64,000 bases of DNA from Candidatus Eremiobacteria bacterium (GTDB lineage Bacteria; Vulcanimicrobiota; Vulcanimicrobiia; Vulcanimicrobiales; Vulcanimicrobiaceae). The stretch is taken from the NCBI GenBank assembly GCA_963758295.1, contig CAVWUU010000003.1, positions 64,001 through 128,000 on the forward strand. Direction: 5' to 3'. Each line of letters starts with the position of its first letter. Within the stretch, counting starts at the first letter, position 1. The translations under genes were made by a program, and so were the position numbers. Below, one piece after another: positions 1 through 64,000 of this stretch. The notes under the pieces were generated by a model. It saw only the letters and a list, made by a program, of their open reading frames with translations. It did not search any database and was not told the origin of the DNA.

Positions 1-305
1 TCGGATTGATCGTCAAGAACGGCATCTTGTTGATCGACGTAGCAAACCGTCGACGCACCGAAGGCGCGAGCGTCGAGGAGGCTCTCGTTGCCGCGGGCCG
101 CCTGCGTTTGCGCCCCATCGTGATGACCACGTTCGCCGCGATCGGCGGTCTGCTTCCGCTCGCACTCGGGCTCGGCTCCGGCGCCGAGATGGAGAAGCCG
201 CTTGCAATCGCGGTCATCGGCGGCCTTTCTACCGCGACGGCCTTCACGCTTATCGCTATTCCCGTGTTATACGCCGGGTTCGCCGGACGGGAGAGCCGCG
301 CGTGA
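1..305 (+). CDS. RND efflux permease (AcrB/CzcA family), C-terminal fragment cut by the window edge
   Basis: KNGILLID...RLRPIVMTT...PLAIAVIGGL are the typical RND C-terminal helices. Confidence 0.9.
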   Translation, partial: GLIVKNGILLIDVANRRRTEGASVEEALVAAGRLRLRPIVMTTFAAIGGLLPLALGLGSGAEMEKPLAIAVIGGLSTATAFTLIAIPVLYAGFAGRESRA

Positions 306-1492
306 TCGCAATGATTCTAGCGTCGTTGTCGCTCTTCGATGCCGAAAGGGCAGCGGTCGCACACTCGCCGGCGGTCATCGAGGCTAGGGCCAAGGTTACG
401 GAGATGCAAGCGTTGCTGGGCGTCGTCAAGAGCGGCGGCGCTCCCCACGCCATCGTGAACTACGCTCAGGTGCCCCAAGGCGGCGCGACCGGGACGATCA
501 CGCAGCGGCTGACCACCGTCGGTGCGCAGATTGCACTAGGCGATATCGCGGCGCGCAACCCCCTTGTCGCGCAGGCAGCGTTCGACGTTCGAAACGCGGC
601 GGCGCTGGCTTTCGACGCGGAACGCAGCGAGCGCGTGAAGACGATCGGCTTGTACGTCGACGTCCAGCGAACGAGTGAAGTGCGCCGGCTACGCGAAGCA
701 ATCGTCGCATCAGCGCAAGCCGACGAATCGGCAGCCAAAGTGCGTTATAAAGCGGGCGACGCGCCCCGGCTGGACGTAGTACGCAGCGATGTCGCGCTTG
801 CGCAAGCGCGCGCGGAGCTTTCGCAGGCTCGCGCTGACGAAATCAATGCCGCAACAACGCTTGGAAATGAACTCGGCGTCGCCGCAAACGACGTGTCGTT
901 AGAACCGCTGGCGAACGGCGGCCGCTCCTATGCCGGAACCAAGCAAGACGCAATCAATGCAGCGATTGCAGCACGTCCGGAAGTTGCTGCCGCGCGGGCC
1001 GAAGTCCACGCGGAAGAAGCGGCGGTTCGCGCCGCGCACCGGGGCGCGCTGCCCGGAATTACCGCGCAGGCCGGCTACACGGCGGGCCAAGATTCCGGCA
1101 TAAACGTGAAGGGCCCAAGCGCGAACGTCACGCTTGACGTGCCCATCTCCGGCGCGAATGCCGATAAAGTTCGCGCCGAAGAAGCACGGCTCGAGCAGTC
1201 GCGTGCGCGCGTGGACGCCGTAACACGTACGGTGGTAAATGAGGTGGGCACAGCTTACGAAAACCTTCGCGCGAGCCGGGAGGCATTGCAAAGCGCCGGC
1301 GTCGCGCGTGCCGAGGCAGTGCAAGAAATCCAGGCTGCGGAAATCGGGTATCGCAACGGCGCGTCCTCGAGCCTCGATCTTGCGGATGCGCGCCGGACCT
1401 ACGCGCAGGCAGCCGTTCAAGAAGTGACGGCGCGGGCCGCGATGTATGAGGCATCGGAATCTTTTAATCTCGCCGTCGGAGCACAACCGTAG
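302..1492 (+). CDS. TolC-family outer membrane efflux protein
   Basis: Two OEP repeats (RYKAGDAPRLDV; GYRNGASSSLDL); lies between RND and adaptor genes. Confidence 0.88.
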   Translation: MIAMILASLSLFDAERAAVAHSPAVIEARAKVTEMQALLGVVKSGGAPHAIVNYAQVPQGGATGTITQRLTTVGAQIALGDIAARNPLVAQAAFDVRNAAALAFDAERSERVKTIGLYVDVQRTSEVRRLREAIVASAQADESAAKVRYKAGDAPRLDVVRSDVALAQARAELSQARADEINAATTLGNELGVAANDVSLEPLANGGRSYAGTKQDAINAAIAARPEVAAARAEVHAEEAAVRAAHRGALPGITAQAGYTAGQDSGINVKGPSANVTLDVPISGANADKVRAEEARLEQSRARVDAVTRTVVNEVGTAYENLRASREALQSAGVARAEAVQEIQAAEIGYRNGASSSLDLADARRTYAQAAVQEVTARAAMYEASESFNLAVGAQP

Positions 1493-1494
1493 CA

Positions 1495-2646
1495 ATGAAC
1501 CTTCGCAGAGTTACAGCATGCGCCGCCGCCTTAGCGCTTTCAGCATGCGCGTCCAAGACTTCGGGCGATACCGCGCAAGCGCAGCCCCCGCAGGTTGCCA
1601 CCGCGCCGGTTACCTTCGGCGCGATTGCCGTCACAGTACCTGCGGTGGGACGCGTCGGATCTGCGGCCGCGTCGGAAACGAAGTTGGCGTTTGCAACGGC
1701 AGGCCGCATTGGAAACGTAAGCGTTCACATGGGCGACCGCGTCAGCGCCGGAGAGGCGCTGGCATCGCTTGACGCGCAGCCGTTGGCCTTGAATGCGCAA
1801 CAGGCGAACGCGGACGCGCAAGCAGCCGCGGCGCAGGCCAATGCCGCGGCGGTGGACCGGACGTCCACGAGGCTCGCGGTCGACGAAGCCGCCGTAGCTC
1901 GCGCGCAACGGCTCTATAGCGCCGGAGTCACGGCGCGCAAAGATATTGAAGCGGCAGAGGCGCAAGTCGCAGCTGACCGCGCCGATGCGCAAACGGCGAA
2001 AGCATCGCTTGAGGCCGCGCGCGCGTCGAGCACGAGCGCTCAAGCGAAATCCGCGCTTGCACAGCGCGATCTCTCAAATGCCACGTTGCGTTCGCCGATC
2101 GAGGGCGTCGTGACTGCGGTTTATCATCTCGCCGGCGAGTCGGTCGACCCCACCGTCGCCGTCGTTGCCATAGCTCCCGGCTCGAATTCGCAAGTGGCAT
2201 TGCAGGTCGCCGGCAGCGACGCCGCCCGCGTACATGCGGGCGACGACGTGCGCTTGAGCGTTCCAAACACCGGAGAGCGGATCGACGGACGCGTTGCGGG
2301 CGTTGCCGGCGCGGTCGATCCGACCACGCAAAGCGCGCAAGTTTTGGTCAATGCCGCCGTGCCGTCGGTCCTAGCGGGCAGCGCGCTCGACGCGCAGATC
2401 GTCGTGGCGCACGATCGGGGTTTGCTCGTACCGAAAAGTGCCGTGATCGCCGATCCTGCTACCGGCAAGACGCTGGTTTTTGTCGAGGGCAAAGATAAAG
2501 ACGGCAATGCGAAGTTCCAGGAACGAGACGTTCGCGTTACTTTCGAGAACGATAGAATGGCTGAAGTCACCGGCGTTCGGCGCGGCGAGAAAGTCGCGGC
2601 TACCGGCGCATTCGAACTGCTGCCCGCCGCGGGTGGCGGCGACTAA
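1495..2646 (+). CDS. RND periplasmic adaptor (membrane fusion) lipoprotein
   Basis: Lipobox LSAC, lipoyl halves (GDRVSAGEALA; LRSPIEGVV), helical hairpin, VDPTT, VPKSAV. Confidence 0.9.
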   Translation: MNLRRVTACAAALALSACASKTSGDTAQAQPPQVATAPVTFGAIAVTVPAVGRVGSAAASETKLAFATAGRIGNVSVHMGDRVSAGEALASLDAQPLALNAQQANADAQAAAAQANAAAVDRTSTRLAVDEAAVARAQRLYSAGVTARKDIEAAEAQVAADRADAQTAKASLEAARASSTSAQAKSALAQRDLSNATLRSPIEGVVTAVYHLAGESVDPTVAVVAIAPGSNSQVALQVAGSDAARVHAGDDVRLSVPNTGERIDGRVAGVAGAVDPTTQSAQVLVNAAVPSVLAGSALDAQIVVAHDRGLLVPKSAVIADPATGKTLVFVEGKDKDGNAKFQERDVRVTFENDRMAEVTGVRRGEKVAATGAFELLPAAGGGD

Positions 2647-2655
2647 GCAGCTTCG

Positions 2656-3282
2656 TTATTCGATCGGCCAAACGAGAAAAACGATGCCGACGACGGCAAT
2701 GAGCGCTCCGCTCAGAACTTCGCCGTAGCGTTCCAGCTTTCCAAACGACAGGCGCGAAAGTGCCTCGCTCGAGTACACGCAAAGGACGGCGTACGTTAAA
2801 ATCGTGCTTGCAGCGAAAAGCAACGCCATGACGGCAAGAACGCCCGCGCCGAGCTTCGATGCGGCGAAAAATGCCGGAATGCCTTCGACCATCGGAGACG
2901 ATCCAAGGATCAACAGCAACGCCGTGCGCTCTTGATTCACGGGCGGCGCGTCATGCGGATGGTCGTGTCCAGGTTGCATTTCGCGCCAAGACGAGATTGC
3001 AATCCATCCGCCGAAGCCGATGAGCGCAAAGCTCGAAGCAATGGAAACCGCGTGCCCGAATCGCGCCGCAAATGCAGCGCCTGCAATCCAAACCAGCACG
3101 CCGATCGCGAGGGTCGAAAGGGTGTGGCCGATGCCCGCACCTGCTGCAGCGCGCGCCGTTTGCACCTTGGTCCAGCCACGCTGACGCGCGATTAGAGCGA
3201 TAGGGACCCAGTGATCGGGGACCATGGTATGCAGCACGCCGACCGCCACGACGGCCGCGAAAAGAAGAAGTGCTTGGGACAT
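2656..3282 (-). CDS. NicO/UreH-like nickel/cobalt membrane transporter
   Basis: LHTMVPDHW motif, GHT, His-rich loop HDHPHD, about 6 TM segments. Confidence 0.7.
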   Translation of the reverse strand: MSQALLLFAAVVAVGVLHTMVPDHWVPIALIARQRGWTKVQTARAAAGAGIGHTLSTLAIGVLVWIAGAAFAARFGHAVSIASSFALIGFGGWIAISSWREMQPGHDHPHDAPPVNQERTALLLILGSSPMVEGIPAFFAASKLGAGVLAVMALLFAASTILTYAVLCVYSSEALSRLSFGKLERYGEVLSGALIAVVGIVFLVWPIE

Positions 3283-3308
3283 CTACGCGGTGTTCGCCGT
3301 TCGATGCT

Positions 3309-4532
3309 TCAATGCCAGCGAATGAAGGCGATGGCCGAGAGGGTGACGATTCCGGTAACGACCCAGCCGGCCCATGTGAGAGCCGGACGGACGCGGTTGT
3401 CGCCCATCAGCGTTTTGTCCCGGCCGAGCATCAGCAAAAGTACGAGGGTGATCGGCGTGGCGAAGCCTGCCGCGATCGATGCCGAGAACAGCAGCGAAAT
3501 TGGTTCGATTCCAACGAACGTTATCGCCGTGCCGGTGGCCATGGCGATGAAAAGCGTCGCGTAATAACGCCGCGCTTTCAGCGGCTGTTTGTCGAGCGAG
3601 CCGCTCCAACGAAACGTCGAAGCAACGGCGTTTGCGGTGCCTGCCGCGATAACCGGCAGCGCGAGCAGTGCCGAGCCGAGCAGCCCGATTCCAAAAACGA
3701 TCGACGCCCACTTTCCCGCAACCGGTGTAAGGGCTTGCGCGGCATCTTGCGCGGTTTGCACCTGATGGTGATGCACGCCGAGGGTCGCAGCCGTACCGAT
3801 CATGATGAACCACAAGACGGCGCCCGTCAAAAGCGTTCCCGGGAGCGCGGAGACCTGCACCGCCGCGATTGCAATCTGTGGAGGCGCTTCGGCCGCTACT
3901 TCGATCGTTTGCCAATAGTAGGAATACACCGTCAGGGTGGTTCCGATGAGGGCGACGATGGTCGACACGTAGAGCTTGCTGCCGGAGAAATGCGGAACGA
4001 AGCCGGCCGCAACTTCATGCCAGTTCGGATGAGCCAGAAACGCCGTAGCTATGTAGGCGACGAACGCGAGCGGCAGAACGATCAGCACTCGCCGAATCTT
4101 GTCCATCGTTCCGAATGAAAGCAAGAGTCCGACGACAAGCGAGATCGGCACGAGCCACCATTTATAGTCGGTGCCCGTTACGAGATGCATGGCCGCGGCA
4201 CCGGCGCTCAAATCCGCGGAATACGTAATTAAATTGACGGCGCCGATGCATAAGAGCGAAATTGCGGCAACAAATGGACCGTAGCGCCGGCGGATCGACG
4301 ACTGCATGCCTTCGCGGGCCACCGCCGCGACTTTCGTGCCGATCGCTTGCACGATGGTGAACATCGGCACGATGAGCACCAGCAGCCATTCGAGTCCGTA
4401 GACGATGGAAGCGCCCGCGATGGCGAGCGTCGCGACTGTGGTTGGATCGTTATCCGCAGCGGCCGAGACGATGCCCGAAATGAAAGACTGCTTGGAGGCC
4501 TCGACGACCTCTTGCTCCTCTTCGGCGGTCAT
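3309..4532 (-). CDS. NRAMP-family (NRMT-like) divalent cation transporter
   Basis: AADNDPTT in TM1, GTTLTVY in TM6, about 11 TM; start taken at MTAEEEQ (4532). Confidence 0.8.
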   Translation of the reverse strand: MTAEEEQEVVEASKQSFISGIVSAAADNDPTTVATLAIAGASIVYGLEWLLVLIVPMFTIVQAIGTKVAAVAREGMQSSIRRRYGPFVAAISLLCIGAVNLITYSADLSAGAAAMHLVTGTDYKWWLVPISLVVGLLLSFGTMDKIRRVLIVLPLAFVAYIATAFLAHPNWHEVAAGFVPHFSGSKLYVSTIVALIGTTLTVYSYYWQTIEVAAEAPPQIAIAAVQVSALPGTLLTGAVLWFIMIGTAATLGVHHHQVQTAQDAAQALTPVAGKWASIVFGIGLLGSALLALPVIAAGTANAVASTFRWSGSLDKQPLKARRYYATLFIAMATGTAITFVGIEPISLLFSASIAAGFATPITLVLLLMLGRDKTLMGDNRVRPALTWAGWVVTGIVTLSAIAFIRWH

Positions 4533-4542
4533 CGTGACGCCG

Positions 4543-5187
4543 CTAGAGCGACAGGATCTCCTTGACGTGGAACACGTGGAAGAAGAGAATCGTGGACCCG
4601 GTGCCAAGCAACGCGCCGGCAATAACCTGCATCACCGTGTGGGCTTTCAAGTAAACCCGCGCCCAGCCGACCATTGGAATCAACACGAGAAACGGCAGGG
4701 TCACGTTGCCGTAGAGCAGCGTCAGCACGACGAGCGGCGCCGTGATGCCGAGCGCATGCGTGCTTATTTTCCAATACCGCGTGATGTACTGAACGACGAG
4801 GGTGGAGACGGTGTACGCGGCGAGCGATGCGATCATCAACCGGGGAGCATGTGCAATCCACATCCCAATCGTTCCCAGTAAATAAAAGACGACAAACGCT
4901 CCGAAGACTGCCTCCCGTTCATGCCGCACCGACATATCGAGATCCGAGATGCGGTCGGTCCCGTAGAGCCAAAAGACGTAGAGCATCGGGCCGAGCGACG
5001 TGAAAAACGTCGAAAGGAGCAGCAGCCACCAAAAATCCACGGTATTTCGAGCCGTCGCATGTGCGAGAATGATGAAGAGCGCGAGTGCCGTCAGAAACGG
5101 ATTAAAGACCGTCGATAAGATGCGCGCCAGATCGCGCCATGCACGGCGGTTCTTGGTTGGCGCGATCTCGATGATTGGATCGTGCAT
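4543..5187 (-). CDS. PAP2-like membrane phosphoesterase family protein
   Basis: KISTHA and WARVYLKAHT motifs; polytopic membrane protein. Confidence 0.7.
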   Translation of the reverse strand: MHDPIIEIAPTKNRRAWRDLARILSTVFNPFLTALALFIILAHATARNTVDFWWLLLLSTFFTSLGPMLYVFWLYGTDRISDLDMSVRHEREAVFGAFVVFYLLGTIGMWIAHAPRLMIASLAAYTVSTLVVQYITRYWKISTHALGITAPLVVLTLLYGNVTLPFLVLIPMVGWARVYLKAHTVMQVIAGALLGTGSTILFFHVFHVKEILSL

Positions 5188-5272
5188 GCAACGCGTATCT
5201 TGCCGTGGGGGACGCAACGCTTCCTTCCCCGATCCTTACATCCAAAATAACGAGCGCTTAACATGCGCCCGC

Positions 5273-6163
5273 TCAGTGGGGCGCGGCTGCGTACGAGCCG
5301 TGCTCCAGATCTTCGAGAGCCGACGGCGCCTTAGGCAGCCACTGGAGATCCACGCGTGCTTTCGCGGCCGTCGCCAACTGATCCAGCGCAAGCGCATCGG
5401 CGAAAATCCCCAGTGTTTTACGCGCTTCCTCAACCGGCACATGAGTTACGGCGCCGTGTTTTCCTGCGCCGCGGCTCGCTGCTTCCGCCATGGCTTGCAC
5501 GGTGAATTGCGAATCATCGACGGCAATATACGCGGATCCGGGGGCCGCGTGTTCGAGCGCCTGCGCGTAAAACGCCGCCAAATCCTCGACGTGAATCATC
5601 GGCCAGTGGTTTGCGCCGTCACCAATGATGCGGGCAGCGCCATCATCGCGCGCCGATTGAACCCACATAGCCGGCATTCCGCCGCCACGCCCGAAGACGT
5701 CGCCGGGACGTACGACGATTCCGTGCAACCCTTCACGAGTCGCATCGAAGACGATCTTTTCGAGCGCCGGCCGGTTTGCAACGATCGGCGGCGGCGCCTC
5801 GGGCGACGATTCATTTGCGACGTGCGGATAAGTGTTGCCGTAAAGCCAAACGCCGCTCGTGTAAAGCAGACGCGCTTGCCGGGGCGCGAGGACCTTTACA
5901 AGCGCATTCAATGCGGCCGATTCGGCGGCAAAAGCGTTTTCGCCGCTGAATGCTACCGCATAAACGACGGCGTCGGCCGCGGCGGCGGCGGATATCAGCG
6001 ATGCAGGATCGGAAACGTCTGCGTGAACGGGACGAACGGCCGAAGGCGGTTGACCGCTGCTCGCGCTTCGAACCGTTCCCGTAACGTCATGGCCGCGTCG
6101 CAAAAGCTCTTCGGAAACGGCGCGTCCGATATAGCCGGTAGAACCAATTACCAAAACCTTCAT
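5273..6163 (-). CDS. NAD-dependent epimerase/dehydratase (atypical SDR)
   Basis: MKVLVIGSTGYIG Rossmann motif, YTSGVWLYG, IHVEDLA. Confidence 0.9.
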   Translation of the reverse strand: MKVLVIGSTGYIGRAVSEELLRRGHDVTGTVRSASSGQPPSAVRPVHADVSDPASLISAAAAADAVVYAVAFSGENAFAAESAALNALVKVLAPRQARLLYTSGVWLYGNTYPHVANESSPEAPPPIVANRPALEKIVFDATREGLHGIVVRPGDVFGRGGGMPAMWVQSARDDGAARIIGDGANHWPMIHVEDLAAFYAQALEHAAPGSAYIAVDDSQFTVQAMAEAASRGAGKHGAVTHVPVEEARKTLGIFADALALDQLATAAKARVDLQWLPKAPSALEDLEHGSYAAAPH

Positions 6164-6279
6164 GGCGCCCAAAACAGCCGGAGCAGCGCGAGCGTTCCAC
6201 CCCGAACGGAAAGGGTTGCCCTTGCAAGCGCGCCCCCGAGCGGGCATGACGGACCAAGCAGCGAATAAGGTGCGCTTCC

Positions 6280-8219
6280 ATGGTCATCGAAAGAGTGAAC
6301 TCCCCCGCCGATGTGAAGGCCCTCTCGCGCGAAGAACTCGACGTTCTCGCTCGCGAGATTCGCGATATGCTGGTCGTCACGTGTTCGCGCAACGGCGGAC
6401 ACTTGGCTCCGAACTTGGGCGTTGTCGAGCTTACGATTGCGTTGCACCGTATCCTCGATCTACCGAGCGACAAGCTGGTGTGGGACGTGAGCCATCAGGC
6501 CTACGTCCATAAAATTTTGACGGGCCGGCGCGACCGCTTTCACACGTTGCGCAAAGGCGGCGGCATTTCGGGCTTCGCGATGCGGAGCGAGTCGGAATAC
6601 GACATGTTTGGGGCCGGACACGCTTCCACGAGCGTCTCTTCAGCGCTCGGCATGGCAATTGCACGCGATCTGGCCGGACGCGAGGAAACGGTCGTTGCCG
6701 TTCTCGGCGACGGCGCGCTCACAGGCGGGCTTGCATACGAGGCGCTCAATAACGCCGGACAGCTGCACAGCAACTTCATCGTCATTCTCAACGACAACGA
6801 AATGTCGATCGCGCCCAACGTCGGCTCCATTGCGTCGTATCTTTCGGTATTACGCAGTAAGCCGCTTGCGAATTTCGTCCGCGAACGCGCGAAAGACGTG
6901 TTCCATCACATGCCGCTCGGCGGCGCGGCGCGCAAGGCTTTTGCCAGCGCCGAGATGGCGGCAATGCGCTTTGTATCGCCAACCGAAAAGACGGCCGTCA
7001 TTTTCGAAGAGCTCGGATTCCGCTACATGGGTCCGTTCGACGGTCACAACCTCGACGTCATGATCGACGCGTTGGAAACGGCGAAGGCGCTGGACGGCCC
7101 CGTACTCTTACACGTTCGCACGAAGAAGGGCAAGGGTTATGAGCCGGCCGAGCGCGATTCCCGCACGTTCCACGGCGTGGCGGTGCTTTCGACGTCGAAA
7201 ACGGCAAGCTCGAGGTAAAGCCGGATGCGCGCCCGACGTACTCCGACGTTTTTGCTGAAGCGTTAAATACCGTCGCCGAAAAAGACAAGCGTGTGATCGG
7301 CATAACCGCGGCAATGCCGGACGGTACGAAACTCTCGAAATTCGCCAAGAAGTTCCCCGAGCGGTTTTTTGACGTCGGGATCGCCGAAGCGCACGCGGTA
7401 TGCTTTGCCGCCGGTGCCGCCGCAACCGGACTGAAGCCGGTTTGCGCCATCTACTCGACCTTCTTGCAACGCGCGTACGATCAAGTCGTGCACGACGTTT
7501 GCGTGCAAAATCTTCCCGTAGTGTTTTGCATGGACCGCGCGGGACTCGTTGGTGACGACGGTCCGACGCATATGGGCCTCTACGACATCGCCTACATGCG
7601 CACGCTTCCGAATATGACGGTCATGGCGCCGCGCAACGAAGAAGAGATGTTGCCGATGCTGGAGCATGCGCTCAGCTTGAATGCGCCGGCAGCGATTCGT
7701 TATCCGCGCGGATCTTCCGGCGGACGCCATCGCGATACCGTCGCGCCCATCGTGCAAGGGAAAGCAGAAGTGCTTCGTGGCGGAAGCGGCGTGGCGATCT
7801 TGGCCCTCGGGAGCACGGTCGACATCGCGCTCGATGCCTACGACTTGCTCGCGAGCGGCGAGTTCGGACGTTCGGACCGTTTGCCGACCGTCGTGAACGC
7901 CCGTTTTGCCAAGCCGGTCGACGCGGCGTTAATCGAAGCGCTGAGCCGGGATCATTCGTTGATCTTGACGCTGGAAGAACATTCTCTCGCAGGCGGCTTC
8001 GGATCGGCGGTGGTAGAGGCCGCGTCGGACGCGCAATGGCCGGTCAAGATCGAGCGGGTGGGTATCGGCGACGTGCTCGTGCAGCACGATTCGCAGCCCG
8101 GCCAACGGGCGCTCTTCGGCCTTACGCCCCAAAAGATTGCCGAACGCGTCGCCGGCGTGCTTGGCGAGAACGACACCCCCGTGATACAATCCCGGGCGAT
8201 TTTTAGACAGGAGAACTAG
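6280..8219 (+). CDS. dxs: 1-deoxy-D-xylulose-5-phosphate synthase (apparent 1-nt deletion near 7180)
   Basis: GGHLAPNLG, GAGHASTS, GDGALTGG..NDNEMSI, IAEAHA, DRAGLVGDDGPTH; the two ORFs join as FHGVGGAFDVE. Confidence 0.96.
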
Positions 8220-8223
8220 CTCG

Positions 8224-8607
8224 TTGAACCCCATCCAAGTGGCCGCCGCGGCGACTCAGGCACCCGCGGTGCAAGTTACCACTGTGCCGAATCCGCATCC
8301 AACTCCTATCGTTATCCAAGCACCTGCCCCGGTTCAGCCGGCGACGCAGTTGACGTGGTTCCAGGCACACGCGGGCTGGCTGACCCATAGCATCGCGGCG
8401 ATTTTCATTCTCGCAGCGATCGCGCTAGTCGTTCTGCTGGCCTTCCAAACGACCAAACAAGAGGGGCTCTCGGGCTCGATCGGCGGCCGGGTTGAATCGG
8501 CTTACCGCGGACGGCTCGGAGCGGAAGAACAACTCAAGCGGCTAACGGGAATCATTGCCGTTACGTTTGTTGTAACAGCGTTCATTCTCTCCATAACCGG
8601 AATCTAA
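8224..8607 (+). CDS. secG: Preprotein translocase subunit SecG with N-terminal Pro/Thr/Gln-rich extension
   Basis: TM, then QTTKQEGLSGSIGG loop, LKRLT, TM; AGGAG upstream of TTG. Confidence 0.8.
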   Translation: MNPIQVAAAATQAPAVQVTTVPNPHPTPIVIQAPAPVQPATQLTWFQAHAGWLTHSIAAIFILAAIALVVLLAFQTTKQEGLSGSIGGRVESAYRGRLGAEEQLKRLTGIIAVTFVVTAFILSITGI

Positions 8608-8610
8608 AGG

Positions 8611-9640
8611 TTGGCACCACTTCTCGAGGTCAAAAATCTCCGTACGTCGTTTCGTACGGAAGATGGTCTCGTAACCGCGGTAAGCGGTTTGTCCTTCGCG
8701 CTCGGAGCCGGCGAAACGCTCGGCATCGTCGGTGAATCCGGCTCCGGCAAATCCGTCACGTCGCTTTCGATAATGCGCCTCCTGGCGCGTAACGCCGCCG
8801 TTTCGGCCGACGGCATTTACTTCAACGGCGAGGACCTCTTGAAGAAGAGCGAAGCCGAGATGCGAAAGATTCGCGGTCATAAGATCGCGATGATCTTTCA
8901 AGATCCGATGACGAGTTTGAACCCGGTGCTAACCGTGGGGCAGCAGATCTCGGAAGCAGTACGGCTTCACCTGGGTTACAACAAAAAGGACGCGCGCGAC
9001 AAGGCGATCGAGATGCTGAAGAAGGTTCGCATCCCGTCGCCGGAGGGCCGCCTTAACGACTATCCGCACCAGTTCTCGGGTGGTATGCGCCAGCGCGTAA
9101 TGATCGCGATGGCGCTTTCTTGTAATCCGCAGCTGCTGATCGCCGACGAACCCACCACGGCCCTCGACGTGACGATTCAGGCGCAAATTCTCGAGCTGAT
9201 GAACGAAATGCAGCGCGAAACGGGCGCCGCCATCGTGCTGATTACGCACGACCTCGGTGTGGTTGCCGAAGTGTGCAAGAACGTGCTCGTGATGTACGGC
9301 GGAAACATGGTAGAGTACGGCAGCGCTAAACAAATCTTCAAAGATCCGCGCATGCCGTACACGCAAGGATTGCTCTCTTCGCTGCCGCGTCTAGACGATG
9401 CGCATAGGCGCGCTCGAGCCGATCAAAGGCCAGCCGCCGAACTTGCTCAACATGCCGCCGGGCTGCGCATTCGCGCCGCGTTGCGCGTACCGCATGCCGA
9501 TCTGCTCCGAGCCGGTCCCGTTGTATGATTTTGGTGCCGGTCACGTGGCGCGTTGCTTTCTTTACGACGACCGCGCGAAGGAGCAGCGCCCGGTCGACGC
9601 GCCGGTCGCGCCCATCATCGCGCCGGGAGCGTCCGAATGA
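8611..9640 (+). CDS. Oligopeptide/dipeptide ABC ATPase, OppD/DppD type (frameshift near 9410)
   Basis: [25 protein letters not shown]-terminal oligo_HPY domain GCAFAPRC in the shifted frame. Confidence 0.92.
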
Positions 9641-10683
9641 CGAACGTCCCAACGGATGGCGCACTGGTCGAGGTTCGCAACCTCTACAAGTATTTTCCGA
9701 TTCATGCCGGACTGTTTTCGCGCCACATCGGCGACGTGCGCGCGGTGGACGGCGTCGACTTTCACATTTCGCAGGGCGAAACGCTCGGGCTCGTAGGTGA
9801 ATCCGGTTCCGGAAAGACGACCATTGGGCGGCTGATCTTACGGCTCCTCAAGGAGACGCAGGGCGAAATTTTCTTCGGTGGCCAAGAAATCACGAAGCTA
9901 TCGAACGCTGAAGTCCGCAAGCTGCGCCGGGAAATTCAGATCATTTTTCAAGATCCGTTCGCAAGTTTGAATCCGCGTATGACCGTCGGCGACATCGTCG
10001 GCGAGCCGCTGCAGATTCACGGCATCGCGCGGGGCAAAGCCGCAAGCGATCGCGTTCGCGAACTGCTGCGCCTTGTCGGGTTACAGCCGTACCACGCCAA
10101 CCGCTATCCGCACGAGTTTTCCGGCGGCCAGCGCCAGCGCATCGGTATCGCGCGCGCCCTGGCGGTCGATCCGAAATTCATCGTTTGTGACGAACCGGTC
10201 TCGGCGCTCGACGTGTCGATTCAAGCGCAGGTGATCAATCTGCTCGAGGATTTGCAGTCACAGCTCGGACTGACGTACTTGTTCATCGCGCACGACCTCT
10301 CGGTCGTTCGACACATCTCGACCCGCGTAGCCGTGATGTACGTCGGCAAAATCGTCGAGCTCGCCGATCGCGACGCGCTCTACGAAAATCCGCTGCACCC
10401 GTATACCCAGGCGCTCCTTTCGGCGATTCCGATTCCCGATCCCAGCGTGGAAGAGCGTCGCGAACGCATCGTCCTGACAGGCGACATCCCGTCGCCGGTG
10501 GCACCGCCGCCGGGCTGCCGCTTCCACACGCGTTGCCCGGTCGCGTTCGAGCGTTGCAAGGTCGAAGTGCCGGCGTTCAACGATTACGGCAGCGGACATT
10601 TCGCCGCGTGCCACTGGGTGGAAGAACATGGCGGAAGAGCGCCGGACATTACGAAGGGCCCGGCCGTCATCCCGATATCCTAA
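9637..10683 (+). CDS. Oligopeptide/dipeptide ABC ATPase, OppF/DppF type
   Basis: [37 protein letters not shown]. Confidence 0.94.
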
Positions 10684-10694
10684 TACCGGGAAGT

Positions 10695-10724
10695 GAAAAC
10701 CGCCTCGTTATCGAGACGGCTTTC
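10695..10724. terminator. Intrinsic terminator-like hairpin (pairs better on the minus strand)
   Basis: GAAAACCGCCTCG-TTAT-CGAGACGGCTTTC; two mismatches become G-U pairs on the minus strand. Confidence 0.6.
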
Positions 10725-11119
10725 GTCGTTTACTCCCCAGATGGAACATCATGTGGGAGATCGCCGAAGGGTGTAGTTTCTTCGTTCTCCATGACTCCAT
10801 CGTATCCAAATGAGCGTTAACGAAACCTCATTAGGACTTTAAGCCCCACGTGACGGAGCCTTGCTACGAGTGGCTCACGATCGTCGCGCTTGGATGCGAT
10901 GAAGCCGCGGCATCGTCATAACGACCGGCGATCTCACCAAATGCGCGTCAACGGCATCGAAGCAGCGGGTCTGCTTGCCTTTGTCGACCGTAAAACGGAA
11001 AGAGCCATAGCTCCAGTGTTTGTCCGCAATCGGACTGCGAACGTGCAATGCCGTTTTGCTGTATCGGGCGTCGGGTATTGCCGTAGCGCATCCCAAGCCG
11101 ATGTAGAGGTCTCCACGAA

Positions 11120-11677
11120 ATGCAAAACGACATGAATTCATTGCCCACTCGCGGCAACGATGCCGTTGAAATTCTAGTAAACGATCACCAGACCATCAAG
11201 AGCCTGCTCAGTGCGCTCACTTCGGATTCGTTTCAACAGCAACAAGCGACGTTGGAAAGCTTGAAAGCTGCCCTGACGATCCACAACGCGACCGAAGAGA
11301 ACCTTGTCTATCCCGCATTACGCGAGGTCGCCGGAAAGAAATCAGAGTCGCAACACCTTTATCAGGAGACGGCCGAAGCCGACGTACTGGTCTTCCAGCT
11401 CGACACGATGATCAAAACCGGGAATATCGACGAATTCCAAACCACGGCGAAAAAACTGCAGAAGGCCGTGCTCGAACACATTGAAGATGAAGAGCAGAAA
11501 GCTTTTCCGGCGCTGCAACAACGCGCCGATGGAAGCCAAGCCCGGATGCTCACCGACGCGGTTCGGCAATTCCGCGGCTCGCTTCACATGAAGGGCCAAA
11601 TGCCCTCCACGCAGGGCCGCATGGAAACCGGAGAAATCGCCGACACGAAGACGCAGCAAGGCTCAAGGATGAAGTGA
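11120..11677 (+). CDS. Hemerythrin/HHE cation-binding domain protein
   Basis: DH...HNATEENLVYP...HIEDEEQKAFP. Confidence 0.85.
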   Translation: MQNDMNSLPTRGNDAVEILVNDHQTIKSLLSALTSDSFQQQQATLESLKAALTIHNATEENLVYPALREVAGKKSESQHLYQETAEADVLVFQLDTMIKTGNIDEFQTTAKKLQKAVLEHIEDEEQKAFPALQQRADGSQARMLTDAVRQFRGSLHMKGQMPSTQGRMETGEIADTKTQQGSRMK

Positions 11678-11713
11678 CCGATTCTTAGTCGGATGCTCTT
11701 TAACCGAAAAATG

Positions 11714-11744
11714 GCTCTCCGGTTTTTCGACCGGGGAGCTTTTT
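11714..11744 (+). terminator. Intrinsic terminator
   Basis: GCTCTCCGGT...ACCGGGGAGC followed by TTTTT. Confidence 0.7.
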
Positions 11745-11824
11745 ATCTCCAAACGCCGTTCGTGGAAGCATCCAAGTCCCACTTCGCCCGTCCCTAAAAG
11801 CCCAACGTCGCTTTACACGTTGCT

Positions 11825-11852
11825 AAATCCATACGAAGTCCCGCGCCGTTGG
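11825..11852 (+). promoter_or_regulatory. Predicted ECF promoter, copy 1
   Basis: AAATCC-N16-CGTTGG; same motif recurs at 14803, 17217 and 18782 (minus). Confidence 0.7.
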
Positions 11853-11928
11853 CGCAGTATCGGAATGGCGGATCGCCGGGTGTCGCGTCCAGCCGTATTC
11901 CGCGCAAGTCGTCTTTGGAGCAGCATCT

Positions 11929-12687
11929 ATGAAAACGCGAATACTTGGCGGTGTCGCGATGCTCGCATCTCTTGTTTTTGCCTTTGCGCTATATTCGAAC
12001 CATGCGGCAAAAGCTTCCGATCATCAGGACTCCCCAGTAACGCTGGGACGTCCCGGAGCAGACATCACCGACCCGTATATTTTTCCGGCACCCGATAATC
12101 CCAACAACGTCGTCCTCGTAATGAACGTTCATCCCCTCATTCCGAGCGGTCAAGGGCTTTCGACGTCTTTTGATCCCGGCGTTATCTATCAAATGAACTT
12201 CGACGGCGAATCAGAGAATACGAACGTCCCCGCGCAAGACGTCAACCAATCGTTCGTCATTCAGTTGGTGGCCGGCGCGCCCGGTGCCAATCAACCGATC
12301 TACATCAACGGTCCGGCACATCCCGCATCGCTGGGAAATGAGGCGACGCTGTTGCCGATGACCGGGCAAGGAACGATCAATAAATCGTTCACTGCCGGGC
12401 ACATGCAGATCTTTGCGGGTGCTCGAGAAGATCCGTTCTTCTTCGATCTCGCCCAATTTTTCAAGATTTTGCCCGATCGCATGGGCGGAAATCCCGCGCC
12501 GAGCTGTCTCCCCAAACTCGGCACGGGCTCTTGTTCCCAAGGTTTCAACAATCCCGGACAAGATTTTCTGGGCGGTTTCAACGTGCTTTCGATTGTCATC
12601 GAGATGCCGCGCGCCGACCTGATAGCGGGCTGCAATGGCCCCAAGATTGCATACTGGGTCACGACGTACACGTCGTCGGGAAGCTAG
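11929..12687 (+). CDS. DUF4331 family secreted protein, N-terminal-half type
   Basis: Signal peptide ending AKA, then SDHQDSP; DITD; FDP..IYQ; FAGAREDPFFFD; GFNVLSIVIE. Confidence 0.8.
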   Translation: MKTRILGGVAMLASLVFAFALYSNHAAKASDHQDSPVTLGRPGADITDPYIFPAPDNPNNVVLVMNVHPLIPSGQGLSTSFDPGVIYQMNFDGESENTNVPAQDVNQSFVIQLVAGAPGANQPIYINGPAHPASLGNEATLLPMTGQGTINKSFTAGHMQIFAGAREDPFFFDLAQFFKILPDRMGGNPAPSCLPKLGTGSCSQGFNNPGQDFLGGFNVLSIVIEMPRADLIAGCNGPKIAYWVTTYTSSGS

Positions 12688-12694
12688 GTGAATC

Positions 12695-13418
12695 GTGAAA
12701 TACGAATGGAACGCACGCGTATTAGTAATCCTAGGTGCATTACTGCTCGCCTCGTGCGGCGGCGGAGCCGGCGGACCCGCAAACAATAACGGCACGGGCC
12801 TCCCGGCTCCCGGCACGCCGTCGAATGCTAACCCCGAAATTTCCTCGGTCGGTGCGGGGCCGTACAAACAGCTGGATCGTTTGAATCGTCCGGCCGTAAA
12901 CGAAGTGTTTGCAACGTTTGCGGAGCATCAGGGGAACAATACCGATACGCCAAACGATGATGCGAAGATGCTTGGCCCGCAAATCATGGCGTTCATGACG
13001 AACGTCGGCGGCCGCAGCACCTCAATCGCATCGGTCGAGCGAGCCGTACTCACGCCTGACGTGCAAATAGCCGACTTGTCGGGAACGCAGCAACGCTTGC
13101 ATCGGCAAAGCCCCGGGGACGTGCAACAATTATCTTGGCGTCGAGACGAAGGGCGCAACCCAAATGCCGGCTGGATTGAAACCATTCGGTGGCCGTGCTC
13201 TTACCGACGATATCGTTTCCATCTCTCTCGGAACGATCTTCGGAAATACCATTCCGGCTCTGAAACTCGCGCCTGACGACAACAAGGAATCGGACGGACG
13301 CGCCGATGCGTCGTTTCCGTCCGGACATCGTCCCAACCTCACAACCGATAACGTCACCTGGCAAACGGCCCCGAAGCACTTCACCACGACGTTCCCCTAC
13401 CTTGGAGCACCGCGGTAA
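12695..13418 (+). CDS. DUF4331 C-terminal-half lipoprotein (frameshift near 13088)
   Basis: Lipobox LASC; QLDRLNRPAVNE; after the shift YLGVETKG, FGGRALTDD, FPYLGAP, matching the C-half of 17253..18530. Confidence 0.75.
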
Positions 13419-13420
13419 CA

Positions 13421-14776
13421 GTGCCCTTTCCGTTTCGCGGACGGTTAGCCGTAGCGGCGATTGCAGTTGGAGCAATCGCCGCATGGCCTCTCGTGAACGC
13501 CCATCGGCCCGCTGCTCCGGGAGCCTACGTTGCGCCCGTAGTTGCGGATTACGCGCAGCGGGACAAGACGATCGCCTTTTATGAGGCACGCGTTCGCGAA
13601 CATCCGCAAGACCAGATCAGCGCGAAGCTGCTCGCAGCGCAGTACATGCAGCGGTATCGGGAAGATCTAGACGTAGGCGATATCTTACGCGCCCTTCGCG
13701 AGGCTCAACTCTCCTTGAAGTTGCAGCCTCAAAACAATGCGGCGGCAAGCGAAATCGCTGCATCGGGCTATACGGCTCTCCATGAATTTAGAACGGCGTT
13801 GCGCTATGAAAAAGCGGCGCTTGCAGATCAGCCCGACGACTCCAACGCTCCCGCTCAAATGGCATCTCTCGAAATGGAGTTGGGGAATTATCAAGCCGCG
13901 TCGCGCGATTTGCGCCTCGCCTCGCACATTCGGAACACGTCGACCGTTATGGCCGTCCAAGCCCGTTACGATGAACTAACGGGGCGGCTTCCGGAAGCGC
14001 GCCGTTTAATTGCCGGAGCCTCCGCGCAGGTAGATGCGGTCGTCGACAACTCCGCTCAAGGGCGAGCTTGGTACCATTTTCGCGCGGGCGAACTGGCCTT
14101 CTCGGATGGCGACATAGACGAGGCGAAGGCGCAAGAGCGAACCGCACTTGCAGAGTTTCCCAATTTTGAAATGGCGTACCGGGCGCTGGCGCGCTTCTGC
14201 TGGGCGACAAAGGATTGGCCGTGCGCCTTGGATGCGGGATCGAAGGCTGCGGCGATCGTTCCCGAACCCGAAGCTCTAGGCTATGAAGCCGATGCGCAAG
14301 CCGCGCTTGGGCAGAGCGCCGAAGCCGACCGTACGCGCTCGCTGATTTTTGCCGTAGAAAAAATCGGCAACGCTTATCATCTGAACGATCGTCTTCTCGC
14401 CGTTTATTACTCAGAACATAAACTGCGCCAAGAAGACGCCTTACATATCGCCGAGCGGGAAGTGCGCGTTCGCGGAAACGAGATCTACGCTCAAGACACC
14501 CTTGCATGGGCGGCGGCGGCCGACGGAAAGTGGGGTCTAGCACGCCGCGCTGCTCGCAGCGCCACGCGATTCAACACGCAAGACCCGCGAATCGACTATC
14601 ACGCCGCGATTATCGCCCTGCATTTCGGCCACTCCGCCCAAGCACGGAGTCTCCTGAACGCGGCGCTGGCTAGAAATTCAGCCTTCGACCCGTTCTACGC
14701 AGACAGCGCGCGACTCACGCTGGCATCATTGCGTAGAAGCGAGCACGATCGTGTGCTTTTAACCGCTTGGCCGTAA
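13421..14776 (+). CDS. Tetratricopeptide repeat protein, exported
   Basis: N-terminal hydrophobic segment, repeated Ala-rich helical TPR units, DTLAWA..YHA motif. Confidence 0.8.
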   Translation: MPFPFRGRLAVAAIAVGAIAAWPLVNAHRPAAPGAYVAPVVADYAQRDKTIAFYEARVREHPQDQISAKLLAAQYMQRYREDLDVGDILRALREAQLSLKLQPQNNAAASEIAASGYTALHEFRTALRYEKAALADQPDDSNAPAQMASLEMELGNYQAASRDLRLASHIRNTSTVMAVQARYDELTGRLPEARRLIAGASAQVDAVVDNSAQGRAWYHFRAGELAFSDGDIDEAKAQERTALAEFPNFEMAYRALARFCWATKDWPCALDAGSKAAAIVPEPEALGYEADAQAALGQSAEADRTRSLIFAVEKIGNAYHLNDRLLAVYYSEHKLRQEDALHIAEREVRVRGNEIYAQDTLAWAAAADGKWGLARRAARSATRFNTQDPRIDYHAAIIALHFGHSAQARSLLNAALARNSAFDPFYADSARLTLASLRRSEHDRVLLTAWP

Positions 14777-14802
14777 GGAAGCAGAAGGTTCTTTGAAACA
14801 TA

Positions 14803-14830
14803 AAATCCATTGGCCCCAGTTCGCCGTTGA
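14803..14830 (+). promoter_or_regulatory. Predicted ECF promoter, copy 2
   Basis: AAATCC-N16-CGTTGA, upstream of GGAGGAG and TTG 14871. Confidence 0.7.
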
Positions 14831-14870
14831 AGCGTTAAAAGCTGAAGTAAGAAACGAACGGAGGAGCGGT

Positions 14871-16400
14871 TTGCGCGGACGGATTGCACGTTGGCTTTTC
14901 GGTATCGCGTTTGCGGTTGCGAATGCGACCGGCGTTGCCGCGGCACATCCGCTAGGAAACTTCACGATCAATCACCTCGTAAAAGTTCAGCCGTCCCAAA
15001 AGGCCCTAAAGCTGCGTTACGTGCTCGACATCGCGGAAATTCCAACTTTTCAGATTATGCGCGGGACCTCGGCCGGTGCGCTTTGGAATGCGGCGCAACT
15101 CGATGCGTGGGGGAGCTCTGAAGTTCCGGCGGTCACGAGTGGACTCCATGTTCAGGTAGACGGTTCTCCGGTGGTCCTGAGCCTTTTGAGGCGGAACGAG
15201 AAGCTGCGCCCGGGCGCGGGAGGCCTGCCGATTCTTTATTGGACCGCGGATTTCACGGCGCCTTTGGCACCCGGAACGCATCGCGTGAACATCGATGACG
15301 GCGTATACAACGACCACCGGATCGGGTGGAAAGATATCGTGGTTTCGCCCCAAACGGAACCCACGCACGAACTGCTTCGATATCCGAGCGCGCTGATCGG
15401 TTCGCCGCGCCACGTAACGAGCGTTTCATTCGACATTTCGGCCGGCGGGGCGGCGCAGTCGATCGTCGCTTCGACAGACGGCCTTCCCGACGTGAACGGA
15501 TCGGCCTCAATCGTTCGTTCCAACGCGCTTTCCGATATGTTTTCCAACGGAAATCGTACGCCGGTCTTCGTGCTGCTAACCGTTCTCGTCGCCTTTGGCT
15601 TAGGCGCGTTGCACGCGATAGAACCGGGTCATGGAAAAGCGCTCCTGGCGTTCACGCTCGTTGGATCGCGCGCTACCGTGAAGCAGGCAACAATCCTCGC
15701 AGCGTCCTTGACGTTCGCGCATACGGCCGGCGTATTGGTCTTGGGAATCGTGCTGTTCTTCGCTGCCGGCTTCGTTTCGGAATCGATCTATCCGTGGATT
15801 ACGTTGCTTTCGGGCGTTGCGGTGGCTATCATCGGAGCGCGAAATCTTTCGCGTTATTTGAGAGCGTGTAGCCTGCACGCTCACGCGGCCGGGCACCTTC
15901 ACTCTCACGGTTTTACCGACGACCACCATCATGGTGAAGAAGACCACGGACATTCGCACGCCGTTCCGGGAACGGGGCCGATTGATTTTAGAGGCGCAGT
16001 CGTGGCGGCGATGAGCGGCGGCGTTGCGCCTTGTCCGGCTGCAATCGTCGTGATGTTGGCAGCGTTGCGTCTGCACCAACTGGGATACGGCCTGTTGCTG
16101 ATCGTCGTCTTTAGCCTTGGTCTTGCCTCGGTACTCACGGCGCTTGGGATCGCCGTGGTGCACGGGTCGGCGTTCGTAACGAAAAGCGGGAAATTCGATC
16201 GCCTCGTTTCGGCGGGACCGTTGCTTTCGGCGGCCCTGATCTCGATAGTCGGCGCCGTTATGGTCGGCCAAGGATTCGTCGCTCAGGGCGTTCGAGCTCC
16301 TGTGTGGATTCTCGCCGGACTGGTCGCTTTGGCAATCGCCGGATACGGCCTTGCGCCGCAACACAATCACTCGCACGCGCCGGAGCAGCAGCCCGTATGA
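14871..16400 (+). CDS. RcnA/NicO-family Ni/Co transporter fused to an N-terminal extracytoplasmic domain
   Basis: Signal peptide ending AAA, then HPLGNF; LHAIEPGHGK; His-rich loop; PCPAA; SD GGAGGAG at 14860-14866 supports this start. Confidence 0.82.
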   Translation: MRGRIARWLFGIAFAVANATGVAAAHPLGNFTINHLVKVQPSQKALKLRYVLDIAEIPTFQIMRGTSAGALWNAAQLDAWGSSEVPAVTSGLHVQVDGSPVVLSLLRRNEKLRPGAGGLPILYWTADFTAPLAPGTHRVNIDDGVYNDHRIGWKDIVVSPQTEPTHELLRYPSALIGSPRHVTSVSFDISAGGAAQSIVASTDGLPDVNGSASIVRSNALSDMFSNGNRTPVFVLLTVLVAFGLGALHAIEPGHGKALLAFTLVGSRATVKQATILAASLTFAHTAGVLVLGIVLFFAAGFVSESIYPWITLLSGVAVAIIGARNLSRYLRACSLHAHAAGHLHSHGFTDDHHHGEEDHGHSHAVPGTGPIDFRGAVVAAMSGGVAPCPAAIVVMLAALRLHQLGYGLLLIVVFSLGLASVLTALGIAVVHGSAFVTKSGKFDRLVSAGPLLSAALISIVGAVMVGQGFVAQGVRAPVWILAGLVALAIAGYGLAPQHNHSHAPEQQPV

Positions 16401-17195
16401 TTTTTACGAATGCTTTTACGGTTTACGCTCTTGGGCTGCGGCATGGCGCTGATCCCGACCATTTGGCGGCGATCGATAACTTGACTCGTAACTCTCTGAC
16501 GCGCGCGCCGAAGATCTCGCGGTTCATAGGGGCGCTTTTTGCGGGCGGCCATAGCGTCATGGTTCTTGCCATTGCAGCGCTTGTGGGCTACCTTGGCACT
16601 CGGTTCGTCGCGCAAGGCGCTGCAATCGAGAAAGCCGGCACGTGGATTTCCATTGTCGTACTTATCGCCATTGCCGCTAATCAATATCCGGCAATTGCGG
16701 AAGGGGCAAAACGATCGCGTATTCGGCCTCAAAACGCGGCTAATGCCGCGCGCGTTACGCAACGGAACATCGCCCTGGCTGGCGGTGCCGGTCGGACTGC
16801 TTTTTGGATTCGGATTCGAAACCTCCAGTCAAATCGCGACTTATGCAGTGGCGTTTGCGGCTGACGCGGGCGTTGCGGGCGCGCTTGTCGTCGGCTCGAT
16901 GTTTTGCGCGGGGATGGTATGCACCGATACCCTGGATTCACTCTTCATCCATCGTATCGTCTCGTATCGGGCCGGGGACTTGCCGCGTCTTATGCGGGTT
17001 TGGATCTGGTCCGTAACGCTTTTCGCCATCGCGGTTGCGGCGTATGAGCTTGCGCAAGTTCTCGGTTGGAAGCCGCCCGTATCCGATCTAACCGTTAGCA
17101 TTGTCTTAGTCTCATCGCTGGCGGCCGTTTTTGCGTGGATTTTTATGGCAACGCGATCTTCCGCCGGTACCGAACCGCAATTGGAGCATACGTAA
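16397..17195 (+). CDS. HoxN/NixA (NiCoT) high-affinity Ni/Co permease (frameshift near 16679)
   Basis: GLRHGADPDHLAAIDN, FAGGHS and LFGFGFETSSQ NiCoT signatures. Confidence 0.88.
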
Positions 17196-17216
17196 AGCAA
17201 ATGGCGATAGGCGAGG

Positions 17217-17244
17217 AAATCCGCTGACGTCGCCTCCGCGTTGA
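17217..17244 (+). promoter_or_regulatory. Predicted ECF promoter, copy 3 (near-leaderless transcript)
   Basis: AAATCC-N16-CGTTGA ending 8 nt before ATG 17253. Confidence 0.7.
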
Positions 17245-17252
17245 ACGACATC

Positions 17253-18530
17253 ATGAAAAAATACTACTCGGCAATTTTAGGCGCCGCGGTAATGATGCTC
17301 CTCGGCGTCGTTGCGGCACTTTACGGCGCAACTTTCACCCGTGCTTCCGATCATCAGGATTCACCGCTCACGGTGGGGCGGCCGGGAGCCGATATCACCG
17401 ACGTTTTCCTTTTCCCGGCTGCAAATCCGAAAAACGTGGTGCTTGCGATGGACGTGCACCCGTTGATCCCTGCCGGACTGAGCGATTCCGCGGCCTTCGA
17501 TCCTTCGGTAATGTATCAATTCAAAATCGATACGGCGGGAAGCTACCGGGAAAATAAAGTTATTCAGTTTCGCGCGGTCGGCGCAGGGGCCGCGCAGTAC
17601 CTTCAAATGTACGGACCGGCGGCGCCTGTTATGGCCGGAACAGCATCGCGCTGGGTAGGCTCGCCGCAAACGATCGCATTGAACCGTGTAACGCGATTGC
17701 CCGGCGGCATCAGCGTTTTTGCCGGTCCTCGACGGGAACCGTTTTATTTCGATTTGGCGCAGTTCTTCAAGATCGTGCCGGATAGAAACTTCAAAAGTCA
17801 GCCGCATCCGCCGATTGCTACGGCCAATTGTTTTCGAAAGCCGGATGTCGATTTCTTCCGAAATTACAACGTCCTTGCGCTGGCAGTGGAATTGCCGCGG
17901 ACCATGTTGGCTGCGCCGAGCGGCAAACTTGGGGTAATTCACCTGTATACTACGACCTCGCTTTCGCAGGGCTCGGGCGAATACGAACAGGTGGAACGTT
18001 TAGGGCGTCCGGCCATCAAAGAAACCTTCGAAACGTTCTCTGATCACGATGCCAGCAATCGCCGTTCGCCGTGGAATGACTCGGAGTTATCGCATTCGAT
18101 CGTCGCGTTTATGACGGCGCCTTCGCCGAATGGCGCGGGACGATCGCGTGAACTTGCCTCTGCGGTAGAAAAAGTGCTGATACCGGACGAACTCACGGCC
18201 GACCTTAGCGCACCCGGGCCGGCTGCCTATTTGGCTGTCGAAACGAAGGGCAAAAGCGCGCTCCCGACCGGCATCGTTCGTGTCGTACCGGAGGCCGGGC
18301 TTAAAGGCCTCAAAAAGTCGATTGCCAACAGGTCGCGCGATTTCGGCGGTCGAGATCTTTCGAGCCCCGTGATCGATCTTTCGCTCGGCGTAATTTTTGG
18401 TTCGCTCGGTCAAAAAGTTGGACTGGCAAAAGATGACGGGAAAGAAACCGCCTGTCTCACGAGCGACAACGTCGATGCAGGCTCTCGAGGCATTACTACC
18501 TCATTTCCGTATTACGGAGCGCCGATCTAA
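17253..18530 (+). CDS. Full-length DUF4331 family secreted protein
   Basis: Signal peptide ending TRA, then SDHQDSP; DITD; FAGPRREPFYFD; QVERLGRPAIKE; FGGR; FPYYGAP. Confidence 0.85.
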   Translation: MKKYYSAILGAAVMMLLGVVAALYGATFTRASDHQDSPLTVGRPGADITDVFLFPAANPKNVVLAMDVHPLIPAGLSDSAAFDPSVMYQFKIDTAGSYRENKVIQFRAVGAGAAQYLQMYGPAAPVMAGTASRWVGSPQTIALNRVTRLPGGISVFAGPRREPFYFDLAQFFKIVPDRNFKSQPHPPIATANCFRKPDVDFFRNYNVLALAVELPRTMLAAPSGKLGVIHLYTTTSLSQGSGEYEQVERLGRPAIKETFETFSDHDASNRRSPWNDSELSHSIVAFMTAPSPNGAGRSRELASAVEKVLIPDELTADLSAPGPAAYLAVETKGKSALPTGIVRVVPEAGLKGLKKSIANRSRDFGGRDLSSPVIDLSLGVIFGSLGQKVGLAKDDGKETACLTSDNVDAGSRGITTSFPYYGAPI

Positions 18531-18539
18531 GCGCGCATT

Positions 18540-18746
18540 TTAGCGGCTGCGCCGCAGTGCGCTCCCTTGCGATCGCAGCCGCCGCGCGATTTCGTCGTCG
18601 TCGAAGCGCTCGAGAAAGTCCTCGATGGCTGCTTCGGCGAGCGCCGACACGGAAACGGCATGCGTTGCTTTGAACGCGGTAAGCCGGCCGGCAAGGCGAT
18701 GTGGGATCGTGATCGTTAGACGTTTGAGGGACACCCGGGCTCTCAT
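18540..18746 (-). CDS. Small ribbon-helix-helix (CopG/MetJ-like) DNA-binding protein
   Basis: KRLTITIP strand, helix, SVSALAEAAIEDFL; preceded by the ECF promoter motif. Confidence 0.65.
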   Translation of the reverse strand: MRARVSLKRLTITIPHRLAGRLTAFKATHAVSVSALAEAAIEDFLERFDDDEIARRLRSQGSALRRSR

Positions 18747-18754
18747 TACGAGTC

Positions 18755-18782
18755 TTAACGAACGGCGTCGTCTTTCAGATTT
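18755..18782 (-). promoter_or_regulatory. Predicted ECF promoter, copy 4
   Basis: Minus strand AAATCT-N16-CGTTAA ending 8 nt before ATG 18746. Confidence 0.6.
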
Positions 18783-18819
18783 ACTTGCTAATCATACGAA
18801 ACCCGGGTATTAAAACTCG

Positions 18820-19362
18820 GTGAGCGCCGTTGCGGAGATCAAAGACGACTTCGAGCTTTTCTACCGGCAATATCGGCCGCTCGTTTATGCCGTCGCTTTC
18901 AAAATCGTCCGAAACGCGCTTGACGCTGAAGACACCGTGCAAACGGTCTTCCTTAAAGTATGGAGCCGGCCCGGCGCATATCGCGGAGGAAACATCGAGA
19001 GCTGGCTCACTACGGTTACGAAGAACGCTTCGCTCGATTGCGTGCGACAATCGTGGCGTGTGAGCCCGTTCGCCTCTGCCGATGGGTATGCTGGCCGCCT
19101 TTCGCCGGGCGAAGACCTCCGGACCCGCGACTGCCGGGCGGCGGAAGATGAGGCCGTGCATCGCATCTCGGTCGCCGCGGTAATGAATGCCCTTGCGGAC
19201 CTCTGTCCCGAACAACGCGCCGCGATTGTAGCGGCCTTTGTGAAACAACAAACCCACCGGGGCATAGCCGACGGATCTTGTTTACCGCTCGGAACCGTGA
19301 AGACGCGCATTCGTTCGGGACTCGCGAAGCTGCGCCGTCGCTTCTCCGAAGAAGCGCCATAA
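18820..19362 (+). CDS. ECF sigma factor (SigK-like)
   Basis: Region 2 DAEDTVQTVFLKVW..SWL..N..D; region 4 LPLGTVKTRIRSGL. Confidence 0.92.
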   Translation: MSAVAEIKDDFELFYRQYRPLVYAVAFKIVRNALDAEDTVQTVFLKVWSRPGAYRGGNIESWLTTVTKNASLDCVRQSWRVSPFASADGYAGRLSPGEDLRTRDCRAAEDEAVHRISVAAVMNALADLCPEQRAAIVAAFVKQQTHRGIADGSCLPLGTVKTRIRSGLAKLRRRFSEEAP

Positions 19363-19368
19363 AAAGCG

Positions 19369-19393
19369 AAGGCGATCGCTCTGCGATCGCCTT
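19369..19393. terminator. Bidirectional intrinsic terminator
   Basis: Perfect 11-bp stem AAGGCGATCGC-TCT-GCGATCGCCTT between convergent genes. Confidence 0.8.
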
Positions 19394-19418
19394 TCACTAT
19401 CCCGACGGTGTTGTGGCG

Positions 19419-19934
19419 TTAGGCCTTCTTGCGACGGCCGCCGCGCGCGGCTTTTTTACGGCCTCCTGCGGCTTTACGCGTCGTTGCCTTTTTGCGTCCG
19501 CCGGTTGCCTTACGCGTCGTCTTCTTGCGTCCGCCGGTGGACTTTTTACGTCCGCCTGCCGCTTTTTTGCGTCCTGCGGTTTTCTTGCGTCCGCCGGTCG
19601 CCTTTTTGCGGCCGCCCGTCGACTTCTTGCGTCCTGCGGTCTTCTTTCTTCCGCCGGCTGCCTTTTTGCGTCCGCCGGTCGACTTCTTGCGTCCTGCGGT
19701 TTTTTTGCGTCCGCCGGTCGCCTTTTTCCGTCCGCCGGCGGCTTTCTTACGTCCGCCTGCGGCTTTACGTCCAGCGGTTTTCTTGCGTGCGCCGGTGGCT
19801 TTTTTACGGCCGCCCGTCGATTTGCGTCCTGCGGTTTTCTTACGTCCGCCGGCTGATTTGCGGCGGCTCGATTTGCGGCGCGTTCCGGATTCTTCGGCCA
19901 TCGTGCCACCGTTCATCATGGTATCGGAGTCCAT
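19419..19934 (-). CDS. Histone H1/Hc2-like basic repeat protein (13 GGRKK units)
   Basis: SD GAGGAGG 5 nt before ATG, sigma70 promoter upstream, terminator downstream; body made only of G,R,K,A,T,S. Confidence 0.8.
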   Translation of the reverse strand: MDSDTMMNGGTMAEESGTRRKSSRRKSAGGRKKTAGRKSTGGRKKATGARKKTAGRKAAGGRKKAAGGRKKATGGRKKTAGRKKSTGGRKKAAGGRKKTAGRKKSTGGRKKATGGRKKTAGRKKAAGGRKKSTGGRKKTTRKATGGRKKATTRKAAGGRKKAARGGRRKKA

Positions 19935-20004
19935 TCATTCCTCCTCGTCCCCCGGGGGACGAACAGCATTAATTATTGGACAGCGCAAAATGCGCTTTAA
20001 GCGC

Positions 20005-20033
20005 ACTATAAAGGATTTTTGCAAATCATGCAA
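20005..20033 (-). promoter_or_regulatory. Sigma70-type promoter of the histone-like gene
   Basis: Minus strand TTGCAT-N17-TATAGT. Confidence 0.7.
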
Positions 20034-20036
20034 ATC

Positions 20037-20114
20037 TGCGCGCGCGTCACACGCGTACGCGACGCACGCGCGCGTGTCGCATGCGTGCGCGTCACGCGTA
20101 CGCATACGCGCACG
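20037..20114. repeat. Alternating purine-pyrimidine tract (Z-DNA/cruciform-prone)
   Basis: 78 bp of RY alternation (CG/CA/TG-rich) with only 4 phase breaks; internal repeat GCGCGTCAC(AC)GCGTACGC occurs twice. Confidence 0.85.
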
Positions 20115-20196
20115 AGACGACGACACGACAAGACGAAATCACAACGATCAAAAGGTTTTCAGCGGTTCGAGTAGTCCATTGGTAGGGCCCGGGGGT

Positions 20197-20226
20197 TTGC
20201 CCGGGATTGACGGCCGGGAGTATACT
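20197..20226 (+). promoter_or_regulatory. Sigma70-type promoter of topA (probably leaderless)
   Basis: TTGCCC-N18-TATACT, 7 nt before GTG 20234, no SD. Confidence 0.6.
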
Positions 20227-20233
20227 AAGCCCC

Positions 20234-22367
20234 GTGAAAAAGCCCCTGATCATCGTCGAGTCGCCGACCAAGGCTCGGACGATCAAGAAGTTTCTCCCCG
20301 CGCGGTACGTCGTGAAGGCGTCCGTCGGTCACGTCCGCGATCTGCCGAAGAGTACGCTGGGTGTCGACGTGGAGCACGACTTCACGCCGAAGTATCTAAC
20401 GATCAAAGGCAAAGGCGACATTATCAAGGAGCTCAAGAGCGCGGTCAAAGGCGCGAGCGAAGTGTACCTCGCCACCGACCCCGATCGCGAAGGCGAAGCG
20501 ATTGCGTGGCACCTAGCCGAGCTGCTCAAGCTCGAGAACCCCAAGCGCATCGAGCTCCACGAGATTACTAAGGATGCCGCGCTCGCCGCTTTGAAGGACG
20601 CGCACCACATCGACATGGATCGCGTGAACGCGCAACAGGCGCGCCGCATCCTGGACCGTCTTGTTGGATACAAGATCTCGCCGCTGCTGTGGGCTAAGGT
20701 TCGCGGCGGCTTGTCGGCCGGTCGCGTGCAGTCGGTGGCGGTGCGGCTCATCGTGGATCGGGAACGCGAAATCGGCGCCTTCGTTCCAAAAGAGTATTGG
20801 ACCGTTACGGCTCAGTTGGCGAGAGACACGAAGAGCGATCTGGTGTTCCTTGCCGACCTGGTGGCCTTCAAGGGCGAGAAATACGAGATCCGTACAAAGG
20901 AAGAAACGGATCGGGTTCTAGAGGCGATCGATGGTGCACCCTTTACAATCGACTCGATCAAACGCCGAGAAGTAAAGCGAAATGCGCCGGCGCCCTTCAC
21001 GACTTCGACGCTCCAGCAAGAGGCCTCGCGCAAACTGCGAATCCGCGTGCGGCGCGCCATGCAAATCGCACAGGCGCTGTACGAAGGCGTAGATCTCGGC
21101 GGCTCCGAGGGCACCGTCGGTTTGATTACGTACATGCGTACCGACTCGACGCGCATCAGCGATCAGGCGCGGGAAGCGGCTCGCGAATTCATCGTCGACA
21201 CGTACGGCGAAGCGTTTCACGGCGGACGCCAACATAAGGTAAAAGAAGGCGCACAGGACGCGCACGAAGCGATCCGGCCTACCTCGGTTTTGCACACTCC
21301 GGAAAAAGTCGCGCACGTCCTCAAGCGCGACGAACTGCGTCTCTACACGATGATTTGGGAGCGGTTCGTCTCCTCGCAGATGGCCCCGGCGGTCTTCGAT
21401 CAGACGACTGTGGAAATCAAGGTCGCGCGATTACGGTTTCCGCGCGACCGGTAGCGTCATGAAGTTCGCGGGTTTCACCAAGGTGTACGAAGAGGGCCGC
21501 GATGAGGACGGCAAACAGCGCGGACGCGTACGGCTGCCGGAACTCACCGAGGGCGAAGTGCTCGACGTCCGTGCGATCGACCCGAAGCAGCACTTCACCG
21601 AACCCCCGCCGCGCTTCACCGAAGCCACGCTCGTCAAAGCGCTTGAAGAGAACGGCATCGGCCGGCCGTCGACGTACTCGACGATCGTCGATACGATCCA
21701 AGCTCGCGGCTACGTAACGCAAGAAGAACGGCGCTTCAAACCCACCGACATCGGCATCGCCGTGAACGATTTGCTGGCCGAGCATTTCAAAGACATCGTC
21801 GATCTCAAGTTCACGGCGGGCATGGAAGGCGACCTCGATAAAGTAGCCGAGGGCCACGAAGACTGGGTCGGGATTCTGCGCAGCTTCTACGGACCGTTTG
21901 CGACCGAACTCGAAGAAGCCGAGAAGAAACTTCCCAAGCTCGAAGTCAAAGACGAGCCGACCGACGAGATCTGCCAGAATTGCGCACGGCCCATGGTCAT
22001 CAAGACCGGACGTTTCGGCAAATTCATCTCGTGCACGGGCTATCCCGAATGCAAGACGACCAAACCGATCGTCAAAGACACGGGAGCGAAATGCCCCAAA
22101 GACGGCGGCATGATCGTGGAACGCCGGTCCAAGAAGGGACGCACGTTCTACGGCTGCGCAAATTATCCGAACTGCGACTTCGTGTCGTGGGATCGCGTAA
22201 TCCCCGAGCCCTGTCCGGTGTGCGGAAGCTACGTCGTCGCAAAGACGCGGCGCGGCGGCAACGTGCATCTGGAGTGTGCGGCGGATAAGGAACACGACGT
22301 GTCGTCGCTCGTGAAGCCCGCGCCGGGCGAAGAACCGACGGACGACCGGGAACTCGCCGAAGTTTGA
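20234..22367 (+). CDS. topA: DNA topoisomerase I with C-terminal zinc ribbons (frameshift near 21424)
   Basis: IVESPTKA, ATDPDREGE, SAGRVQS, ITYMRTDS, DAHEAIRPT, GIGRPSTY, C4 zinc ribbons. Confidence 0.97.
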
Positions 22368-23719
22368 GACTCACCGTAATCGGAGGCGGCCTCGCGGGAT
22401 GCGAGGCAGCATGGCAAGCGGCGCAACGCGGCGTCGACGTAGATCTGTACGAGATGCGGCCGCATCGGAGCGGCCCGGCGCACAAGACCAGCCGTCTCGC
22501 GGAACTCGTGTGCAGCAACTCATTGCGCGGCGCGGCGATGGAGAATGCCGTCGGCCTGCTCAAAGAAGAGCTTGCGCGATTAGACTCCTTGATCGTCACG
22601 TCGGCGCGTGAAGCCGCGGTTCCGGCCGGCGGCGCGCTTGCGGTCGACCGTGACCGCTTTGCGGATCGCGTTGAATCGCGCATTGAAGGCCATCCGCGAA
22701 TTATGCTGCATCGCGAGGAAGTGGAATCGATCCCACTCGACCGGCCCGCAATCGTCGCGTGCGGTCCGCTGCCCGGCAGCGCGCTGCTTGCGGACATCGA
22801 CCGGGTGATCGCCCGCGTTTGCGCTGGGGGCGGACGGCTGCATTACTATGATGCCGCATCGCCCATCGTGGCGGCAGACTCCATCGACGAATCGCAGATG
22901 TACCGGAAGTCGCGCTACGAAAAAGGCGACGGCGACGATTACGTAAACATCCCGCTCGATAAAGAGCAGTATCTGCAGTTTTTGCACGACCTGCGCACGC
23001 TCGAACGCCACGCGCCCAAAGAGTTTGAAGCGGACTCCGCAGCGGGCACTCCATACTTCGAGGGCTGTTTGCCGATCGAAGAAATGGCCGATCGCGGCGA
23101 CGACGTCTTACGCTTCGGCCCGATGAAGCCGGTCGGGCTGCGCGATCCGCGCACGGGGAAGACGCCGTACGCCGTGGTGCAGCTACGCAAAGAGAACGTC
23201 GAGGGCACGGCGTTCAACCTCGTCGGTTTTCAGACGCGCCTCGCTTGGGGCGCACAGAAAGAGACGTTTGGGAAATTTCCGGGCCTCGCGAATGCTGAAT
23301 GGCTGCGCTTGGGCGTGATGCATCGGAACACGTTCATCGACTCGCCGCGCCTGCTCGACGGATATCTGAAATTGCGCGGAACCGGCGCGCTCTATTTTGC
23401 GGGGCAGATTACGGGCGCCGAAGGTTACGTCGAAGCTGCGGCGTGCGGCGCGATGACGGGCATTCACGCAAGCCGGGAGATGCTGGGCTTAGCGCCGGTC
23501 GACGTTCCGCGCGCGAGCGCGCTCGGCGCGGTGGTCGCACACTTGCAAAACACCGAAACGCACGACTTCCAACCGGCGAACGTCACATGGGCACCGTTCC
23601 CGGCGCTCGAACAACCCATTCGCGATAAAAAAGAGCGGCGCCGGCAGATGGCCGAGCGCGCGCTCTTGGAGCTGGAAGCGTTTAGCGCAGCGATTGCCGC
23701 AACGCCTGCTGCCGTTTAA
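22364..23719 (+). CDS. trmFO: Folate/FAD-dependent tRNA (uracil-5-)-methyltransferase
   Basis: GGGLAGCEAA, AELVCSNS, YFEGCLPIE, FGPMKPVGL, GVMHRNTF. Confidence 0.96.
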   Translation: MRLTVIGGGLAGCEAAWQAAQRGVDVDLYEMRPHRSGPAHKTSRLAELVCSNSLRGAAMENAVGLLKEELARLDSLIVTSAREAAVPAGGALAVDRDRFADRVESRIEGHPRIMLHREEVESIPLDRPAIVACGPLPGSALLADIDRVIARVCAGGGRLHYYDAASPIVAADSIDESQMYRKSRYEKGDGDDYVNIPLDKEQYLQFLHDLRTLERHAPKEFEADSAAGTPYFEGCLPIEEMADRGDDVLRFGPMKPVGLRDPRTGKTPYAVVQLRKENVEGTAFNLVGFQTRLAWGAQKETFGKFPGLANAEWLRLGVMHRNTFIDSPRLLDGYLKLRGTGALYFAGQITGAEGYVEAAACGAMTGIHASREMLGLAPVDVPRASALGAVVAHLQNTETHDFQPANVTWAPFPALEQPIRDKKERRRQMAERALLELEAFSAAIAATPAAV

Positions 23720-24429
23720 CGAATCGCGTAGGTAATCGACACGCTCGAGTGCACGGGTATCATTAGATAGTCTTTGTGTTCGACGGCATTGCCAAAGGGC
23801 GAAATGGCGTAGGTCGTAGTGCAGGTACCGTCCGGCGCACTCCGATCGTTCGCGGTTATGGAAAGCACGCCGCCGAGGTTTGCGCCGATTTGCTTCGCAA
23901 TGCTCGCCGCTTTGTCGTGAGCTTGGGCGATGGCCGCGTCGCGCGCCTGCGTTTCAGCCGGAGCGCAATTCGGCGCTTGCAGCATAATCTGCGCGTCTTG
24001 CAACGCCGCGCCCGGGATATTGGCAATGGCTGCGCCGACCGAACTTACGCCCTTGTCGATCGATTCCGGAATCGGATGCGGTACAGTACCGGAGATCGAC
24101 GCAAATGGCGCGTTCCCGGGCGCGCTGAAATTCGGCGGAAGCTCGATGGAGCTACGCTCAACGCCCGAGGCAATCAACGCGTCTATCACCGGTTGCAAAA
24201 CCGTGCGGTTGAAGAGCGGCGCCGTCGTGCGACTCCCGAGCCGCAGGGTGATCCGGGCCGACGCAGCGGTCACTTTCCCCGTGGCGCTCGCGTTGACTGT
24301 GATGCCTTGCCGCTGCGTTTCATACGGCTGGTTCCCGCGGGCGGGCGGAGGCGGAATGAATTGCGCTTGCGCGCCTGCGGCCGCCGGCATTAATAAGGCA
24401 GCAGCCAAGAAACCCCACACTCTTTTCAT
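23716..24429 (-). CDS. SIMPL (DUF541)-like exported protein
   Basis: Signal peptide; [46 protein letters not shown]-terminus. Confidence 0.7.
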
Positions 24430-24507
24430 AAAGCGCTGTCTTGTAGGGCGGGCAGACCAAGCCTTCTGAAACTCTCGACCCGGGGCGTGGGTAGAAGTGG
24501 AGCGACT

Positions 24508-25041
24508 ATGAAGATTCGTTCAACGACGATCCTTGCCGTTCGCCGCGACGGCATGCTGGCGATTGCCGGCGACGGCCAGGTGACGTTCGACAAGACCATC
24601 ATGAAGCACAGCGCGCGTAAAGTGCGCAAGATCGCGGGGGGCAAGGTCGTTGCGGGCTTTGCGGGATCCGCGGCCGACGGCATTACTCTGCTCGAGAAGT
24701 TCGAAAAGAAGTACAACGAGTTCAAAGACGTGACGCGCGCGGCCGTTGAGCTCGCGAAAGACTGGCGGCAAGACCGCGCGTTGCGCCGTTTGGAAGCCTT
24801 ACTCATCGTGGGGACGCCCGAGCATCTTTTCGTCCTCTCAGGAACCGGTGATGTAATCGAACCGGACGAAGGCATTGCGGCAATCGGCAGCGGCGGTCCG
24901 TACGCTCAAGCGGCCGCGGCAGCGCTGATTCGCAACAGCGATCTTCCCGCGGACCAAGTTGCGCGCAAAGGTCTGGAAATCGCGGGCGAGATTTGCATTT
25001 ACACCAACGACGACATTACGCTCGAGAGTCTGTCCGCATGA
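24508..25041 (+). CDS. hslV: ATP-dependent protease subunit HslV
   Basis: [33 protein letters not shown]. Confidence 0.97.
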
Positions 25042-26486
25042 CCGCGACTCCCAAGGAAGTCAATGCGCTTACGCCGCGACAGATCGTGGCGGAGCTCGAC
25101 AAGTACATCGTGGGCCAAGCCAAAGCCAAGCGCGCCGTAGCGATCGCATTGCGCAACCGCTACCGGCGCGCGCGCGTTCGCGAAGACCTGCGTAACGAAA
25201 TCACGCCGAAAAATATTCTCATGATCGGGCCGACCGGTGTCGGCAAAACGGAAATCGCCCGGCGCCTTGCCGGGCTCGTCGGTGCGCCCTTCGTGAAAGT
25301 TGAAGCGACGAAGTATACCGAAGTCGGCTACGTAGGACGCGACGTCGAATCGATGGTGCGGGATCTTGTCGAGGCGGCAATCCGCATGCTCAGCGACGAA
25401 CGCCGCTCCGAGGTGGCCGAACTCGCGGAGAAACACGCCGTCGAGCGAATCATCGATGTACTCAATCCGGAAACCGCTCCGCGCCAGCAGCAACAAAATG
25501 CCAACCCGTTTGCGCAGACGTTGGGATCGATTTTCGGCAACAACTACAATGCTCCGCAGCCTCCGCCCCCGCAGCCGCCTCAAGCGCCGGCATCGGAAGT
25601 GTCGCGCATTCGCGAACAGACTCGTTCCGAAATCGAGCGCGGCTTCTACGATGTCCGCCTGATCGAAATCGACGTCGAAGAACAAGCGAGTTTGCCCATC
25701 GGCGTAATCGGCGGTGGAATGGATCAAGGCGGCATGGGCGGTAACGACATCGGCGAGATGCTCGGCGGATTGATGCCTAAGCGCCGCAGTAAGAAGCGTG
25801 TTACCGTCTCCGAAGCCCGCCGCGTCTTTGCGCAAGAAGAAGCGAACAAGTTGATCGACATGGACGCGGTGAAGCGCGAGGCACTACGGCGCGCTGCCGA
25901 AGACGGCATCATCTTTATCGACGAGATCGACAAAGTCGCCGGCCGCGAAGGCTCTCGCGGAGGCCCTGACGTTTCACGCGAAGGCGTACAGCGCGATATT
26001 CTGCCGATCGTCGAAGGATCGACCGTAACCACGAAACATGGCGCGATAAAGACCGATCACGTGCTGTTCATCGCAGCCGGAGCTTTCCACATCAGCAAGC
26101 CGTCGGATCTGATTCCGGAGCTGCAAGGGCGTTTTCCGATTCGCGTAGAGCTGGACTCGCTCACCGCGGAAGACTTCAAAACCATTTTGACGCAACCGAA
26201 GAACGCGCTGATCGAGCAGTACAAGGCGTTGCTTGAAACCGAAGACGTGGCGCTTGACTTCAAGGACGAAGCTATCGACCAAGTGGCGCGTTTCGCAATG
26301 CAGGTGAACGAGCAAAGTGAGAACATCGGCGCGCGCCGCCTTCACACGGTGCTGGAGCGGCTTCTAGAAGATGTGAGTTATGGAGCGCCGGACGAAACTG
26401 GAGCGGTCACGATCGATGCCGCCTACGTGCGCGAACGCTTGCAGGACGTCGTCGAAAACGCGGATCTCTCCGGGTACATTCTTTAG
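25038..26486 (+). CDS. hslU: ATP-dependent protease ATPase subunit HslU
   Basis: [31 protein letters not shown]. Confidence 0.97.
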
Positions 26487-26501
26487 GGGGACGTCTCGTC
26501 T

Positions 26502-26978
26502 ATGAATATCCGAACCCTTTTCCTAGGACTGGCACTCGGAAGCGGAGTGCTCCTCGCCGCATGTGGCGGCGGAACGACCGTAACGGGTCCGACACCTGGT
26601 CCGACGTGCGGACCGGCCAACATTCAATCGGAGCTGATTTATCCGCAGCCCAGTGCAACCGGGGTTACGGACAATCTTGCGCAGATTGTGATTGCCGTAA
26701 GCTCCCCGTTGCCGATCAATACGTTCAACCTTGCGTTGACCGCCTTGAACAACGGCGGTGGAACGGCTCTAACGGCGAACCCGCTCGCCCAGATTTCGGC
26801 GAGCCAGCTTCCGGCCGGGTCTGCAACGGCGACCATTCCGAACCCGACGTACGAAGCAGTGAATCTCATCGCGAATCTTCCGTCGGCTACTCAGATCCAA
26901 ACCGCCATCAACGATCCCGGCAACCCTAACAACTGCACGCCCCAAAATATTCCAAACGGCACTTTCACTACCCAGTAG
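26502..26978 (+). CDS. Hypothetical lipoprotein
   Basis: Lipobox LAAC-GGG; P/T/N-rich; two further Cys. Confidence 0.75.
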   Translation: MNIRTLFLGLALGSGVLLAACGGGTTVTGPTPGPTCGPANIQSELIYPQPSATGVTDNLAQIVIAVSSPLPINTFNLALTALNNGGGTALTANPLAQISASQLPAGSATATIPNPTYEAVNLIANLPSATQIQTAINDPGNPNNCTPQNIPNGTFTTQ

Positions 26979-27104
26979 GCTCGGTGAGGTGGCCAAGCTT
27001 TGGCATCGCGGACGGCGGCTTTGGACCGCTGCTCGCGATGGCCCGTGGGGCAGGCAAGGGAGCCTGCCGCTAGAGTTTGGTCGCATGCGTAGAATAGAGA
27101 GGCC

Positions 27105-27629
27105 ATGCCCTACATCCGCGAGATCATTACCGACGGTCATCCCACGCTTCGGAAAGTAGCGAAGAAAGTCGATCCTAAAGAGATCGCCGATCCGCTTTTT
27201 CAGCAGCTGATCGACGATATGTTCGAAACGATGTATGCCGCGCCCGGCGTCGGGCTTGCCGCGCCGCAGGTCAACGTCTCCAAGCGCATGTTCGTAATGG
27301 ACGTTCAGGAAGACGAGCACGAACCCGCCGTCGTTATCAACCCGAAGTTCGAACTGACCGAGCAGGAAGAAGAGATGACCGAGGGCTGTCTCTCCGTCCC
27401 CGGCTTCGTAGGCGAGATCACGCGCTTCCATCGCGTAGCCGTTACGGGCCTCGACCGCTATGGCGACAAGATCCGTTTGGAAGGCGAAGGTCTCTTCGCG
27501 CAGTGCTTGCAGCATGAGATCGATCATCTCAACGGCGTGCTGTACGTTGATAAAGCCAAGAACGTTCGCAAAGCGCAGACCGACGAAGAAGTCGCGGTCG
27601 CTGAAGCCGCGGCAGTCGAAGCTTACTAA
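27105..27629 (+). CDS. def: Peptide deformylase
   Basis: GVGLAAPQ, EGCLS, QHEIDHLNG. Confidence 0.97.
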   Translation: MPYIREIITDGHPTLRKVAKKVDPKEIADPLFQQLIDDMFETMYAAPGVGLAAPQVNVSKRMFVMDVQEDEHEPAVVINPKFELTEQEEEMTEGCLSVPGFVGEITRFHRVAVTGLDRYGDKIRLEGEGLFAQCLQHEIDHLNGVLYVDKAKNVRKAQTDEEVAVAEAAAVEAY

Positions 27630-27640
27630 ACCCGCCGCTA

Positions 27641-28477
27641 GTGAAGACGCTTTTTTTTGGCACCAGCGACTTTGCCGTGCCGAGCTTGCACGTGCTCGCT
27701 GCGCGCACGTCGCTCTTTGGCGTCGTAACGCAACCCGACCGGCCTGCCGGCCGAGGGCACAAGCTCATGCCGACGCCCGTGAAAGCGGCGGCGCGCGATT
27801 TGGGCGTTCGCGTCTTCGAGCCGCTAAAACTCAAAGTGTTGGCCGAAGAGCTTGCCGGTGAATCGTTCGATCTCTTCGCACTGGCGTCGTACGGCCGGAT
27901 CTTACCGCAAGCCCTATTGGATCTTCCGCGTCTTGGAGCGTTAAACGTGCACCCGTCGCTGTTGCCGAAGTATCGCGGGGCGACGCCGATTCAAAGCGCC
28001 TTGCGTAACGGCGATGCGGAAACCGGCGTGAGCATCATGTTTATGGATGCCGGCATGGACACCGGGCCGCTGCTGATTCAGGAGCGGGTGGGCATCGAAG
28101 CATCGGACGACTACGGCACGTTGCACGACCGTCTCGCGTTTTACGGCGGCGAGCTGCTCGGCGAAGCACTGGATCGGGCGGCCGCCGGTGAATTGAAATC
28201 CCAGCCGCAACTTGGGGAACCCTCGATCACGCGCCCCATTGGAAAGGACGATTTGAACATCGATTGGACGTGGCCGCCGCACAAAGTGCTGGACACGATT
28301 CGCGCATTTGCGCCGCAGCCGGGAGCCCGCGCGACGATCGACGGCGAGACGGTGAAGGTGTTGCGCGCGCATCTCGACGGCGAGCGCGTCGTAATCGACG
28401 AGTTGATCGCGCCGAATCGCGGACGCATGACCGGTGAAGCCTACGAGCAATCGCGCCGCGCGCGTGAACGCGCATGA
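27641..28477 (+). CDS. fmt: Methionyl-tRNA formyltransferase (compact C-terminal domain)
   Basis: FFGTSDFA, VTQPDRPAGRG, NVHPSLLPKYRGATPI, MDTG. Confidence 0.95.
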   Translation: MKTLFFGTSDFAVPSLHVLAARTSLFGVVTQPDRPAGRGHKLMPTPVKAAARDLGVRVFEPLKLKVLAEELAGESFDLFALASYGRILPQALLDLPRLGALNVHPSLLPKYRGATPIQSALRNGDAETGVSIMFMDAGMDTGPLLIQERVGIEASDDYGTLHDRLAFYGGELLGEALDRAAAGELKSQPQLGEPSITRPIGKDDLNIDWTWPPHKVLDTIRAFAPQPGARATIDGETVKVLRAHLDGERVVIDELIAPNRGRMTGEAYEQSRRARERA

Positions 28478-29809
28478 CCGGCGCACGCGACGTAGCCCTC
28501 CAAACGGTGCGCGATGTATTTCCGGCGCCACCGCAAAGCGTCGAGCGCGGCGCTCAAGAAGCGCTCGATTATCGCGCGCAAAAAGTAAGTCTCGAGCCGC
28601 GCGATCGTGCGTTTGCCACCGAACTTGCCTACGGCGCCATCAAGATGCGTCGCACGCTAGATTGGTATTTGCAACCTTTTATCGGCGGACGCGAACAGCC
28701 GCTGCCGCCCGTGATTCGTGAAGTCTTGCGTCTGGCGGTTTACGAACTCGTTTACACGCGTCCGGACGTGCACGCCACGGTCTTTGAATGGGTCAACGTG
28801 GCGAAACGTTACGGGCACCGCGGCGTCGCAAATCTCGTAAACGCCGTGTTACGTTCGTTCTTGCGCGATACGCCGCTGGAACCGTCACGCGAAAGTTTCG
28901 AAAGTGAAGAAGAGTACCTAGGAACGCGCTATTCGCTTCCCACGTGGCTGGTTCGCCAATGGCAAACCGTCTTCGGTGAACGCGCAGAGACGATTTGCGA
29001 AGCCGTGAACGCGCCGGCCGCAACCGCCATCACCGTAAACGGTTGTAAGACCACCGCGTTCGACCTGCTCGAGCGCTTGCGCAGCGATAAAGTGGAAGTC
29101 GAGCCGTCGACGTGGGTAGGTGAATCGCTGCTGGTCGGTGACGGCGGCTACGTCCGCCGCAAAGAGCCCTGCGGCAAAAGGCGAATGGTGGATTCAATCC
29201 GAGAGTTCGGCCATGCCGGTCGACATCATGAATCCGCAACCCGGTGAGGCCGTCCTCGACGTCTGCAGCGGGCGCGGCAATAAGGCGATGCAAACCGCTT
29301 CGCGCATGCAGGCCGAGGGCACGCTGACGTGTATCGAACGCGAAGAAAAGAAGGCCTCCGTCCTCCAAACGCGGATGCAAGAAGCCGGCTTATCCGCGGC
29401 GGTCATCGTCGGCGACGCCGCACAACCGGTGCTGCCCGAAGGCAAACGCTTCGACCGCGTCCTCATCGACGCGCCGTGTTCCGGCATCGGAGTCATCGGA
29501 CGGCACCCCGAAGCGCGCTGGAAGAAGCAGCCGGGCGACGGCGAACGTCTCGCCGGGACGCAGCGCGCAATTCTGGAAAGCATTGCCTCTGCGGTCTTCG
29601 AGGGCGGTGCGCTAATTTATGCGGTGTGCTCCACCGACCCGAGAGAAACGGTCGAAGTGGTCGACGCGTTTTTGGCAGGGCAGCAGTTCGAACGCGGGCT
29701 CATCCCCGCGTCTTACGAAGCGTTCCTCACCGAAAGCGGCGACGTTTTGATTCCCCCGGGGATCGAAGGACGGGACGGATTCTACATCGCGAGGCTGGAG
29801 CGCCGCTAA
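28474..29809 (+). CDS. rsmB: 16S rRNA m5C967 methyltransferase RsmB/Sun (frameshift near 29165)
   Basis: NusB-like N-domain (LVNAVLR), LDVCSGRGNK, DAPCSG, YAVCS, DGFYIARL. Confidence 0.92.
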
Positions 29810-29828
29810 TCCAAAGGCGAAGGCAACG

Positions 29829-30530
29829 ATGAGCTGGTTTGCGCGAATCGAACAGGCGTGTGCGGCGTTTATCGAGCGCACTTTCGCCAAAACATTTCCG
29901 AGCGATCTGGAACCGGCCCAGGTTGCGCGCAAGCTCGTTGCGACCATGGAAGCGCGCACGCGTGGAGACGACGGCCATCTTCTGGCCCCGGGATCGTATA
30001 TCGTGTACGTCAATCCCGAAGACGACGCGCGCCTGCGCGAGCACCGCGCCTATCTGGAACGCGAGTGGGCCGAGTTGCTGCGAGACATGGCGGGCCGCGT
30101 CGGCGTCTACTTCTTCGACGGTGGGCCGAAAGTGCAGATGCAAGCCCGTGACAGCGTTCCGCTCGGCGCCGTTGACGTCATGGTCGCTAGCGACGTGACG
30201 ATTCAAATTCCCGATGCGGTCGCAAAAACGCCGCCGCAGCGTTTCCACCTTAGAATGATCAAAGGCGTGCCTGCATACGGCGTTTATTTCATCGAAGGCA
30301 AAGTGACGGTCGGACGAAGCGAAGAGAGCGACATCTTCCTCGTCGATCCGAGCGTTTCGCGCAATCACGCGGAAATGGAACTGGATAGAGAAGGCCCGCT
30401 GGTGCGAGATCTCGCCTCGACCAACGGCACGTTCGTCAACGGCGATCGCATCGAAGGCGCGCGCCATGTTTTTTCCGGCGACGTCTTGACGTTCGGCAAC
30501 ACGCAACTTCGCGTGGAGTCGCGTGAATGA
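29829..30530 (+). CDS. fhaA: FhaA-like protein (DUF3662 + FHA)
   Basis: N-terminal DUF3662-like region; FHA motifs VGR..VSRNHA..STNGT. Confidence 0.82.
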
Positions 30531-30949
30531 GTTTCGACGCGCACATGCGAGTTGGCTCGCTAGAGATGGTCGCGGTGCTTTTTGCAGTCGCGGCGATTGC
30601 AGCGCGGCCACGCTTGGGCGCTTCGCAGGAGCTGGGACAGCTACGGCCGGTCCGCGTGGCGCTGAAGATCGTAGCGTTCGGCGGCGAGCGTCCGTTCGAG
30701 AGCCTCTCGCCGCTCACCATCGGCCGTGCGCCGGACCTCGAGCTGACGCTTCCGGACGCGGAAGTGAGCCGCCGCCACGCCCGCCTGGAAACCCATGGCA
30801 AAGTCGTCTACCTGCGCGACCTCGAGAGCAGCAATGGGACGTTTTTGAACGGTCGCCGGATCTCGAGCGCCATAGAAATCCGCCCAGGAGACGCCATAGA
30901 TATTGGAACGACGCGCCTGATTGTGGAACAATTGAAACCGTGGACGTAG
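30527..30949 (+). CDS. Membrane-anchored FHA protein (FhaB/FipA-like)
   Basis: N-terminal hydrophobic helix; IGR..VSRRHA..SSNGT. Confidence 0.85.
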
Positions 30950-31692
30950 CCATCCGTGGTGATCGCGCCTCTTGCCTGACGCTCCAGCTCGGTGCTCAGA
31001 CGTGGCTCTTTGCGGTCGCGCGCGGGTTCGGCGCCATCGACGGATCGGGGACGGCCCCTGCGGCGCTTGGACGCATTCGCTCCGAATTCGACCGCCGCTC
31101 GAAGAGCGAACGGTTCCGGCGCGCGCTGGACCGGCCGCAGCCGGCGGCTACCGCGATGCTTGGCGTCCTGTCGCGGGTCAACGCCGATTTGTTCTCTCGT
31201 AGCGCCGCGCACGACGATTACATCACCGCGGGCTGCTCGTTCTCCGCCGCGCTCATCGTCCGGGGCCGCGCCTACATCATTCACTCGGGCGGCACGGCCG
31301 CGTACTTGGCACACGGCGGCGAGCTTCGCCCGCTGACGCGGGACGACGCGCTGGAGGCCGCGGGATTTCCCGTTTTAGCTCGTGCTCTCGGTACTTCGAG
31401 TTCTCTCGACGTCTCGGTTTCGAGCATCGGCGTGGAAGCCGGCGACATGGTCATTTTGATGGCGCATCGGGTCGCCGGCGACTTGGATCGGCAAGCACTG
31501 ATCGCGCACGTAGAAGGCGCAGGTCCGGGCGAGCACGTGCTGGTCATCCGGTTCGACGCGAGCGATCGCGCATTGGAAGACGCACTTTTCGTTGATCTCA
31601 AACCCAAACACAATCCATCCTGGGCGCGCATCGCGATGAGCGCGGGCGCGGCGCTATTGGCGATACTTTCCGCGGTCGCGTGGGCGCAGTAG
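30940..31692 (+). CDS. PP2C/PstP-like protein lacking catalytic aspartates, C-terminal TM
   Basis: [36 protein letters not shown] align with PPM motifs; sits in the pstP position; GTG start at 30940. Confidence 0.75.
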
Positions 31693-32939
31693 CCGTCTTC
31701 GCGCGCCGCCTTGTCCCCATGGTCGCCGCACTTGCCGTGTCCGCGCTGTTGCTTTCGTTTGCGCCTCCGCACACGCTCGGTCCGGCGTGGCTGTTGGGAT
31801 TACTCGCGGTCTTGTCTCTGGGATGGGTGGCATGGCAGCCGTCGGCGACGACGCGCGACGACATTTTGCCGGCGCTTGCCGTCGTGCTGGGTTCGCTAGG
31901 ACTGGTACTGGTCGCGCGACTCTCGCCCGATCTCGCGCAAAAGCAACAGTGGTGGCTGATGATTTCGCTCGTGCTCGCCATCGGCGCAACGCCGGCGTTC
32001 ACGCAATTCCGGCGTTTCGCAGCGTATAAGTACTTGTGGGTCGTGGGATCGCTCGTGCTCTTCGTCTTGCTGATTATTTTCGGACAAGAAGTAAATGGCG
32101 CGAAACTCTGGATCAAACTGGGTCCGATTCAGTACGAGCCGATCGAACTGATCAAGCTGTTCATCGTATTCTTCCTGGCGGCGTATCTCGCCGAAACAGC
32201 CGACGTCATTGCGGCGGCGCGGCCGTGGTCCGTGCGCGCGAATTTAAAGTATCTCGGTCCGCTGTTTTTAGGCTGGGGCGCTTCGATGGCGATCCTCGTG
32301 TTGCAGCGCGATCTCGGTATGGCCACCTTGCTGCTGGCAACCTTTGCGGCGCTGCTGTACGTGGCGACACGGCGCTTGGATATCGTGATCGGCGGTATAG
32401 CGATCTTCGCGCTTGCGGCGTTCTGGGCGGTGCACCACTATCCGTACGTGCAAACCCGTATCGCGGTATGGCGCGATCCGTTCAGCGATCCTCTCGGTTC
32501 GGGGTATCAGTCCTCGCAAGCGTATTACGGTATCGCGGCGGGCGGGTTGTTCGGGACGGGATTCCAGCTCGGCCATCCGCGCTTCATTCCCGATGTGGCG
32601 ACGGACTATATTTACGCCGCCTTTTGCGAAGAGTTCGGGTTCATCGGCGCGCTCGCGGTACTCGGCATTTTTCTGGCGCTCGTACGGCGCATTTTCGCGG
32701 TCGGAACGGAACAGCCGGATCTCTATTCAAAACTTCTGGCGGCAGGCATGGCGGCCACACTGGGCTTTCAAATCTTCATTATCGTCGGCGGCGTTATCGG
32801 CGTCTTTCCGCTTACCGGTATCACGCTGCCGTTCATGTCGTACGGCGGCAGTTCACTCGTCGCTAACTTCTTGCTCGTCGCGCTCGTATGGGCGATGAGC
32901 GGCCGCGTATGCGCACCGCTTCGCTCTCCGTCGTCATAA
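31680..32939 (+). CDS. rodA: SEDS peptidoglycan polymerase (RodA/FtsW)
   Basis: NGAKLW, QRDLG, GYQ, TDY, PLTGITLPFMSYGGSS; fha-pstP-rodA synteny. Confidence 0.88.
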   Translation: MGAVAVFARRLVPMVAALAVSALLLSFAPPHTLGPAWLLGLLAVLSLGWVAWQPSATTRDDILPALAVVLGSLGLVLVARLSPDLAQKQQWWLMISLVLAIGATPAFTQFRRFAAYKYLWVVGSLVLFVLLIIFGQEVNGAKLWIKLGPIQYEPIELIKLFIVFFLAAYLAETADVIAAARPWSVRANLKYLGPLFLGWGASMAILVLQRDLGMATLLLATFAALLYVATRRLDIVIGGIAIFALAAFWAVHHYPYVQTRIAVWRDPFSDPLGSGYQSSQAYYGIAAGGLFGTGFQLGHPRFIPDVATDYIYAAFCEEFGFIGALAVLGIFLALVRRIFAVGTEQPDLYSKLLAAGMAATLGFQIFIIVGGVIGVFPLTGITLPFMSYGGSSLVANFLLVALVWAMSGRVCAPLRSPSS

Positions 32940-33709
32940 TCGTTCTCGCGCTCGCTTCGATCGTCGCGGGCTACCTGGGCGGGCAAGCGACGTCGCATCC
33001 GCCGGCCATCGTTTCGCTGCGCGCGACGGCGCTTCCAAGCAACGCGCCCGTAACGGCCGCCAACCTTTCGAACGTGATGCGACGCGTCTCGGACAGCGCG
33101 GTCGTAGACTCGTTTTCAAGCGACGACGTCGTCGTTCAGCGCGACCGGCTAACGTTGCGCAATTGGGCGAAGCCGAGGCTTTCGTTCGTTGTCGGTCTGA
33201 CCGGCAATTCGGCGATCGTAGAATCCCAATTCTTACGGCTCGGCATTCCGATGGCATTTGACGTAGATCCGTCGGCGGCCGAGGCGCCCGCGATAGCCAA
33301 GCTCGTGCGCACCAGCGGTAACGTCTTGTTCGTGCACGTGGGCTCGGCACCCGATGCGGCAAGCTTGCGCCATTTCAAAGACCGGCTTGGTACATTCGAC
33401 GGAATTGCGTCGCGAGTTACCGGCGGCATGCCGGCCGCTTTGCGAGGAACCGGACTGACGTTCTTCGATGAAGAAGGCGACGCCGCGGCCTTTCTATTTG
33501 CCAAATCGCGGGTAACGCTCGTTCAACGGGATGTAACGATCGATAATCGAACGTCTCAAACGTATATTTTCTATATGCTCGATCGTGCCGCGTTACAAGC
33601 GCGCGGTGAAGGGCGGCTTGTCGTATTCATGCGGCCGCAACCCAATACGCTTGATGCGCTCGATCGTTTCTTGAACACCGCACCGGCCGAAATCGCCGCC
33701 TTGCGTTAA
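32909..33709 (+). CDS. Degenerate divergent polysaccharide deacetylase (YibQ/DUF610-like)
   Basis: N-terminal TM; GLTFFD, QRDVTIDN, QPNTLDAL pattern. Confidence 0.6.
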   Translation: MRTASLSVVIIVLALASIVAGYLGGQATSHPPAIVSLRATALPSNAPVTAANLSNVMRRVSDSAVVDSFSSDDVVVQRDRLTLRNWAKPRLSFVVGLTGNSAIVESQFLRLGIPMAFDVDPSAAEAPAIAKLVRTSGNVLFVHVGSAPDAASLRHFKDRLGTFDGIASRVTGGMPAALRGTGLTFFDEEGDAAAFLFAKSRVTLVQRDVTIDNRTSQTYIFYMLDRAALQARGEGRLVVFMRPQPNTLDALDRFLNTAPAEIAALR

Positions 33710-33785
33710 CGTTTCGCAGGCCATGCCGTTCGCGTCCGCGTACTGGCCGGAAAAGGAAATTCGGAGGAGTGAAAGGAGCGTCCCA

Positions 33786-34283
33786 ATGACTCGCATCAGC
33801 AAGGTTGGGCTAGTCGGATTAGCAGTAGTTTTTGCGCTTTCCGCGTGTTCCAAGGGCAGCCAAACCAGCAGTACCAGCACGACAACGACCGAGACGAGCG
33901 CCGCGCCGGAAGCGTCCTCGACCGTGGCCGCAACGGCCGGCGGTGAAATGGCAGCCGGTAATGCCGGCGACGGCGCCAAGATTTATCAAACGAATTGTTC
34001 GAGTTGCCATCAGGCAACGGGACAAGGCGTACCCGGCACGTTTCCGCCTCTTGCCGGAAATCCGGTTGTCCAGGGCGATGCTAAAACCGTCATTCACATC
34101 ATCAAGTACGGCCTCAACGGCAAAGTCGCCGTGCACGGAGCGACGTATAACGGTATGATGCCCGCGTGGGGGACGCAGCTCTCCAATGCCGACATTGCCT
34201 CCGTTGCAACGTACGTGCGCTCTTCGTGGGGGAACAAAGCTTCAGCGATCAGCGAAGCGCAAGTAAAGGCCGTTTCGAAGTAA
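33786..34283 (+). CDS. Lipoprotein c-type cytochrome (monoheme)
   Basis: Lipobox LSAC, S/T linker, CSSCH, FPPLA, GMMP, YVRSSWGN. Confidence 0.92.
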   Translation: MTRISKVGLVGLAVVFALSACSKGSQTSSTSTTTTETSAAPEASSTVAATAGGEMAAGNAGDGAKIYQTNCSSCHQATGQGVPGTFPPLAGNPVVQGDAKTVIHIIKYGLNGKVAVHGATYNGMMPAWGTQLSNADIASVATYVRSSWGNKASAISEAQVKAVSK

Positions 34284-34290
34284 ATCGAAT

Positions 34291-35070
34291 TTAGCTGAAG
34301 CGGACGGTGGTCATCGAAATCGAGCCGCCGTCCATGCCTTCCACGGGAAACGTTACGCGATCGCTCTCATCGGATGCGCCCAGAACGTAGAGAAGTGGAA
34401 GATAGTGATCGGGAGTCGGCGCCGATAGCATCGCGTCGTCACCGAGCGATTCATAATCGATCAAGGGATCAAAATTGCGCGCGAGCAACAGCTCGCGCGC
34501 TGTTTTTTCAAAGCGAACCGCCCAATCGAACGGCTCCGCGGGATGCCTCCCCCACGCATAGGCATGCAGGTTATGGATCAGATTGCCGCTCGCCGCAATC
34601 AGCACGCCTTCATCGCGTAAGGGGCGCAAACGTGTGCCGAGTTCGTAGTGATAAATAGGATCCTTCGTCTCGTCGATGCTGAGCTGCACGACCGGAACAT
34701 CGGCGTTCGGATAAGCATGAACCAGCACGGACCACGCTCCGTGGTCCAGGCCCCAGCGCGAATCCGGAACGGCCGCTGCCGGAGAAAGCAATTCGATGAC
34801 CCGGTCGACCAAAGCGCGATCGCCCGGTGCCGGATACTCGACTTCGTACAACGGCCGCGGAAAACCGCCGAAATCGTGAATCGTGCGAGGCCGCTCGTTG
34901 TTCGTGAGCATGGTTCCGGGCACGTACCAGTGCGCCGAAACCATAAGAATCGCTCGCGGCTTTTCGAACGATTCACCGATTTGGCGCCACGCCCGCGTGT
35001 AGGCGTTTTCATCGATGGCGTTCATAGGATTGCCATGTCCGAAGAAAATCGCCGGCATGCGTTGCGTCAT
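34291..35070 (-). CDS. ygiD: 4,5-DOPA extradiol dioxygenase (LigB family)
   Basis: GHGNPMNA, SAHW, IHDFGGFP, WGLDHG, SGN..HNL, PTPDHYLP. Confidence 0.92.
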   Translation of the reverse strand: MTQRMPAIFFGHGNPMNAIDENAYTRAWRQIGESFEKPRAILMVSAHWYVPGTMLTNNERPRTIHDFGGFPRPLYEVEYPAPGDRALVDRVIELLSPAAAVPDSRWGLDHGAWSVLVHAYPNADVPVVQLSIDETKDPIYHYELGTRLRPLRDEGVLIAASGNLIHNLHAYAWGRHPAEPFDWAVRFEKTARELLLARNFDPLIDYESLGDDAMLSAPTPDHYLPLLYVLGASDESDRVTFPVEGMDGGSISMTTVRFS

Positions 35071-35161
35071 CTACCAATGCTCCCCATGCCTTCGTCGAAG
35101 GAAACCGCCTCGAAATGCCCATTCGCCACGGCGGAGGATTCTCGTGAATCTTTGACGGTCG

Positions 35162-36568
35162 TTAGAGCTTGCAGATCGTAACGCTGAGCGTGGTGGAGCG
35201 CGGTTTAGGATTTTGCGGGTCGCTGTAATCGGTGATGAAGCGTTTATCTTCGGTTGCCGTGATGGAACACGTTCCGGATCCGGTCGGCTTTATGTCTAGT
35301 TCCGCGTTCGGACCGATGGCGAAGCCGGCGTTGTCGGTATATCCCGGCGGCGCGTCGTTGTACGAGCCGGCACGCGTCTCGATCGTGCACGGACCTTGCA
35401 GCGTCATATGAAAGACGCCGTCCCAAGGCACCGGCGCCGCCGGCGTACCCGGCTTGTACGTCGGGTCGTCAGCAATGAGCACGTGGAAGTTTTCGCGATC
35501 GCCTACTCTGCTCTGCGGCGGCCCCTGAGGATTGTTGCCGACGGCGTTGCAATCGATGCTCTCTTTCGCCGTAACGCAGCTGCGTAAATCTTGAACGTTC
35601 CCTGCAATGAAATTGTCGTACGTCGCCGGGACGGAGAATTGCGGGACGTTGCACGAGTTGTCGAGCGTGCATTCGAAGCCTTGCGCGGCCCCGTCCGGCT
35701 CAAAAACCGCGCGATCCGGTTTCGGCTTAACGATGTCGAACGTGACGGTTTGCCCGAATTGAATCGATCCCCCGTTGGCCGGCGTGATGTGACAGAAAAA
35801 CGATGGAATGCCGACGAGCGGCACGCCTTGGAGTGCGGGGTCGAGCATTCCGGTCGAAGTAAACGCGTTGAAACAACCCACCGAATACGTCGAAACACCG
35901 GAAGACGAGCTGTAGGTGAACTGCAAACCGCTGGGAAGGTTCGGCGCGTTCGCCGTGAGGTTGGTCGTTGAACCCGGCGCGACGGGGAAAGCGACGTCCG
36001 AAGTAGACTTTTCCGGCAAAACGGCGATTTGCGACGTGGTCAACGGCGCCAGCACGATATCCTTTACGACCGCTTTGAAGACGAGCTTTCGTCCGTCGAC
36101 GGTCGCATCGCCCAATTTAATGGGCGAGACGACTTGCGGCTGAGGAACGACTTGATAGAAGCTTGCGCCGAAGAGCGGGTTTTCCGGCGTGCAATGCAGC
36201 GTGACTTTGAAGCTGTCGATATCGATCGTTATGGGAAACGGAAACGGGTTGCGCAGCCGAATCGCGGGGACCGGCGGACACGTGGGCTTCTCGTGCATCG
36301 TTGTCAGGCGCGGCGATCGGCTCGTCGCGGCCAGGTCCGAATAGAAGCCGATTGCGGACGAGGGCAGCGCGGTGTTCGATCGGATGGAGATCGTCGCACT
36401 CGTTCCGTCCGTCGCGCTCACGGCGTACGAATGACGGATGCCGCCTTGCGCGGATTGCGCCTGTTCTGTCTGCGTTTGCGGACCGATGGCGTTTGAGCCG
36501 CTGCCGCAAGACGCGGCCAACGGCAGAAGAGCGGCAAGAACGAAGGCGCGATATCGATAGCACAGCAT
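35162..36568 (-). CDS. Hypothetical Cys-rich lipoprotein
   Basis: Lipobox AASC-GSG; long beta-rich ORF. Confidence 0.7.
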   Translation of the reverse strand: MLCYRYRAFVLAALLPLAASCGSGSNAIGPQTQTEQAQSAQGGIRHSYAVSATDGTSATISIRSNTALPSSAIGFYSDLAATSRSPRLTTMHEKPTCPPVPAIRLRNPFPFPITIDIDSFKVTLHCTPENPLFGASFYQVVPQPQVVSPIKLGDATVDGRKLVFKAVVKDIVLAPLTTSQIAVLPEKSTSDVAFPVAPGSTTNLTANAPNLPSGLQFTYSSSSGVSTYSVGCFNAFTSTGMLDPALQGVPLVGIPSFFCHITPANGGSIQFGQTVTFDIVKPKPDRAVFEPDGAAQGFECTLDNSCNVPQFSVPATYDNFIAGNVQDLRSCVTAKESIDCNAVGNNPQGPPQSRVGDRENFHVLIADDPTYKPGTPAAPVPWDGVFHMTLQGPCTIETRAGSYNDAPPGYTDNAGFAIGPNAELDIKPTGSGTCSITATEDKRFITDYSDPQNPKPRSTTLSVTICKL

Positions 36569-36661
36569 AGCCGTAACCTAACAGCGGTCCCGCGAGCGCC
36601 TCTAGAGGCTTTCGTCCCAGTTTTGTTGCTTTGGCGCTCGCGGCAAGTCATAATTAGCCCG

Positions 36662-39472
36662 ATGGACATGGTCGCCGCTGTTCCGCAGCAAGCGGAAGAG
36701 CGTGTGCTTCCTTCCGGCAATGTCACGTTTCTATTTACGGATATTGTCGGCAGCACGGTGCGCTGGGAGAGCGATCCGGAGACGATGCGTCTGGACGTTC
36801 GCCGGCATGATATTCTCCTGCGCCGAGCGATCGAGTCGAACGGCGGGGTTGTCTTTAAAACGGTCGGCGACGCGTTTTGCGCCGCTTTTTCGGAGTTGCA
36901 AAATGCCATGCGCGCCGCAATCGACGCGCAACTCGCCATTTCGGACGAACGCTTTTCTTGCGACGGCGGCATTTCCGTTCGTATGGCGCTTCACGCCGGC
37001 AACGCCGAAGAGCGCGATTCCGATTACTTCGGTCCTACGTTGAATCGCATTGCCCGGTTGCTTGCAATCGGGCACGGCGGGCAGATTTTGCTCTCGAACG
37101 CGGTTGTCGAGTCTGCCGGCGGTGCATATCCCTGCGGCGGCAGCGCGCGCGATCTCGGCTTTCACCGGCTGAAAGACCTGACGGCAGCCGAACACGTGTT
37201 TCAGTTGCACGTTCCCGAGCTTATTTCCGAATTCGAACCGCTCCGATCGCTGAACTATCTCAGTAATAATCTCCCCGAGCAGACAACGAGTTTCGTGGGG
37301 CGCGAAGAAGACGTTGCGGAGATTCGCTTACTCGTGCAGCAGCATCGTTTAGTTACCTTAAGCGGAGCGGGCGGCATCGGAAAAACGCGGTGTGCGCTTC
37401 AGGCGGGCGCGGAATTACTGGAAGAGTATGCTGACGGCGTCTGGTTTATCGACCTCGCGCCGGTTCGCGATCCCATGTTGGTAGCCGGCACGATCGGGCG
37501 CGTCTTCGAATTACGCGAGACCCCGAACCAATCGCTTTACGACATGTTGACGCACCATCTGAAGAACAAGCAGTTGCTGCTAATCTTCGATAACTGCGAG
37601 CAAGTGGTAACCGAGGCTTCGCGGATCGCGGCGTCATTGTTGCGCGAATGTCCGGATGTTCGCATTCTTTCGACGAGCCGTGAGGCGCTCAACCTTAGCG
37701 GGGAAAAGCTGCATCGAATTCCGTCGCTTTGCGTGCCGCCCGTCGAAGCGAAGGCCCTGACGGCATTGACGGCGCTTGGATACAGCGCCGTCGCGCTTTT
37801 TGAGACTCGCGCTCAAAATGCAAATCCGCTCTTTACCGTGCGCGATGCAAACGCCGGCATCATCGCGCAGATCTGTCGCCGGCTCGATGGAATTCCGCTA
37901 GCGATCGAACTGGCCGCGGCTCGCCTACGCGTGCTCGGGCCCGTGCAACTCCTGGAGAAGCTGAACGAACGCTTCCGTGTGCTCGCCGGTGGAGATCGCA
38001 CGGCACTCCCGCGTCAGCAAACGATGCGCGCGCTGATTGACTGGAGCTACGATCTTTTGTGCGAACGGGAGCAATGGGTTTTCCAACAGATTTCGATCTT
38101 TGCCGACGGTTTCACGATCGAAACTGCGGCCGGCGTGTGCGCGAATGACGAGCTTGACGAACTCGACCTGCTGGACGTTCTGCAATCGCTGTGCGATAAA
38201 TCCCTGATGCTCGCCGAGCCGCAGTGCGAAACGATGCGGTACCGCCTGCTCGAGTCGATGAGCGCTTACGGCCGCGAAAAACTCGCGGCTTCGGGCAACG
38301 CAAATGACGCGGCGCAACGCCACGCCGAAACGTTCGCGCAATTCGTCGAACGGCTCGAAGATCAACGCGACACCTTGACGCCGCGCGAATGGCTCATGCA
38401 GGGCGAGGCCGAGATCGAGAATTTGCGCGCGGCACTGACGTTCTCGTTCTCCGGGAAGGGCAATCCGCTCGAGGGCCAACGGATCGCGGCCGTGCTCCCG
38501 CGCATCTTCGGTGTCCTCGCGGCAACCGAAGGTCTGCGATGGGTTCATACCGCGATCCAACGAGTGACCGAGGCCACGCCGCGTGAGGTCGTCGCCGGGC
38601 TTGAACTGGCGCACGCAAGCCTTGCGTCCGTGTTCAATCAGTTCGGCAACGCCCTTTCGGCGGCTCAACGCGCGCTGGATACGTACATCGCGCTGGATCG
38701 CGCGGCAGGCGTCGCCGATGCATTGCGCCTTGCGGGCCGGTCGCTTGTCTATCTCGGGCGGGTCGAGGAAGGTGAAAATTTGCTGCAAGAAGCGCTGAAT
38801 AATCGCCGCGCCGGCGGCTCTTCGCGCATCGGAAGCATTCTCGCCGACCTTGCGGTGGCGCGCGCATATCAGAACGATTTGCCGGGTGCCCGAACGCTCT
38901 TTGCGCGCGCTTCGGCAATGTACGAGGAGCGCGAAGACATCTCGAAGATCGCGGTAACCGCCGCCACGTTGGCCGAAGCCGAATTTTCCGGCGGAAATGC
39001 GCGTGAAGCCGTGCGGCTTGCCGAAAATGCGTTGGCGAGCGCGCGGATGTTGGGACGCTTCCGCACGGCCGAGGTCATCTTGGGAAATCTCGCCGCGTAC
39101 AACATTGAGCTGGGTGAATATGCTGCCGCTCGCGCTTCCGCTTGTGAAGCGCTGGAGATTTCGCAGACTCAAACCGACGCGATCTCGGTCGTCTTCGGCA
39201 TTCAACATCTGGCGGCGGTGGCAGCGCTCAGCGCTTGGGACGACGACGAAACAGCGATCGAACAACGAGTGCGCGCCGCCCGTCTGCTGGGCTTCGTCCA
39301 AAGGCGCCTTGCCGTTCTGGAAGTCGAACGCGAATACACCGAACAGTGCGGATACACGAAACTGCTAGCCGCCTTGTGCGACCTTTTTGAGCCCGAAGAT
39401 CTTCAGCCGCTCATGGACGACGGCGCCGGTTGGAGCGAAGAAAAGGCCCTGTCGGAGGCATTTCGCATTTGA
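36662..39472 (+). CDS. Class III nucleotide cyclase + STAND (NB-ARC-like) ATPase + TPR-like region
   Basis: FTDIVGST, GDAF, YFGPTLNRIARL; GAGGIGKT, FDNCE, LDGIPLAIELAA. Confidence 0.9.
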   Translation: MDMVAAVPQQAEERVLPSGNVTFLFTDIVGSTVRWESDPETMRLDVRRHDILLRRAIESNGGVVFKTVGDAFCAAFSELQNAMRAAIDAQLAISDERFSCDGGISVRMALHAGNAEERDSDYFGPTLNRIARLLAIGHGGQILLSNAVVESAGGAYPCGGSARDLGFHRLKDLTAAEHVFQLHVPELISEFEPLRSLNYLSNNLPEQTTSFVGREEDVAEIRLLVQQHRLVTLSGAGGIGKTRCALQAGAELLEEYADGVWFIDLAPVRDPMLVAGTIGRVFELRETPNQSLYDMLTHHLKNKQLLLIFDNCEQVVTEASRIAASLLRECPDVRILSTSREALNLSGEKLHRIPSLCVPPVEAKALTALTALGYSAVALFETRAQNANPLFTVRDANAGIIAQICRRLDGIPLAIELAAARLRVLGPVQLLEKLNERFRVLAGGDRTALPRQQTMRALIDWSYDLLCEREQWVFQQISIFADGFTIETAAGVCANDELDELDLLDVLQSLCDKSLMLAEPQCETMRYRLLESMSAYGREKLAASGNANDAAQRHAETFAQFVERLEDQRDTLTPREWLMQGEAEIENLRAALTFSFSGKGNPLEGQRIAAVLPRIFGVLAATEGLRWVHTAIQRVTEATPREVVAGLELAHASLASVFNQFGNALSAAQRALDTYIALDRAAGVADALRLAGRSLVYLGRVEEGENLLQEALNNRRAGGSSRIGSILADLAVARAYQNDLPGARTLFARASAMYEEREDISKIAVTAATLAEAEFSGGNAREAVRLAENALASARMLGRFRTAEVILGNLAAYNIELGEYAAARASACEALEISQTQTDAISVVFGIQHLAAVAALSAWDDDETAIEQRVRAARLLGFVQRRLAVLEVEREYTEQCGYTKLLAALCDLFEPEDLQPLMDDGAGWSEEKALSEAFRI

Positions 39473-40728
39473 GCGAAGACCGGCGTGCGGTCGCGCGGGT
39501 GCGGCCGCACAACCCGATGCCGGAATCGCGCTTCGAAGTCCTCGCGTTATTTACCGGTGCGATGGTTGGCGCATCGCTTTTCTTGATGGCTACGGGCCCG
39601 CTGCTGCCGTTTCTCGGCGCGGCGTTTCACCTGAGCCAAACGCAACTCGGCCTCGTGCTTTCGGTGCAGATGAGCGGCTCCGTCTTAATGACTGCTGTCG
39701 CGGGCATGTTGACGGATCGCTTCGGCGATAAAGCGCTCGTACTCTGGACGGGCGTATTCATGGGCATCTCGCTCATTGCTGCGGCGTTCGTGCACGACTT
39801 CGGCTGGGTGCTTTTCTGGCTGCTGATGTACGGGATCGGTTTTGCGGCCGTGACGCCTTCGGGAAGTCACGCAATCATCTACTTTTTCAAGAAAAAAGAA
39901 CGCGGCTTGGCTATGGGCATCCGTCAGTGCGGCGTGCCCGCCGCGGGCGTTCTCGGCTCCATTCTGCTTCCGGCTGTAGCGGCGCGGTGGCACTACGATG
40001 CGGCTTTCATCGTCGCCGGTGTCGCAACCATCGTTTCGTGTTGTGCAGCATCGCTCTTATACCGCGAGCCCGTGGAGCTGGAAGGCGAACGCGTTTCCGT
40101 AAACGCGATGTTCGCCGAAATGGCCGTCATGGTTCGCAATGTGCGACTGCTTTTGCTCACGCTCACGTCCATGGGGCTGGTGTGCGGCCAGGTCGCCGTA
40201 ATGGCGTTTTTAACGCTGACGCTCGTTCGCGAAACGACAATAGGGCTTTTCGCTTGCGTGAGTCTCTTCACGCTTTCGCAATTCGCGGCCATCGGAGGCC
40301 GAATTTTCTGGGGATGGAGCAGCGATAAGCTTTTCGCCGGTAGCCGCGCACTGCCGCTCGGGGCCGTCGGCGTTCTTACCGGGCTGCTCGCGCTTTGCAC
40401 GTCATTTATCAGTCCGGTGACCGCCGCTTGGATTCTCGCAGTCCTAGCCGCCCTGCTAGGGTTCAGCGCCGAGGGATGGTTTGGCGTAGCGGTACTCGCA
40501 ATCGCCGAGGTCGGAGGAGAAGAGCACAGTGGAAGTGCTCTCGGCGCAGCGCTGACGTTCATTTTCATTGCCGGTTGTCTTGCGCCGATCGTTATCGGCG
40601 CCGTTTCGGAAGTCCACGGTTATGCCTTTGCGTGGCGCGGCGTCGCCTTCGTTCAGGCACTCGCCGTAATTCCGGCACTTTTCGCAACCGCGTATATGCG
40701 GCGCGTTTCGGAGACCGCATCGTCATAG
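39469..40728 (+). CDS. MFS transporter
   Basis: GMLTDRFG motif A, ERGLAMG, 12 TM; start uncertain (39469 or 39517). Confidence 0.88.
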   Translation: MSEDRRAVARVRPHNPMPESRFEVLALFTGAMVGASLFLMATGPLLPFLGAAFHLSQTQLGLVLSVQMSGSVLMTAVAGMLTDRFGDKALVLWTGVFMGISLIAAAFVHDFGWVLFWLLMYGIGFAAVTPSGSHAIIYFFKKKERGLAMGIRQCGVPAAGVLGSILLPAVAARWHYDAAFIVAGVATIVSCCAASLLYREPVELEGERVSVNAMFAEMAVMVRNVRLLLLTLTSMGLVCGQVAVMAFLTLTLVRETTIGLFACVSLFTLSQFAAIGGRIFWGWSSDKLFAGSRALPLGAVGVLTGLLALCTSFISPVTAAWILAVLAALLGFSAEGWFGVAVLAIAEVGGEEHSGSALGAALTFIFIAGCLAPIVIGAVSEVHGYAFAWRGVAFVQALAVIPALFATAYMRRVSETASS

Positions 40729-40793
40729 CAAAAAAAAGCTCCGCAATGCGAAGCTCTTTCAAGTGGAACGATTAACGTGCGTGAGTCTCTTGT

Positions 40794-41312
40794 CTACCGC
40801 ACGGTCACCGACGACGAACTCTTAACCCAAGCCGGAAACTTCTTGTCGGGCGTAATCGTCACGTCTTTGCCCTTAACCATGTTATGTGCGAAAAGCCCGA
40901 GCGGTCCCAACGCGACGGTAGCCGCGATAGTGGCAGTCGAGGCCTTTCCCTTTTCAGCATTGCCGCTCACGCTGCTGTCTTCCGTAAGTCGAATATTCGA
41001 TCCGTCGACGGCATGAATCGTATCGAAGGCGAGCGTTATCTCGCCGGCGCTTTTGCCTTGCGCCTTCGCGGCTTTGACGACGTGGCCGGAGCCGAGTGCG
41101 CCCTTTGCAATGACAACGTGTCCGCCGGCTATGACGGGCGCTGCGGCCTCAAACGCAAACGATTGACCGGCGACGGCGGTGCCTGATGATACCGGCTTCA
41201 AGACATGCACTTGTACCTGCGTTCCGACCGCGACGCTCTGCGTTGCGGCTAATGCCGTTAGCGGCAGAGTAAATGCCAGAAATGCACCGGTAATGGACGA
41301 TAGAATCCTCAT
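40794..41312 (-). CDS. Hypothetical secreted beta-rich protein
   Basis: GGAGG SD, signal peptide ending ALA; SSGTA..GQ.F..AVDG..KGKDVTI pattern. Confidence 0.7.
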   Translation of the reverse strand: MRILSSITGAFLAFTLPLTALAATQSVAVGTQVQVHVLKPVSSGTAVAGQSFAFEAAAPVIAGGHVVIAKGALGSGHVVKAAKAQGKSAGEITLAFDTIHAVDGSNIRLTEDSSVSGNAEKGKASTATIAATVALGPLGLFAHNMVKGKDVTITPDKKFPAWVKSSSSVTVR

Positions 41313-41460
41313 GGTGTTCCTCCAATTCAGCATTACCACGGGACGGAGAACCGAAGAGTCAACAACTACGAGAGATTTGGTACGGTTGATTACCTTCGGT
41401 GGGCTCCCGCCGGATGCCGCTTTCTCCGTTCGGGCAACAGTGCGCTTGCCGGCATCGGAA

Positions 41461-41556
41461 TTACGTCGTCAACGTCGACGCTCGTAAGCGCTCTTTTGTT
41501 GCGCGGGGCCAATGTGAAGTGCGGTCATTGACCTCCACAAACGCACGCAGGCCCTC
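41461..41556 (-). pseudogene. Displaced, decayed 3' fragment of the ATLF-like peptidase gene (copy C)
   Basis: Translates EGLRAFVEVNDRTSHWPRATKERLR, homologous to the C-terminus of 43800..44378. Confidence 0.85.
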
Positions 41557-41605
41557 TCTGCTTCTCGCTGGCGGGTGCTCGCGATAACAGGTCGAAGCGG
41601 CCAAG

Positions 41606-42859
41606 ATGCGGCCACGTCTTATGATGATCGTGGTCCTGATTGGGCTTTCGATCTTCATCAACTACATCGATCGCGGAAACTTAGCGACCGCGGCGACGCT
41701 CGTTGAAAAAGAACTCCATCTCTCGCCATCGCAGCTGGGCTTTTTACTGACGGCGTTCTTCATCACCTATATGCCGATGCAGCTCGTGGTAGGCTGGCTG
41801 GTCGACAAATACACTGCGAGTCGGGTGCTCGTCGTGGGATTCTTCATTTGGTCACTAGCGACATTACTTAGCGCATTTGCGGTCGGGTTCGTGTGGCTCT
41901 TTGCTTGCAGGCTGCTGCTCGGGCTGGGCGAGTCCGTCTCGTTCCCATCGATGGCAAAGCTTTTAGCAGAAAACGTAAACGAAAAGCAGCGTTGTTTCGC
42001 CAACGGTATTATTCAGGCGGGCCTGGCTTTCGGGTCGGCCTTCGGAATCTTCGTTGGTAGCGCGGTGATCGCGGAACACGGTTGGCGCCCGTTCTTCATT
42101 GGTTGCGGCGTAGTCAGCATGCTGTGGATCGTCGCCTGGCAGTTCGCATCGCGTGGGCACCTTCGTAAACGAAGCGCGGACGTGCGAGCGGCGGAAACGC
42201 CTGGCTTCGACCTCATTCTGCGCGAGCGGACGCTTTGGGGCGCATCCCTCGGGCATTTCGGCGGTAATCTCGTACTGTATTTCACGATCAGCTGGATTCC
42301 GTACTATCTAGTGCACGAACGCGGCTGGTCGATATCGCAGATGGGAATTATCGCGGGGTCTGCATCGCTGGCTGCTGGGTTAACGATGATTGTTTCCGGG
42401 CTCGTCTCCGATCACGCAATCCGCCACGGCGCGTCGCCGACCTTTGTAAGGAAGACGGCGTTTGCGACTGGCGGGCTGGGCGGCGCAATTTCGCTGCTCG
42501 GGTGCGGATATTCGCACGGTGCGAATGCTTCTGCAGCATGGCTTCTGGCTGCGGGGTTCTTCAGTGGACTTGCCGCTCTCAATACGTTCGTCGTGGCACA
42601 AACAAAGGCGGGAGACGCGACGGGGAAGTGGGTCGGCATTCAAAATATGTTAGCCAATGCCGCCGGCCTGATCGCTCCCTTGGTCACCGGAGTGCTGGTC
42701 GAGGCGACCGGAAACTTCAAGCTGCCATTTGCTTTGGCCGCACTCGCGGCGCTCGGGAGCGGTCTATCATGGACGCTGCTGACGGGAAAGATCGAACCGA
42801 TCGATTGGAAAGCACGAGCAATTGCTCGCTCTTACGCGCTTGCAGTGGTCGTTAAATAG
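41606..42859 (+). CDS. MFS transporter (ACS/D-galactonate-like)
   Basis: INYIDRGNL, RLLLGLGE, 12 TM. Confidence 0.9.
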   Translation: MRPRLMMIVVLIGLSIFINYIDRGNLATAATLVEKELHLSPSQLGFLLTAFFITYMPMQLVVGWLVDKYTASRVLVVGFFIWSLATLLSAFAVGFVWLFACRLLLGLGESVSFPSMAKLLAENVNEKQRCFANGIIQAGLAFGSAFGIFVGSAVIAEHGWRPFFIGCGVVSMLWIVAWQFASRGHLRKRSADVRAAETPGFDLILRERTLWGASLGHFGGNLVLYFTISWIPYYLVHERGWSISQMGIIAGSASLAAGLTMIVSGLVSDHAIRHGASPTFVRKTAFATGGLGGAISLLGCGYSHGANASAAWLLAAGFFSGLAALNTFVVAQTKAGDATGKWVGIQNMLANAAGLIAPLVTGVLVEATGNFKLPFALAALAALGSGLSWTLLTGKIEPIDWKARAIARSYALAVVVK

Positions 42860-42892
42860 GTTCCGATGGATGTGGTGGCGCACGTCTCGCGA

Positions 42893-43039
42893 CTACTTGG
42901 CAGCACTGAACGTGCAACGAAACAATCGATTTACGTACTCAAAGAGCATCGGATCGACCTTTCGCAAACGCCACTTCGTCGCCCGTGGCCAGTGCGACGT
43001 CACGTCGTTGATCTCAACAAAGGCGCGGAGCGCCTCTGC
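42893..43039 (-). pseudogene. Displaced 3' fragment of the ATLF-like peptidase gene (copy B)
   Basis: 147 nt, same length to stop as 43800..43946; 37/48 aa identical. Confidence 0.92.
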
Positions 43040-43156
43040 AATTATGTGGAATTGGCTGAACCGCGCCGCGCTGCGGGAGGGCCCTACAAACAGTCTCTTC
43101 GAAAGCAAGGTCCGCCCGCTGAGGCGGAGCTGTGGCGCCTACTTTTCGACGCGCGA

Positions 43157-43609
43157 TTACATCGCGGGTTTAACGGGGAGGTTTGTCTGCGGACCTTGAC
43201 CGCCGACCTGTTCGATAGTTTCGCCCTGGGCGATCGACCAGTGGTGCACGCCGGCCGGAACCATGATGAACGAACCTGTCGGCAACACTTTCGCGTTCGC
43301 TTTGTTCACTACGTCGCCGGTGCCGAAGAGAAGGGTACCTTGAATGACGGTAATGTACTCGTCGTGTGCATGGTAGTGCGGCTTGTTCGTGTATCCGTCC
43401 GGCATTTTAACGCGTGCAATTGCGTTGCCCGATTTATTCCGATCACCAACGAACGTCGTAAGGAAAAGGCCTTTTGATGCACCCGTTCCCGCCACCCAGT
43501 GTAGATTGTCGGGGGTGAAGGTCAGGGGATTTCCCGACCCGGCCGCGAGAGCGGCGCCTGCGCCAAATGCCAAGCTGAGTCCGATAAGGATTGAGGCAAG
43601 CAGTTTCAT
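43157..43609 (-). CDS. Secreted cupin domain protein (DUF4437-like)
   Basis: Signal peptide; PHYHAHDEYITVIQG; PAGVHH. Confidence 0.85.
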   Translation of the reverse strand: MKLLASILIGLSLAFGAGAALAAGSGNPLTFTPDNLHWVAGTGASKGLFLTTFVGDRNKSGNAIARVKMPDGYTNKPHYHAHDEYITVIQGTLLFGTGDVVNKANAKVLPTGSFIMVPAGVHHWSIAQGETIEQVGGQGPQTNLPVKPAM

Positions 43610-43799
43610 CGATTGAAGCTCCTCTGTTCCGATTGTTGCAGCATATGTGACACAACGGGGTAAGACGCCGAAGAAAACCAAGGCGTTCTAGGCGGATCGT
43701 AGCACCGCGCCTACGGTTAAGGAACTGCCGATATGCCCATTTAACGGGCGCAGCAATCAGAAGCTGCCTTGGCAGCCTTGCTTTAACGCACACGTCGTT

Positions 43800-44378
43800 C
43801 TAGGCCGCGACGGTAAACGCACATCGGAACAGGCACTCGACGTAGTCGTAGAGCTGCGGGTCCACGTTTCGTAATCGAATCTTCGTTGCGCGCGGCCAAT
43901 GCGACGTCACATCATTGATCTCCACAAATGCGCGGAGCGCCTCAGCAAGATATTCATCGATTCCGGTTGCGGCATACGGCGTTACGAATGCCCGTGCGTT
44001 AGCGAACAGACGGCGCAACTCCGGATCTACTCCGGAACGGTAGACGCCGCCGCCTAATGCGCAATCGAGCGCGTGGCCAAATTCGTGAGCGACGGTCATC
44101 GGGCTGCGGGAACGAAGATACACCGTGCGTTCTTCGACGACGAACAAGCCGGCCGGCGGGGCAGGCCACGCGTCCACGTTGATGCCAAGGCGCGCAAGCG
44201 CCGGTGATGCGTTGCAGTATTGCTCGTGCTTTTCGAGCGGCGAAATCCGGATGCCGCCGTCAAGCGCAAAGCGAAGCGCTCCCGCTCCGAATCGTTCGAG
44301 CGTCTCGACGATTGCGTCGTGCGATTTCACCGAACCCCTCGAGATTAGAGCAAGTGCAAGACCAGCGCAATCGGACAT
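43800..44378 (-). CDS. ATLF/MtfA-like zinc metallopeptidase
   Basis: HEFGH zinc motif followed by YAAT..DEYLAE and DP.LY.Y. Confidence 0.8.
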   Translation of the reverse strand: MSDCAGLALALISRGSVKSHDAIVETLERFGAGALRFALDGGIRISPLEKHEQYCNASPALARLGINVDAWPAPPAGLFVVEERTVYLRSRSPMTVAHEFGHALDCALGGGVYRSGVDPELRRLFANARAFVTPYAATGIDEYLAEALRAFVEINDVTSHWPRATKIRLRNVDPQLYDYVECLFRCAFTVAA

Positions 44379-44483
44379 AGGGCACCAGTCTCGCATCTCG
44401 ATGTTTTTGTACTATTGCCGCCTTACGTCCAAAGCGTTCGCACCGCCGCGAAACAAACTCCCGCGGGCAGCCGTAGCTGTGGC

Positions 44484-45359
44484 ATGAATCGGCTTCAAAT
44501 CGAGGCGCTTAATAAACGCTATCGTAGCGGCGTTCACGCCCTCAAGGATGTCTCGCTCGATTTCGGCCCGGGGGTGGTTGGATTGCTCGGCCCAAACGGG
44601 GCCGGAAAGTCGTCGTTGATGCGCATTATCTCGACAGTGATGAAGCCGACGAGCGGCACGGTCCGTTGGAATGGTGCAGCGGTTGCGGCGAAGCCGGATG
44701 CTCTTCGGTCGCAACTCGGTTATCTTCCGCAGGATGCCGGCGTCTATCCGAATTTGACCGCGCGTGAATTTCTGCGCTATATGGCGGCGTTGAAAGGATT
44801 AAGCGGGCGCGCCGCAGAGCGAAACATCGGCGAGCTGCTCGAGCAATTAAACCTTACAGCGGCCGGAAGCCGCCCGCTCGGAGGCTTTTCCGGCGGTATG
44901 AAGCAGCGCGTTGGCATCGCTCAAGCATTGCTAGGCGATCCGCAAATCGTCGTCGTCGACGAGCCTACCGTCGGTCTCGACCCGGAGGAGCGCTCGCGCT
45001 TCCGCGAGTTGATTACCGGGATGGCGGGCGATCGCATCGTGATTCTCTCGACCCATATCGTTTCGGATGTAGAAACGATTGCCGAGCGCGTCGTAATGAT
45101 TGCCGACGGCGCGGTAATTGCCGATGCCGCACCCGACGTGCTTGCATCCCAACTCGACGGCAGTGCGTGGCAAGGGATGATTGCACCGGGCGAGCTTGCA
45201 CCGATGCGCGAGAAGTATGCGGTGACGTCGGCGGTTCGCCGGCGCGACGGGGTCCTCGTGAAGCTTTGCGCTAAACATGCCCCCGACGGATTCTCAGCCG
45301 TACAGCCGTCCCTAGAAGACGTGTACTTGGTGAACGTGCGTGAGGCGCGCATCGCGTGA
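44484..45359 (+). CDS. ABC transporter ATP-binding protein (exporter type)
   Basis: GPNGAGKS, FSGGMKQR, DEPTVGLD, STH. Confidence 0.93.
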   Translation: MNRLQIEALNKRYRSGVHALKDVSLDFGPGVVGLLGPNGAGKSSLMRIISTVMKPTSGTVRWNGAAVAAKPDALRSQLGYLPQDAGVYPNLTAREFLRYMAALKGLSGRAAERNIGELLEQLNLTAAGSRPLGGFSGGMKQRVGIAQALLGDPQIVVVDEPTVGLDPEERSRFRELITGMAGDRIVILSTHIVSDVETIAERVVMIADGAVIADAAPDVLASQLDGSAWQGMIAPGELAPMREKYAVTSAVRRRDGVLVKLCAKHAPDGFSAVQPSLEDVYLVNVREARIA

Positions 45360-46862
45360 GCGCGGTTCTGACGATTGCCGGAGCCGACGCTGCCGAACGG
45401 ATGCGCCGGTTTGCCTTTATCCTCACGATTGCGGCCGCGCTCTATGCGGGATACCTGTATGTCCCCGAAGCGAGCGCGACGTATCATACAGTGGTCATTC
45501 ATGGACACGGCGGCATTTATAATTCCGCGTTCTATGGAGCCACGATCGCCGCTCTAAGCGGCGGATTTCTCACGCTCTTCGGGTTTTTTCTTGTGCGCGG
45601 TGCGATCGAACGCGACGCGGAGTGCCACGTCGACGCAATGGTCGCAGCGTCTCGGGTTCGCAAGAGCGTTTTCGTTCTGTCGAAGTGGCTGAGCAGCGCC
45701 GCGGTTCTGTGGGCTGTCGCGGGCCTCTCGTATTTGGCCGCGATGGTCATGCAGATATTGCGTGGGCATTCGCTGCAGGTGGACCCGTTGGCTTACGTCG
45801 GTCCTTACTTGTTGATCACGATGCCCGCAATGGGATTCGTTGCCGCCGTGGCGACGGTCTTCGACATCATTCCGTTCTTGCGCGGTGTCCTCGGCACGAT
45901 CGTATTCCTTATACTGTGGCCGGCATTGCTCGCAACACCGATGAGCGCCGGCTCGGGCGGCGTGCGGGCTCTCGACCCGCTAGGCTTCAGCGTGATTGCC
46001 TCGAGCCTTATCGGCTCGGAACAGCGCGCGTTTCCAAGGGATGTGTCTTCGGACGTCAATTTCGGAGTGATCGCCACTGCGCATATCGGACAGCCGTTTG
46101 CGTTTTCGGGATTTCAGTGGACGAGCGAAATCGTCATGCAGCGACTCGCCTGGATCGCGGTCGCGGTGCTGCTCGTGCTGCTTGCATCGAGGTTCTTTGA
46201 CTTATTCCGCCGCGAGAACGTGCGCGCGAGCCGAAGGCTCTTTATCGACGTCGCGCGCGTTATTCCGAACGTCCCCTTTCTGCGAATTTTTCGCGCCGAG
46301 CTTGGCCTGATTGCAAGCGGCGCAAGCCTTTGGTGGTACCTCGGCGCAATCGGCATCATCATTGCCGGCGCACTCGTGCCGTTCGAGAGCGTCACGAAGG
46401 TCGTACTGCCAATCGCGTTGATCTGGCCGCTGGAACGTATTTCGGCGCTTGGCGCGCGCGAGCGGCGCTTTGGGGTCGATGCGATCGTATCAACGACCGC
46501 GGGCTTCGCCACGAAGACGCTGGCATTTCAATGGCTCGCGGGCGCACTTGTGGCATTCGTGGTTTGTTCGAGCTTGCATGTTGCGCTTGGTGCTTACGGG
46601 CGACGGATTGAGTCTCTTCGCGTGTCTTGCCGTTGCCGCGGCGATTTCTGCTCTGGCGTTGGCCCTCGGCACCCTCGCCGGTGCGTCGCGTCCGTTCGAA
46701 GCGTTGTTCTTACTCGCTTGGTATCTCGGACCGGTTCAACATGTACCGGGCATTGACTTTGCAACCGGCATGCGAACGGCTCCACTAGCAACGACGATCG
46801 TGTGCGTGCTGCTCGCTGCCTTTGGCCTTGCCGTCACGACGGGCCGAAGGTCCATACACTGA
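45356..46862 (+). CDS. ABC-2-type permease (frameshift near 46580)
   Basis: Polytopic; overlaps the ATPase stop; C-terminal SRPFEALFLLAWY in the shifted frame. Confidence 0.7.
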
Positions 46863-46873
46863 AGGGACCGATC

Positions 46874-47757
46874 TTACTCTCGCCAGACGAAAATCTTCGG
46901 AACGCCATGCTGCGTACCAATGCCGGCGATCGAGCCGTCTCCGGTAACCGCATAGGCTGATTCGAAACGCCAGCCCGGTGGATGTGGTAGGTCATCCAGG
47001 CGCCGAAGGAGTCCGTTGCGCCAACGAAAGGCAAAATGACGTCCTTTAGCATCGCTCAACATGCCCACGACCGTCCCGTTGTCGCTCACGCCATACGCGA
47101 CGCTGCGCGGCGATTTCGGGGCGAGGTCGATGCGGCGTCCCATTCTGTCCCAAGCTACCGCATGCGGAATACCGGGGCAGTTGGTCTGCGTCGTAGTGCC
47201 TCCAGTGCCTGAAAACGTTACGGACATGCAGCCGGCTCGTGCCGGCAGCGCGTCTGCGCCGACGGCCAATCCGGTGCTGTTGATTGCGAGTGCGTCTCCC
47301 GGGCCGAGTTCGCGGAGGTGTTCGCCGTACCAACGCGCCAGCGTGGACAACGCCTCGCCCTAAGTTGCGACAGCTGGAACCACGCGACGTAGGCATATGG
47401 AGCGTACTCTTCGGGAGCGTCTCCCATCACTTGGAACGAGCCCGCCCCAGAGGCTGTTACGAGAAGGTCGTTACCGGCGCCGGCGATACCGGCTGCAATG
47501 GCGTTGGAGTCTTCCCCGCCGTTCTGCTGAGCCCCGGGCTGCGTCACTACGTCCAATGCGCGAAAGATCTCCGGGCTACCATCGTTACCCCAGCGAAAAG
47601 CGCGAGTCCGGTAGGTTCCGTCCGTCGATCCGGCAATGGCGCCGACCGTGCCGTTCGCAGTAAGCGCGATCATCGGGACGGTGCCCTCAGGATCGACCGT
47701 GAAGCCGACCGGCATGGAGAGTGCCCGAACGAAAGCGATGGCTGTGAGCACAAGCAC
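46874..47757 (-). CDS. Exported HAF-repeat-like protein (frameshift near 47360)
   Basis: RAFRW, AINSTGLAVG, HAVAW, AYGVSDNGTVVG, FAFRW repeats; GGAGG before GTG 47757. Confidence 0.65.
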
Positions 47758-47817
47758 TAAATCCAACCTCCAGGTGCGAGCAGCGTGCGGATGTGCTGCT
47801 TCGTGATGTCTCGTGAG

Positions 47818-48405
47818 TCAGTTCGGTAGTGTAGATGAAGGCACGTTTGCGGATGCGATCGCTGCAGCCATGGCCAGCTTGTGATCGCTATTCCACGGCG
47901 AACCAAGGCCATTGCGCATCTGCGCGAAGCGATCGTCGAAGCTTTCGATGCCCAGGATTTGGCTCGCCAAAGTCGATACCGTTTTCGCATCGTACCAGTA
48001 AACGGACCAACCGCGCGATTCGGCGGCCGACGCGAGCGCCTCACGATACATCACCCAGTCGGCAACGTTTCGCGCGCGGTAATTGGTGATTCGATCGGCG
48101 ATCGTGGGCGGCAGCTGTTGGCGCGCGCGAAGAGCGACGCCGGCTATACCGGGAACCGACCCTGCGACTGCATCGAGCGCGAGTAAGGCATGTCTGTCCG
48201 CGGAAGCGCGCACGCGCTCAACTAAGGCAACGGCATCGGCGATGGGCATGAGCTGCCCTTCATGATGATGAGGCAACGCCGGCAAGTCGTGGTCCACGAG
48301 TTCGACTCGACGGCGATCGAGAAGCGTTCCGTCGGGCGTAACGGTTACCAGCACCGCCCACCCGCCATGATCTGAAACACCGATGACGCCGCCGGCCGCC
48401 GTCAT
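47818..48405 (-). CDS. Hypothetical protein
   Basis: 195-aa ORF translationally coupled to the LLM gene. Confidence 0.65.
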
Positions 48406-49412
48406 GCAACGGCGTCCGCGGCTTGCGCGGCAATTTCAAACGAGCGCAAGCGCGCGGCGTGATCGTAAATCATTCCGGTGACAATGACTTCGTCGACGTT
48501 CGTGTGTTGCACGAACGAAGCAACGCCGCGGACGACCGTGTCTCGCGTTCCCACAATCGCGTATCGAAGCGTCTGCTCGACCATTTCTTGCTCCATAGGC
48601 GACCAAAAGCCGTCCATTGTTCCGCGAGGCGCCGGTAATCGTCCCGGGCGGCCGCGACGCAAGTTTATGAACGACTGCTGATGCGACGTAAAGAGACGGC
48701 GCGCTTCTTCGATGGTGTCCGCGGCAATAATATTCATGCCGGCCGCGGAATACGGCTCGCGCAACTGTGCAGTCGGTTGGAATTCCTGTCGATACATGTT
48801 CAGGGCTGGAAGCAACATGTCCGGCGCAAAGTGCGATGCAAACGCAAACCGCAATCCGAGCATGGCGGCAAGTCGCGCGCTGAAAAGGCTGGAGCCAAGA
48901 AGCCAAACCGGAATGTCGCTGCCGGCACCCGGAACGGCCGTTACCGTGCGATGCGAGGGCGGCGCCTGAAAGTAATTCATCAGCTCCATGACGTCTTGCG
49001 GAAAGGTATCGTCGCTTCGGAGTAAATTCCGCCGCAATGCGCGCGCGGTCATCTGATCGGTACCAGGCGCGCGTCCCAAACCCAGGTCGATTCTTCCCGG
49101 ATACAGCGCTTCGAGGGTGCCGAACTGTTCCGCCACGAGCAACGGCGCATGGTTGGGCAACATCACGCCGCCCGATCCAATGCGGATCCTTGTCGTGCCT
49201 GCGCCGATATAAGCAAGCGCAACGGCGGTGGCTGCGCTGGCTATTCCGGGCATGTTGTGATGTTCGGCGAGCCAGTACCGCCGGTAGTTCCATCGTTCCG
49301 CGTGCTGCGCGAGATCGAGAGAATTCTTTAAAGCCTGCCCCGCACTCGCGCCCTCGGCAATCGGCGCGAGATCGAGAATCGAAAGCGGAACGGTTTTGAC
49401 TTTGTCGGTCAC
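48402..49412 (-). CDS. LLM-class flavin-dependent oxidoreductase (YhbW-like)
   Basis: [36 protein letters not shown]. Confidence 0.93.
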
Positions 49413-49784
49413 GCATAGATCAACATGTTACGAGAAGTTTTCGTTGCGAACGCATTCGCATCTCGAACGGCGTGGAGCGCAGTTGCTTAAGTGCAAACAA
49501 AACATGTGACGGGCGTAGCGAACTTGATACCTTTATGTGCAAATGCTTTTAGCTTTGCATTCGAATCTTTTTCAGCCCGAGTCCGGGCTTCGGTGCCGGG
49601 CGGCGCGCAGCTCGTTGCCATGTACGTCTATGAAGGCGGATCGCTCGACCGCTTGCTGGCGTTCGACCAAGAGAGCCGGTTCCACGACCGTTGTGTAGAA
49701 GCAATCGAGCCGGCCATGCTTATTGCGAAAGGTTGTAAATATTACGGATTAGGTGGATAATCGCCGCAAGGAGGCTGTTTAACC

Positions 49785-50300
49785 ATGCGCTTTTTTGTTG
49801 TGGTCGTTGCCCTTCTGGCGAGCAGCGCGGCCGCGCTGGCTCAACCTCAACCGTTTACGCCAAGCGTGCTAGCCGTTAGCAAATGCGACCCGCAGGCGAA
49901 CGTAAGCACCACGTATCCCGGGTACGTTCCGGCTTATTATCCGGCCGGCGCTCGTTTCTACTGGGGCGACGTCTATGGACGCCGGTTTTATCAACCGCCG
50001 GTGTCCAGCGCGAACCCCACTTTGAACGTCGATTTCAGAAACGTTACCAACAAGGTGATGACGCAAATCGAGTGGGGCCTGCTCGCAAATGGCCGGCTGG
50101 TAGCCGAAGCGAAGGACGTCGGAACGTTTTCGCCCGGCGCCGAAATCAAGCACAAATATGGTTTGAGCCGGAACGTGTTTCCGCTGCAGACCGGTTTACC
50201 ACGATGCGTGGCGATGCGCATCACGTTTGCAGACGGGACGCACTTGCGAAACCCGAACCTGCCTGCGATTCGACGCCAACTGTACGGGATGCACGAGTGA
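49785..50300 (+). CDS. Hypothetical secreted protein
   Basis: GGAGG SD, signal peptide, Cys pair, DVGTFSPGAEIKH. Confidence 0.7.
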   Translation: MRFFVVVVALLASSAAALAQPQPFTPSVLAVSKCDPQANVSTTYPGYVPAYYPAGARFYWGDVYGRRFYQPPVSSANPTLNVDFRNVTNKVMTQIEWGLLANGRLVAEAKDVGTFSPGAEIKHKYGLSRNVFPLQTGLPRCVAMRITFADGTHLRNPNLPAIRRQLYGMHE

Positions 50301-50647
50301 TCAAAGATCTCGCCTTCGTGGCCTACTCGGTGCGCGATGTTCCAGCTGCGATCACGTTCTATCGTGACGTGGTCGGACTGCAACCGGGCGAACTCTTCAG
50401 CGATCACTGGGCCGAATTCAAAGTAGGAACCACCGCATTCGGCGTCGGTAACGGTGAACCACTCGGGTACGAGCCCGGGAAATCCACCGGTGCGTCGTTC
50501 GAAGTGGATGATATTCGCACCATGCGAGATCGTTTAGTAGAACGGGGAATCACCGTTTCCGACGTTCACGACTTTCCAAATTGTTCGGCCTGTTTCGTGA
50601 CCGATCCCGAGGGAAATCAGTTCGGCCTGCATCAACGGCGCGCATAG
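50297..50647 (+). CDS. VOC/glyoxalase family protein
   Basis: FYRDVVGL, FEVDDI, DPEGN. Confidence 0.9.
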   Translation: MIKDLAFVAYSVRDVPAAITFYRDVVGLQPGELFSDHWAEFKVGTTAFGVGNGEPLGYEPGKSTGASFEVDDIRTMRDRLVERGITVSDVHDFPNCSACFVTDPEGNQFGLHQRRA

Positions 50648-50711
50648 CCGATTGAACGCCCGGCGCACGGGCGAGGGCGTGGCCAGCATGAATGGGCGGC
50701 GCGGAGACCCA

Positions 50712-51190
50712 ATGAGCGAAAAAGTCCGTAGGTTTCCGTTGCCGCCCATGAAAATTTCAAGATCAAACCCCGTCGATTGGAGTTTCCAAACACTGGATCC
50801 CATGGATGCTCTGGCGTCGCGCCGGACGTTCATGGCGTTCCTTCATCGGGCCTGTGCAGCGGATTCCGATTTCGACGGCGCGGAACCGGTCTTTGGCGAA
50901 CTTGTTTCGAACGTTGCCATGCATGCATGCACCGGAGTTCGTGCAAATTCACGCTTATGCGAGCGCACATGGCATCACGCTCGACGTCTACGACACCGGC
51001 CTTTCTACCGGCTACGACGCTTCCGAGCGACGTTGGCAGCGATCGCGGACGCGGACTATTCATCATTTCGCATCTTGGTTCAAAGTTTTGCGTGGAACGA
51101 ACATCTAGTGGGAATCGCGTCAGCGTAGAGCTTCCCGTTTCAATAAAGGCAAGCGCTTCGAATGGTGCACGACGACGGTTCCGAGGATAG
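50712..51190 (+). CDS. RsbW-like HATPase_c protein (frameshifted, possibly decayed)
   Basis: N-box ELVSNVAMH, DTG and G-box DRGRGLFII spread over three frames. Confidence 0.65.
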
Positions 51191-51198
51191 GTTTATCA

Positions 51199-51444
51199 AT
51201 GAAGCTCCAAGACTTCGATCCGTATTTCGGCAAAAGCGTCGAGATCGTCACGCGCCCGATTGCTCCGTCGCATGACGAGGGACACTACAAAGGAATGCTC
51301 GAGCGAATCGATGGTGACGCTTCGCACGTGTATCTTCAAATCCGAGACGAGGATGCGCCGCGGCCGCCCTACCGTCGTCATGGCCGCGGAGCGCACGCAA
51401 CGGCGGTTCCGATCAACGAAATCCGCCACGTTCGCCCGCTGTAA
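51199..51444 (+). CDS. Small hypothetical protein, Sm/SH3-like pattern
   Basis: GAGG SD; GKSVEIVT...YKGMLERID...INEIRHV. Confidence 0.6.
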   Translation: MKLQDFDPYFGKSVEIVTRPIAPSHDEGHYKGMLERIDGDASHVYLQIRDEDAPRPPYRRHGRGAHATAVPINEIRHVRPL

Positions 51445-51530
51445 TGCCCATTGAATTGCAAGGCCGCGCGGTTTTCGCACGGTTTGAACGAGGCATTACC
51501 CGGCATTGCGCTGATGGGGAGGACGCGTCT

Positions 51531-51989
51531 GTGAAGCGAGCGACCGCGGAACCCAGTGATGATTTCGATTTCGCTACGGACATGCGCGAAGCGATGGACC
51601 TCGAGATCGAAGTCGATCACGATCGAGCGCACCCCGGGTGGCGACAGCGTTTCAAAGACTTCTGGGCTTCTCGTCAAGCCGCCGGCATCGCGCAGTTCTT
51701 CGTCGCTCGCAACGGCGATGGAGAGCGCATCGGCATGGCGTTCGTCACCGCGTCGGACCACTATCGCACGCATGCGTTCGGCACGCGTTATGCCTGCGTA
51801 CACGGCCTCTACGTGAAAGCGGAATTTAGGCGCCGTGGCGTTGCGTCGGCATTGATGACGGCTGTGGAGACTTGGGCGCGCGAAAACGGCTACGACGTTC
51901 TGCGTTTGCGCGCGTCAGAAATGGGACGTCCGCTCTATGCGACGCTCGGGTTCACGCCGACGACGGAAGTTGAAAAAAACCTGAAGTAA
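51531..51989 (+). CDS. GNAT acetyltransferase
   Basis: YVKAEFRRRGVA, LYATLGF; GGAGG before GTG 51531. Confidence 0.9.
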   Translation: MKRATAEPSDDFDFATDMREAMDLEIEVDHDRAHPGWRQRFKDFWASRQAAGIAQFFVARNGDGERIGMAFVTASDHYRTHAFGTRYACVHGLYVKAEFRRRGVASALMTAVETWARENGYDVLRLRASEMGRPLYATLGFTPTTEVEKNLK

Positions 51990-51994
51990 CGCGG

Positions 51995-52426
51995 CTATTG
52001 CGATTTGGCAATGCAGCCGGCACAGCGCCCTTGCAAGGTAACGACCGCACCGGAGAGTTGAGCGCCGAGCTCCGCGCCAATCGCCTCGACTGACTCGACC
52101 GGCAGCTGGAACGCGACGTCGCTTACGTGTCCGCATTCAGAGCAGCGAAAGTGGGCGTGCGGCGGACCGGCCGGTTCGTAGTAGGCCGAATCGGCGCCTG
52201 GAACGGCGATTTCCGAAACCAGCCCCAAATCCCGAAGCCGGATTAGCGCCCGGTAAACGGTTGTGAAACCGATGCCGGGACGCTGGTGGATGGCCAAATC
52301 GAACAGTTCGGCCATGGCCAAATGCCGGCCGATGCCTTGCTCCTGGACAATTTCGAAAACGAGGCGGTGGTTCTTGGAGAGCCGGGCCTCGTGCTCCGCA
52401 GCGTGCATCTCTATGTATCTTATCAT
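51995..52426 (-). CDS. Fur-family transcriptional regulator
   Basis: TTVYRAL, HAHFRCSECG, GRCAGC. Confidence 0.92.
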   Translation of the reverse strand: MIRYIEMHAAEHEARLSKNHRLVFEIVQEQGIGRHLAMAELFDLAIHQRPGIGFTTVYRALIRLRDLGLVSEIAVPGADSAYYEPAGPPHAHFRCSECGHVSDVAFQLPVESVEAIGAELGAQLSGAVVTLQGRCAGCIAKSQ

Positions 52427-52441
52427 ATCGACCGGCTAAAC

Positions 52442-52456
52442 TGAAAATGACTTTCA
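52442..52456. promoter_or_regulatory. Fur/Zur-type 7-1-7 box
   Basis: TGAAAAT-G-ACTTTCA, 15 nt upstream of the Fur-family gene. Confidence 0.65.
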
Positions 52457-52513
52457 CCGGTACTGCGATGAAGGAAAAGTCGCCTTATTAAAACTAATAA
52501 TGCAACATCTATC

Positions 52514-52906
52514 ATGGCTGAAAACGGCAAGTCGCCGGCGGAAGAGCTGATCGCCGGACCAATCAAGTCCAAGACGATCTTTCCGGCCCTCGTGCTTCAC
52601 TTGCTCGAGGACCGGCCCGACCACGGGTCCGGCCTGATGGCGCGCATCGAAACGGTGTGCGCCGGTCTCTTGGCCGTGAATACGAACACGATCTACCCGC
52701 TGTTGCGTCGTTTGGAAGAGCGCGGATTCATCGTCGGCGAGTGGGAGCACCCCACAAAACGCTCGCGGCGCTTTTATCGCATTACGCCCGACGGCCGTAC
52801 CCGGCTCGAACGCATCAAAGCGGGCATGCTGCCCTACCTCGATATGCTTGCGAAATCTATCGAACGTTTGCGTCGCGAGCTTTACGACGACGTTCACGCC
52901 GCCTAA
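52514..52906 (+). CDS. PadR-family regulator
   Basis: TIYPLLRRLEERG, RRFYRITPDG. Confidence 0.92.
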   Translation: MAENGKSPAEELIAGPIKSKTIFPALVLHLLEDRPDHGSGLMARIETVCAGLLAVNTNTIYPLLRRLEERGFIVGEWEHPTKRSRRFYRITPDGRTRLERIKAGMLPYLDMLAKSIERLRRELYDDVHAA

Positions 52907-52930
52907 TCTCTCCGGAGGAAACATCACGAG

Positions 52931-54752
52931 ATGAGCACTTACCAAGCACCGTTGCGAGACATGCAGTTCGTTCTACACGAACTCGCCGGAATTGAAGAAA
53001 TCGCGAAGCTTCCGGGATGCGAAGACACGCTGGACGTCGTTGATTCGATTCTCGAAGAAGCCGGTTCGTTTGCGAGCGGCGTGCTCGATCCGTTGAACCG
53101 TACCGCCGACAAAGAGGGCTGCACCTGGAACAACGGCGCGGTCACTACGCCGAAGGGCTTCAAAGAAGCCTATAAAAAGTTCGCCGACGCGGGTTGGATC
53201 GGTTTGCCGGTGCCGCCGGAATACGGCGGTCAAGGATTGCCGCAACTCCTGCTCGGACCGACGCTCGAAATGTGGAACGCGTCGAACATCGGCTTTGCAA
53301 ACGGGCCGCTTTTGAACCAAGGTTCCATCGAAGCGATCGAACTCGTCGGCTCGGAAGAACAGAAGAAGCGTTGGATTCCAAATCTCGTTTCCGGTAAGTG
53401 GACCGGCACGATGAATCTTACCGAACCGCAAGCCGGCTCGGATCTCGCGCAAGTACGCACCAAAGCCGTTCCGGATGGCGATCACTATTTGCTCACCGGT
53501 GAAAAGATTTTCATCACGTTCGGCGAGCATGATATGGCGGAGAACATCGTTCACCTCGTCCTGGCGCGTCTTCCGGATGCGCCCGAGGGCGTAAAGGGCA
53601 TTTCCCTCTTCATCGTGCCAAAGATTCTTGTCGAACGCCGATGGTTCGCTCGGTGAGAAGAACGACGTCGTTTGCGCCGGCATCGAGCACAAGCTCGGCA
53701 TCAACGGCAATCCGACATGTACGATGAAGTTCGGCGAATCCGGTAAGGGCGCCGTCGGCTATCTCGTCGGCGAAGCGAATCGCGGTCTCGAGTATATGTT
53801 CATCATGATGAACGCCGCGCGTTTCTCGGTTGGCGTGCAAGGTTTCGCCGTCGCCGATCGTGCGTACCAGGCTTCGCTCGAGTATGCTAAGGATCGCGTG
53901 CAAATGGCCGACGCCGCATCCCGTAGCAAGACGCCCGTCCGCATCATCGAGCATCCCGACGTGCGCCGCATGCTGATGTGGCAAAAGGCGAACATCGAAG
54001 CGATGCGCGCCCTTTCGTACGTTACCGCTGCGTCGCTCGACCTGGCGCACAAACACCCCGACGAAAAAGTGCGCAAGCAGCACAAGGCATTCGTGGAACT
54101 CATGATTCCGGTCGTCAAGGGCTGGTGCACGGAGAACTCCGTCGAGCTCTGTTCGACCGCGTTGCAAATTTTCGGCGGCATGGGTTACGTTGAAGAAACC
54201 GGCATTGCGCAACAGTATCGCGACGTGCGCATCACCACGATCTATGAAGGCACGACCGGGATCCAAGCGCTGGATCTCGTCGGCCGTAAGCTGATTCGGG
54301 ACATGGGCGCCACCGCGACCACCGTGATCAAAGACATGGAGAAATTTGCGAAGGAAGCCGTCGCAAACGATAACGCAGACGTTAAAGCGGTCGGCGAAGC
54401 CCTCCTCAAGGGCATCGCCACGCTTGCGGAAGTTTCGCAATGGATCGGAATGAACGCCATGGGCGACCTGCGCAAAGCCTTCGCGTGCTCGGTGCCCTAT
54501 CTCAAGCTTTGGGGCGTTGTTGCCGGCGGCTGGCAGATGGCACGCGCCGCGAAAGTCGCCGCAGAGAAAATCGCAGCCGGCGACAAAGATCCGTTCTACC
54601 AGGCAAAACTCACGACGGCGAAGTTTTACGCATCGCACGTGCTCACGCAAGGTGCGTGGTACAAGCGCCAGATCATCGACGGTTCCGGCGACGTAATGAC
54701 GCTGCCTGAAGAAGCATTCGAACTCGATCGTAAATTGGCGGTTACTGCATAA
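52931..54752 (+). CDS. Acyl-CoA dehydrogenase (frameshift near 53632)
   Basis: MNLTEPQAGSD, KIFIT, KGISLF, GGMGY, IYEGTTGIQ. Confidence 0.93.
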
Positions 54753-54754
54753 TC

Positions 54755-56921
54755 ATGGGATTCATCCATACCGTCCTTCGACAAGCCCAGGGTGACGGTG
54801 GCGGCAATATCCTCGTAATAACGCTGGATAACCCGCCCGTGAACTCGCTGTCGTTCGCACTTTCGGCCGAGCTAGTGCCGGCCATTGAAGCGGCGTCGGC
54901 CGACCCGGCCGTCAAAGCTGTCGTCATTACGGGTGCCAACGGCCAATTCTCCGCAGGCGCCGACGTCAATGACTTCAATACGGAACCGACGCCGGAAACC
55001 AAGACCATTCGCGACGTCATCGCGGCCGTGGAAAAGAGCGACAAAATCTTTGTCGCAGCCATTGAAAAGAACGCGCTCGGCGGCGGCCTCGAGCTGTCGC
55101 TCGCGTGTGACTATCGCGTTGCGCAAGAAGACGCGAAGGTGGGCCTGCCGGAAATCAAACTTGGGCTGCTGCCGGGTGCCGGCGGCACGCAGCGCTTGCC
55201 GCGCCTGATCGGCGCGCAAGACGCGCTCGACATCATGCTCAAGGGACGCAACGTCCGCATGGACGAGGCGAAAGAAAAAGGCATCATCGACGAAGTCGTC
55301 GCTTCGAGAGGCTCGGGACAGGGCAGCTCCGTTCTCGACGCGGCCGTCGAGCTCGCAAATCGCGTTACCGAGAAGCGCCGCGTCTCGCAGCGCCAGGCAA
55401 TCATCGGCAAGGGCATTACGTCGCAAGCCGGTCCGTTTGTCGTTTCGCAAGCGCACAAGATGGTACCGCCGGAAGATAACGGCGGATTCGCTGCGCACAA
55501 ACTAATCGATGCCGTGGAAGCCGCGGTCGAGATGCCGTTCGCGTTCGGACTCGCGCGCGAGGCGCGTCTGTTCGAAGAACTCGTGCGATCCGCGCCGTCC
55601 GCGGCGCTGCGACACGTATTCTTTGCGGAACGGGAACTCGCAAAGATTCCGGGTTTGAAATCCGCGCACCCAGCCGAAGTCAAGAAAGCCGGCGTTATCG
55701 GCGCGGGCACGATGGGCACCGGCATCGCGATTACCTTCGCCCAAGCCGGCATTCCCGTCGTGGTAATCGATTCGAACGACGCGGCGGTCGAGAAGGCGAA
55801 GCAAACGGTCTTCGGCATGTTCATGTATCAGGTCCAGAAGGGACGACTGACGCAAGAGCAAGCGTGGAAGCTCGGCCAGTCGATTCAGTTCAGCGAAGAC
55901 TATAGCGAAGTTGCCGATGCCGACGTCGTGATTGAGGCCGTCTTCGAAGACATGACCGTCAAGAAGCAAGTCTTCGAGAAGCTCGACCAAGTGGTTAAGC
56001 CCGAAGCGCTTCTGGCTTCCAATACCTCAACGCTCGATATCGACGAAATGGCGTCCGTTACGAAGCGGCCGGAGAAGTTCGTCGGCCTGCATTTCTTCGT
56101 TCCGGCGAACATTATGCCGCTGCTCGAAATCGTGCGCGGGAAAGAGACGTCGGCCGAAACGATCTGGCGACCGCGTTCAAGCTCGGCAAGGCGCTGAAGA
56201 AGACTGCCGTGCTTTCCGCGAACGCATTCGGCTTCATCGGCAATCGCATGGTGTTCGATTACGCAAAGGCTGCGGGTGCACTCGCGGAAGAGGGCATCTC
56301 GCCGTTACGCATCGACGCGATTGCGAAGAAGTTCGGTTTTCCGATGGGACCGTTTGCCATGGGCAGACCTCTCGGGCATCGACGTTGCGTGGCACATCGG
56401 CAAGGCGCGACCCGACATCGCGGGCGGACGCACCAACATCGTCGATCGTCTCGTCGAAATGAAGCGCCTTGGCCAAAAAACCATGGCCGGCTATTTCAAG
56501 TACGACAAGAGCGTCGGCAAAGGCCGCGAGCCCATTTGCGATCCGGAAATCGAAGCGCTGTTTGCGGAAGAAGCGAAGAAAGCCGGCATCGCGCCGCGCG
56601 ACGGTTTCCGACGAAGAGATCTTGCAGCGTCTCATGTTCGCGCTGATCAATCGCGGCGCGTTCCTGCTCGGAAGAAGGCGTGGCGTTGCGTCCGGGCGAC
56701 ATCGATATCGTCTACGTCTACGGCTACGGTTTTCCGCCGCATCGCGGCGGCCCGATGTGGTATGCCGATGAAGTCGGCGTGCAAAGCCGTTTACGACAAA
56801 GTCGTCGAGTTCGGTTGGGAACCGGCGCCGCTGCTTAAAAAAACTTGCCGAAGAGAACGGCAAGTTTGCCACTGTGTCCCTGAGCGAGTCGAAGGGCGAA
56901 GGAGAACTCATCAATGCGTGA
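54755..56921 (+). CDS. Enoyl-CoA hydratase/3-hydroxyacyl-CoA dehydrogenase (several frameshifts in 56160-56845)
   Basis: [48 protein letters not shown]. Confidence 0.9.
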
Positions 56922-58104
56922 GGCGGTAATCGTCTCGGCCGCGCGCACGCCGATCGGGAAGGCGTTTCGCGGTGCGTTCAATCAAACTCCCGGCGCAACG
57001 CTCGCCGGTCATGTCGTCCGGAATGCGATCGAGCGCGCCGGCGTCGATCCGGCGGAAGTCGAAGACGTGGTCATCGGCTCGGGCTTGCCCGAAGGCGCTA
57101 CCGGAAATAACATCGGCCGCACCGCCGCGTTGCGCGCCGGCTGTCCGGTAACCGTTCCGGGCCAAACCGTTAGCCGGTATTGCGCATCGGGCCTCGACGC
57201 CATTGCGTCGGCCGCGAAGCGCGTGATGGTCGACGGCGCCGATGTCGTGGTTGCCGGCGGCGTCGAATCGATTTCGCATGGTGCAGAACAATCTGAACAT
57301 GGAGTACTTACACCGAAGAGTGGCTGCTGCGCCATACGCCCGACGTGTACATGCCGATGCTCTACACGGCCGACAACGTTGCTAAGAAGTACAACGTGTC
57401 GCGCGAACGGCAGGACGAGTACGCGCTGCAGAGCCAGCAGCGTACCGCTGCTGCGCAAGACGCCGGCCGTTTCGATGCCGAGATCGTGGCGCTGCCGTCC
57501 TGGAAGTACAATCAGGACAAAGAAACCGGCAAGGTTACGGAAGAGCACGTAACGCTTAAGCGTGACGAGGGCAATCGCGCCGACACGACGCTCGAAGGGT
57601 TGTCGTCGCTCAAAGGCGCGGTGCCGGGTATCAAAGATACGTCGATCACCGCCGGCAATTCATCGCAGCTTTCCGACGGTGCCGCGGCGGTCGTCGTGAT
57701 GGATTCGAAGCTTGCGCGAACAGCGCGATCTTCAGCCGCTGGGTATTTATCGCGGCTTCGTGGTCGCGGGATGCGAACCGGGCGAAATGGGCATCGGTCC
57801 GATCTACGCCGTGCCGAAACTGCTCAAGCAGCACGGCTTGACAGTCGACGACATCGGCCTGTGGGAACTCAACGAAGCCTTTGCGGTGCAAACCGTGTAC
57901 TGCCGAGACGTCTTGGAAATTCCCAACGATCGCTTCAACGTCGACGGCGGCGCGATTTCGATCGGCCATCCCTACGGCATGAGCGGCGCGCGCATGGCGA
58001 TGCACGCGCTCATCGAAGGCAAACGTCGCGGCGTGAAATACGTCGTCGTCACGATGTGCATCGGCGGCGGCATGGGTGCGGCAGGCCTTTTCGAAGTCGC
58101 TTAA
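56914..58104 (+). CDS. Acetyl-CoA C-acyltransferase (thiolase; frameshifts near 57277, 57309, 57720)
   Basis: RYCASG, NEAFA, GHPYG, CIGGGMG. Confidence 0.92.
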
Positions 58105-58161
58105 CACGAGACGCGACGCAGGAGAGCTCGGACGAACGTCCGGGCTCACGCACGGAAGATC

Positions 58162-58190
58162 GAAAGGCGACGCCTGAAGCGTCGCCTTTC
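58162..58190. terminator. Bidirectional intrinsic terminator
   Basis: GAAAGGCGACGC-CTGAA-GCGTCGCCTTTC between convergent genes. Confidence 0.8.
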
Positions 58191-58210
58191 TCGTGTTCCT
58201 TTAGCGGGCC

Positions 58211-58480
58211 TTATTTGGGAGTGTAAGCGACGCACCAGCCGTTGGGGCTGATCGAGCCTTCGACCACTTTGCACATGCCGTTGGCTTTCGCCGTTTTACC
58301 GGGAATGAACAGCTTGCAGCCGGAGCACTTCGCCGTGCCTTTGGGCGTATTTTGATACTTCATCGCGGATTTCGATGATTTTGCTTCAGCCAGCGTCGAT
58401 GTTCCGGCGAAAGCGAGTCCGGCGAGCGCCGGTAATACTATCAGGTGTTTTAATGCCTCTTTCCGCGAGGGGTGTCTCAT
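58211..58480 (-). CDS. High-potential iron-sulfur protein (short Iro-type HiPIP)
   Basis: YQ..P...CSGC..F...C..V.G.ISPNGWC; Tat-like leader SRKEALK. Confidence 0.9.
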   Translation of the reverse strand: MRHPSRKEALKHLIVLPALAGLAFAGTSTLAEAKSSKSAMKYQNTPKGTAKCSGCKLFIPGKTAKANGMCKVVEGSISPNGWCVAYTPK

Positions 58481-58491
58481 GAAAGAACCTC

Positions 58492-60090
58492 CTATAAAGG
58501 CGTATGCGGGAGCTTTTCGCGTCTTGCGGCCTCACCCTTCGGCTGCACGACGTAAATGTAGTCGACGACGCGGCCCTCGTAATTCTCGGCTGTTGCAACC
58601 AGTCGTGCGCCGGGCGGTGCGTCGAATTGTTCCTTCGTTACGACGATTGACTGCGGCCAGTAACACTCGGGGAGTAAGCCTTCGATTTTATCCAAATGCG
58701 ATGACCTCAGATAATAAGCGAAGAGCGTCTGCGAATTCATGCCGTTGATGCCTTCAAAGCAAACGCGAGACGCAGCCGGTTCGAGCCTACGCACGACGGC
58801 GAAGAGTTCGCGGTTCTCGTATTGATTCGCATCGGCCGACGGCCCGACGTAGGCGATGAAGTACGCCCGGAAAAAAAGCATGACTTGCGCGGCCGCGATT
58901 GCGCCCAGGACGTAGCCTAGCTCGACGCGATAGGCGCGAAGGGGGGATCGAGCAAGCGCGTCCCATGCCGCGAGCAATCCGATGGCCGTGAAGATACACG
59001 CAACCGGCGCCCCGATCAGCGTGCGAAGGAAGTGCGGAACGCCGTCGTTGGTGAGCGCGCCGCCCAGCGGATAGATTAGCAGCCAAGTCCACAAAAATGC
59101 CGCGACGCGCGCCGTATAACGCCGCCAGGCCGCAACAGCGCCGAACACCATCCATGGCAACATCCAAAGATAGAGCACCCCGAAAAGCGGGCCGTGATTC
59201 GGATTGCGGTCGCCGCTTTGGAATAGCGGCTCCGGAAGAAAGTGCGCGAAGTAGTTGTTCGCAAAGAGGGCGATCGTTTTCGGGTTCACGCCGTCGGCGA
59301 ACGTCGAGATCCGGTGGTCGCGCCAAAAGAACTCCGGATGGTTCGCCACCGAGGTCACGAGCGGAAGAAGCTCCACAAACCAGATCGCCGTCATGCCAAG
59401 GACCGGACGCCACGCGGTGCGCGCGCAACGGAAGTCGAGCAGAAGCATCGCTGCGCAGAGCGCTAAGCTCTCGGGCAACGCCGCTCGATAGCTGTAGCTG
59501 CCGATTCCGAATAAGACTCCGGCAAGTAAGATCGGCGCGTTTCTCGCCTGGTCCAGACCTGCGCGCAGCGCCCACAGACCACCCAACACGAATGGGAGCA
59601 TCGCGGCGGGCTCCCATCCCACTCGGGAGATCACGATGTCCCACGGAAGTATCGCAGCGATCGCACCGGCGAGAAGCGCGGCGGTTCGATCGTGGAGGAG
59701 CCTGCGGGTAAGGCCCATCGTGCACCAAACCGTCGCGACGCCGAGAATCACCGCGGGAAGACGGAACGCGACCGCGGTCGTACCAAACACGAGACTCGAG
59801 GCATACTCGAACGCGCCGTAGAGCGGCAAGTACATGATGCGATAGTCGAAGAATGCGCGCACCGGGGCCCGGCCGGTGAGCTCGTCGAGGATGCCGGCAT
59901 ACCCGGCGAGTTCGTCGGGATGCAGCGCCCCCGGAACTGATCCTAGTTCCCAAATGCGAAACAGGAAGGCCGTAAGCAACGTAGCGGCGATTGCAAGCGT
60001 CCAGCCGTTTAGAGAAATTCTACGGTCGAGCGGACTCGTCTGAAGATTTTTTGACGCGTCGCCGCCTATAGTTAACGACATCCGTCTCAC
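58492..60090 (-). CDS. GT-C glycosyltransferase (ArnT/PMT family)
   Basis: PGALHPDE, FRLP, PWDIVISR, many TM; start uncertain. Confidence 0.8.
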   Translation of the reverse strand: MRRMSLTIGGDASKNLQTSPLDRRISLNGWTLAIAATLLTAFLFRIWELGSVPGALHPDELAGYAGILDELTGRAPVRAFFDYRIMYLPLYGAFEYASSLVFGTTAVAFRLPAVILGVATVWCTMGLTRRLLHDRTAALLAGAIAAILPWDIVISRVGWEPAAMLPFVLGGLWALRAGLDQARNAPILLAGVLFGIGSYSYRAALPESLALCAAMLLLDFRCARTAWRPVLGMTAIWFVELLPLVTSVANHPEFFWRDHRISTFADGVNPKTIALFANNYFAHFLPEPLFQSGDRNPNHGPLFGVLYLWMLPWMVFGAVAAWRRYTARVAAFLWTWLLIYPLGGALTNDGVPHFLRTLIGAPVACIFTAIGLLAAWDALARSPLRAYRVELGYVLGAIAAAQVMLFFRAYFIAYVGPSADANQYENRELFAVVRRLEPAASRVCFEGINGMNSQTLFAYYLRSSHLDKIEGLLPECYWPQSIVVTKEQFDAPPGARLVATAENYEGRVVDYIYVVQPKGEAARREKLPHTPL

Positions 60091-63000
60091 GTGAAGGAGC
60101 TTCGTTTGACTCGAGTCCCGGTCATCGTGCGCACCGCGGCGTTTTGTGCTGCGGCTCTAGCGCTGAGCGGCGCGGTGGCATTTGCCGATCCGTCGCCGTC
60201 CCCGTCTCCGTCGGCGTCCCCGGCTGCCTCCGGTAAGCCGTCGCCGTCGCCCTCGCCGTCCCCAACGGCCAAGCCCGTCTACCAGAGCATGCAGTGGCGG
60301 CAGCTCGGCCCGGGCCTGCATGGGAGGCCGGGCGGCAAACGTCGCCGGCTCGGCCAAGAACATCAACCTTTACTACGTCGCGTCGGCGGGCGGCGGCGTC
60401 TGGAAAACCACCGACGGCGGCGAGACCTGGAACTCGGTCTTCGATAAGGAACCCGTTGCCTCGATCGGTGACGTCGTCATCGATCCCACGAACGATAACG
60501 TCGTGTGGGTCGGCACCGGCGAAGGCAATCCGCGCAATGACGTCATCCCCGGCGCGGGCGTCTATAAGACGACCGACGGCGGCAAGACGTGGACGCTGAT
60601 GGGGCTGAAGGAGACGCGCACGATCACGCGCGTTCTCGTCGACCCGAAGAATCCGAACCATGTGATCGTGGCTGCGCTCGGCGACGTGTACGCGCCGAGT
60701 GAAGACCGCGGCATCTACGTGACCGACGATGGCGGGAAGACGTGGAAGAAGACGCTCTATGTCAGCACGCAGAGCGGCGGATCGGACCTTGCGTGGGATC
60801 CGAGCAATCCGAGCGTGGTGTATGCGGGCATGTGGCACTTCATGCGCAAGCCGTGGACCACGAACAGCGGCGGTTCCGACGACGGTCTCTATAAGTCGAC
60901 CGACGGCGGCAACACTTGGACGAAGCTCACCGGGAACGGCCTGCCGACCGATACGACCGGACGCATCGGCCTTGCCGTGGCCCCGAGCGACGGCAATCGC
61001 GTGTACGCGCTCATCGAATCGAAGCAAGGCATTCTGTGGCGTTCGGACGACGGCGGAAAGAACTGGACGATGACGAGCAACGATACGCTCGTCGATCAAC
61101 GTCCGTTTTACTTCTCGCACATCTACGTGGATCCGAAAGACGCGAATCACGTTTACGGCGTTTCGGCCGATCTTTCGCAATCGAAAGACGGCGGCAAGAC
61201 GTTCAAGTCCATGCCGGGCTCGCCCCACGGCGATTTCCACGGCATGTGGATTGCTCCGAACGACCCCGATCGCATGATGGTTGCCGAAGACGGCGGCGTT
61301 GCGCGCTCGCTCGACGGCGGCGGAACGTGGTTCTTCGACCGCAATTTACCGATCGGCGAGGTGTATCACGTCGGCGTCGGCCTCAAGGGCAATCCTTACT
61401 GGGTTTGCGGCGGCTGGCAAGACAACAATGCGTGGTGCGGACCGGCGTTCAACACCGATCCGTCCGGCGTGCAGAACAAGAATTGGGTGAACACCACCGG
61501 CGGCGACGGCGAGTGGGCGATTCCTGATCCGCTCGATCCCGATATTCTGTGGTCGGAGTCGCAACAAGGCTTCCTCACGGTCTACAACAAGCGTACGCGC
61601 GACTCGTACTTCGTTCAGCCATACTTGGCGACGGCAAACCAACAGTTCGATCTGCGCACCGCGAAGTATCGCTTCAACTGGGATACGCCCTTTGCGTTCG
61701 CCCCATGGGACGGACACGTCGCGTGGATCGGCGGAAGCGCGTTATTCCAGACGACCGATCGCGGCCGTCATTGGAGCGTCATCAGCCCCGATCTCACGTT
61801 GAACGAGAAGGATCATCAGGCGCCTCCGGGCGGCCCGATCACGCACGACGTTTCGAGCGCTGAGAACTACAACACGATTCTGGACGTCGAGGGATCTTCG
61901 CTGCATCGCGGCGAGATCTGGGTCGGAACCGACGACGGCCAAGTACAGTACACGATCGACAACGGCAAACATTGGCACAACGTCACGCCGAAAGCTGCGC
62001 CGGATCACGGTGAAGCCGAAACGGTTGCGCCTTCAACGACCAACGACGGTACGGTGTACGTCAGCTACGACAAACACTTGCTCGGCGATTACAAGCCGTA
62101 TCTTTTCGTCACGCACAATTTTGGAAAGACGTGGACGAACATCGCGAACGGTATTCCGGAAGGTCAGTACGCGCGTTCCGTGCGTCAGGATCTGCATAAT
62201 AAGAACATCGTGTACGCGGGAACCGAAACCGGATTTTGGATTTCGTGTGACGGCGGCTCGTCGTGGCACGACTTCAAGAATAATCTGCCTACCGTTGCAG
62301 TGCGCGACATTCGCTTCCAACCGCAGTGGGACGACATGGTTATTGCGACGCACGGCCGCGCGATCTACGTGATGGACGATCTTCGTCCGCTGCAGCAGAG
62401 CGCATGCAGCAAACCGGATCGCGCCTATGTTCTCGCGCCGCGTCCAACCTATCAGTATAATCTGCATAGCGACGACGAAGGCACTTACACCGATTGGACG
62501 GCGCAGAATCCGCCGTACGGAGTCGCGATCTCCTACTACCTTCCGGCTGCCGAAAAGACCGGCCCGGTAATTCGGATTCTCGACTCGAAGGGCCACGTCG
62601 TTCGCACGATTCAGGGCAACCGCCCGAACCCGTTCTCGGACAAACAGCGCCCCTGGATCAAGAACGAAGCCGGCTTGCAGCAGTTCGTTTGGGACACCAG
62701 CGAAGACGGTCCGGTTCGCTGGAACGGCGCCGGCAAACTCTTCAAAGGGCCCGCCGAAGGCGTCGGCGTGGTGCCGGGGCATTACACGCTGCAGATGACG
62801 CTCGGAAACCAAACGTTCACGCAGCCGTTCGTAATCAAAGAAGATCCTGACTCGCAGTACACCATGGCGGAACTGCAAGCCTCGCACGACTACGGCAAGC
62901 ACTTCATGCAGAAGCTCTCGGCGATCGACGTTGCATTGAATTCGCTCGACGACGTCAAATCGGGATTGCAAAAGGCGCGTAAAGCGGCGCAGGCCAAGAA

Positions 63001-63313
63001 CGACACCGCTTCAGTCACGGCTATCGATACGGCGCTCGCCAATCGTCAGAAGCTCGTAGACAATCTCACCGCGGACTACCAGAACGGCGAAGATTTCATT
63101 CAACGCCCCGGCAAGCTGCGTGAGGATCTGATGGGCGTCTTGTTTACGGCAAACATAACGCCGGCGAACCTCGACATCGGCCGGCGCGTCGATGCGGAAT
63201 ACGCAGGCGCCGTTTCGCAGTATAACGCGTACGTTGCGACGTTGCCGATGGTCAACTCGACGCTGGCGCACGACGGTTACGGCTCCGTAACGGTGCCAAG
63301 ACCGCTACGTTAG
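60091..63313 (+). CDS. Secreted BNR/Asp-box (VPS10/sortilin-like) beta-propeller protein (frameshift near 60312)
   Basis: Signal peptide, (PS)n linker, many [ST]xDGGxTW boxes. Confidence 0.9.
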
Positions 63314-63473
63314 CCGTTTCACCTAGGCTCCGGGCCCCGGAAAGGCGACGGGGTTCGGAATTGGATCGATCGGCGGCTCCTCATTCGGTCCCGGTTCACC
63401 CGGGGCCGGCTGGGGAGTCGGCGGCGGCATCCCGGGATCGGGAACCGGCATTCGCATAAGGATTTCGGAGGCC

Positions 63474-64000
63474 ATGAAGCAGACATACCCCATCGCAGCT
63501 TTAACACTGCTGCTTTCCGCATGCTCGCTCCATACGCCGCAGCAGCATGAGGCAGCATCCACATTCGGCGCCGTCGCAACGCCGCGCGCGGAGGCTACGG
63601 TTGCGCCCGCCGACTTCGGCGAATTGAGCTGGCGCGAAGTCGGACCGGCGGTTATGGGCGGACGCTTGGACTCCGTCGTCAGCGTGCCGGGTGATGAAAA
63701 CACCATTTACTTGGGGCACTCCTCCGGCGGATTGTACAAATCGACGAATGCGGGCATGTCGTTCGCACCGGTCTTTCACGCCGGATCCTCGTCATCCATC
63801 GGCGCGATTGCGATTGCGCCCTCGGAAGCTAAAACGGTCTATGCCGGTACCGGTGAAGGCTTTCCGCGAAACACGGCGGCCATCGGTGACGGCGTTTTTG
63901 TCTCGCATGATGCCGGCGGTACTTGGCACGCCGCCGGATTGAAGGAACACAGCACATCGCGCGCATTGCGGTCGATCCACACGATCCTGAAAACGGTGCT
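63474..64000 (+). CDS. Second BNR/VPS10-like lipoprotein, N-terminal part
   Basis: Lipobox LSAC; WREVGPAVMGGR, GGLYKSTNAG, YAGTGEG, SHDAGGTW. Confidence 0.85.
   Translation, partial: MKQTYPIAALTLLLSACSLHTPQQHEAASTFGAVATPRAEATVAPADFGELSWREVGPAVMGGRLDSVVSVPGDENTIYLGHSSGGLYKSTNAGMSFAPVFHAGSSSSIGAIAIAPSEAKTVYAGTGEGFPRNTAAIGDGVFVSHDAGGTWHAAGLKEHSTSRALRSIHTILKTV

Follow-up and report, generated by a model that had tools for sequence, protein, structure and literature searches.

CnrH/CnrYX is the Ni/Co-sensing ECF system of Cupriavidus metallidurans, in which the cargo is an RND efflux pump, and the RcnA-type proteins of E. coli act as exporters. Among sigma factors closer to those considered here, the available part of the supplement to Casas-Pastor et al. 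(2021, PMC7826278) gives TGCATCTT and CGTA as the -35 and -10 elements of ECF18 and ATC and CG as those of ECF19. It also places DUF4331 in the neighborhoods of ECF18s13 and ECF214s1 and links RpoP (ECF18s4) to Ni/Co resistance. ECF sigma factors that are under the control of a transcription factor, in place of or in addition to an anti-sigma, are described in the same source, namely, LitS with the MerR-type LitR (ECF19s4) and ECF203 with a TetR protein. Proteins in which Ang-1 or Ang-2 domains are fused to HupE/UreJ-2 were termed anglerase-permeases (Franco Cairo et al. 2025, PMC12537917); the available part of that paper makes no mention of DUF4331, TPR, NicO, or sigma factors.

In the window, the 64,000-nucleotide stretch of a Candidatus Eremiobacteria genome analyzed here, an earlier note had described four copies of a promoter motif heading a DUF4331/Ni-Co transport cluster and had named the adjacent sigma factor as the driver of all of them. 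We found that these sites are real and phylum-wide but are tied to the adjacent sigma factor, sigma B, no more closely than to a distant one, sigma A.

Four motif copies head one conserved cluster

All four sites (P1 to P4) were identified where the earlier note had placed them (Table 1), and its claim of an exact 16-nt spacer holds for each. The sites are intergenic and oriented toward the next gene, and, as had been proposed, they head four units of a single DUF4331/TPR/NicO cluster, which is conserved. P1 is located 3' of a terminator-like hairpin (11713-11740) and 76 nt 5' of the DUF4331N start codon, and P3 lies between a stop codon at 17195 and the ATG at 17253. The transcript from P3 would be leaderless or nearly so, judging from the 8-nt distance to that ATG. 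P2 is found between the TPR stop codon (14776) and the likely permease start, a TTG at 14871 behind GGAGGA. The listed permease ORF, from a TTG at 14793, would take in P2; the start at 14871 was preferred because the N termini of the orthologues agree with it.

Table 1. Positions of the sites, genes, and other features (window positions unless a contig is named)
Feature	Position	Strand	Description
P1	AAATCC 11825-11830, CGTTGG 11847-11852	+	Promoter-like; heads DUF4331N, DUF4331C, TPR
DUF4331N	11929..12687	+	N-terminal half; signal peptide then SDHQDSP; Pfam DUF4331 E 6.7e-29
DUF4331C	12695..13276	+	C-terminal half; own lipoprotein-type signal LLLASC; Pfam DUF4331 E 1.7e-06, profile 247-304
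TPR protein	13421..14776	+	N-terminal hydrophobic segment; weak Pfam TPR matches
P2	AAATCC 14803-14808, CGTTGA 14825-14830	+	Promoter-like; heads both permease genes
NicOL permease	14871..16400	+	Signal peptide, periplasmic domain HPLGNFTINH (invariant His first), NicO/RcnA-like membrane domain, His-rich loop
NiCoT-like permease	16304..17195	+	RHGADPDHLAAIDN; FGFGFETSSQIA; two frames in this assembly, break near 16676-16715
P3	AAATCC 17217-17222, CGTTGA 17239-17244	+	Promoter-like; 8 nt 5' of DUF4331F ATG
DUF4331F	17253..18530	+	Full-length; signal peptide then SDHQDSP; Pfam E 2.8e-41
RHH	18540..18746	-	68-aa predicted ribbon-helix-helix protein
P4	AAATCT 18782-18777, CGTTAA 18760-18755	-	Promoter-like; 8 nt 5' of RHH ATG 18746
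Sigma B upstream region	18785..18813	+	Candidate sigma B promoter and operator
Sigma B	18820..19362	+	ECF: Sigma70_r2 + Sigma70_r4 (Pfam), about 180 aa
Hairpin	19369..19393		G+C-rich, between convergent sigma B and basic-repeat genes; likely terminator
Sigma A	C1:547124-547660 (separate contig)		SigK-like sigma paired with RskA-type anti-sigma; own motif copy 5'

The pattern AAATCY-N16-CGTT has seven matches in the window, compared with 0.29 expected from shuffled sequences, and none of 100 shuffles reached seven (largest count, 3). The three further matches, missed by the earlier note, are at 28830 and 32770 on the plus strand and at 26796-26771 on the minus strand; each falls within, or antisense to, a plus-strand gene (an ORF 5' of def, rsmB, and ftsW). 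As they scored below 13 on the first of two matrices, they were treated as chance matches; one of them ranks 15th on the second. Across the whole 3.03-Mb genome, 27 matches were found at N16 versus 14, 13, 13, and 17 at N14, N15, N17, and N18, respectively. Relative to the genome background count, four copies in 7 kb are approximately 100-fold enriched.

The first matrix was built from 25 sites of relatives, none from this genome and seven from genomes flagged as unpublished, and the second (combined) matrix was built from 39 sites of relatives. The training sites were chosen by the pattern ATC[CT]-N16-CGT upstream of cluster genes, so that the matrix core is fixed by selection, and only the ranks, flanking positions, and spacer controls are independent of this choice. 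Over the approximately 6 million positions of the genome, the first matrix placed P2, P1, and P3 at ranks 1, 2, and 3 (scores of 24.2, 21.6, and 21.3), while P4 was weak (14.1, rank of about 42, with 44 genome sites above 14). On the combined matrix the best match in the genome is the promoter of sigma A itself, followed by P2 (rank 3), another intergenic site (rank 4), P3 (rank 5), P1 (rank 6), and P4 (rank 8, with a score of 19.3); the sites at ranks 2 and 7 are intragenic.

The motif in relatives

In relatives the consensus reads (A/C)ATC(C/T)R-N15-CGTT, with a -35 element of (A/C)ATC(C/T)R, a -10 element of CGTT(G/A), and 16 nt separating ATCY from CGTT. Within 42 loci outside the matrix training (552,440 bp), 32 matches scored above 16. 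Thirty of these, distributed over 24 of the loci, are followed within 300 nt, on the same strand, by a cluster or sigma gene. When the spacer was shifted by -2, -1, +1, +2, and +3, the same loci gave 4, 2, 5, 2, and 4 matches, with 0, 0, 2, 0, and 1 in an upstream position. The P2 equivalent was the commonest location (17 of the 30), and sites equivalent to P4 were identified 5' of the RHH orthologues in loci L032 and L072. The motif also heads a canonical NiCoT gene in genome G004 and a TonB-dependent receptor gene in G010. The occurrence of P1 to P4 is far beyond chance, and the motif is conserved across the whole bacterial phylum.

The SigK-related ECF type suggested in the earlier note agrees with the published ECF18/ECF19 elements, in which, as in P1 to P4, the -35 contains ATC and the -10 contains CG(T), and it is very likely that P1 to P4 are ECF promoters of a SigK/RskA-like family. 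The presence of an RHH gene in the cluster would fit an operator for RHH, or for another DNA-binding regulator, instead of a promoter. However, the element is asymmetric and bipartite, keeps a single fixed spacing, and is always oriented to the downstream gene, with two copies ending 8 nt before a start codon. In addition, many genomes and loci that have no RHH gene carry the element, which also heads sigma/anti-sigma operons and matches the ECF18/19 elements, and we regard an operator as highly improbable.

Sigma A and the age of the sites

Of 21 sigma A loci, 17, among them the one in this genome, carry the pattern ATC[CT]-N16-CGT no more than 260 nt upstream of the sigma gene, and in 15 it lies at -43 to -69. 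From these positions, the motif is the predicted autoregulatory motif of a widespread sigma A/RskA pair. The partners of sigma A in relatives carry zf-HC2 plus RskA_C domains. RskA_C is also present in rskA of this genome, in which a frameshift breaks the gene inside the H-x3-C-x2-C motif. The frameshift may be an assembly error or real; the former is suggested by topA, dxs, and rsmB, which are likewise split. Sigma A is likely to read P1 and P2.

Two further ECF pairs with zf-HC2/RskA_N partners exist in this genome (at C2:189312 and near C1:37300), and a weak motif-like site (14.5) precedes the C2 sigma ORF by 9 nt. This score is at background level, though, and the sigma factors of these pairs share 30 to 34% identity with sigma B and fall outside the group formed by sigma A and sigma B. 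Linkage of either pair to the cluster was not seen at any locus, and that one of them reads P1 to P4 is extremely improbable.

In G003, which belongs to the same genus, the gene order is ABC, motif, DUF4331N, DUF4331C, TPR, motif, NicOL, NiCoT, basic-repeat gene, and topA. Equivalents of P1 and P2 are thus kept at this syntenic site, from which DUF4331F, RHH, and sigma B are all missing; with a completeness of only 61%, the G003 genome could still carry sigma B at another position. The G002 locus is similar to that of G003, and P2 is kept in both. P1 and P2 appear to predate sigma B. We favor, with the moderate confidence given to the model as a whole, the motif as ancestral to sigma A, and sigma B as a later arrival.

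Sigma B and its upstream region

Sigma B was found in 4 of 61 relatives (G004, G021, and G017 only, plus G000), all four of which also have sigma A. It forms a clade of five (support of 99/99) on a long branch (0.87), sister to the sigma A clade of the family, a placement with a support of only 87/87. The identity between sigma B and sigma A is 41 to 44%; the recognition helix PLGT(V/I)KTRIR.GL is common to both, and the helix that precedes it differs. Against the NCBIfam SigK model, sigma B scores 79.7 bits, below the cut-off of 226, with SigE-type models scoring alike, and among PDB sequences its match to SigK (4NQW, E of 3.8e-8) is weaker than that to SigE (3e-14).

In all five loci that have it, sigma B adjoins the cluster, and in G004 it is the last gene of a motif-headed operon. 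No anti-sigma gene lies downstream of sigma B, where a convergent minus-strand basic-repeat gene is followed by topA, and an RskA-like gene at +1 is absent from the four other sigma B loci too. In this window sigma B has no motif copy upstream of itself. A missing self-motif is unusual for an ECF sigma factor that reads its own regulon.

The window RHH protein scores 14.2 bits against Pfam RHH_1, below the cut-off of 20.5, while its orthologues in L032 and L072 reach 28.9 and 31.2. The RHH neighbors of sigma B are 44 to 79 aa long, putatively CopG-type, and located behind an ECF motif. Upstream of sigma B, a housekeeping-like TTGCTA-N17-TATTAA, read by eye and not listed by a consensus scan, overlaps the box TAATCA.ACG-N3-C..GGGTA (18789-18809), which is conserved in three genomes with its invariant columns aligned. 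That RHH represses sigma B is a tentative suggestion.

Sigma B probably reads the motif as well, because its recognition helix is near-identical to that of sigma A and because it is always next to the cluster. For P1 and P2 in particular we consider this fairly probable. The divergent preceding helix and the long branch mean that its specificity may have moved. An unlikely alternative on that side is that P1 to P4 are read by sigma A alone, in which case sigma B would have drifted to another specificity or be a decoy or inactive, and would owe its place by the cluster only to cotransfer with DUF4331F. This would suit the branch length and low identity to sigma A, the lack of an autoregulatory motif and an anti-sigma, and the greater age of P1 and P2. 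Against it, sigma B keeps the sigma-2/sigma-4 motifs FLKVWS, RGGN, and PLGT(V/I)KTRIR.GL, and 43 columns are invariant across the five sequences, which argues for purifying selection. Furthermore, sigma B of G004 would be cotranscribed with the cluster, judging from its operon position, and the surroundings of sigma B showed no further bipartite motif that is conserved, the box at 18789-18809 aside.

The claim that P1 to P4 depend on sigma B alone, with sigma A/RskA serving only itself or other targets, is quite unlikely to hold. Its constant position next to the cluster speaks for it, and the -10 element, which is CGTTG in P1 to P3 versus CGTTA in the promoters of sigma A itself in most relatives, could mark two subspecificities. 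However, the same AATCC-N16-CGTTG sites precede the cluster in G010 and G012, which have only sigma A, and at the syntenic site of G003, and the top genome match on the combined matrix belongs to sigma A. In 17 of 21 relatives the motif is tied to sigma A, which speaks against a driver role for the adjacent sigma factor over the whole cluster; that role is further weakened by the lack of a self-motif and an anti-sigma, the restriction to 4 of 61 relatives, and the absence from the G003 locus. What stands of the proposal is that sigma B probably takes part in reading the sites. We favor, again at the level of the whole model, sigma B as a rapidly evolving paralogue whose arrival coincided with that of DUF4331F and usually of the RHH gene.

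Cargo of the cluster

The three DUF4331 proteins score 142.6, 101.8, and 28.0 bits against Pfam DUF4331 (PF14224), all above the gathering cut-off of 27. The split DUF4331N/DUF4331C pair is kept in relatives, and in most related loci the TPR protein is found together with DUF4331 and the permease. A predicted model of DUF4331F (pLDDT of 89) gave no clear relative among solved structures. Among DUF4331 proteins, 31 of 37 aligned homologues and 90 of 150 representatives carry X-D-H after the signal peptide; in these, (A/G/S) and then (S/A)-D-H come after the hydrophobic segment, with cleavage sites predicted by eye only. Cleavage there would put a His at position 3 of the mature protein, as in an ATCUN-type metal site (NH2-X-X-His).

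A His is invariant at the predicted mature N terminus of NicOL in 33 of 33 orthologues (H26 in the alignment). The domain that it opens has an Ang-1-like fold, that of the Cu/Ni-binding "anglerase" Ang-1, at a sequence identity of 12 to 13% to 9GCE, and a profile of this domain found no PDB sequence. Searching NicOL with Pfam at an E value of 0.01 or better identified NicO only and no HupE/UreJ-2 (PF13795). In NCBIfam, NicOL is RcnA-like (PRK10019), and both permeases are below the cut-offs; the NiCoT model TIGR00802 scores 50.6 versus a cut-off of 333 and covers only the C-terminal piece of the second permease because the gene is split. The orthologues of this permease in relatives are unbroken. 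It carries an H-x4-D-H signature and FGFGFETSS, which we take to be NiCoT motifs, whereas NicOL has HAIEPGHGK and a His-rich loop, presumably RcnA-like. The Ni/Co transport named in the earlier note is thus matched by Ni/Co-type transporter signatures in both permeases. An importer-type and an exporter-type permease stand together in one operon. This genome, which is 82% complete, yielded no [NiFe]-hydrogenase large subunit, urease alpha, or Ni-SOD, which weighs against the metal assignment. Capture of Ni(II), Cu(II), or Co(II) outside the cytoplasm, with delivery of the metal to the permeases, is the most likely function of the module, both the metal and the direction of transport being proposed from sequence.

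Proposed model and comparison with known systems

On balance, we favor a model in which P1 to P4 are SigK/RskA-like ECF promoters of a metal module, shared by sigma A and sigma B and with feedback from RHH. The sites would switch on four units, comprising DUF4331N, DUF4331C, and TPR; NicOL and the NiCoT-like permease; DUF4331F; and RHH. An envelope signal would free sigma A from RskA, and sigma A would then read P1 to P4 and its own promoter. Sigma B would be made from the housekeeping-type promoter overlapping the conserved box and would read the same promoters. RHH made from P4 would bind the box over the sigma B promoter and so feed back on sigma B.

A more speculative extension, which we hold to be doubtful, is that sigma B and RHH act, with no anti-sigma involved, as a second switch for a SigK-type regulon, and that the module is a metal relay not yet described in print. 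If this were true, RHH made from an ECF promoter would bind the sigma B box or sigma B itself and set the level of free sigma, and the cell could turn on the metal module independently of the RskA membrane sensor. The predicted ATCUN-like X-D-H tip of secreted DUF4331 would catch Ni(II) or Cu(II), and DUF4331 and TPR would pass the metal to a NicO-type permease by way of its N-terminal-His "angler" domain.

As far as the available part of PMC7826278 describes SigK-RskA and ECF18, ECF19, and ECF214, sigma A resembles them in having a single-pass zf-HC2 plus RskA_C anti-sigma at +1, in its predicted autoregulation, and in promoter elements with ATC (-35) and CG(T) (-10). Sigma B differs from all of these in having neither an anti-sigma nor an autoregulatory site. 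Unlike SigK, neither sigma A nor sigma B reaches the NCBIfam SigK cut-off, and the regulon here is a metal module in the phylum Eremiobacterota/Vulcanimicrobiota rather than MPT70/MPT83-type cargo. In the lack of a nearby anti-sigma, a conserved small DNA-binding-type neighbor, and a promoter that is not of its own type, sigma B is similar to LitS/LitR and ECF203/TetR as outlined in the same material, but its neighbor is a predicted RHH (CopG-type) protein behind an ECF motif, and the regulation is putative.

NicOL shares with the anglerase-permeases, as presented in the available part of PMC12537917, a signal peptide followed by an invariant N-terminal His and a beta-sandwich periplasmic domain joined to a metal permease; its membrane part is NicO/RcnA-like, not HupE/UreJ-2. 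It differs from RcnA in its extra periplasmic domain, and the second permease differs from NiCoT (HoxN/NixA) in being split by a frameshift in this assembly. Compared with CnrH/CnrYX, the anti-sigma and sensor types are different and the cargo here is DUF4331, TPR, and permease. With both CnrH/CnrYX and RpoP, the latter as summarized in the ECF supplement, this locus has in common an ECF sigma factor tied to envelope Ni/Co handling.

A conserved promoter-like motif precedes the units of a DUF4331-permease cluster

The four sites of the form AAATCY-N16-CGTT, designated P1 to P4, are present exactly where the earlier note had placed them, each with a 16-nt spacer. Gene order, assigned with Pfam and NCBIfam, bore out its claim that they head separate units: a split DUF4331 pair (N-half and C-half) with a TPR protein behind P1, two permeases behind P2, a full-length DUF4331 behind P3 and a ribbon-helix-helix (RHH) protein behind P4. 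Gene calling by codon usage was rough (the 68-aa RHH gene escaped it), and lists of longest ORFs proved unreliable for several genes at this high G+C content. P3 and P4 each end 8 nt before a start codon with no Shine-Dalgarno sequence between, so if both are promoters their messages would be leaderless or nearly so. No RNA run was listed as matching window positions 11700 to 19400, and one soil DNA run matched 0.06 of the words.

Features of the DUF4331 cluster and one further motif site (window coordinates, unless prefixed C1 for contig 1 of the source genome)
Feature	Position	Strand	Remark
Hemerythrin	11120-11677		Pfam/NCBIfam
Terminator-like hairpin	11713-11740		After hemerythrin
P1	AAATCC 11825-11830, 16 nt, CGTTGG 11847-11852	+	Read in sequence
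DUF4331 N-half	11929-12687	+	Behind P1
DUF4331 C-half	12695-13276	+	Own lipobox
TPR protein	13421-14776	+	
P2	AAATCC 14803-14808, 16 nt, CGTTGA 14825-14830	+	Read in sequence
Permease, 509 aa	14871-16400	+	Behind P2
NiCoT-like permease	16304-17195	+	Split over two frames
P3	AAATCC 17217-17222, 16 nt, CGTTGA 17239-17244	+	Read in sequence
Full-length DUF4331	17253-18530	+	Behind P3
RHH protein	18746-18540	-	Behind P4
P4	AAATCT 18782-18777, 16 nt, CGTTAA 18760-18755	-	Read in sequence
ECF sigma (sigma B)	18820-19362	+	
GGRKK(A/T)-repeat protein, 171 aa	19934-19419	-	Convergent with sigma B
Extra motif site	C1:607195-607218	+	gcaATCTg..CGTTac, fourth-best match to combined matrix

Several features of the locus were recorded alongside. 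The hemerythrin gene, with its own terminator-like hairpin, lies between an ABC ATPase gene and P1, has no motif upstream and is absent from the syntenic locus of a relative of the same genus (G003). Across 12685-12697, a TAG stop closes the DUF4331 N-half, and the C-half, which carries a lipoprotein signal of its own, opens 8 nt further on; many relatives share this split, often with TAG, alongside fused full-length forms. The GGRKK(A/T)-repeat protein is almost wholly repeats, very basic and histone H1-like, has no Pfam match, and its gene also adjoins topA in three relatives (G002, G003 and G004). Five genes are each broken into two frames that overlap or adjoin: topA (20207-22367), dxs (6280-8219), rsmB (28474-29809), the NiCoT-like gene and rskA (C1:546342-547123). 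With so many core genes split in a six-contig, 82%-complete assembly, indel errors are likely rather than decay, and the broken rskA was therefore given no weight.

In the window, AAATCY-N16-CGTT matched seven times against 0.29 expected from shuffles, a count that none of 100 shuffles reached. The genome-wide scan that the earlier note had proposed gave 27 matches at N16 (3.03 Mb, six contigs, the window being C3:64001-128000), with 14, 13, 13 and 17 at N14, N15, N17 and N18, respectively. The three window matches beyond P1 to P4 (26796-, 28830+ and 32770+) lie within or antisense to plus-strand genes (respectively an ORF upstream of def, then rsmB, then ftsW) and were counted as chance. The first of these (26771-26796, minus strand, gaaATCTg..CGTTag), antisense in the ORF between hslU and def, is a fair fit to the extended consensus (rank 15 on the combined matrix described below) and could be either a chance match or an antisense promoter.

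Conservation of the motif in relatives

In orthologous clusters of relatives, ATCC-N16-CGTT was found ahead of the units for DUF4331, the permease or TPR, in the form AATCC within the same family and, elsewhere in the class, as TCATCC in a sister family; the relatives compared are kin and not independent of one another. A first weight matrix was built from 25 sites at 12 loci of relatives, none from the source genome, with seven of the 25 sites taken from genomes flagged unpublished (G004, G033 and G048). The core of this matrix was fixed by the selection of training sites; outside it, only A or C preceded ATCC and a purine came after it, and CGTT was never followed by C. The three top positions on both strands of the source genome were P2 (24.2), P1 (21.6) and P3 (21.3), followed by a position inside an amidohydrolase gene (20.9). 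P4 scored only 14.1 because it has ATCT.

For a larger test, 50 loci were taken from public genomes, and eight that were the same DNA as training loci were dropped, leaving 42 independent loci (552,440 bp). Thirty-two positions scored above 16, and 30 of them, in 24 of the 42 loci, preceded a same-strand cluster or sigma gene by no more than 300 nt. The genes behind these 30 sites were the permease (n = 17), full-length DUF4331 (n = 7), the DUF4331 N-half (n = 2), and TPR, NiCoT, RHH and the sigma factor here called sigma A, one each. When the -10 half was moved by -2, -1, +1, +2 or +3 nt, the same loci gave 4, 2, 5, 2 and 4 matches, of which 0, 0, 2, 0 and 1 were upstream. Across all 50 loci there were 50 matches, 46 of them upstream, in 32 loci. 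Most loci came from metagenome-assembled genomes labelled Eremiobacterota/Vulcanimicrobiota; a few bore the names Binatus, Limnocylindrales, Proteobacteria or Planctomycetota, three of which had the motif as well. At one locus of a class-level relative (L034), two near-identical copies of the motif with their flanks lie 119 nt apart (9597 and 9716, minus strand), both upstream of one full-length DUF4331 gene.

A combined matrix of 39 sites from relatives, joining cluster sites with sites before sigma A, was also run on the source genome. The promoter of sigma A itself ranked first (21.5), and P2, P3, P1 and P4 ranked third, fifth, sixth and eighth (P4 scoring 19.3); rank 4 was intergenic and ranks 2 and 7 fell inside genes. 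The earlier observation stands and is strengthened, and there is good support for reading the sites as ECF-type promoters.

Two sigma factors and the order of events

The sigma adjoining the cluster in the window is designated sigma B. In three relatives (G010, G012 and G052) the cluster adjoins a sigma gene behind which lies one for an anti-sigma that combines zf-HC2 and RskA_C domains, and in G010 and G012 the motif lies directly upstream of that sigma. The window locus has no ECF motif upstream of sigma B and no anti-sigma gene downstream of it, where the convergent basic-repeat gene and then topA follow. A tblastn search of the source genome identified a second, SigK-like sigma, sigma A (C1:547124-547660), which is 41 to 44% identical to sigma B and 51% identical to the G052 sigma, is followed by an RskA_C gene and carries acaATCTg-N15-CGTTat 68 nt ahead of its start. 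Two other ECF sigma genes (C2:189312-189926 and C1 near 37300) have zf-HC2/RskA_N-type anti-sigma neighbors, and one of them adjoins a DUF4142/DUF305 protein gene.

A sigma A-type match was present in 51 of 61 relatives (E 1e-20 or better). Orthologs of sigma B, at 44 to 51% identity and E no worse than 1e-36, were restricted, among the 61 surveyed, to G004, G021 and G017, which with the source genome make four, all also carrying sigma A; the public loci added a fifth with sigma B, L072. At 17 of 21 sigma A loci (20 relatives and the source genome), ATC[CT]-N16-CGT was found no more than 260 nt upstream, at -43 to -69 in 15 of them. The four loci lacking it are all from the sister family and show CGTTCGTT-like -10 strings right where the examined stretch ends, so that their -35 elements may sit just beyond it. 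In a maximum-likelihood tree of 33 sigmas, rooted at the midpoint only, the five sigma B proteins grouped together with 99/99 support at the end of a long branch (0.87). Their sister group was the sigma A clade of the family (87/87), and the sigma A of the sister family fell outside.

Synteny settles the order of events. In G003, whose sigma A is 97% identical to that of the source genome, the locus runs ABC ATPase, motif (20.2), DUF4331 N-half, C-half, TPR, motif (19.9), permease, NiCoT, basic-repeat gene and topA, with identities to the window of 89% (N-half), 80% (permease) and 90% (NiCoT). About 100 nt stand in place of full-length DUF4331, RHH and sigma B, and the G002 locus is similar. 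As these loci keep the motifs without sigma B, P1 and P2 predate it. A sigma B query also found no match elsewhere in G003, which is 61% complete, so a copy may lie elsewhere. Where sigma B is missing, only sigma A can serve P1 and P2, if any sigma of the family does. The earlier proposal that the adjacent sigma drives the cluster is thus not supported for that sigma alone: the motif points to autoregulation of sigma A, and P1 and P2 are older than sigma B.

Sigma B nevertheless probably reads the same promoters as sigma A, to judge from its sequence and setting. It keeps the sigma-2 motifs FLKVWS and RGGN.E.WL and sigma A's sigma-4 recognition helix, PLGT(V/I)KTRIR.GL; it lies beside the cluster in every locus that has it; and in G004, a genome flagged unpublished, it is the final gene of a motif-headed operon. 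In that genome full-length DUF4331 is present and no RHH match was found.

The RHH gene adjoins sigma B in four of five loci: in the window, G021 and L072 the two genes diverge, and in G017 the RHH gene lies upstream in the same orientation. All three divergent RHH genes have the ECF motif upstream, 8 to 13 nt from the ATG. Two RHH orthologs passed the Pfam RHH_1 cutoff and the window's copy did not; the latter also had no match among PDB sequences at E 10 or better. Upstream of sigma B, TTGCTA-N17-TATTAA (18785-18813) was picked out by eye and was unlisted by a consensus sigma-70 scan. It overlaps a 21-nt box, TAATCA.ACG-N3-C..GGGTA (18789-18809, plus strand), that is invariant in three genomes (the window and its L032 and L072 equivalents) with no more than 45% identity between their sigma B proteins. 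The simplest model would be a feedback loop in which an ECF sigma makes RHH, and RHH may then bind this box and lower sigma B.

Other candidate regulon members

The C1:607195 site was the only further candidate in the genome above background. It lies 54 nt before a gene (C1:607272-607898; L044:273-899) for a secreted 208-aa protein (P0151) that matches no Pfam family and is a possible extra member of the regulon. Background-level scores came from sites before msrA (C4:154852-, score 15.7), before the ECF sigma gene at C2:189280+ and before several genes that match no Pfam family, and none of these was counted. In relatives, the motif was also found before a canonical NiCoT gene (in G004, flagged unpublished as noted) and a TonB-dependent receptor gene (G010).

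Cargo of the cluster and the metal

All 33 orthologs of the permease behind P2 carry a predicted signal peptide with A-x-A at its end and HPLGNFT.NH after it. Its N-terminal domain was modelled at pLDDT 85, and the best solved match, the sole one by Foldseek at E 0.001 or better, was the Cu-bound Ang-1 domain 9GCE; a profile of this domain against PDB sequences returned only frataxin (E 0.55). The window permease also has HAIEPGHGK and a loop with 13 His in 32 residues, and the second permease carries NiCoT motifs.

DUF4331 has 1,601 representatives at E 0.001 or better in a 50%-identity library. Behind the signal segment, (A/G/S) followed by (S/A)-D-H-x-(D/E)-x-P occurred in 31 of 37 aligned homologs and 90 of 150 representatives. 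If cleavage occurs there, the mature end would be X-D-H, a putative ATCUN-type Ni/Cu site. The model of the full-length protein was confident (pLDDT 89), and structure comparison gave no clear solved relative.

The motif before the canonical NiCoT and TonB-dependent receptor genes of relatives leans toward uptake, and the RcnA-like features of the permease lean toward export. Uptake or scavenging could well be the function of the cluster, export or buffering is a more doubtful assignment, and a role in neither is unlikely. Searches of the 82%-complete source genome did not find the Ni-dependent client enzymes PF00374 and PF00449 or CbiX, and identified three B12-binding domains; a PF09055 search was void, its control also having no match anywhere.

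In the literature searched, 'DUF4331' and 'PF14224' returned no paper; the sole mention seen was in the supplement of one ECF survey, and there may be more. That supplement, in the part available, places DUF4331 beside ECF18s13 and ECF214s1, with matching motifs (Casas-Pastor et al. 2021, PMC7826278). Conserved promoters and gene order, in Eremiobacterota and some other phyla, now tie DUF4331 to Ni/Co-type permeases and an Ang-1-like metal-catching domain, so that a part for the family in the capture of trace metals can be put to the test. In annotation, the regulon can be predicted from this motif straight from sequence in uncultured genomes. The paired sigmas offer a natural case of how a duplicated ECF sigma shares or splits a regulon, and they pose the question of whether a small RHH protein can replace an anti-sigma.

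According to the portion available of the report that first defined Ang-1, the domain binds Cu2+ (Kd 74 nM) and Ni2+ (Kd 220 nM) via its N-terminal His and is fused to HupE/UreJ-2 permeases (PMC12537917). In contrast to those fusions, the membrane part of the window permease is NicO/RcnA-like, not HupE/UreJ-2.

Follow-up and report, generated by a model that had tools for sequence, protein, structure and literature searches.

It is a long-standing question whether Z-DNA serves any selected role in bacteria, and this question is made concrete and testable by a tract of alternating purines and pyrimidines (RY) located upstream of the DNA topoisomerase I gene (topA) in an Eremiobacterota genome (G000; 3.03 Mb, 60% G+C, 82% complete). 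The tract lies in a control region shared with a divergently oriented gene for a lysine- and arginine-rich (KR-rich), "histone-like" protein, i.e., at a site where twin-domain supercoiling should peak and which adjoins the gene for a supercoil-removing enzyme. Prokaryotic Z-DNA studies are described as few in a 2025 preprint that covers 281,139 genomes (10.64898/2025.12.30.697008), and a search of the open-access literature returned no paper on such a tract at topA. The window, i.e., the whole stretch of 64,000 nucleotides to which all coordinates refer, had previously been annotated in a preliminary description, whose claims are taken up below together with the respective results.

The tract (20037..20114, no strand) is composed of five alternating modules of 11 bp (20037-20047), 14 bp (20048-20061), 16 bp (20062-20077), 15 bp (20078-20092), and 22 bp (20093-20114), which are separated by four one-step phase slips (T-C, G-A, T-C, and T-C). 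Coordinates and run lengths were exactly those of the preliminary description, and its statement that nothing comparable occurs in the window also held, the next longest alternating run there measuring 15 bp. Within the tract, 73 of 77 steps alternate, compared with a mean of 41.5 (sd 4.5) across 78-bp windows genome-wide and 60 at the runner-up locus, and its maximal-segment score of 61 is followed by a next best score of 24 in the 3.03-Mb genome. Pure CG stretches reach at most 10 bp (GCGCGCGCG, inside the first module). Tandem structure is weak (TRF scores 32-41, 62-77% matches, units like GCGTAC and ACGCGTACGCG), and no long perfect tandem repeat of the phase-variation type (1-7-nt unit) was detected in the tract by TRF. 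Concerns about a read artefact were dispelled by orthologous tracts in independent assemblies and by Logan contigs from public runs. The Logan contigs containing the tract (shares of at most 0.32) represent related strains, and they list zero indels within the tract, rare variants having been dropped from them. An UP element (A/T-rich, about -40 to -60) was ruled out, as G+C made up 704 of 923 nucleotides in 24 related tracts. A coding role was dismissed for ORFs of 51 aa and 63 aa that run through the tract because tract length differs among relatives by non-multiples of 3, and restriction-site avoidance or enrichment was rejected with alternating palindromes occurring at the expected frequency across the genome.

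The histone-like promoter (20005..20033, minus strand) was assigned with the -10 element TATAGT (20005-20010), a spacer of 17, and the -35 element TTGCAT (20028-20033); scanning of the minus strand for promoters gave TTTGCA-18-TATAGT at 20034..20005, which is the neighbouring register of TTGCAT-17-TATAGT. As claimed beforehand, the tract starts 3 bp beyond this -35 element, and the distance from its end to the topA promoter, given earlier as about 80 bp, was measured at 82 bp. The topA promoter (20197..20226, plus strand) consists of the -35 element TTGCCC (20197-20202), a spacer of 18, and the -10 element TATACT (20221-20226), with TTGAC embedded, CCGGG-type inverted repeats to either side, and a G/C-rich discriminator. 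The arrangement TTGCC..TTGAC..GTATACT(A/T)AG(G/C)CCC is kept across family loci, and so is the sequence of the histone-like 5' leader (19935..20004, minus strand), which contains, besides a ribosome-binding site (GGAGGA), a perfect palindrome (9+9; TCGTCCCCCGGGGGACGA, 19945-19962) and inverted repeats of the form GCGC...GCGC (19983-19995 and 19992-20004). Searching 19300-20400 on both strands against Rfam yielded chance-level miRNA and viral matches far under the thresholds and no family. When the histone-like promoter and leader were used as a DNA query, they were found in 12 of 41 genomes, in single copy and always adjoining topA; a promoter of this form was discernible at 49 of 70 related loci. 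The spacer that separates the tract from the topA promoter (20115..20196, no strand) is non-conserved: it is mostly unalignable among G000 and two genomes of the same genus (G002 and G003), differs between G000 and G002 by 17 transitions and 27 transversions over 82 bp, and is replaced by 80 different letters in the contig of a related strain (joint 20110>20193).

The histone-like gene (19419..19934, minus strand, ORF of 171 aa) encodes about 20 GGRKK-type repeats and an acidic N-terminus (MDSDTMMNGG), and its DNA carries tandem repeats of 21, 39, and 60 nt. The protein had no match in Pfam (E up to 0.001) or NCBIfam (E up to 0.1), so that its label is backed by the K/R-rich repeat composition and not by a curated family model of either collection. 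Its nearest Atlas clusters, which are neighbours in feature space, were Vulcanimicrobiota hypotheticals, and in the third of these clusters 28% of the members carried PF07382 (HC2). Relatives keep both the N-terminus and the divergent position beside topA. The topA gene itself (20234..22367, plus strand) was identified by the Pfam domains Toprim, Topoisom_bac, and Zn_ribbon_Top1 over two ORF pieces. Its frame is broken near 21430-21458 in this assembly, where the open frame spans 422 aa compared with 695-1300 aa (mostly 720-770) in relatives matched over the length of the query. The distance from the -10 element to the GTG start is 7 nt, and the topA mRNA is therefore probably leaderless.

Orthologous tracts in three genomes of the genus (G000, G002, and G003; lengths within this set 78, 78, and 77 bp) differ pairwise by 10-16 transitions and 0 transversions. 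Between G000 and G003, 16 transitions and 0 transversions were counted over 78 ungapped bp, compared with 8 transitions and 14 transversions at 112 four-fold sites of topA (first 660 nt); based on these sites, 9.8 transversions were expected in the tract (P(0) = 3e-5). For G000 and G002, the tract gave 11-19 transitions and 0-2 transversions, varying with the aligner, and the four-fold sites 27 transitions and 53 transversions in 200, from which 20.7 transversions were expected (P(≤2) = 1.6e-8). G002 and G003 are separated by 10 transitions and 0 transversions. G000 and G003 have the same module lengths (11/14/16/15/22), from which G002 deviates little, and the phase slips are conserved at 4/4 positions in G003 and 3/4 in G002. 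Among the 14 of 21 differences listed for the X1/X3 contig of further strains, all 8 in the tract are transitions and all 6 outside it are transversions. In G004, an unpublished genome of the same genus, the alternation has decayed to 57/77 steps. The suggestion that RY alternation, not the exact sequence, is conserved upstream of topA was thereby supported within the genus, and likewise in a second clade (see below). Because relatives keep the alternation and change the letters, the preserved property seems to be the physical character of the DNA, likeliest its ability to flip into the left-handed form.

Across Eremiobacterota, RY tracts of at least 20 bp were found upstream of topA at 25 of 70 loci, the criterion being that a segment scoring 17 or more lies no further than 350 bp upstream of topA; segments with such scores number 83 in the whole G000 genome (approximately one per 36 kb), and the maximum in 117 non-Eremiobacterota controls was 16. 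Absence from relatives, which the preliminary description had named as grounds for abandoning its supercoiling-sensor inference, applies in part, the tract being short or absent at the other 45 loci. Tract length ranges from 20 to 78 bp. The described placement between divergent promoters was confirmed with a qualification, namely that the anchor is the histone-like -35 element (the tract begins 1-3 bp after TGCAAN in 17 of the 25 loci) and that the distance to the topA promoter is variable (6 to 160 bp). At two loci with promoters almost back to back (L016 and L081), there is no tract. The second clade (L062, L063, L090, L094, and L111; pairwise four-fold transversion divergence 12-28%) carries tracts of 43-62 bp with 2, 0, 3, 0, and 0 non-alternating steps, respectively. 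Perfect alternating runs of 24 nt or longer occur in the G002 and G014 genomes nowhere but upstream of topA. In G005 (63% complete), topA was not found, and the single 24-nt alternating run occurs without GTATACT or an adjoining TGCAAA. At least three clades of a quick TopA tree have a tract at this position; the tree, with SH-aLRT support and without L030 and L081 (left out due to stops), underlies all statements on clades. Natural variants are hence available as controls, i.e., a 78-bp tract with slips (G000), slip-free tracts of 43-46 bp (clade 2), a decayed tract (G004), and loci with none (L016 and L081).

The B-Z transition alone was modelled in a 5-kb domain with energies taken from Table 1 of PMC3024258. 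In agreement with the Z-DNA proneness claimed for it, the tract was predicted to be the dominant Z-forming site of the domain from about sigma -0.04, with modelled Z-DNA probabilities of 0.15, 0.62, 0.905, and 0.98 at sigma -0.035, -0.04, -0.045, and -0.05, respectively. Flipping of the full tract would cost 76.8 kcal/mol and take up 14.7 turns, each phase slip adding about 6.3 kcal/mol in the model; in the clade-2 tracts, 32-42 bp would be flipped already at sigma -0.04. The genome-wide Z rank depends on the measure: the tract is first by alternation, and by single-run B-Z free energy it ranks 63rd and 42nd near the onset (sigma -0.0425 and -0.05), 6th at sigma -0.06, and 2nd at sigma -0.07. 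Short (CG)7-8 runs elsewhere in the genome are predicted to nucleate earlier (sigma -0.037 compared with -0.0425 for the tract), and with the tract masked, the residual sigma in the model, at an imposed sigma of -0.06, shifted only slightly, from -0.0373 to -0.0413. In terms of sequence, the tract qualifies as a flipon, being alternating, rich in CG and CA/TG, and longer than about 8-12 bp. The YR steps of the 24 related tracts comprise 294 CG, 51 TG, 49 TA, and 46 CA; TA is the least favourable alternating step, yet it occurs at about twice the independence expectation, chiefly in the context CGTACG (23 cases). Under the published model, the tract is thermodynamically competent for the B-Z flip; we infer that Z-DNA may form in the cell and may affect either promoter.

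We favour, with slightly less than even confidence, the reading that selection has kept the tract as a Z-DNA-prone buffer or switch for torsion within the control region common to both genes, its main link being to the histone-like promoter. Speaking against this reading are the modest genome-wide rank near the onset, the small modelled effect of masking, the costly yet conserved phase slips, the enrichment of TA steps and of CGCGTACGCG, the raised transition rate between G000 and G003, and the shortness or absence of the tract in most relatives. A spacer encoding structure, similar to a flipon, would abut the -35 element of the strong promoter of the gene for the KR-rich, nucleoid-type protein. 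Upon a rise in negative superhelical stress, either globally or from two RNA polymerases moving apart, the five modules would flip from B to Z one by one, starting near sigma -0.04 and being complete near -0.055, and would jointly absorb up to about 14.7 helical turns. Such flips would hold torsion in check locally, in the manner of a buffer or relief valve; a B-Z junction would come to lie 3 bp upstream of the histone-like -35 element and could alter the geometry of the upstream DNA, and the tract might set the stress level that reaches the topA promoter with its G/C-rich discriminator and probably leaderless transcript. According to a passage of PMC8422995, promoters whose discriminators are G/C-rich undergo activation by negative supercoiling in a number of bacteria, and neighbouring Z-DNA transitions are listed there as modifiers. 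A 2026 review (PMC13463272) presents the torsional buffer as a leading hypothesis with limited direct in vivo evidence. A more far-reaching version, which we consider rather doubtful, holds that Baltobacteraceae-type Eremiobacterota possess a selected multi-module Z-DNA "torsional capacitor" for graded control of compactor and relaxase, in which the module flips would convert transcription-generated negative supercoiling into graded expression of the histone-like gene and topA. This capacitor would sit at the -35 element of the highly basic protein's gene and be shared with the divergent topA. If this version is true, the transition-only signature would be the first evolutionary evidence of purifying selection on bacterial Z-DNA propensity itself. 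Basic proteins may stabilise Z-DNA, and the arginine- and lysine-rich product may feed back by shifting the B-Z equilibrium at its own promoter; a literature search for polyarginine together with Z-DNA gave incidental mentions only.

Alternatively, the tract could be a platform of degenerate binding sites for a regulator or nucleoid protein, centred on palindromes such as the decamer CGCGTACGCG or CGTACG, with alternation as a by-product; the KR-rich protein from the gene next door possibly binds there, either activating or repressing the histone-like promoter. Among the 24 distinct tracts, CGCGTACGCG is present in 10 and CGTACG in 15, compared with 1.7 and 5.8, respectively, expected from RY-preserving shuffles, counts which were taken over related and thus non-independent tracts. 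The excess of TA and CGCGTACGCG points to a sequence-level constraint or to shared ancestry. Activators and the alpha subunit of RNA polymerase contact DNA just upstream of -35 elements, which is the zone where the tracts begin in most of the loci that carry them, and the consensus units reported by TRF as well as a segment (GCGTACGCGACGC) common to G000 and G014, which belongs to another genus, also fit a platform. However, the decamer is lost within the genus, CGCGTACGCG of G000 corresponding to CGCGTGCGCG in G002 and to GCGCATGCGCG in G003, while the RY class holds at every position, and a protein reading sequence should not accept all transitions yet bar all transversions. The wide range of tract lengths likewise speaks against it, and CGCGTACGCG is not over-represented in the genome (27 observed, 29 expected). 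Taken as a whole, we regard a protein-binding platform as improbable.

A low probability is also given to a functionless mutational origin, in which a (CG)n seed adjoining a strong promoter would have grown by slippage or templated turnover of GCGTAC-like units; even-length alternating units keep RY automatically, and an unwound or non-B state would make transitions frequent. This is in line with the large differences in length and sequence among relatives, many of which have no tract, with the resemblance of the clade-2 tracts to (CGCGYR)n and a 12-bp indel between L062 and L063, and with the weak tandem structure in G000. The above-mentioned preprint attributes genetic instability in bacteria to sequences that form Z-DNA (10.64898/2025.12.30.697008). 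Furthermore, transitions between G000 and G003 are about three times as frequent in the tract as at four-fold sites (16/78 compared with 8/112), and a special mutational process may therefore act at the tract. Methyl-CpG deamination is not an obvious source of these transitions because a search of G000 for a C5-cytosine methyltransferase (PF00145) gave no match, which is weak evidence in a genome 82% complete. Against a mere by-product, the near-constant module lengths within the genus indicate that there has been little slippage turnover, and 0 of approximately 10-21 expected transversions were observed despite it. In addition, nothing else in the 3.03 Mb exceeds a score of 24 despite hundreds of alternating seeds of 12-20 bp, and the same position is occupied in several clades of the TopA tree.

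The tract was correctly characterised as partly self-complementary, with many imperfect inverted repeats of 72-87% complementarity, including 15-nt arms at 87% and one pair with perfect 9-nt arms. Extrusion of this quasi-palindrome as a cruciform or hairpin switch under negative supercoiling is nevertheless very improbable, and the cruciform potential attributed to it earlier was not borne out, as its single-strand DNA folding energy of -35.1 kcal/mol is no better than that of RY- and composition-preserving shuffles (z-score -1.03, 16% of shuffles equal or better; +0.43 to -1.97 across 9 tracts), long perfect arms are missing, and the pairing of the arms has not been maintained across G000, G002, and G003.

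The selected, Z-prone buffer or switch favoured here can be compared with several known systems. Homeostatic supercoiling control of the E. coli topoisomerase genes was reportedly described by Menzel and Gellert in 1983. In that species, negative supercoiling stimulates the topA promoter, and relaxation does so for the gyrase promoters. The topA promoter described here resembles that system in having the G/C-rich type of discriminator that, according to a passage of PMC8422995, responds to negative supercoiling. In contrast, sensing in E. coli is ascribed to promoter melting and not to a Z-prone tract, and in G000 the regions upstream of gyrA and gyrB are without an RY tract. In Haemophilus influenzae, TA repeats between the divergent hifA and hifB promoters are phase-variable by slippage. 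Like the present tract, they are short-unit alternating repeats that occupy a control region common to divergent genes and vary in length among relatives, but they are perfect, lie between -35 and -10, and act as on/off switches through slippage, whereas the tract at topA is imperfect, lies upstream of -35, and has a near-constant length within the genus.

Flipons in eukaryotic promoters are described, in PMC11293857, PMC8053131, and PMC5066173, as flipping to the left-handed form near start sites under transcription torsion, with conserved propensity. The capacity to flip is encoded in the sequence in both cases, and propensity rather than sequence is conserved. Eukaryotic flipons use Z-alpha proteins and nucleosomes; here, a search for the Z-alpha domain (PF02295) found no match, with control genomes being equally silent. 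In the bop promoter of Halobacterium, an RY box of about 11 bp near the TATA box and start site was reportedly studied by Yang et al. in 1996. It is likewise a natural, promoter-proximal RY tract of a prokaryote, and has reportedly been linked to supercoiling-dependent transcription and non-B DNA; unlike this archaeal box, the tracts described here are bacterial, 20-78 bp long, and located upstream of -35, and the evidence for them is evolutionary and that for bop genetic. In 1989, Rahmouni and Wells, who are cited in the review PMC13463272, reportedly placed Z-DNA tracts engineered from (CG)n and (CA)n upstream of E. coli plasmid promoters, where transcription-driven supercoiling is said to have stabilised Z-DNA in vivo. 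The present tract similarly lies upstream of an active promoter, where the twin-domain model predicts high negative supercoiling. Unlike those inserts, it is natural, contains four slips and mixed CG, CA, TG, and TA steps, is conserved at the RY level, and is situated between topA and the gene for a nucleoid-type protein.

Window positions 20037–20114, between the divergent promoters of topA and a gene for a basic protein (KR-rich gene, 19419–19934, minus strand), form an alternating purine-pyrimidine (RY) tract with runs of 11, 14, 16, 15 and 22 bp, exactly as in the preliminary description, interrupted by four single-step phase slips (T-C, G-A, T-C and T-C). The tract, previously called singular within the window, is without equal in the whole source genome (G000; 3.03 Mb in 6 contigs, 60% G+C, 82% complete): 73 of its 77 steps alternate, compared with 60 at the next locus and a mean of 41.5 (sd 4.5) over all 78-bp windows. 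Its maximal-segment score (+1 per alternating step, −3 per other step) is 61, against 24 for the second-best segment; just 83 segments in the genome score 17 or higher, and the sequences upstream of gyrA and gyrB reach 6 and 8. On contig C6 of the same genome (132049–132604), three near-identical 18-bp alternating runs (ATGCGTACAYACRTACAC) recur at an exact spacing of 269 bp, suggestive of a tandem repeat with a 269-bp unit. The tract lies 3 bp from the −35 end of the KR-rich gene promoter (TTGCAT-17-TATAGT, minus strand) and is separated by an 82-bp spacer (about 80 bp in the earlier estimate) from the topA promoter (TTGCCC-18-TATACT, plus strand).

The tract was compared with its counterparts in two relatives, using four-fold degenerate sites of topA as the neutral yardstick. 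Module lengths in G003 (same genus) are 11/14/16/15/22, as in the source genome, and in G002 11/14/28/24, after one 3-bp and one 2-bp indel. Between G000 and G003 the tract differs by 16 transitions and no transversions, without gaps; between G002 and G003 by 10 and none; and between G000 and G002 by 11 and none when aligned pairwise (19 and 2 under MAFFT). The four-fold sites gave 27 transitions and 53 transversions over 200 sites (G000–G002), 8 and 14 over 112 (G000–G003), and 11 and 30 over 112 (G002–G003), from which 20.7, 9.8 and 20.6 tract transversions, respectively, are expected. The probabilities of observing none are 4e-11, 3e-5 and 4e-11; in-phase alignment of two alternating sequences permits transitions only, however, and what the test actually captures is the retention of alternation in each lineage while neutral sites gained 12–27% transversions. 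The adjoining spacer, hardly alignable, shows 17 transitions and 27 transversions. In single low-depth contigs of further strains from public sequencing runs, the 8 listed differences within the tract were all transitions and the 6 outside all transversions (X1/X3, one study; 14 of 21 differences listed), and the 3 listed tract differences were again transitions (X5). A second clade (L062, L063, L090, L094 and L111) retains tracts of 43–62 bp with 0, 0, 0, 2 and 3 broken steps at pairwise four-fold transversion divergences of 12–28%, so that conservation near topA of RY alternation rather than exact sequence, which had been proposed as a test, is borne out there as well. Tract transitions between G000 and G003 run at about three times the four-fold rate (16/78 vs 8/112); a search of the source genome (82% complete) found no C5 methyltransferase.

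Loci of topA were collected from 40 related genomes, named genome contigs and metagenome contigs, with tallies including four unpublished genomes (G004, G013, G024 and G036). Within 350 bp upstream of topA, 25 of 70 Eremiobacterota loci (each with at least 200 bp upstream; partly non-independent, L094 and L158 as well as L048 and L125 being identical in TopA) carry a segment scoring at least 17, while the maximum at 117 topA loci of other phyla is 16. The tract starts 1–3 bp after TGCAAN of the KR-rich gene −35 in 17 of these 25, and between 6 and 160 bp separate it from the topA −35. Where the KR-rich gene promoter was recognisable (49 loci), a perfect alternating run starts no more than 4 bp from this motif in 25 loci (runs of 8 bp or more), 20 (10 bp or more), 16 (14 bp or more) and 12 (20 bp or more). 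A quick TopA tree places long tracts in at least three clades: G000 with G002, the Aquilonibacter-type second clade, and G014 with a Cybelea-type clade of intermediate tract lengths; they are missing from class-level family f3. In the whole genomes of G002 and G014, perfect alternation over 24 nt or more is confined to the region upstream of topA; 11 other genomes carry such runs at other positions. A REP-like element (CCTTCGAC..GCTCAGGATAAAC / GTCATCCTGAGC) occupies the topA upstream spacer of relatives whose tract is short or missing (L036, L044–L049, L062, L123–L126), and such inserts seem to have been gained and lost there.

B-Z transitions were modelled with dinucleotide, junction and Z-Z energies from Table 1 of PMC3024258. 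Critical sigma is −0.0425 for the best module (22 bp) and, in a 5-kb domain, −0.055 for the full 78 bp (cost 76.8 kcal/mol, 14.7 turns absorbed). In a partition-function model of B-Z transitions alone (5-kb domain, at most 5 runs), the Z-DNA probability of the tract is 0.15, 0.62, 0.905 and 0.98 at sigma −0.035, −0.04, −0.045 and −0.05, and an imposed sigma of −0.06 leaves a residual of −0.0373, or −0.0413 with the tract masked. Second-clade tracts, which lack phase slips, would have 32–42 bp flipped at −0.04 already. In the genome-wide ranking that had been suggested as a check, done here by single-run free energy, the tract is 63rd at −0.0425, 42nd at −0.05, 6th at −0.06 and 2nd at −0.07, and (CG)7-8 runs elsewhere nucleate earlier than the tract, at −0.037. 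By these calculations, the tract is distinguished by capacity and strict alternation rather than by threshold.

Judged from the comparisons, it is the purine-pyrimidine pattern itself that is being preserved, at a single fixed position directly beside the −35 of the basic-protein gene; this position falls where torsional stress is greatest within the divergent pair formed with topA. Our tentative preference is for a torsional buffer or switch based on Z-prone DNA, because the B-Z transition is the property most specifically encoded by an RY pattern; coupling at the divergent locus is plausible. That the tract is instead a platform of protein sites appears unlikely: 10 of 24 tracts contain CGCGTACGCG (1.7 expected), and TA steps, mostly within CGTACG, show a roughly 2-fold enrichment, a pattern not expected from pure Z-DNA optimisation, but these tracts are related to one another, and the motif is neither conserved within the genus nor enriched genome-wide. 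About equally doubtful is a neutral microsatellite arising as a mutational by-product. The tract is absent in 45 of the 70 loci and decayed in the unpublished same-genus G004; together with length variation among relatives and the back-to-back, tract-free promoters of L016 and L081, this shows that the tract is dispensable. Constant module lengths together with zero transversions, and the fact that no other site of the source genome has expanded comparably, argue against neutrality. Other readings are jointly less probable still; an RNA element and a coding sequence were both rejected. The cruciform switch suggested originally is very improbable, since folding energies of nine tracts fall within those of RY-preserving shuffles (z +0.43 to −1.97).

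The KR-rich gene encodes a 171-aa lysine/arginine-rich repeat protein without a match in Pfam or NCBIfam; PF07382 (HC2) occurs in 28% of the members of one feature-space neighbour cluster, and the label "histone-like" reflects composition only. The gene is a DNA tandem array (periods 21, 39 and 60 nt), and 54 indel columns in the G000–G002 alignment indicate that repeat number probably varies among relatives. Its leader (19945–20004; no Rfam match) contains a perfect 18-bp palindrome (TCGTCCCCCGGGGGACGA) directly 5′ of the GGAGGA site and GCGC...GCGC inverted repeats overlapping the likely start site, both kept across family loci with variable loops, which could be mRNA-stabilising hairpins or operators. 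TGCAAATC occurs twice at 20020–20036, 9 bp apart, across the −35 region (ATGCAAAT, an octamer-like string), the distal copy alone being kept in relatives. CCCCCGGG (19949–19956) is the exact complement of CCCGGGGG (20188–20195), possibly a shared regulator site. Genes further upstream (17241–19362) encode a DUF4331 protein (17241–18530) and an ECF-type sigma factor (18820–19362), with a 68-aa ORF without family match between them (18540–18746, minus strand).

The topA mRNA is probably leaderless, as 7 nt separate the −10 (TATACT) from the GTG start and no ribosome-binding site is visible (20221–20236); conservation across the family extends over GTATACT(A/T)AG(G/C)CCC and the GTG after it. A second TTGAC lies 8 nt 5′ of the −10 (20185–20220), flanked by CCCGG/CCGGG inverted repeats kept in relatives. 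The gene is split by a frame change (21425–21460) into two ORFs (20234–21454 and 21459–22367), the +1 frame running on past the break with GFRATGSVMKFAGF. Relatives with a match spanning the query have a single open frame, mostly of about 720–770 aa, and the topA frame of G003, likewise assembled into few contigs, is interrupted elsewhere. The break is probably an assembly indel, not a pseudogene, and may be a source of low completeness scores.

No description of an RY tract at topA was found among the open-access papers searched. A preprint (10.64898/2025.12.30.697008), in the portions considered, describes prokaryotic Z-DNA studies as few and makes no mention of topoisomerase. In the corresponding portions of a review (PMC13463272), bacterial in vivo evidence is described as limited, and a torsional buffer is named as one leading hypothesis.

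Follow-up and report, generated by a model that had tools for sequence, protein, structure and literature searches.

The locus described here raises the question of how the 3′ end of one peptidase gene came to be repeated downstream of that gene, with a single gene filling each interval between the copies. It lies in a window of 64,000 nucleotides, by which we mean the whole stretch of DNA analysed, on contig C3 of a genome of 3,030,452 bases (G000) from an uncultured soil bacterium of the Eremiobacterota. This assembly is 82% complete, and plasmids and phages are often missing from metagenome-assembled genomes. The gene, hereafter P, is a minus-strand open reading frame (43800..44396) encoding a zincin-like peptidase of 198 residues with an HExxH motif (HEFGH), and it is the target of insertion.

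The terminal 149 nt of P recur as fragment B (42893..43041, minus strand), a former and now displaced P 3′ end with a reading frame unbroken as far as its stop (tblastn E 2.2e-20; nhmmer E 1.7e-38 with the adjoining 12-mer included). The end currently used by the gene, fragment A (43800..43948, minus strand; nhmmer E 4.2e-35), corresponds to it closely: over the 147 nt compared in an earlier note on this DNA (43800-43946 and 42893-43039), 106 nt and 37 of 48 residues are identical, the distance to the stop is equal, and within the first 22 codons there are 9 synonymous and 0 non-synonymous changes. In register, the two are identical over at most 14 nt, GAGGCGCTCCGCGC. The note rightly gave the homology a common starting point, which has to be placed two bases earlier, at TTGC (43948 and 43041), that is at the second base of codon 150. 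The decayed third copy that it reported is real: fragment C (41461..41562) is an older displaced end, truncated and with its 12-mer lost (tblastn E 3.4e-7, with 78% identity across residues 151-177; nhmmer E 9e-18 at 41474-41556). Its orthologue in locus L049 (12145-12302) is intact and retains the 12-mer. All three copies lie on the minus strand, and tblastn, blastn and a DNA profile find no P-end copy beyond them in the genome; the scores of B lie well outside what chance would give.

As had been reported, each interval holds one gene. The cargo of the first cassette, of which fragment A is part, is a cupin-domain protein of 174 residues (43157..43681, minus strand; Pfam Cupin_1, Cupin_2 and DUF4437), and orthologous cassettes are found in G003 (locus L048) and in L049. 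The right end of this cassette is marked by the 12-mer AATTCCACATAA (43042..43053, minus strand), an exact match and the single one in the genome, which we call the arm. Fragment B forms the left end of the second cassette, whose cargo is an MFS transporter of 417 residues on the plus strand (41606..42859; Pfam MFS_1 E 7e-55). This protein clusters with those at L049 10835-12088 and L052 12910-14190, and shares only 25% identity with the product of the neighbouring MFS gene at 39430-40728. Beyond fragment C, an open reading frame of 181 codons (40794..41339, minus strand) gave no match in a Pfam search and was left without a family; it is possibly the cargo of a third, older unit, and lies inside a stretch (40700-43091) absent from G003 and from one soil contig. 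Further on, comparison with locus L071 delimits an older variable stretch (34291..40728) between the array and a conserved cytochrome c gene (33723-34283), with a LigB-like gene, a 468-residue open reading frame, a STAND NTPase-cyclase and the second MFS gene. The genes for cytochrome c and FtsW come immediately after P in L071, on the contig of G004. When the variable stretch of the window was scanned with the DNA profile of the repeat, no further P fragment was detected. Misassembly can be set aside, because the order P, cupin, B, MFS, C recurs at 92-96% identity in the independent assembly of L049.

P itself is present in 59 of 61 related genomes. Searches against Pfam, NCBIfam and PDB sequences returned nothing at threshold: the Pfam ATLF model does not match P and reaches only E 0.055 with the homologue in G047 (13.6 bits against a cut-off of 27.4), and lethal factor appears in the PDB sequence search only at E 1.5. 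An AlphaFold model (pLDDT 91.8) compared by Foldseek does resemble the catalytic domain of anthrax lethal factor and the Pro-Pro endopeptidases PPEP-1, -2 and -3 (TM 0.64-0.70, probability 1.0, E about 1e-5). The description of P as ATLF-like is thus apt at the level of fold and not at that of sequence, where no Pfam or NCBIfam model reaches threshold. With regard to peptidase family M34, P has the HExxH motif and the zincin fold, and HEFGH (residues 104-108) is invariant in 40 sequences. The part of P exchanged with each cassette, residues 150-198, spans, according to the model, the latter half of helix 146-157 together with helices 172-178 and 180-197, in agreement with the suggestion that the C-terminal helices are swapped.

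We then compared 79 loci around P homologues, and see extra P fragments in 18 of them. As in the window, an intact P is accompanied by displaced 3′ ends that are co-oriented with it and downstream of it, and the arrays vary, with up to five displaced ends. The 12-mer, allowing one mismatch, gave 26 matches in 16 of the 79 loci. Every one of the 26 lies on the P strand downstream of P, is followed by TTGCNGAGG-like sequence, and adjoins the identical base of codon 150. The arm is non-coding, yet its conservation is at least 0.9 per position across 16 junctions of mostly unrelated cargo and falls to background within 2-3 nt upstream, while synonymous sites in the adjoining fragments vary freely. 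Thus a conserved element-side arm and the same breakpoint recur across independent events. A 21-mer combining arm and core is spread across the phylum: 35 of 401 genomes contain it when as many as 3 mismatches are tolerated and 15 of 401 when the limit is 2, against 2 of 401 for a reversed control pattern; where a contig holds several copies, these are always clustered and on one strand. The core TTGCNG is seen in 14 of 16 array loci and 18 of 63 others, a difference confounded by kinship and by the chance that the core is cassette-derived.

These data bear on the possibility that P was duplicated together with its neighbours and that the extra copies then shed their 5′ parts. Two full-length P genes do occur in L050, G019, G023 and G038, a fragment in G047 begins earlier (near residue 126-131) and lacks the 12-mer, and a weak tblastn extension carries B back to residue 129. 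Erosion would not, however, give a base-exact breakpoint marked by a foreign 12-mer in all displaced copies of the clade, and instead of full-length paralogs decaying from varying points we see the same break base in 16 array loci. What precedes B is not decayed P but the region 3′ of the cupin gene, and the intervening genes are mutually unrelated. We regard erosion of tandem paralogs as a very improbable origin for the arrays.

A further observation that erosion does not account for is that a unit continuous with P in one genome may lie displaced in a second. A 2.9-kb cassette runs in-gene from codon 150 in L053 and L060 and lies displaced behind a newer insert in L061, where positions 11882-14755 match L053 8431-11296 (91.0%) and L060 8431-11317 (91.9%); position 8431 of both is one base into codon 150 of an intact P. 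The displaced fragment in L061 is more similar to the in-gene ends of L053 (135/147 nt) and L060 (130/147 nt) than to L061's own current P end (108/147 nt), while the 5′ parts of P in this comparison are alike at 359-380 of 429 nt. When L053 and L060 are compared, 135 of 147 positions agree in the cassette-borne end and 348 of 429 in the gene body, so the closer likeness of the end points to cassette exchange between lineages. The cupin unit behaves in the same way: soil contigs X2 and X3 carry fragment A and the cupin gene (3 differences in 150 nt and 38 in 753 nt), with TTATGTGGAATTG, the reversed arm, in place of the P body at the equivalent of 43948. The MFS unit (43056-41571) has 80.6% identity to L052 12733-14198, the neighbours of which differ. 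The units that moved as packets measure 0.9-3 kb. Among the cargo of the arrays are cupins, MFS transporters, glyoxalases, hydrolases and regulators; the cupin gene of the window runs with the array and the MFS gene against it, and both directions are seen in relatives. None of the sequencing runs that we found, which contained only contigs of relatives, gave an excised circle or an empty-site read.

Not all boundaries are precise, as the arm or part of a fragment is deleted at right ends in L061 (14750), L053 (11313) and G003, the last of which keeps the cupin cassette with just a 55-nt fragment remnant behind it. The difference between G003 and G000 at 40700-43091 has ends that do not fall at sites, and ordinary deletion therefore also shapes the arrays. 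Overall, the comparative data bear out the earlier proposal that DNA recombined repeatedly at one point, bringing in a new C-terminus and pushing the old one downstream. The arrays arise by serial insertion at one base with replacement of the gene end, and their cassettes are modular and exchanged between lineages.

The crossover can be mapped using inverted junctions found in G005, G006, G160 and G238, four genomes that each belong to a different genus. Here P runs to codon 151 and is followed by TTGCCG, TCGCCG or TCGCTG and then by the reversed arm; on the opposite strand, the arm continues from its 3′ end into the 5′ edge of the other strand's 6-mer. This is the product expected from cuts staggered by 6 nt, and from it we map a 6-nt crossover region, TTGCNG, with the arm (...CACATAA) on one side and AGGCGCT on the other. 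In the window, the in-gene region is TTGCTG (43943..43948, minus strand), its left edge being where P and the displaced copies start to match and its right edge being set by the four inverted junctions. The displaced counterpart is TTGCAG (43036..43041, minus strand). The native left flank of the site, TCGATGAATATC (43949..43960, minus strand; codons 146-150), consists of the final P bases that have no counterpart in the displaced copies. The cut positions fit 6-nt 5′-staggered cleavage by a tyrosine recombinase, from which we infer the class of enzyme. Against a simple reading of this kind, the 6-mer is not palindromic, so antiparallel products such as the four inverted junctions should be rare.

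Homologous recombination alone, by a RecA-dependent single crossover of the Campbell type within the 147-nt homology and with the 12-mer inherited from an ancestral junction, would lead to an arrangement of the same general form. In other systems, single crossovers do leave partial duplications on either side of captured DNA, and the fragments are long enough for RecA. This route could not, however, yield four inverted junctions that share one 6-nt offset, nor does it fit a non-coding 12-mer that stays nearly invariant and ends abruptly upstream while adjoining synonymous sites drift. Neighbouring fragments are just 73-80% alike, which makes them a poor RecA substrate, and in L060, L053 and L064 the arm and about 20 nt survive as solo sites after loss of the rest of the fragment. 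Homologous recombination by itself is therefore an improbable explanation, if less so than paralog erosion. We consider it likely instead that the locus is an attachment-site stack, in which small circular or otherwise mobile cassettes were integrated serially inside P by site-specific recombination.

Neither PF00589 nor PF00239, the integrase and resolvase domains, was found among 145 open reading frames (58 + 57 + 30) in or beside arrays, and there is no integrase in the arrays, on the window's contig or at the loci of five array genomes; the earlier remark that none is in view extends to every array examined. The sole transposase in the arrays is one IS3 copy in L061, and no protein family recurs across arrays besides the orthologous cassettes. 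The window's genome encodes one intact tyrosine recombinase, which is Xer-like (164 bits), and one frameshifted copy, with matches on contigs C4 and C1 only and none on C3; no serine recombinase was found in this genome. An Xer-like gene is the only recombinase common to all five of the other array genomes searched, whose further recombinases lie on different contigs or at a distance of 165 kb or more.

We put the single chromosomal Xer-type recombinase first among the candidates, as the 12-mer is similar to a dif arm set directly against a 6-nt centre. Of the 11 positions of the arm ATTCCACATAA, 8 agree with the candidate dif arm ACTCTCCATAA, including all of the inner 5, and the register against the 6-nt centre is that of dif; no more than 4 in 10,000 11-mers of the genome agree with it equally well. 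Canonical Xer sites have two arms. Neither of the gene-side flanks, TCGATGAATATC to the left and AGGCGCTCCGC to the right, resembles the dif arm, so there is at most one Xer-like arm per site, and the target site in P has none. Judged by its sequence, a cassette site would have at most one Xer-like arm beside a 6-nt centre, rather than two arms around that centre.

The integrase of a helper element is a candidate nearly as likely as Xer. The cassettes would then derive from larger integrative elements as cis-mobilizable remnants (CIMEs), or be satellites of such elements, and the integrase dedicated to the site in P would reside on a phage, a plasmid or an integrative element that the assemblies lack. 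Such stacks classically arise by this route, the window's genome is just 82% complete, and one array genome (G404) has a small contig, C2, with three recombinase matches. There are precedents in the CIME and accretion model (PMC5704250) and in the Dehalococcoides ssrA islands, of which 16 come with an integration module and 15 without one (PMC3146451). Yet that same count means that about half of those islands carry the module, whereas the units of all arrays examined here hold 0 integrases or integrase remnants. The 21-mer occurs nowhere outside arrays in the genomes searched and is unmatched in 2.9 million viral contigs, and 9 of its 11 metagenome matches are in P arrays, the other 2 being in unrelated low-GC sequence. 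As the units travel as packets of 0.9-3 kb, they are also not products of decay in situ. On balance, we view a helper element as a serious but minority possibility.

In the attachment-site stack that we favour, a cassette would consist of the 6-nt crossover region, a replacement for the last 49 codons of P, a cargo of one to three genes in either orientation, and the 12-nt end AATTCCACATAA. A crossover within TTGCNG, between ...CACATAA of the arm and AGGCGCT, would join the body of P to the gene end of the cassette, so that P would stay whole. The arm of the cassette would be joined to the previous P end, which would shift downstream and decay. For the window, this gives a probable order of arrival of first the unit of C, then the MFS cassette with B, and then the cupin cassette with A. 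The enzyme would act in trans, being encoded by none of the cassettes.

Eremiobacterota (WPS-2) are abundant, uncultured soil bacteria in which gene exchange is, to our knowledge, essentially undescribed; a literature search for integrons in the phylum found nothing relevant. The locus offers a concrete route of exchange, as a hot spot behind a conserved gene that takes packets of one to three genes, and such packets at P are common to different lineages. For a system known only from sequence, the site is defined in unusual detail by its 12-nt arm, 6-nt crossover and replaced gene end, and the question of which enzyme moves integrase-less cassettes is therefore directly testable. If the host Xer is that enzyme, Xer-driven mobility would reach beyond dif sites and plasmids and into protein-coding genes.

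Among known systems, integrons and CALINs consist of small, promoter-poor units between recombination sites, inserted serially at a proximal site by an enzyme that is not cassette-borne. P cassettes are likewise small and promoter-poor, have recombination sites between them, enter serially at a proximal site and do not bear their enzyme. Unlike in integrons, that site lies inside a coding sequence, the end of which is replaced by each cassette. No IntI adjoins the proximal site, the tyrosine recombinases of the window's genome being confined to C4 and C1. Where attC is a folded hairpin, it is the sequence of P sites that is conserved: the one feature common to the DNA folds of 19 junctions is a 5-bp stem (CAATT/AATTG), z-scores range from -2.6 to +1.5, and no extended hairpin is shared. 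P cassettes are also not mostly co-oriented, and with cargo in both directions and neither IntI nor an attC-type hairpin, the earlier term integron-like applies only loosely, while the att-site stack of the same phrase is accurate. A platform that works as an integron but is built differently, with a codon of P, a peptidase gene of housekeeping type, as proximal site, the half-dif-like 12-mer and spare gene end as cassette sites and the single Xer or another unlinked resident tyrosine recombinase as enzyme, is a speculative reading that we hold to be rather unlikely; if true, integrase-free cassettes circulate among Eremiobacterota without dedicated mobile-element machinery. In rhs and cdiA arrays, a 3′ end is replaced at a fixed motif and the old end is left downstream, the tip being a variable toxin followed by an immunity gene. 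The arrays at P similarly have incoming DNA that replaces the 3′ end and an orphan old end downstream, but their tips are homologous and conserved, as in A and B, and rather than toxins with immunity genes their payload is of unrelated accessory genes.

With regard to Xer-related elements, IMEX insert into dif, whereas the target here is a gene without a dif-like arm. The dif modules of Acinetobacter plasmids are recombinase-less units of one or a few genes with short bounding sites, thought to be moved by host XerC/D. P cassettes resemble them in lacking a recombinase and in having short sites, with a partial match to the candidate dif arm beside a 6-nt centre. The modules are on plasmids and have complete 28-bp two-arm sites on both sides, compared to at most one dif-like arm here.

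Other known systems stack at a gene end. Dehalococcoides ssrA islands are arranged in tandem behind a single-copy gene, with direct repeats of its 3′ end between them, and differ in copy number between strains; immediately before each repeat stands a conserved 15-bp motif that cannot be aligned with the gene and therefore marks the insertion point (McMurdie et al. 2011, PMC3146451). The arrays at P share the tandem units, the repeated target 3′ ends, the short upstream motif and the variable copy number. They differ in that the Dehalococcoides target is a tmRNA with a 20-bp repeat, as opposed to a protein gene with 49 codons replaced, and in that 16 of those islands encode the serine integrase DsiB, as opposed to none of the units at P (PMC3146451). 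The junction geometry at P argues against a 2-nt serine-type centre, and the P units are far smaller. CIMEs and ICESt1-type accretion also involve units that have no integration genes and keep att sites at a target 3′ end, piling up as newcomers enter the site that holds the gene end (PMC5704250). CIMEs are decayed ICEs or IMEs beside a functional relative, while P units have no functional relative in any genome and are seen moving as small packets. In the Prochlorococcus tycheposon islands, repeated integration at one site displaces older elements inward and leaves scattered partial target copies, with niche-type cargo such as transporters and assimilation genes (Hackl et al., 10.1101/2020.12.28.424599). 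This is again as at P, though the targets there are tRNA or tmRNA genes and tycheposons have their own tyrosine (or serine) integrase and a replication module, neither of which is seen here. In short, the stacking of attachment sites known from CIME accretion, ssrA islands and tycheposon islands gains a variant that is integrase-less and built on a protein gene.

In the window, which spans 64001-128000 of contig C3, the peptidase gene P encodes a 198-residue protein with an HEFGH motif (43800-44396, minus strand) and is followed downstream, on the same strand, by a cupin gene (43157-43681). Beyond the cupin gene lies B, a displaced copy of the P 3' end (42893-43041), then an MFS transporter gene on the strand opposite to P (41606-42859), a decayed copy C (41461-41562), and an ORF encoding 181 residues (40794-41339). 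The figures that an earlier note had given for B and for A, the P 3' end in use, were reproduced exactly: 37/48 residues and 106/147 nt are identical, the first 22 codons differ by nine synonymous and no non-synonymous changes, and the two share an identical 14-nt run, GAGGCGCTCCGCGC. Searches with protein, with DNA and with a DNA profile built from the repeat gave only these three copies in the genome (3.03 Mb in 6 contigs, 82% complete), with profile E-values of 4.2e-35 for A, 1.7e-38 for B and 9e-18 for C, and the profile found no further decayed P fragment at 34290-41460. The genes for cytochrome c and FtsW, which in the window lie at 33723-34283 and 31680-32939, come directly after P in locus L071 (a public record of the same contig as the unpublished genome G004), which indicates that the whole stretch from 34.3 to 43.8 kb of the window is variable. 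This variable stretch downstream of P also holds a gene for a 949-residue protein (36623-39472) with an adenylate/guanylate cyclase domain, a STAND/NB-ARC NTPase and TPR repeats, which is found in G003, of the same genus, as well. On the other side of P, two overlapping ORFs at 52931-54752 divide between them the domains of an acyl-CoA dehydrogenase (N-terminal and middle domains at 52931-53656, C-terminal at 53628-54752), possibly through a frameshift or sequencing error. The earlier note had named misassembly as an outcome that would overturn its reading. This is ruled out, as the order P-cupin-B-MFS-C recurs at 92-96% identity in the independent assembly L049, and parts of it in soil contigs.

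When the locus was compared across relatives, as the note had proposed, cassette number and content were found to vary. In our survey of 79 loci around P homologues, covering 8 kb on either side, 18 carry extra P fragments, all downstream of P and co-oriented with it and mostly starting at residue 150, with up to five displaced ends per locus (five in L052, four in L061). Directly before every displaced copy, including B in the window and a lone fragment in G002, stands the 12-mer AATTCCACATAA; at that position intact P genes read ...GA(A/G)TA(T/C)(T/C). With at most one mismatch there are 26 matches to the 12-mer in 16/79 loci; each lies downstream of P and on its strand, and runs on into TTGCNGAGG-like sequence. 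The 12-mer is conserved at 0.9 or more in every position, and conservation is at background level 2-3 nt upstream, at the cargo end. The 21-mer made up of this arm and the core, AATTCCACATAATTGCCGAGG, was found at up to three mismatches in 35 of 401 genomes of the phylum (15 at up to two), a tally that includes the unpublished G024 and G059, each by a 3-mismatch match only; a reversed control pattern was found in 2/401. These genomes are concentrated in one family (27/296) and in two genera (10/18 and 3/6), and wherever a contig has several copies of the 21-mer, they are grouped and on a single strand. Erosion of full-length tandem paralogs, which would make the displaced copies remnants of whole genes, was rejected as their source. 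A different arrangement is seen in G047, from another family of the class, where two genes for DUF4386 membrane proteins separate a gene for a 296-residue P homologue from a P 3' fragment downstream of it (L045, 4389-6918). This fragment starts earlier, at about residue 126-131, and lacks the 12-mer; it reflects either another type of event or another site.

One cassette (a P 3' end, cargo genes and the 12-mer) that gives direct evidence of moving as a unit is 2.9 kb long, with ORFs of 133 and 764 residues. In L053 and L060 it starts one base into codon 150 of an intact P, and in L061 it is displaced behind a newer 3.3-kb insert, with the 12-mer before it; this supports the serial displacement that the note had envisaged. 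The L061 cassette is 91.0% identical to that of L053 and 91.9% to that of L060. Its displaced fragment matches the in-gene end of L053 at 135/147 nt and that of L060 at 130/147 nt, as against 108/147 nt for the current P end of L061 itself, and the gene body of L061 matches those of L053 and L060 at 359-380 of 429 nt. Between L053 and L060, the gene bodies (348/429 nt identical) are less alike than the cassette-borne ends (135/147 nt). As what lies downstream of the cassette also differs in each of four genomes, these sequence comparisons indicate that several lineages acquired it independently. Cassettes of the window recur elsewhere too. Its MFS cassette (12-mer, B and MFS gene, 43056-41571) is 80.6% identical to L052 12733-14198, where it is flanked by other cassettes. 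X2 and X3, contigs from two soil runs, contain fragment A and the cupin gene, differing from the window at 3 of 150 and 38 of 753 nt, respectively; at the position of 43948 they have TTATGTGGAATTG, the reversed 12-mer, in place of the P body, so in that organism another unit has displaced the cupin cassette.

Ordinary decay acts on the arrays too. In G003, where P is 89% identical, the cupin cassette is followed by a 55-nt fragment remnant and then by the gene corresponding to 39430-40728 of the window; the difference between the two genomes spans 40700-43091 and its ends are not at sites. Soil contig X1 has this form too. At the right ends of cassettes the arm or part of the fragment is often deleted. 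Copy C of L049 is intact and keeps its 12-mer.

P homologues were found in 59/61 related genomes, a tally that covers the unpublished G004, G013, G024, G026, G033, G034, G048 and G059. The protein falls below every Pfam/NCBIfam threshold and a PDB sequence search gave no significant match. Its AlphaFold model, built with 40 homologues, is confident (pLDDT 91.8, pTM 0.90), and Foldseek relates it to the anthrax lethal factor catalytic domain and to PPEP-1 (Zmp1), PPEP-2 and PPEP-3 (TM 0.64-0.70, E about 1e-5, probability 1.0). The label 'ATLF-like' used in the note thus holds for the fold, with no Pfam or NCBIfam model at threshold behind it. In size P resembles the small PPEP enzymes, and nothing in the present data indicates a toxin role. 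Codon 150, which in the model lies in the middle of helix 146-157, comes after the codons for the HEFGH motif and for the invariant residues Y141, D147 and E148, so that on the model each insertion swaps half of this helix together with a loop and both C-terminal helices, in line with the helix exchange suggested in the note. L050 has two full-length P paralogs at a distance of 3 kb (4472-5035 and 8001-8576), and P is present in two copies in G019, G023 and G038 too. In G005 (contig C5, L144), an inverted cassette interrupts P at codon 151, and the gene has picked up frameshifts since (5067-5489); the former 3' end is found 13.3 kb further downstream, preceded by a decayed arm (18765-18902). 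Because P is broken in G005, and because G002 shows a displaced fragment alone, the gene is taken to be dispensable in some lineages.

The point of exchange could be mapped from both sides. On the left, genes read ...TAT(C/T)|TTGC and displaced copies ...CATAA|TTGC, with likeness starting at the bar. The right edge is given by four natural inverse products, one in each of four genomes from four genera: gatgaatatt-TTGCCG-TTATGTGGAATa in G005, gacgaatact-TCGCCG-TTATGTGGAATtg in G006, gacgagtatt-TCGCCG-TTATGTGGAATa in G160 and gacgaatatt-TCGCTG-TTATGTAGAATc in G238. Three of the four came from an inverted-junction pattern search that gave 26 places in 22/401 genomes; the 16 looked at comprise 3 real junctions and 13 chance matches, and the 10 outside these include one in the unpublished G374. 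In all four the P reading frame is matched to residue 151 and then ends, and on the other strand ...CACATAA is joined to the complementary 6-mer at its 5' edge. In G006 (contig C165, L143, 8096-8966), a 5'-truncated copy (residues 27-151), which ends in the inverted junction, starts within about 10 nt of the end of the intact P.

Both partners would thus have been cut, on each strand, at the 5' edge of a 6-nt overlap (TTGCNG) and joined in the wrong relative orientation. A 6-nt overlap cut at its 5' edges is the geometry of tyrosine recombinases, and we interpret the inverse junctions in this way on general grounds of recombinase chemistry, with the caveat that a classical enzyme acting on a 6-mer like this one, which lacks palindromic symmetry, should seldom give wrong-way products. 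A serine recombinase acting at the central GC dinucleotide would give inverted junctions of the form ...TTGC-AATTATGTGG (...TTGC-AATTATG); this is contradicted by all four, which read ...TTGCCG-TTATGTGG or the TCGCNG equivalent. Folds of 19 junctions gave a 5-bp stem only and no attC-like hairpin. Of the note's description as an 'integron-like or att-site stack', the first part holds loosely and the second is accurate. A diversity-generating retroelement, with its template and variable repeats at the 3' end of a gene, is disfavoured, since in the conserved half A and B differ by synonymous changes and since up to five copies have unrelated cargo between them.

The note had seen no integrase, and none was found in the arrays or beside them: integrase and resolvase domains are absent from 58 ORFs of 13 array loci, from 57 ORFs that follow P in 11 other related loci, and from another 30 ORFs, of which 26 come from seven metagenome loci. 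The lone transposase belongs to an IS3-family insertion sequence (rve and HTH_Tnp_1 ORFs) at 9808-11018 of L061, within its newest cassette. All-against-all BLAST of 98 array ORFs, looking for a hidden cassette-borne recombinase, gave clusters of orthologous cassettes only. The genome of the window has no serine recombinase and two tyrosine recombinase genes, one intact and Xer-like (164 bits, contig C4) and one a frameshifted copy (C1). An Xer-like gene is present in 5/5 array-bearing genomes searched, and nothing else is common to them; one of them has no other recombinase, and in the rest the additional ones are on a different contig or at a distance of 165 kb or more. As for a free element, the only other 16-mer match in the genome of the window (C3:133431, 2 mismatches) is followed by no fragment and was also unmatched by the DNA profile. 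Viral contigs gave 0 matches, and the 11 in metagenome contigs comprise 9 P arrays and 2 in unrelated low-GC sequence. The sequencing runs with related sequence hold it at no more than 0.11 of sampled words, and the data are contigs. On one low-GC metagenome contig from an unrelated organism (L142, 1322 and 2583), two repeat copies read AAT(T/C)CCACATAATT(G/A)CAGAG with no P fragment after them, a likeness that we take to be chance.

The best candidate in this genome for dif, the Xer site, is a single-copy palindrome, CTCTCCATAA-N6-TTATGGAGAC, at C4:428584-428611, outside the window (ACTCTCCATAA-TAATTC-TTATGGAGACA) and about 96 kb from the Xer-like gene (C4:332523-333026). The palindrome recurs as a single match in six other related genomes, and under a strict pattern in 1/5 array genomes. 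The cassette arm ATTCCACATAA agrees with the candidate arm ACTCTCCATAA at 8/11 positions, the inner five included, and in equal register against the 6-nt centre; only 4 in 10,000 11-mers of the genome match as well. The gene-side flanks bear no resemblance to this arm, which leaves at most one dif-like arm per site and none in the target, and this counts against Xer. On balance, Xer is tentatively the first single candidate for the enzyme, at well short of an even chance; a helper-borne integrase comes close behind, and an unrecognised enzyme takes the rest of the weight.

Overall, the data support a genuine att-site stack at the P locus, made up of integrase-less cassettes and found across the clade. 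The site is unusually well resolved, and which enzyme acts there is a testable question. The closest described case is the island array at ssrA in Dehalococcoides, for which PMC3146451 describes tandem islands in which the end of the gene is directly repeated, a conserved 15-bp motif that precedes every repeat and marks where insertion took place, and no integration module in 15/31 islands. CIME accretion, as outlined in PMC5704250, is the general model for such stacks, and in tycheposon islands, by the preprint of Hackl et al. (10.1101/2020.12.28.424599), older elements are pushed into the island, as here. The P array is set apart in that its target is protein-coding, with a 49-codon replacement, its units are very small, integrases are wholly absent from all units seen, and its arm is half-dif-like. 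For cassettes moved by a host enzyme, dif modules, in the accounts consulted, are the nearest model.
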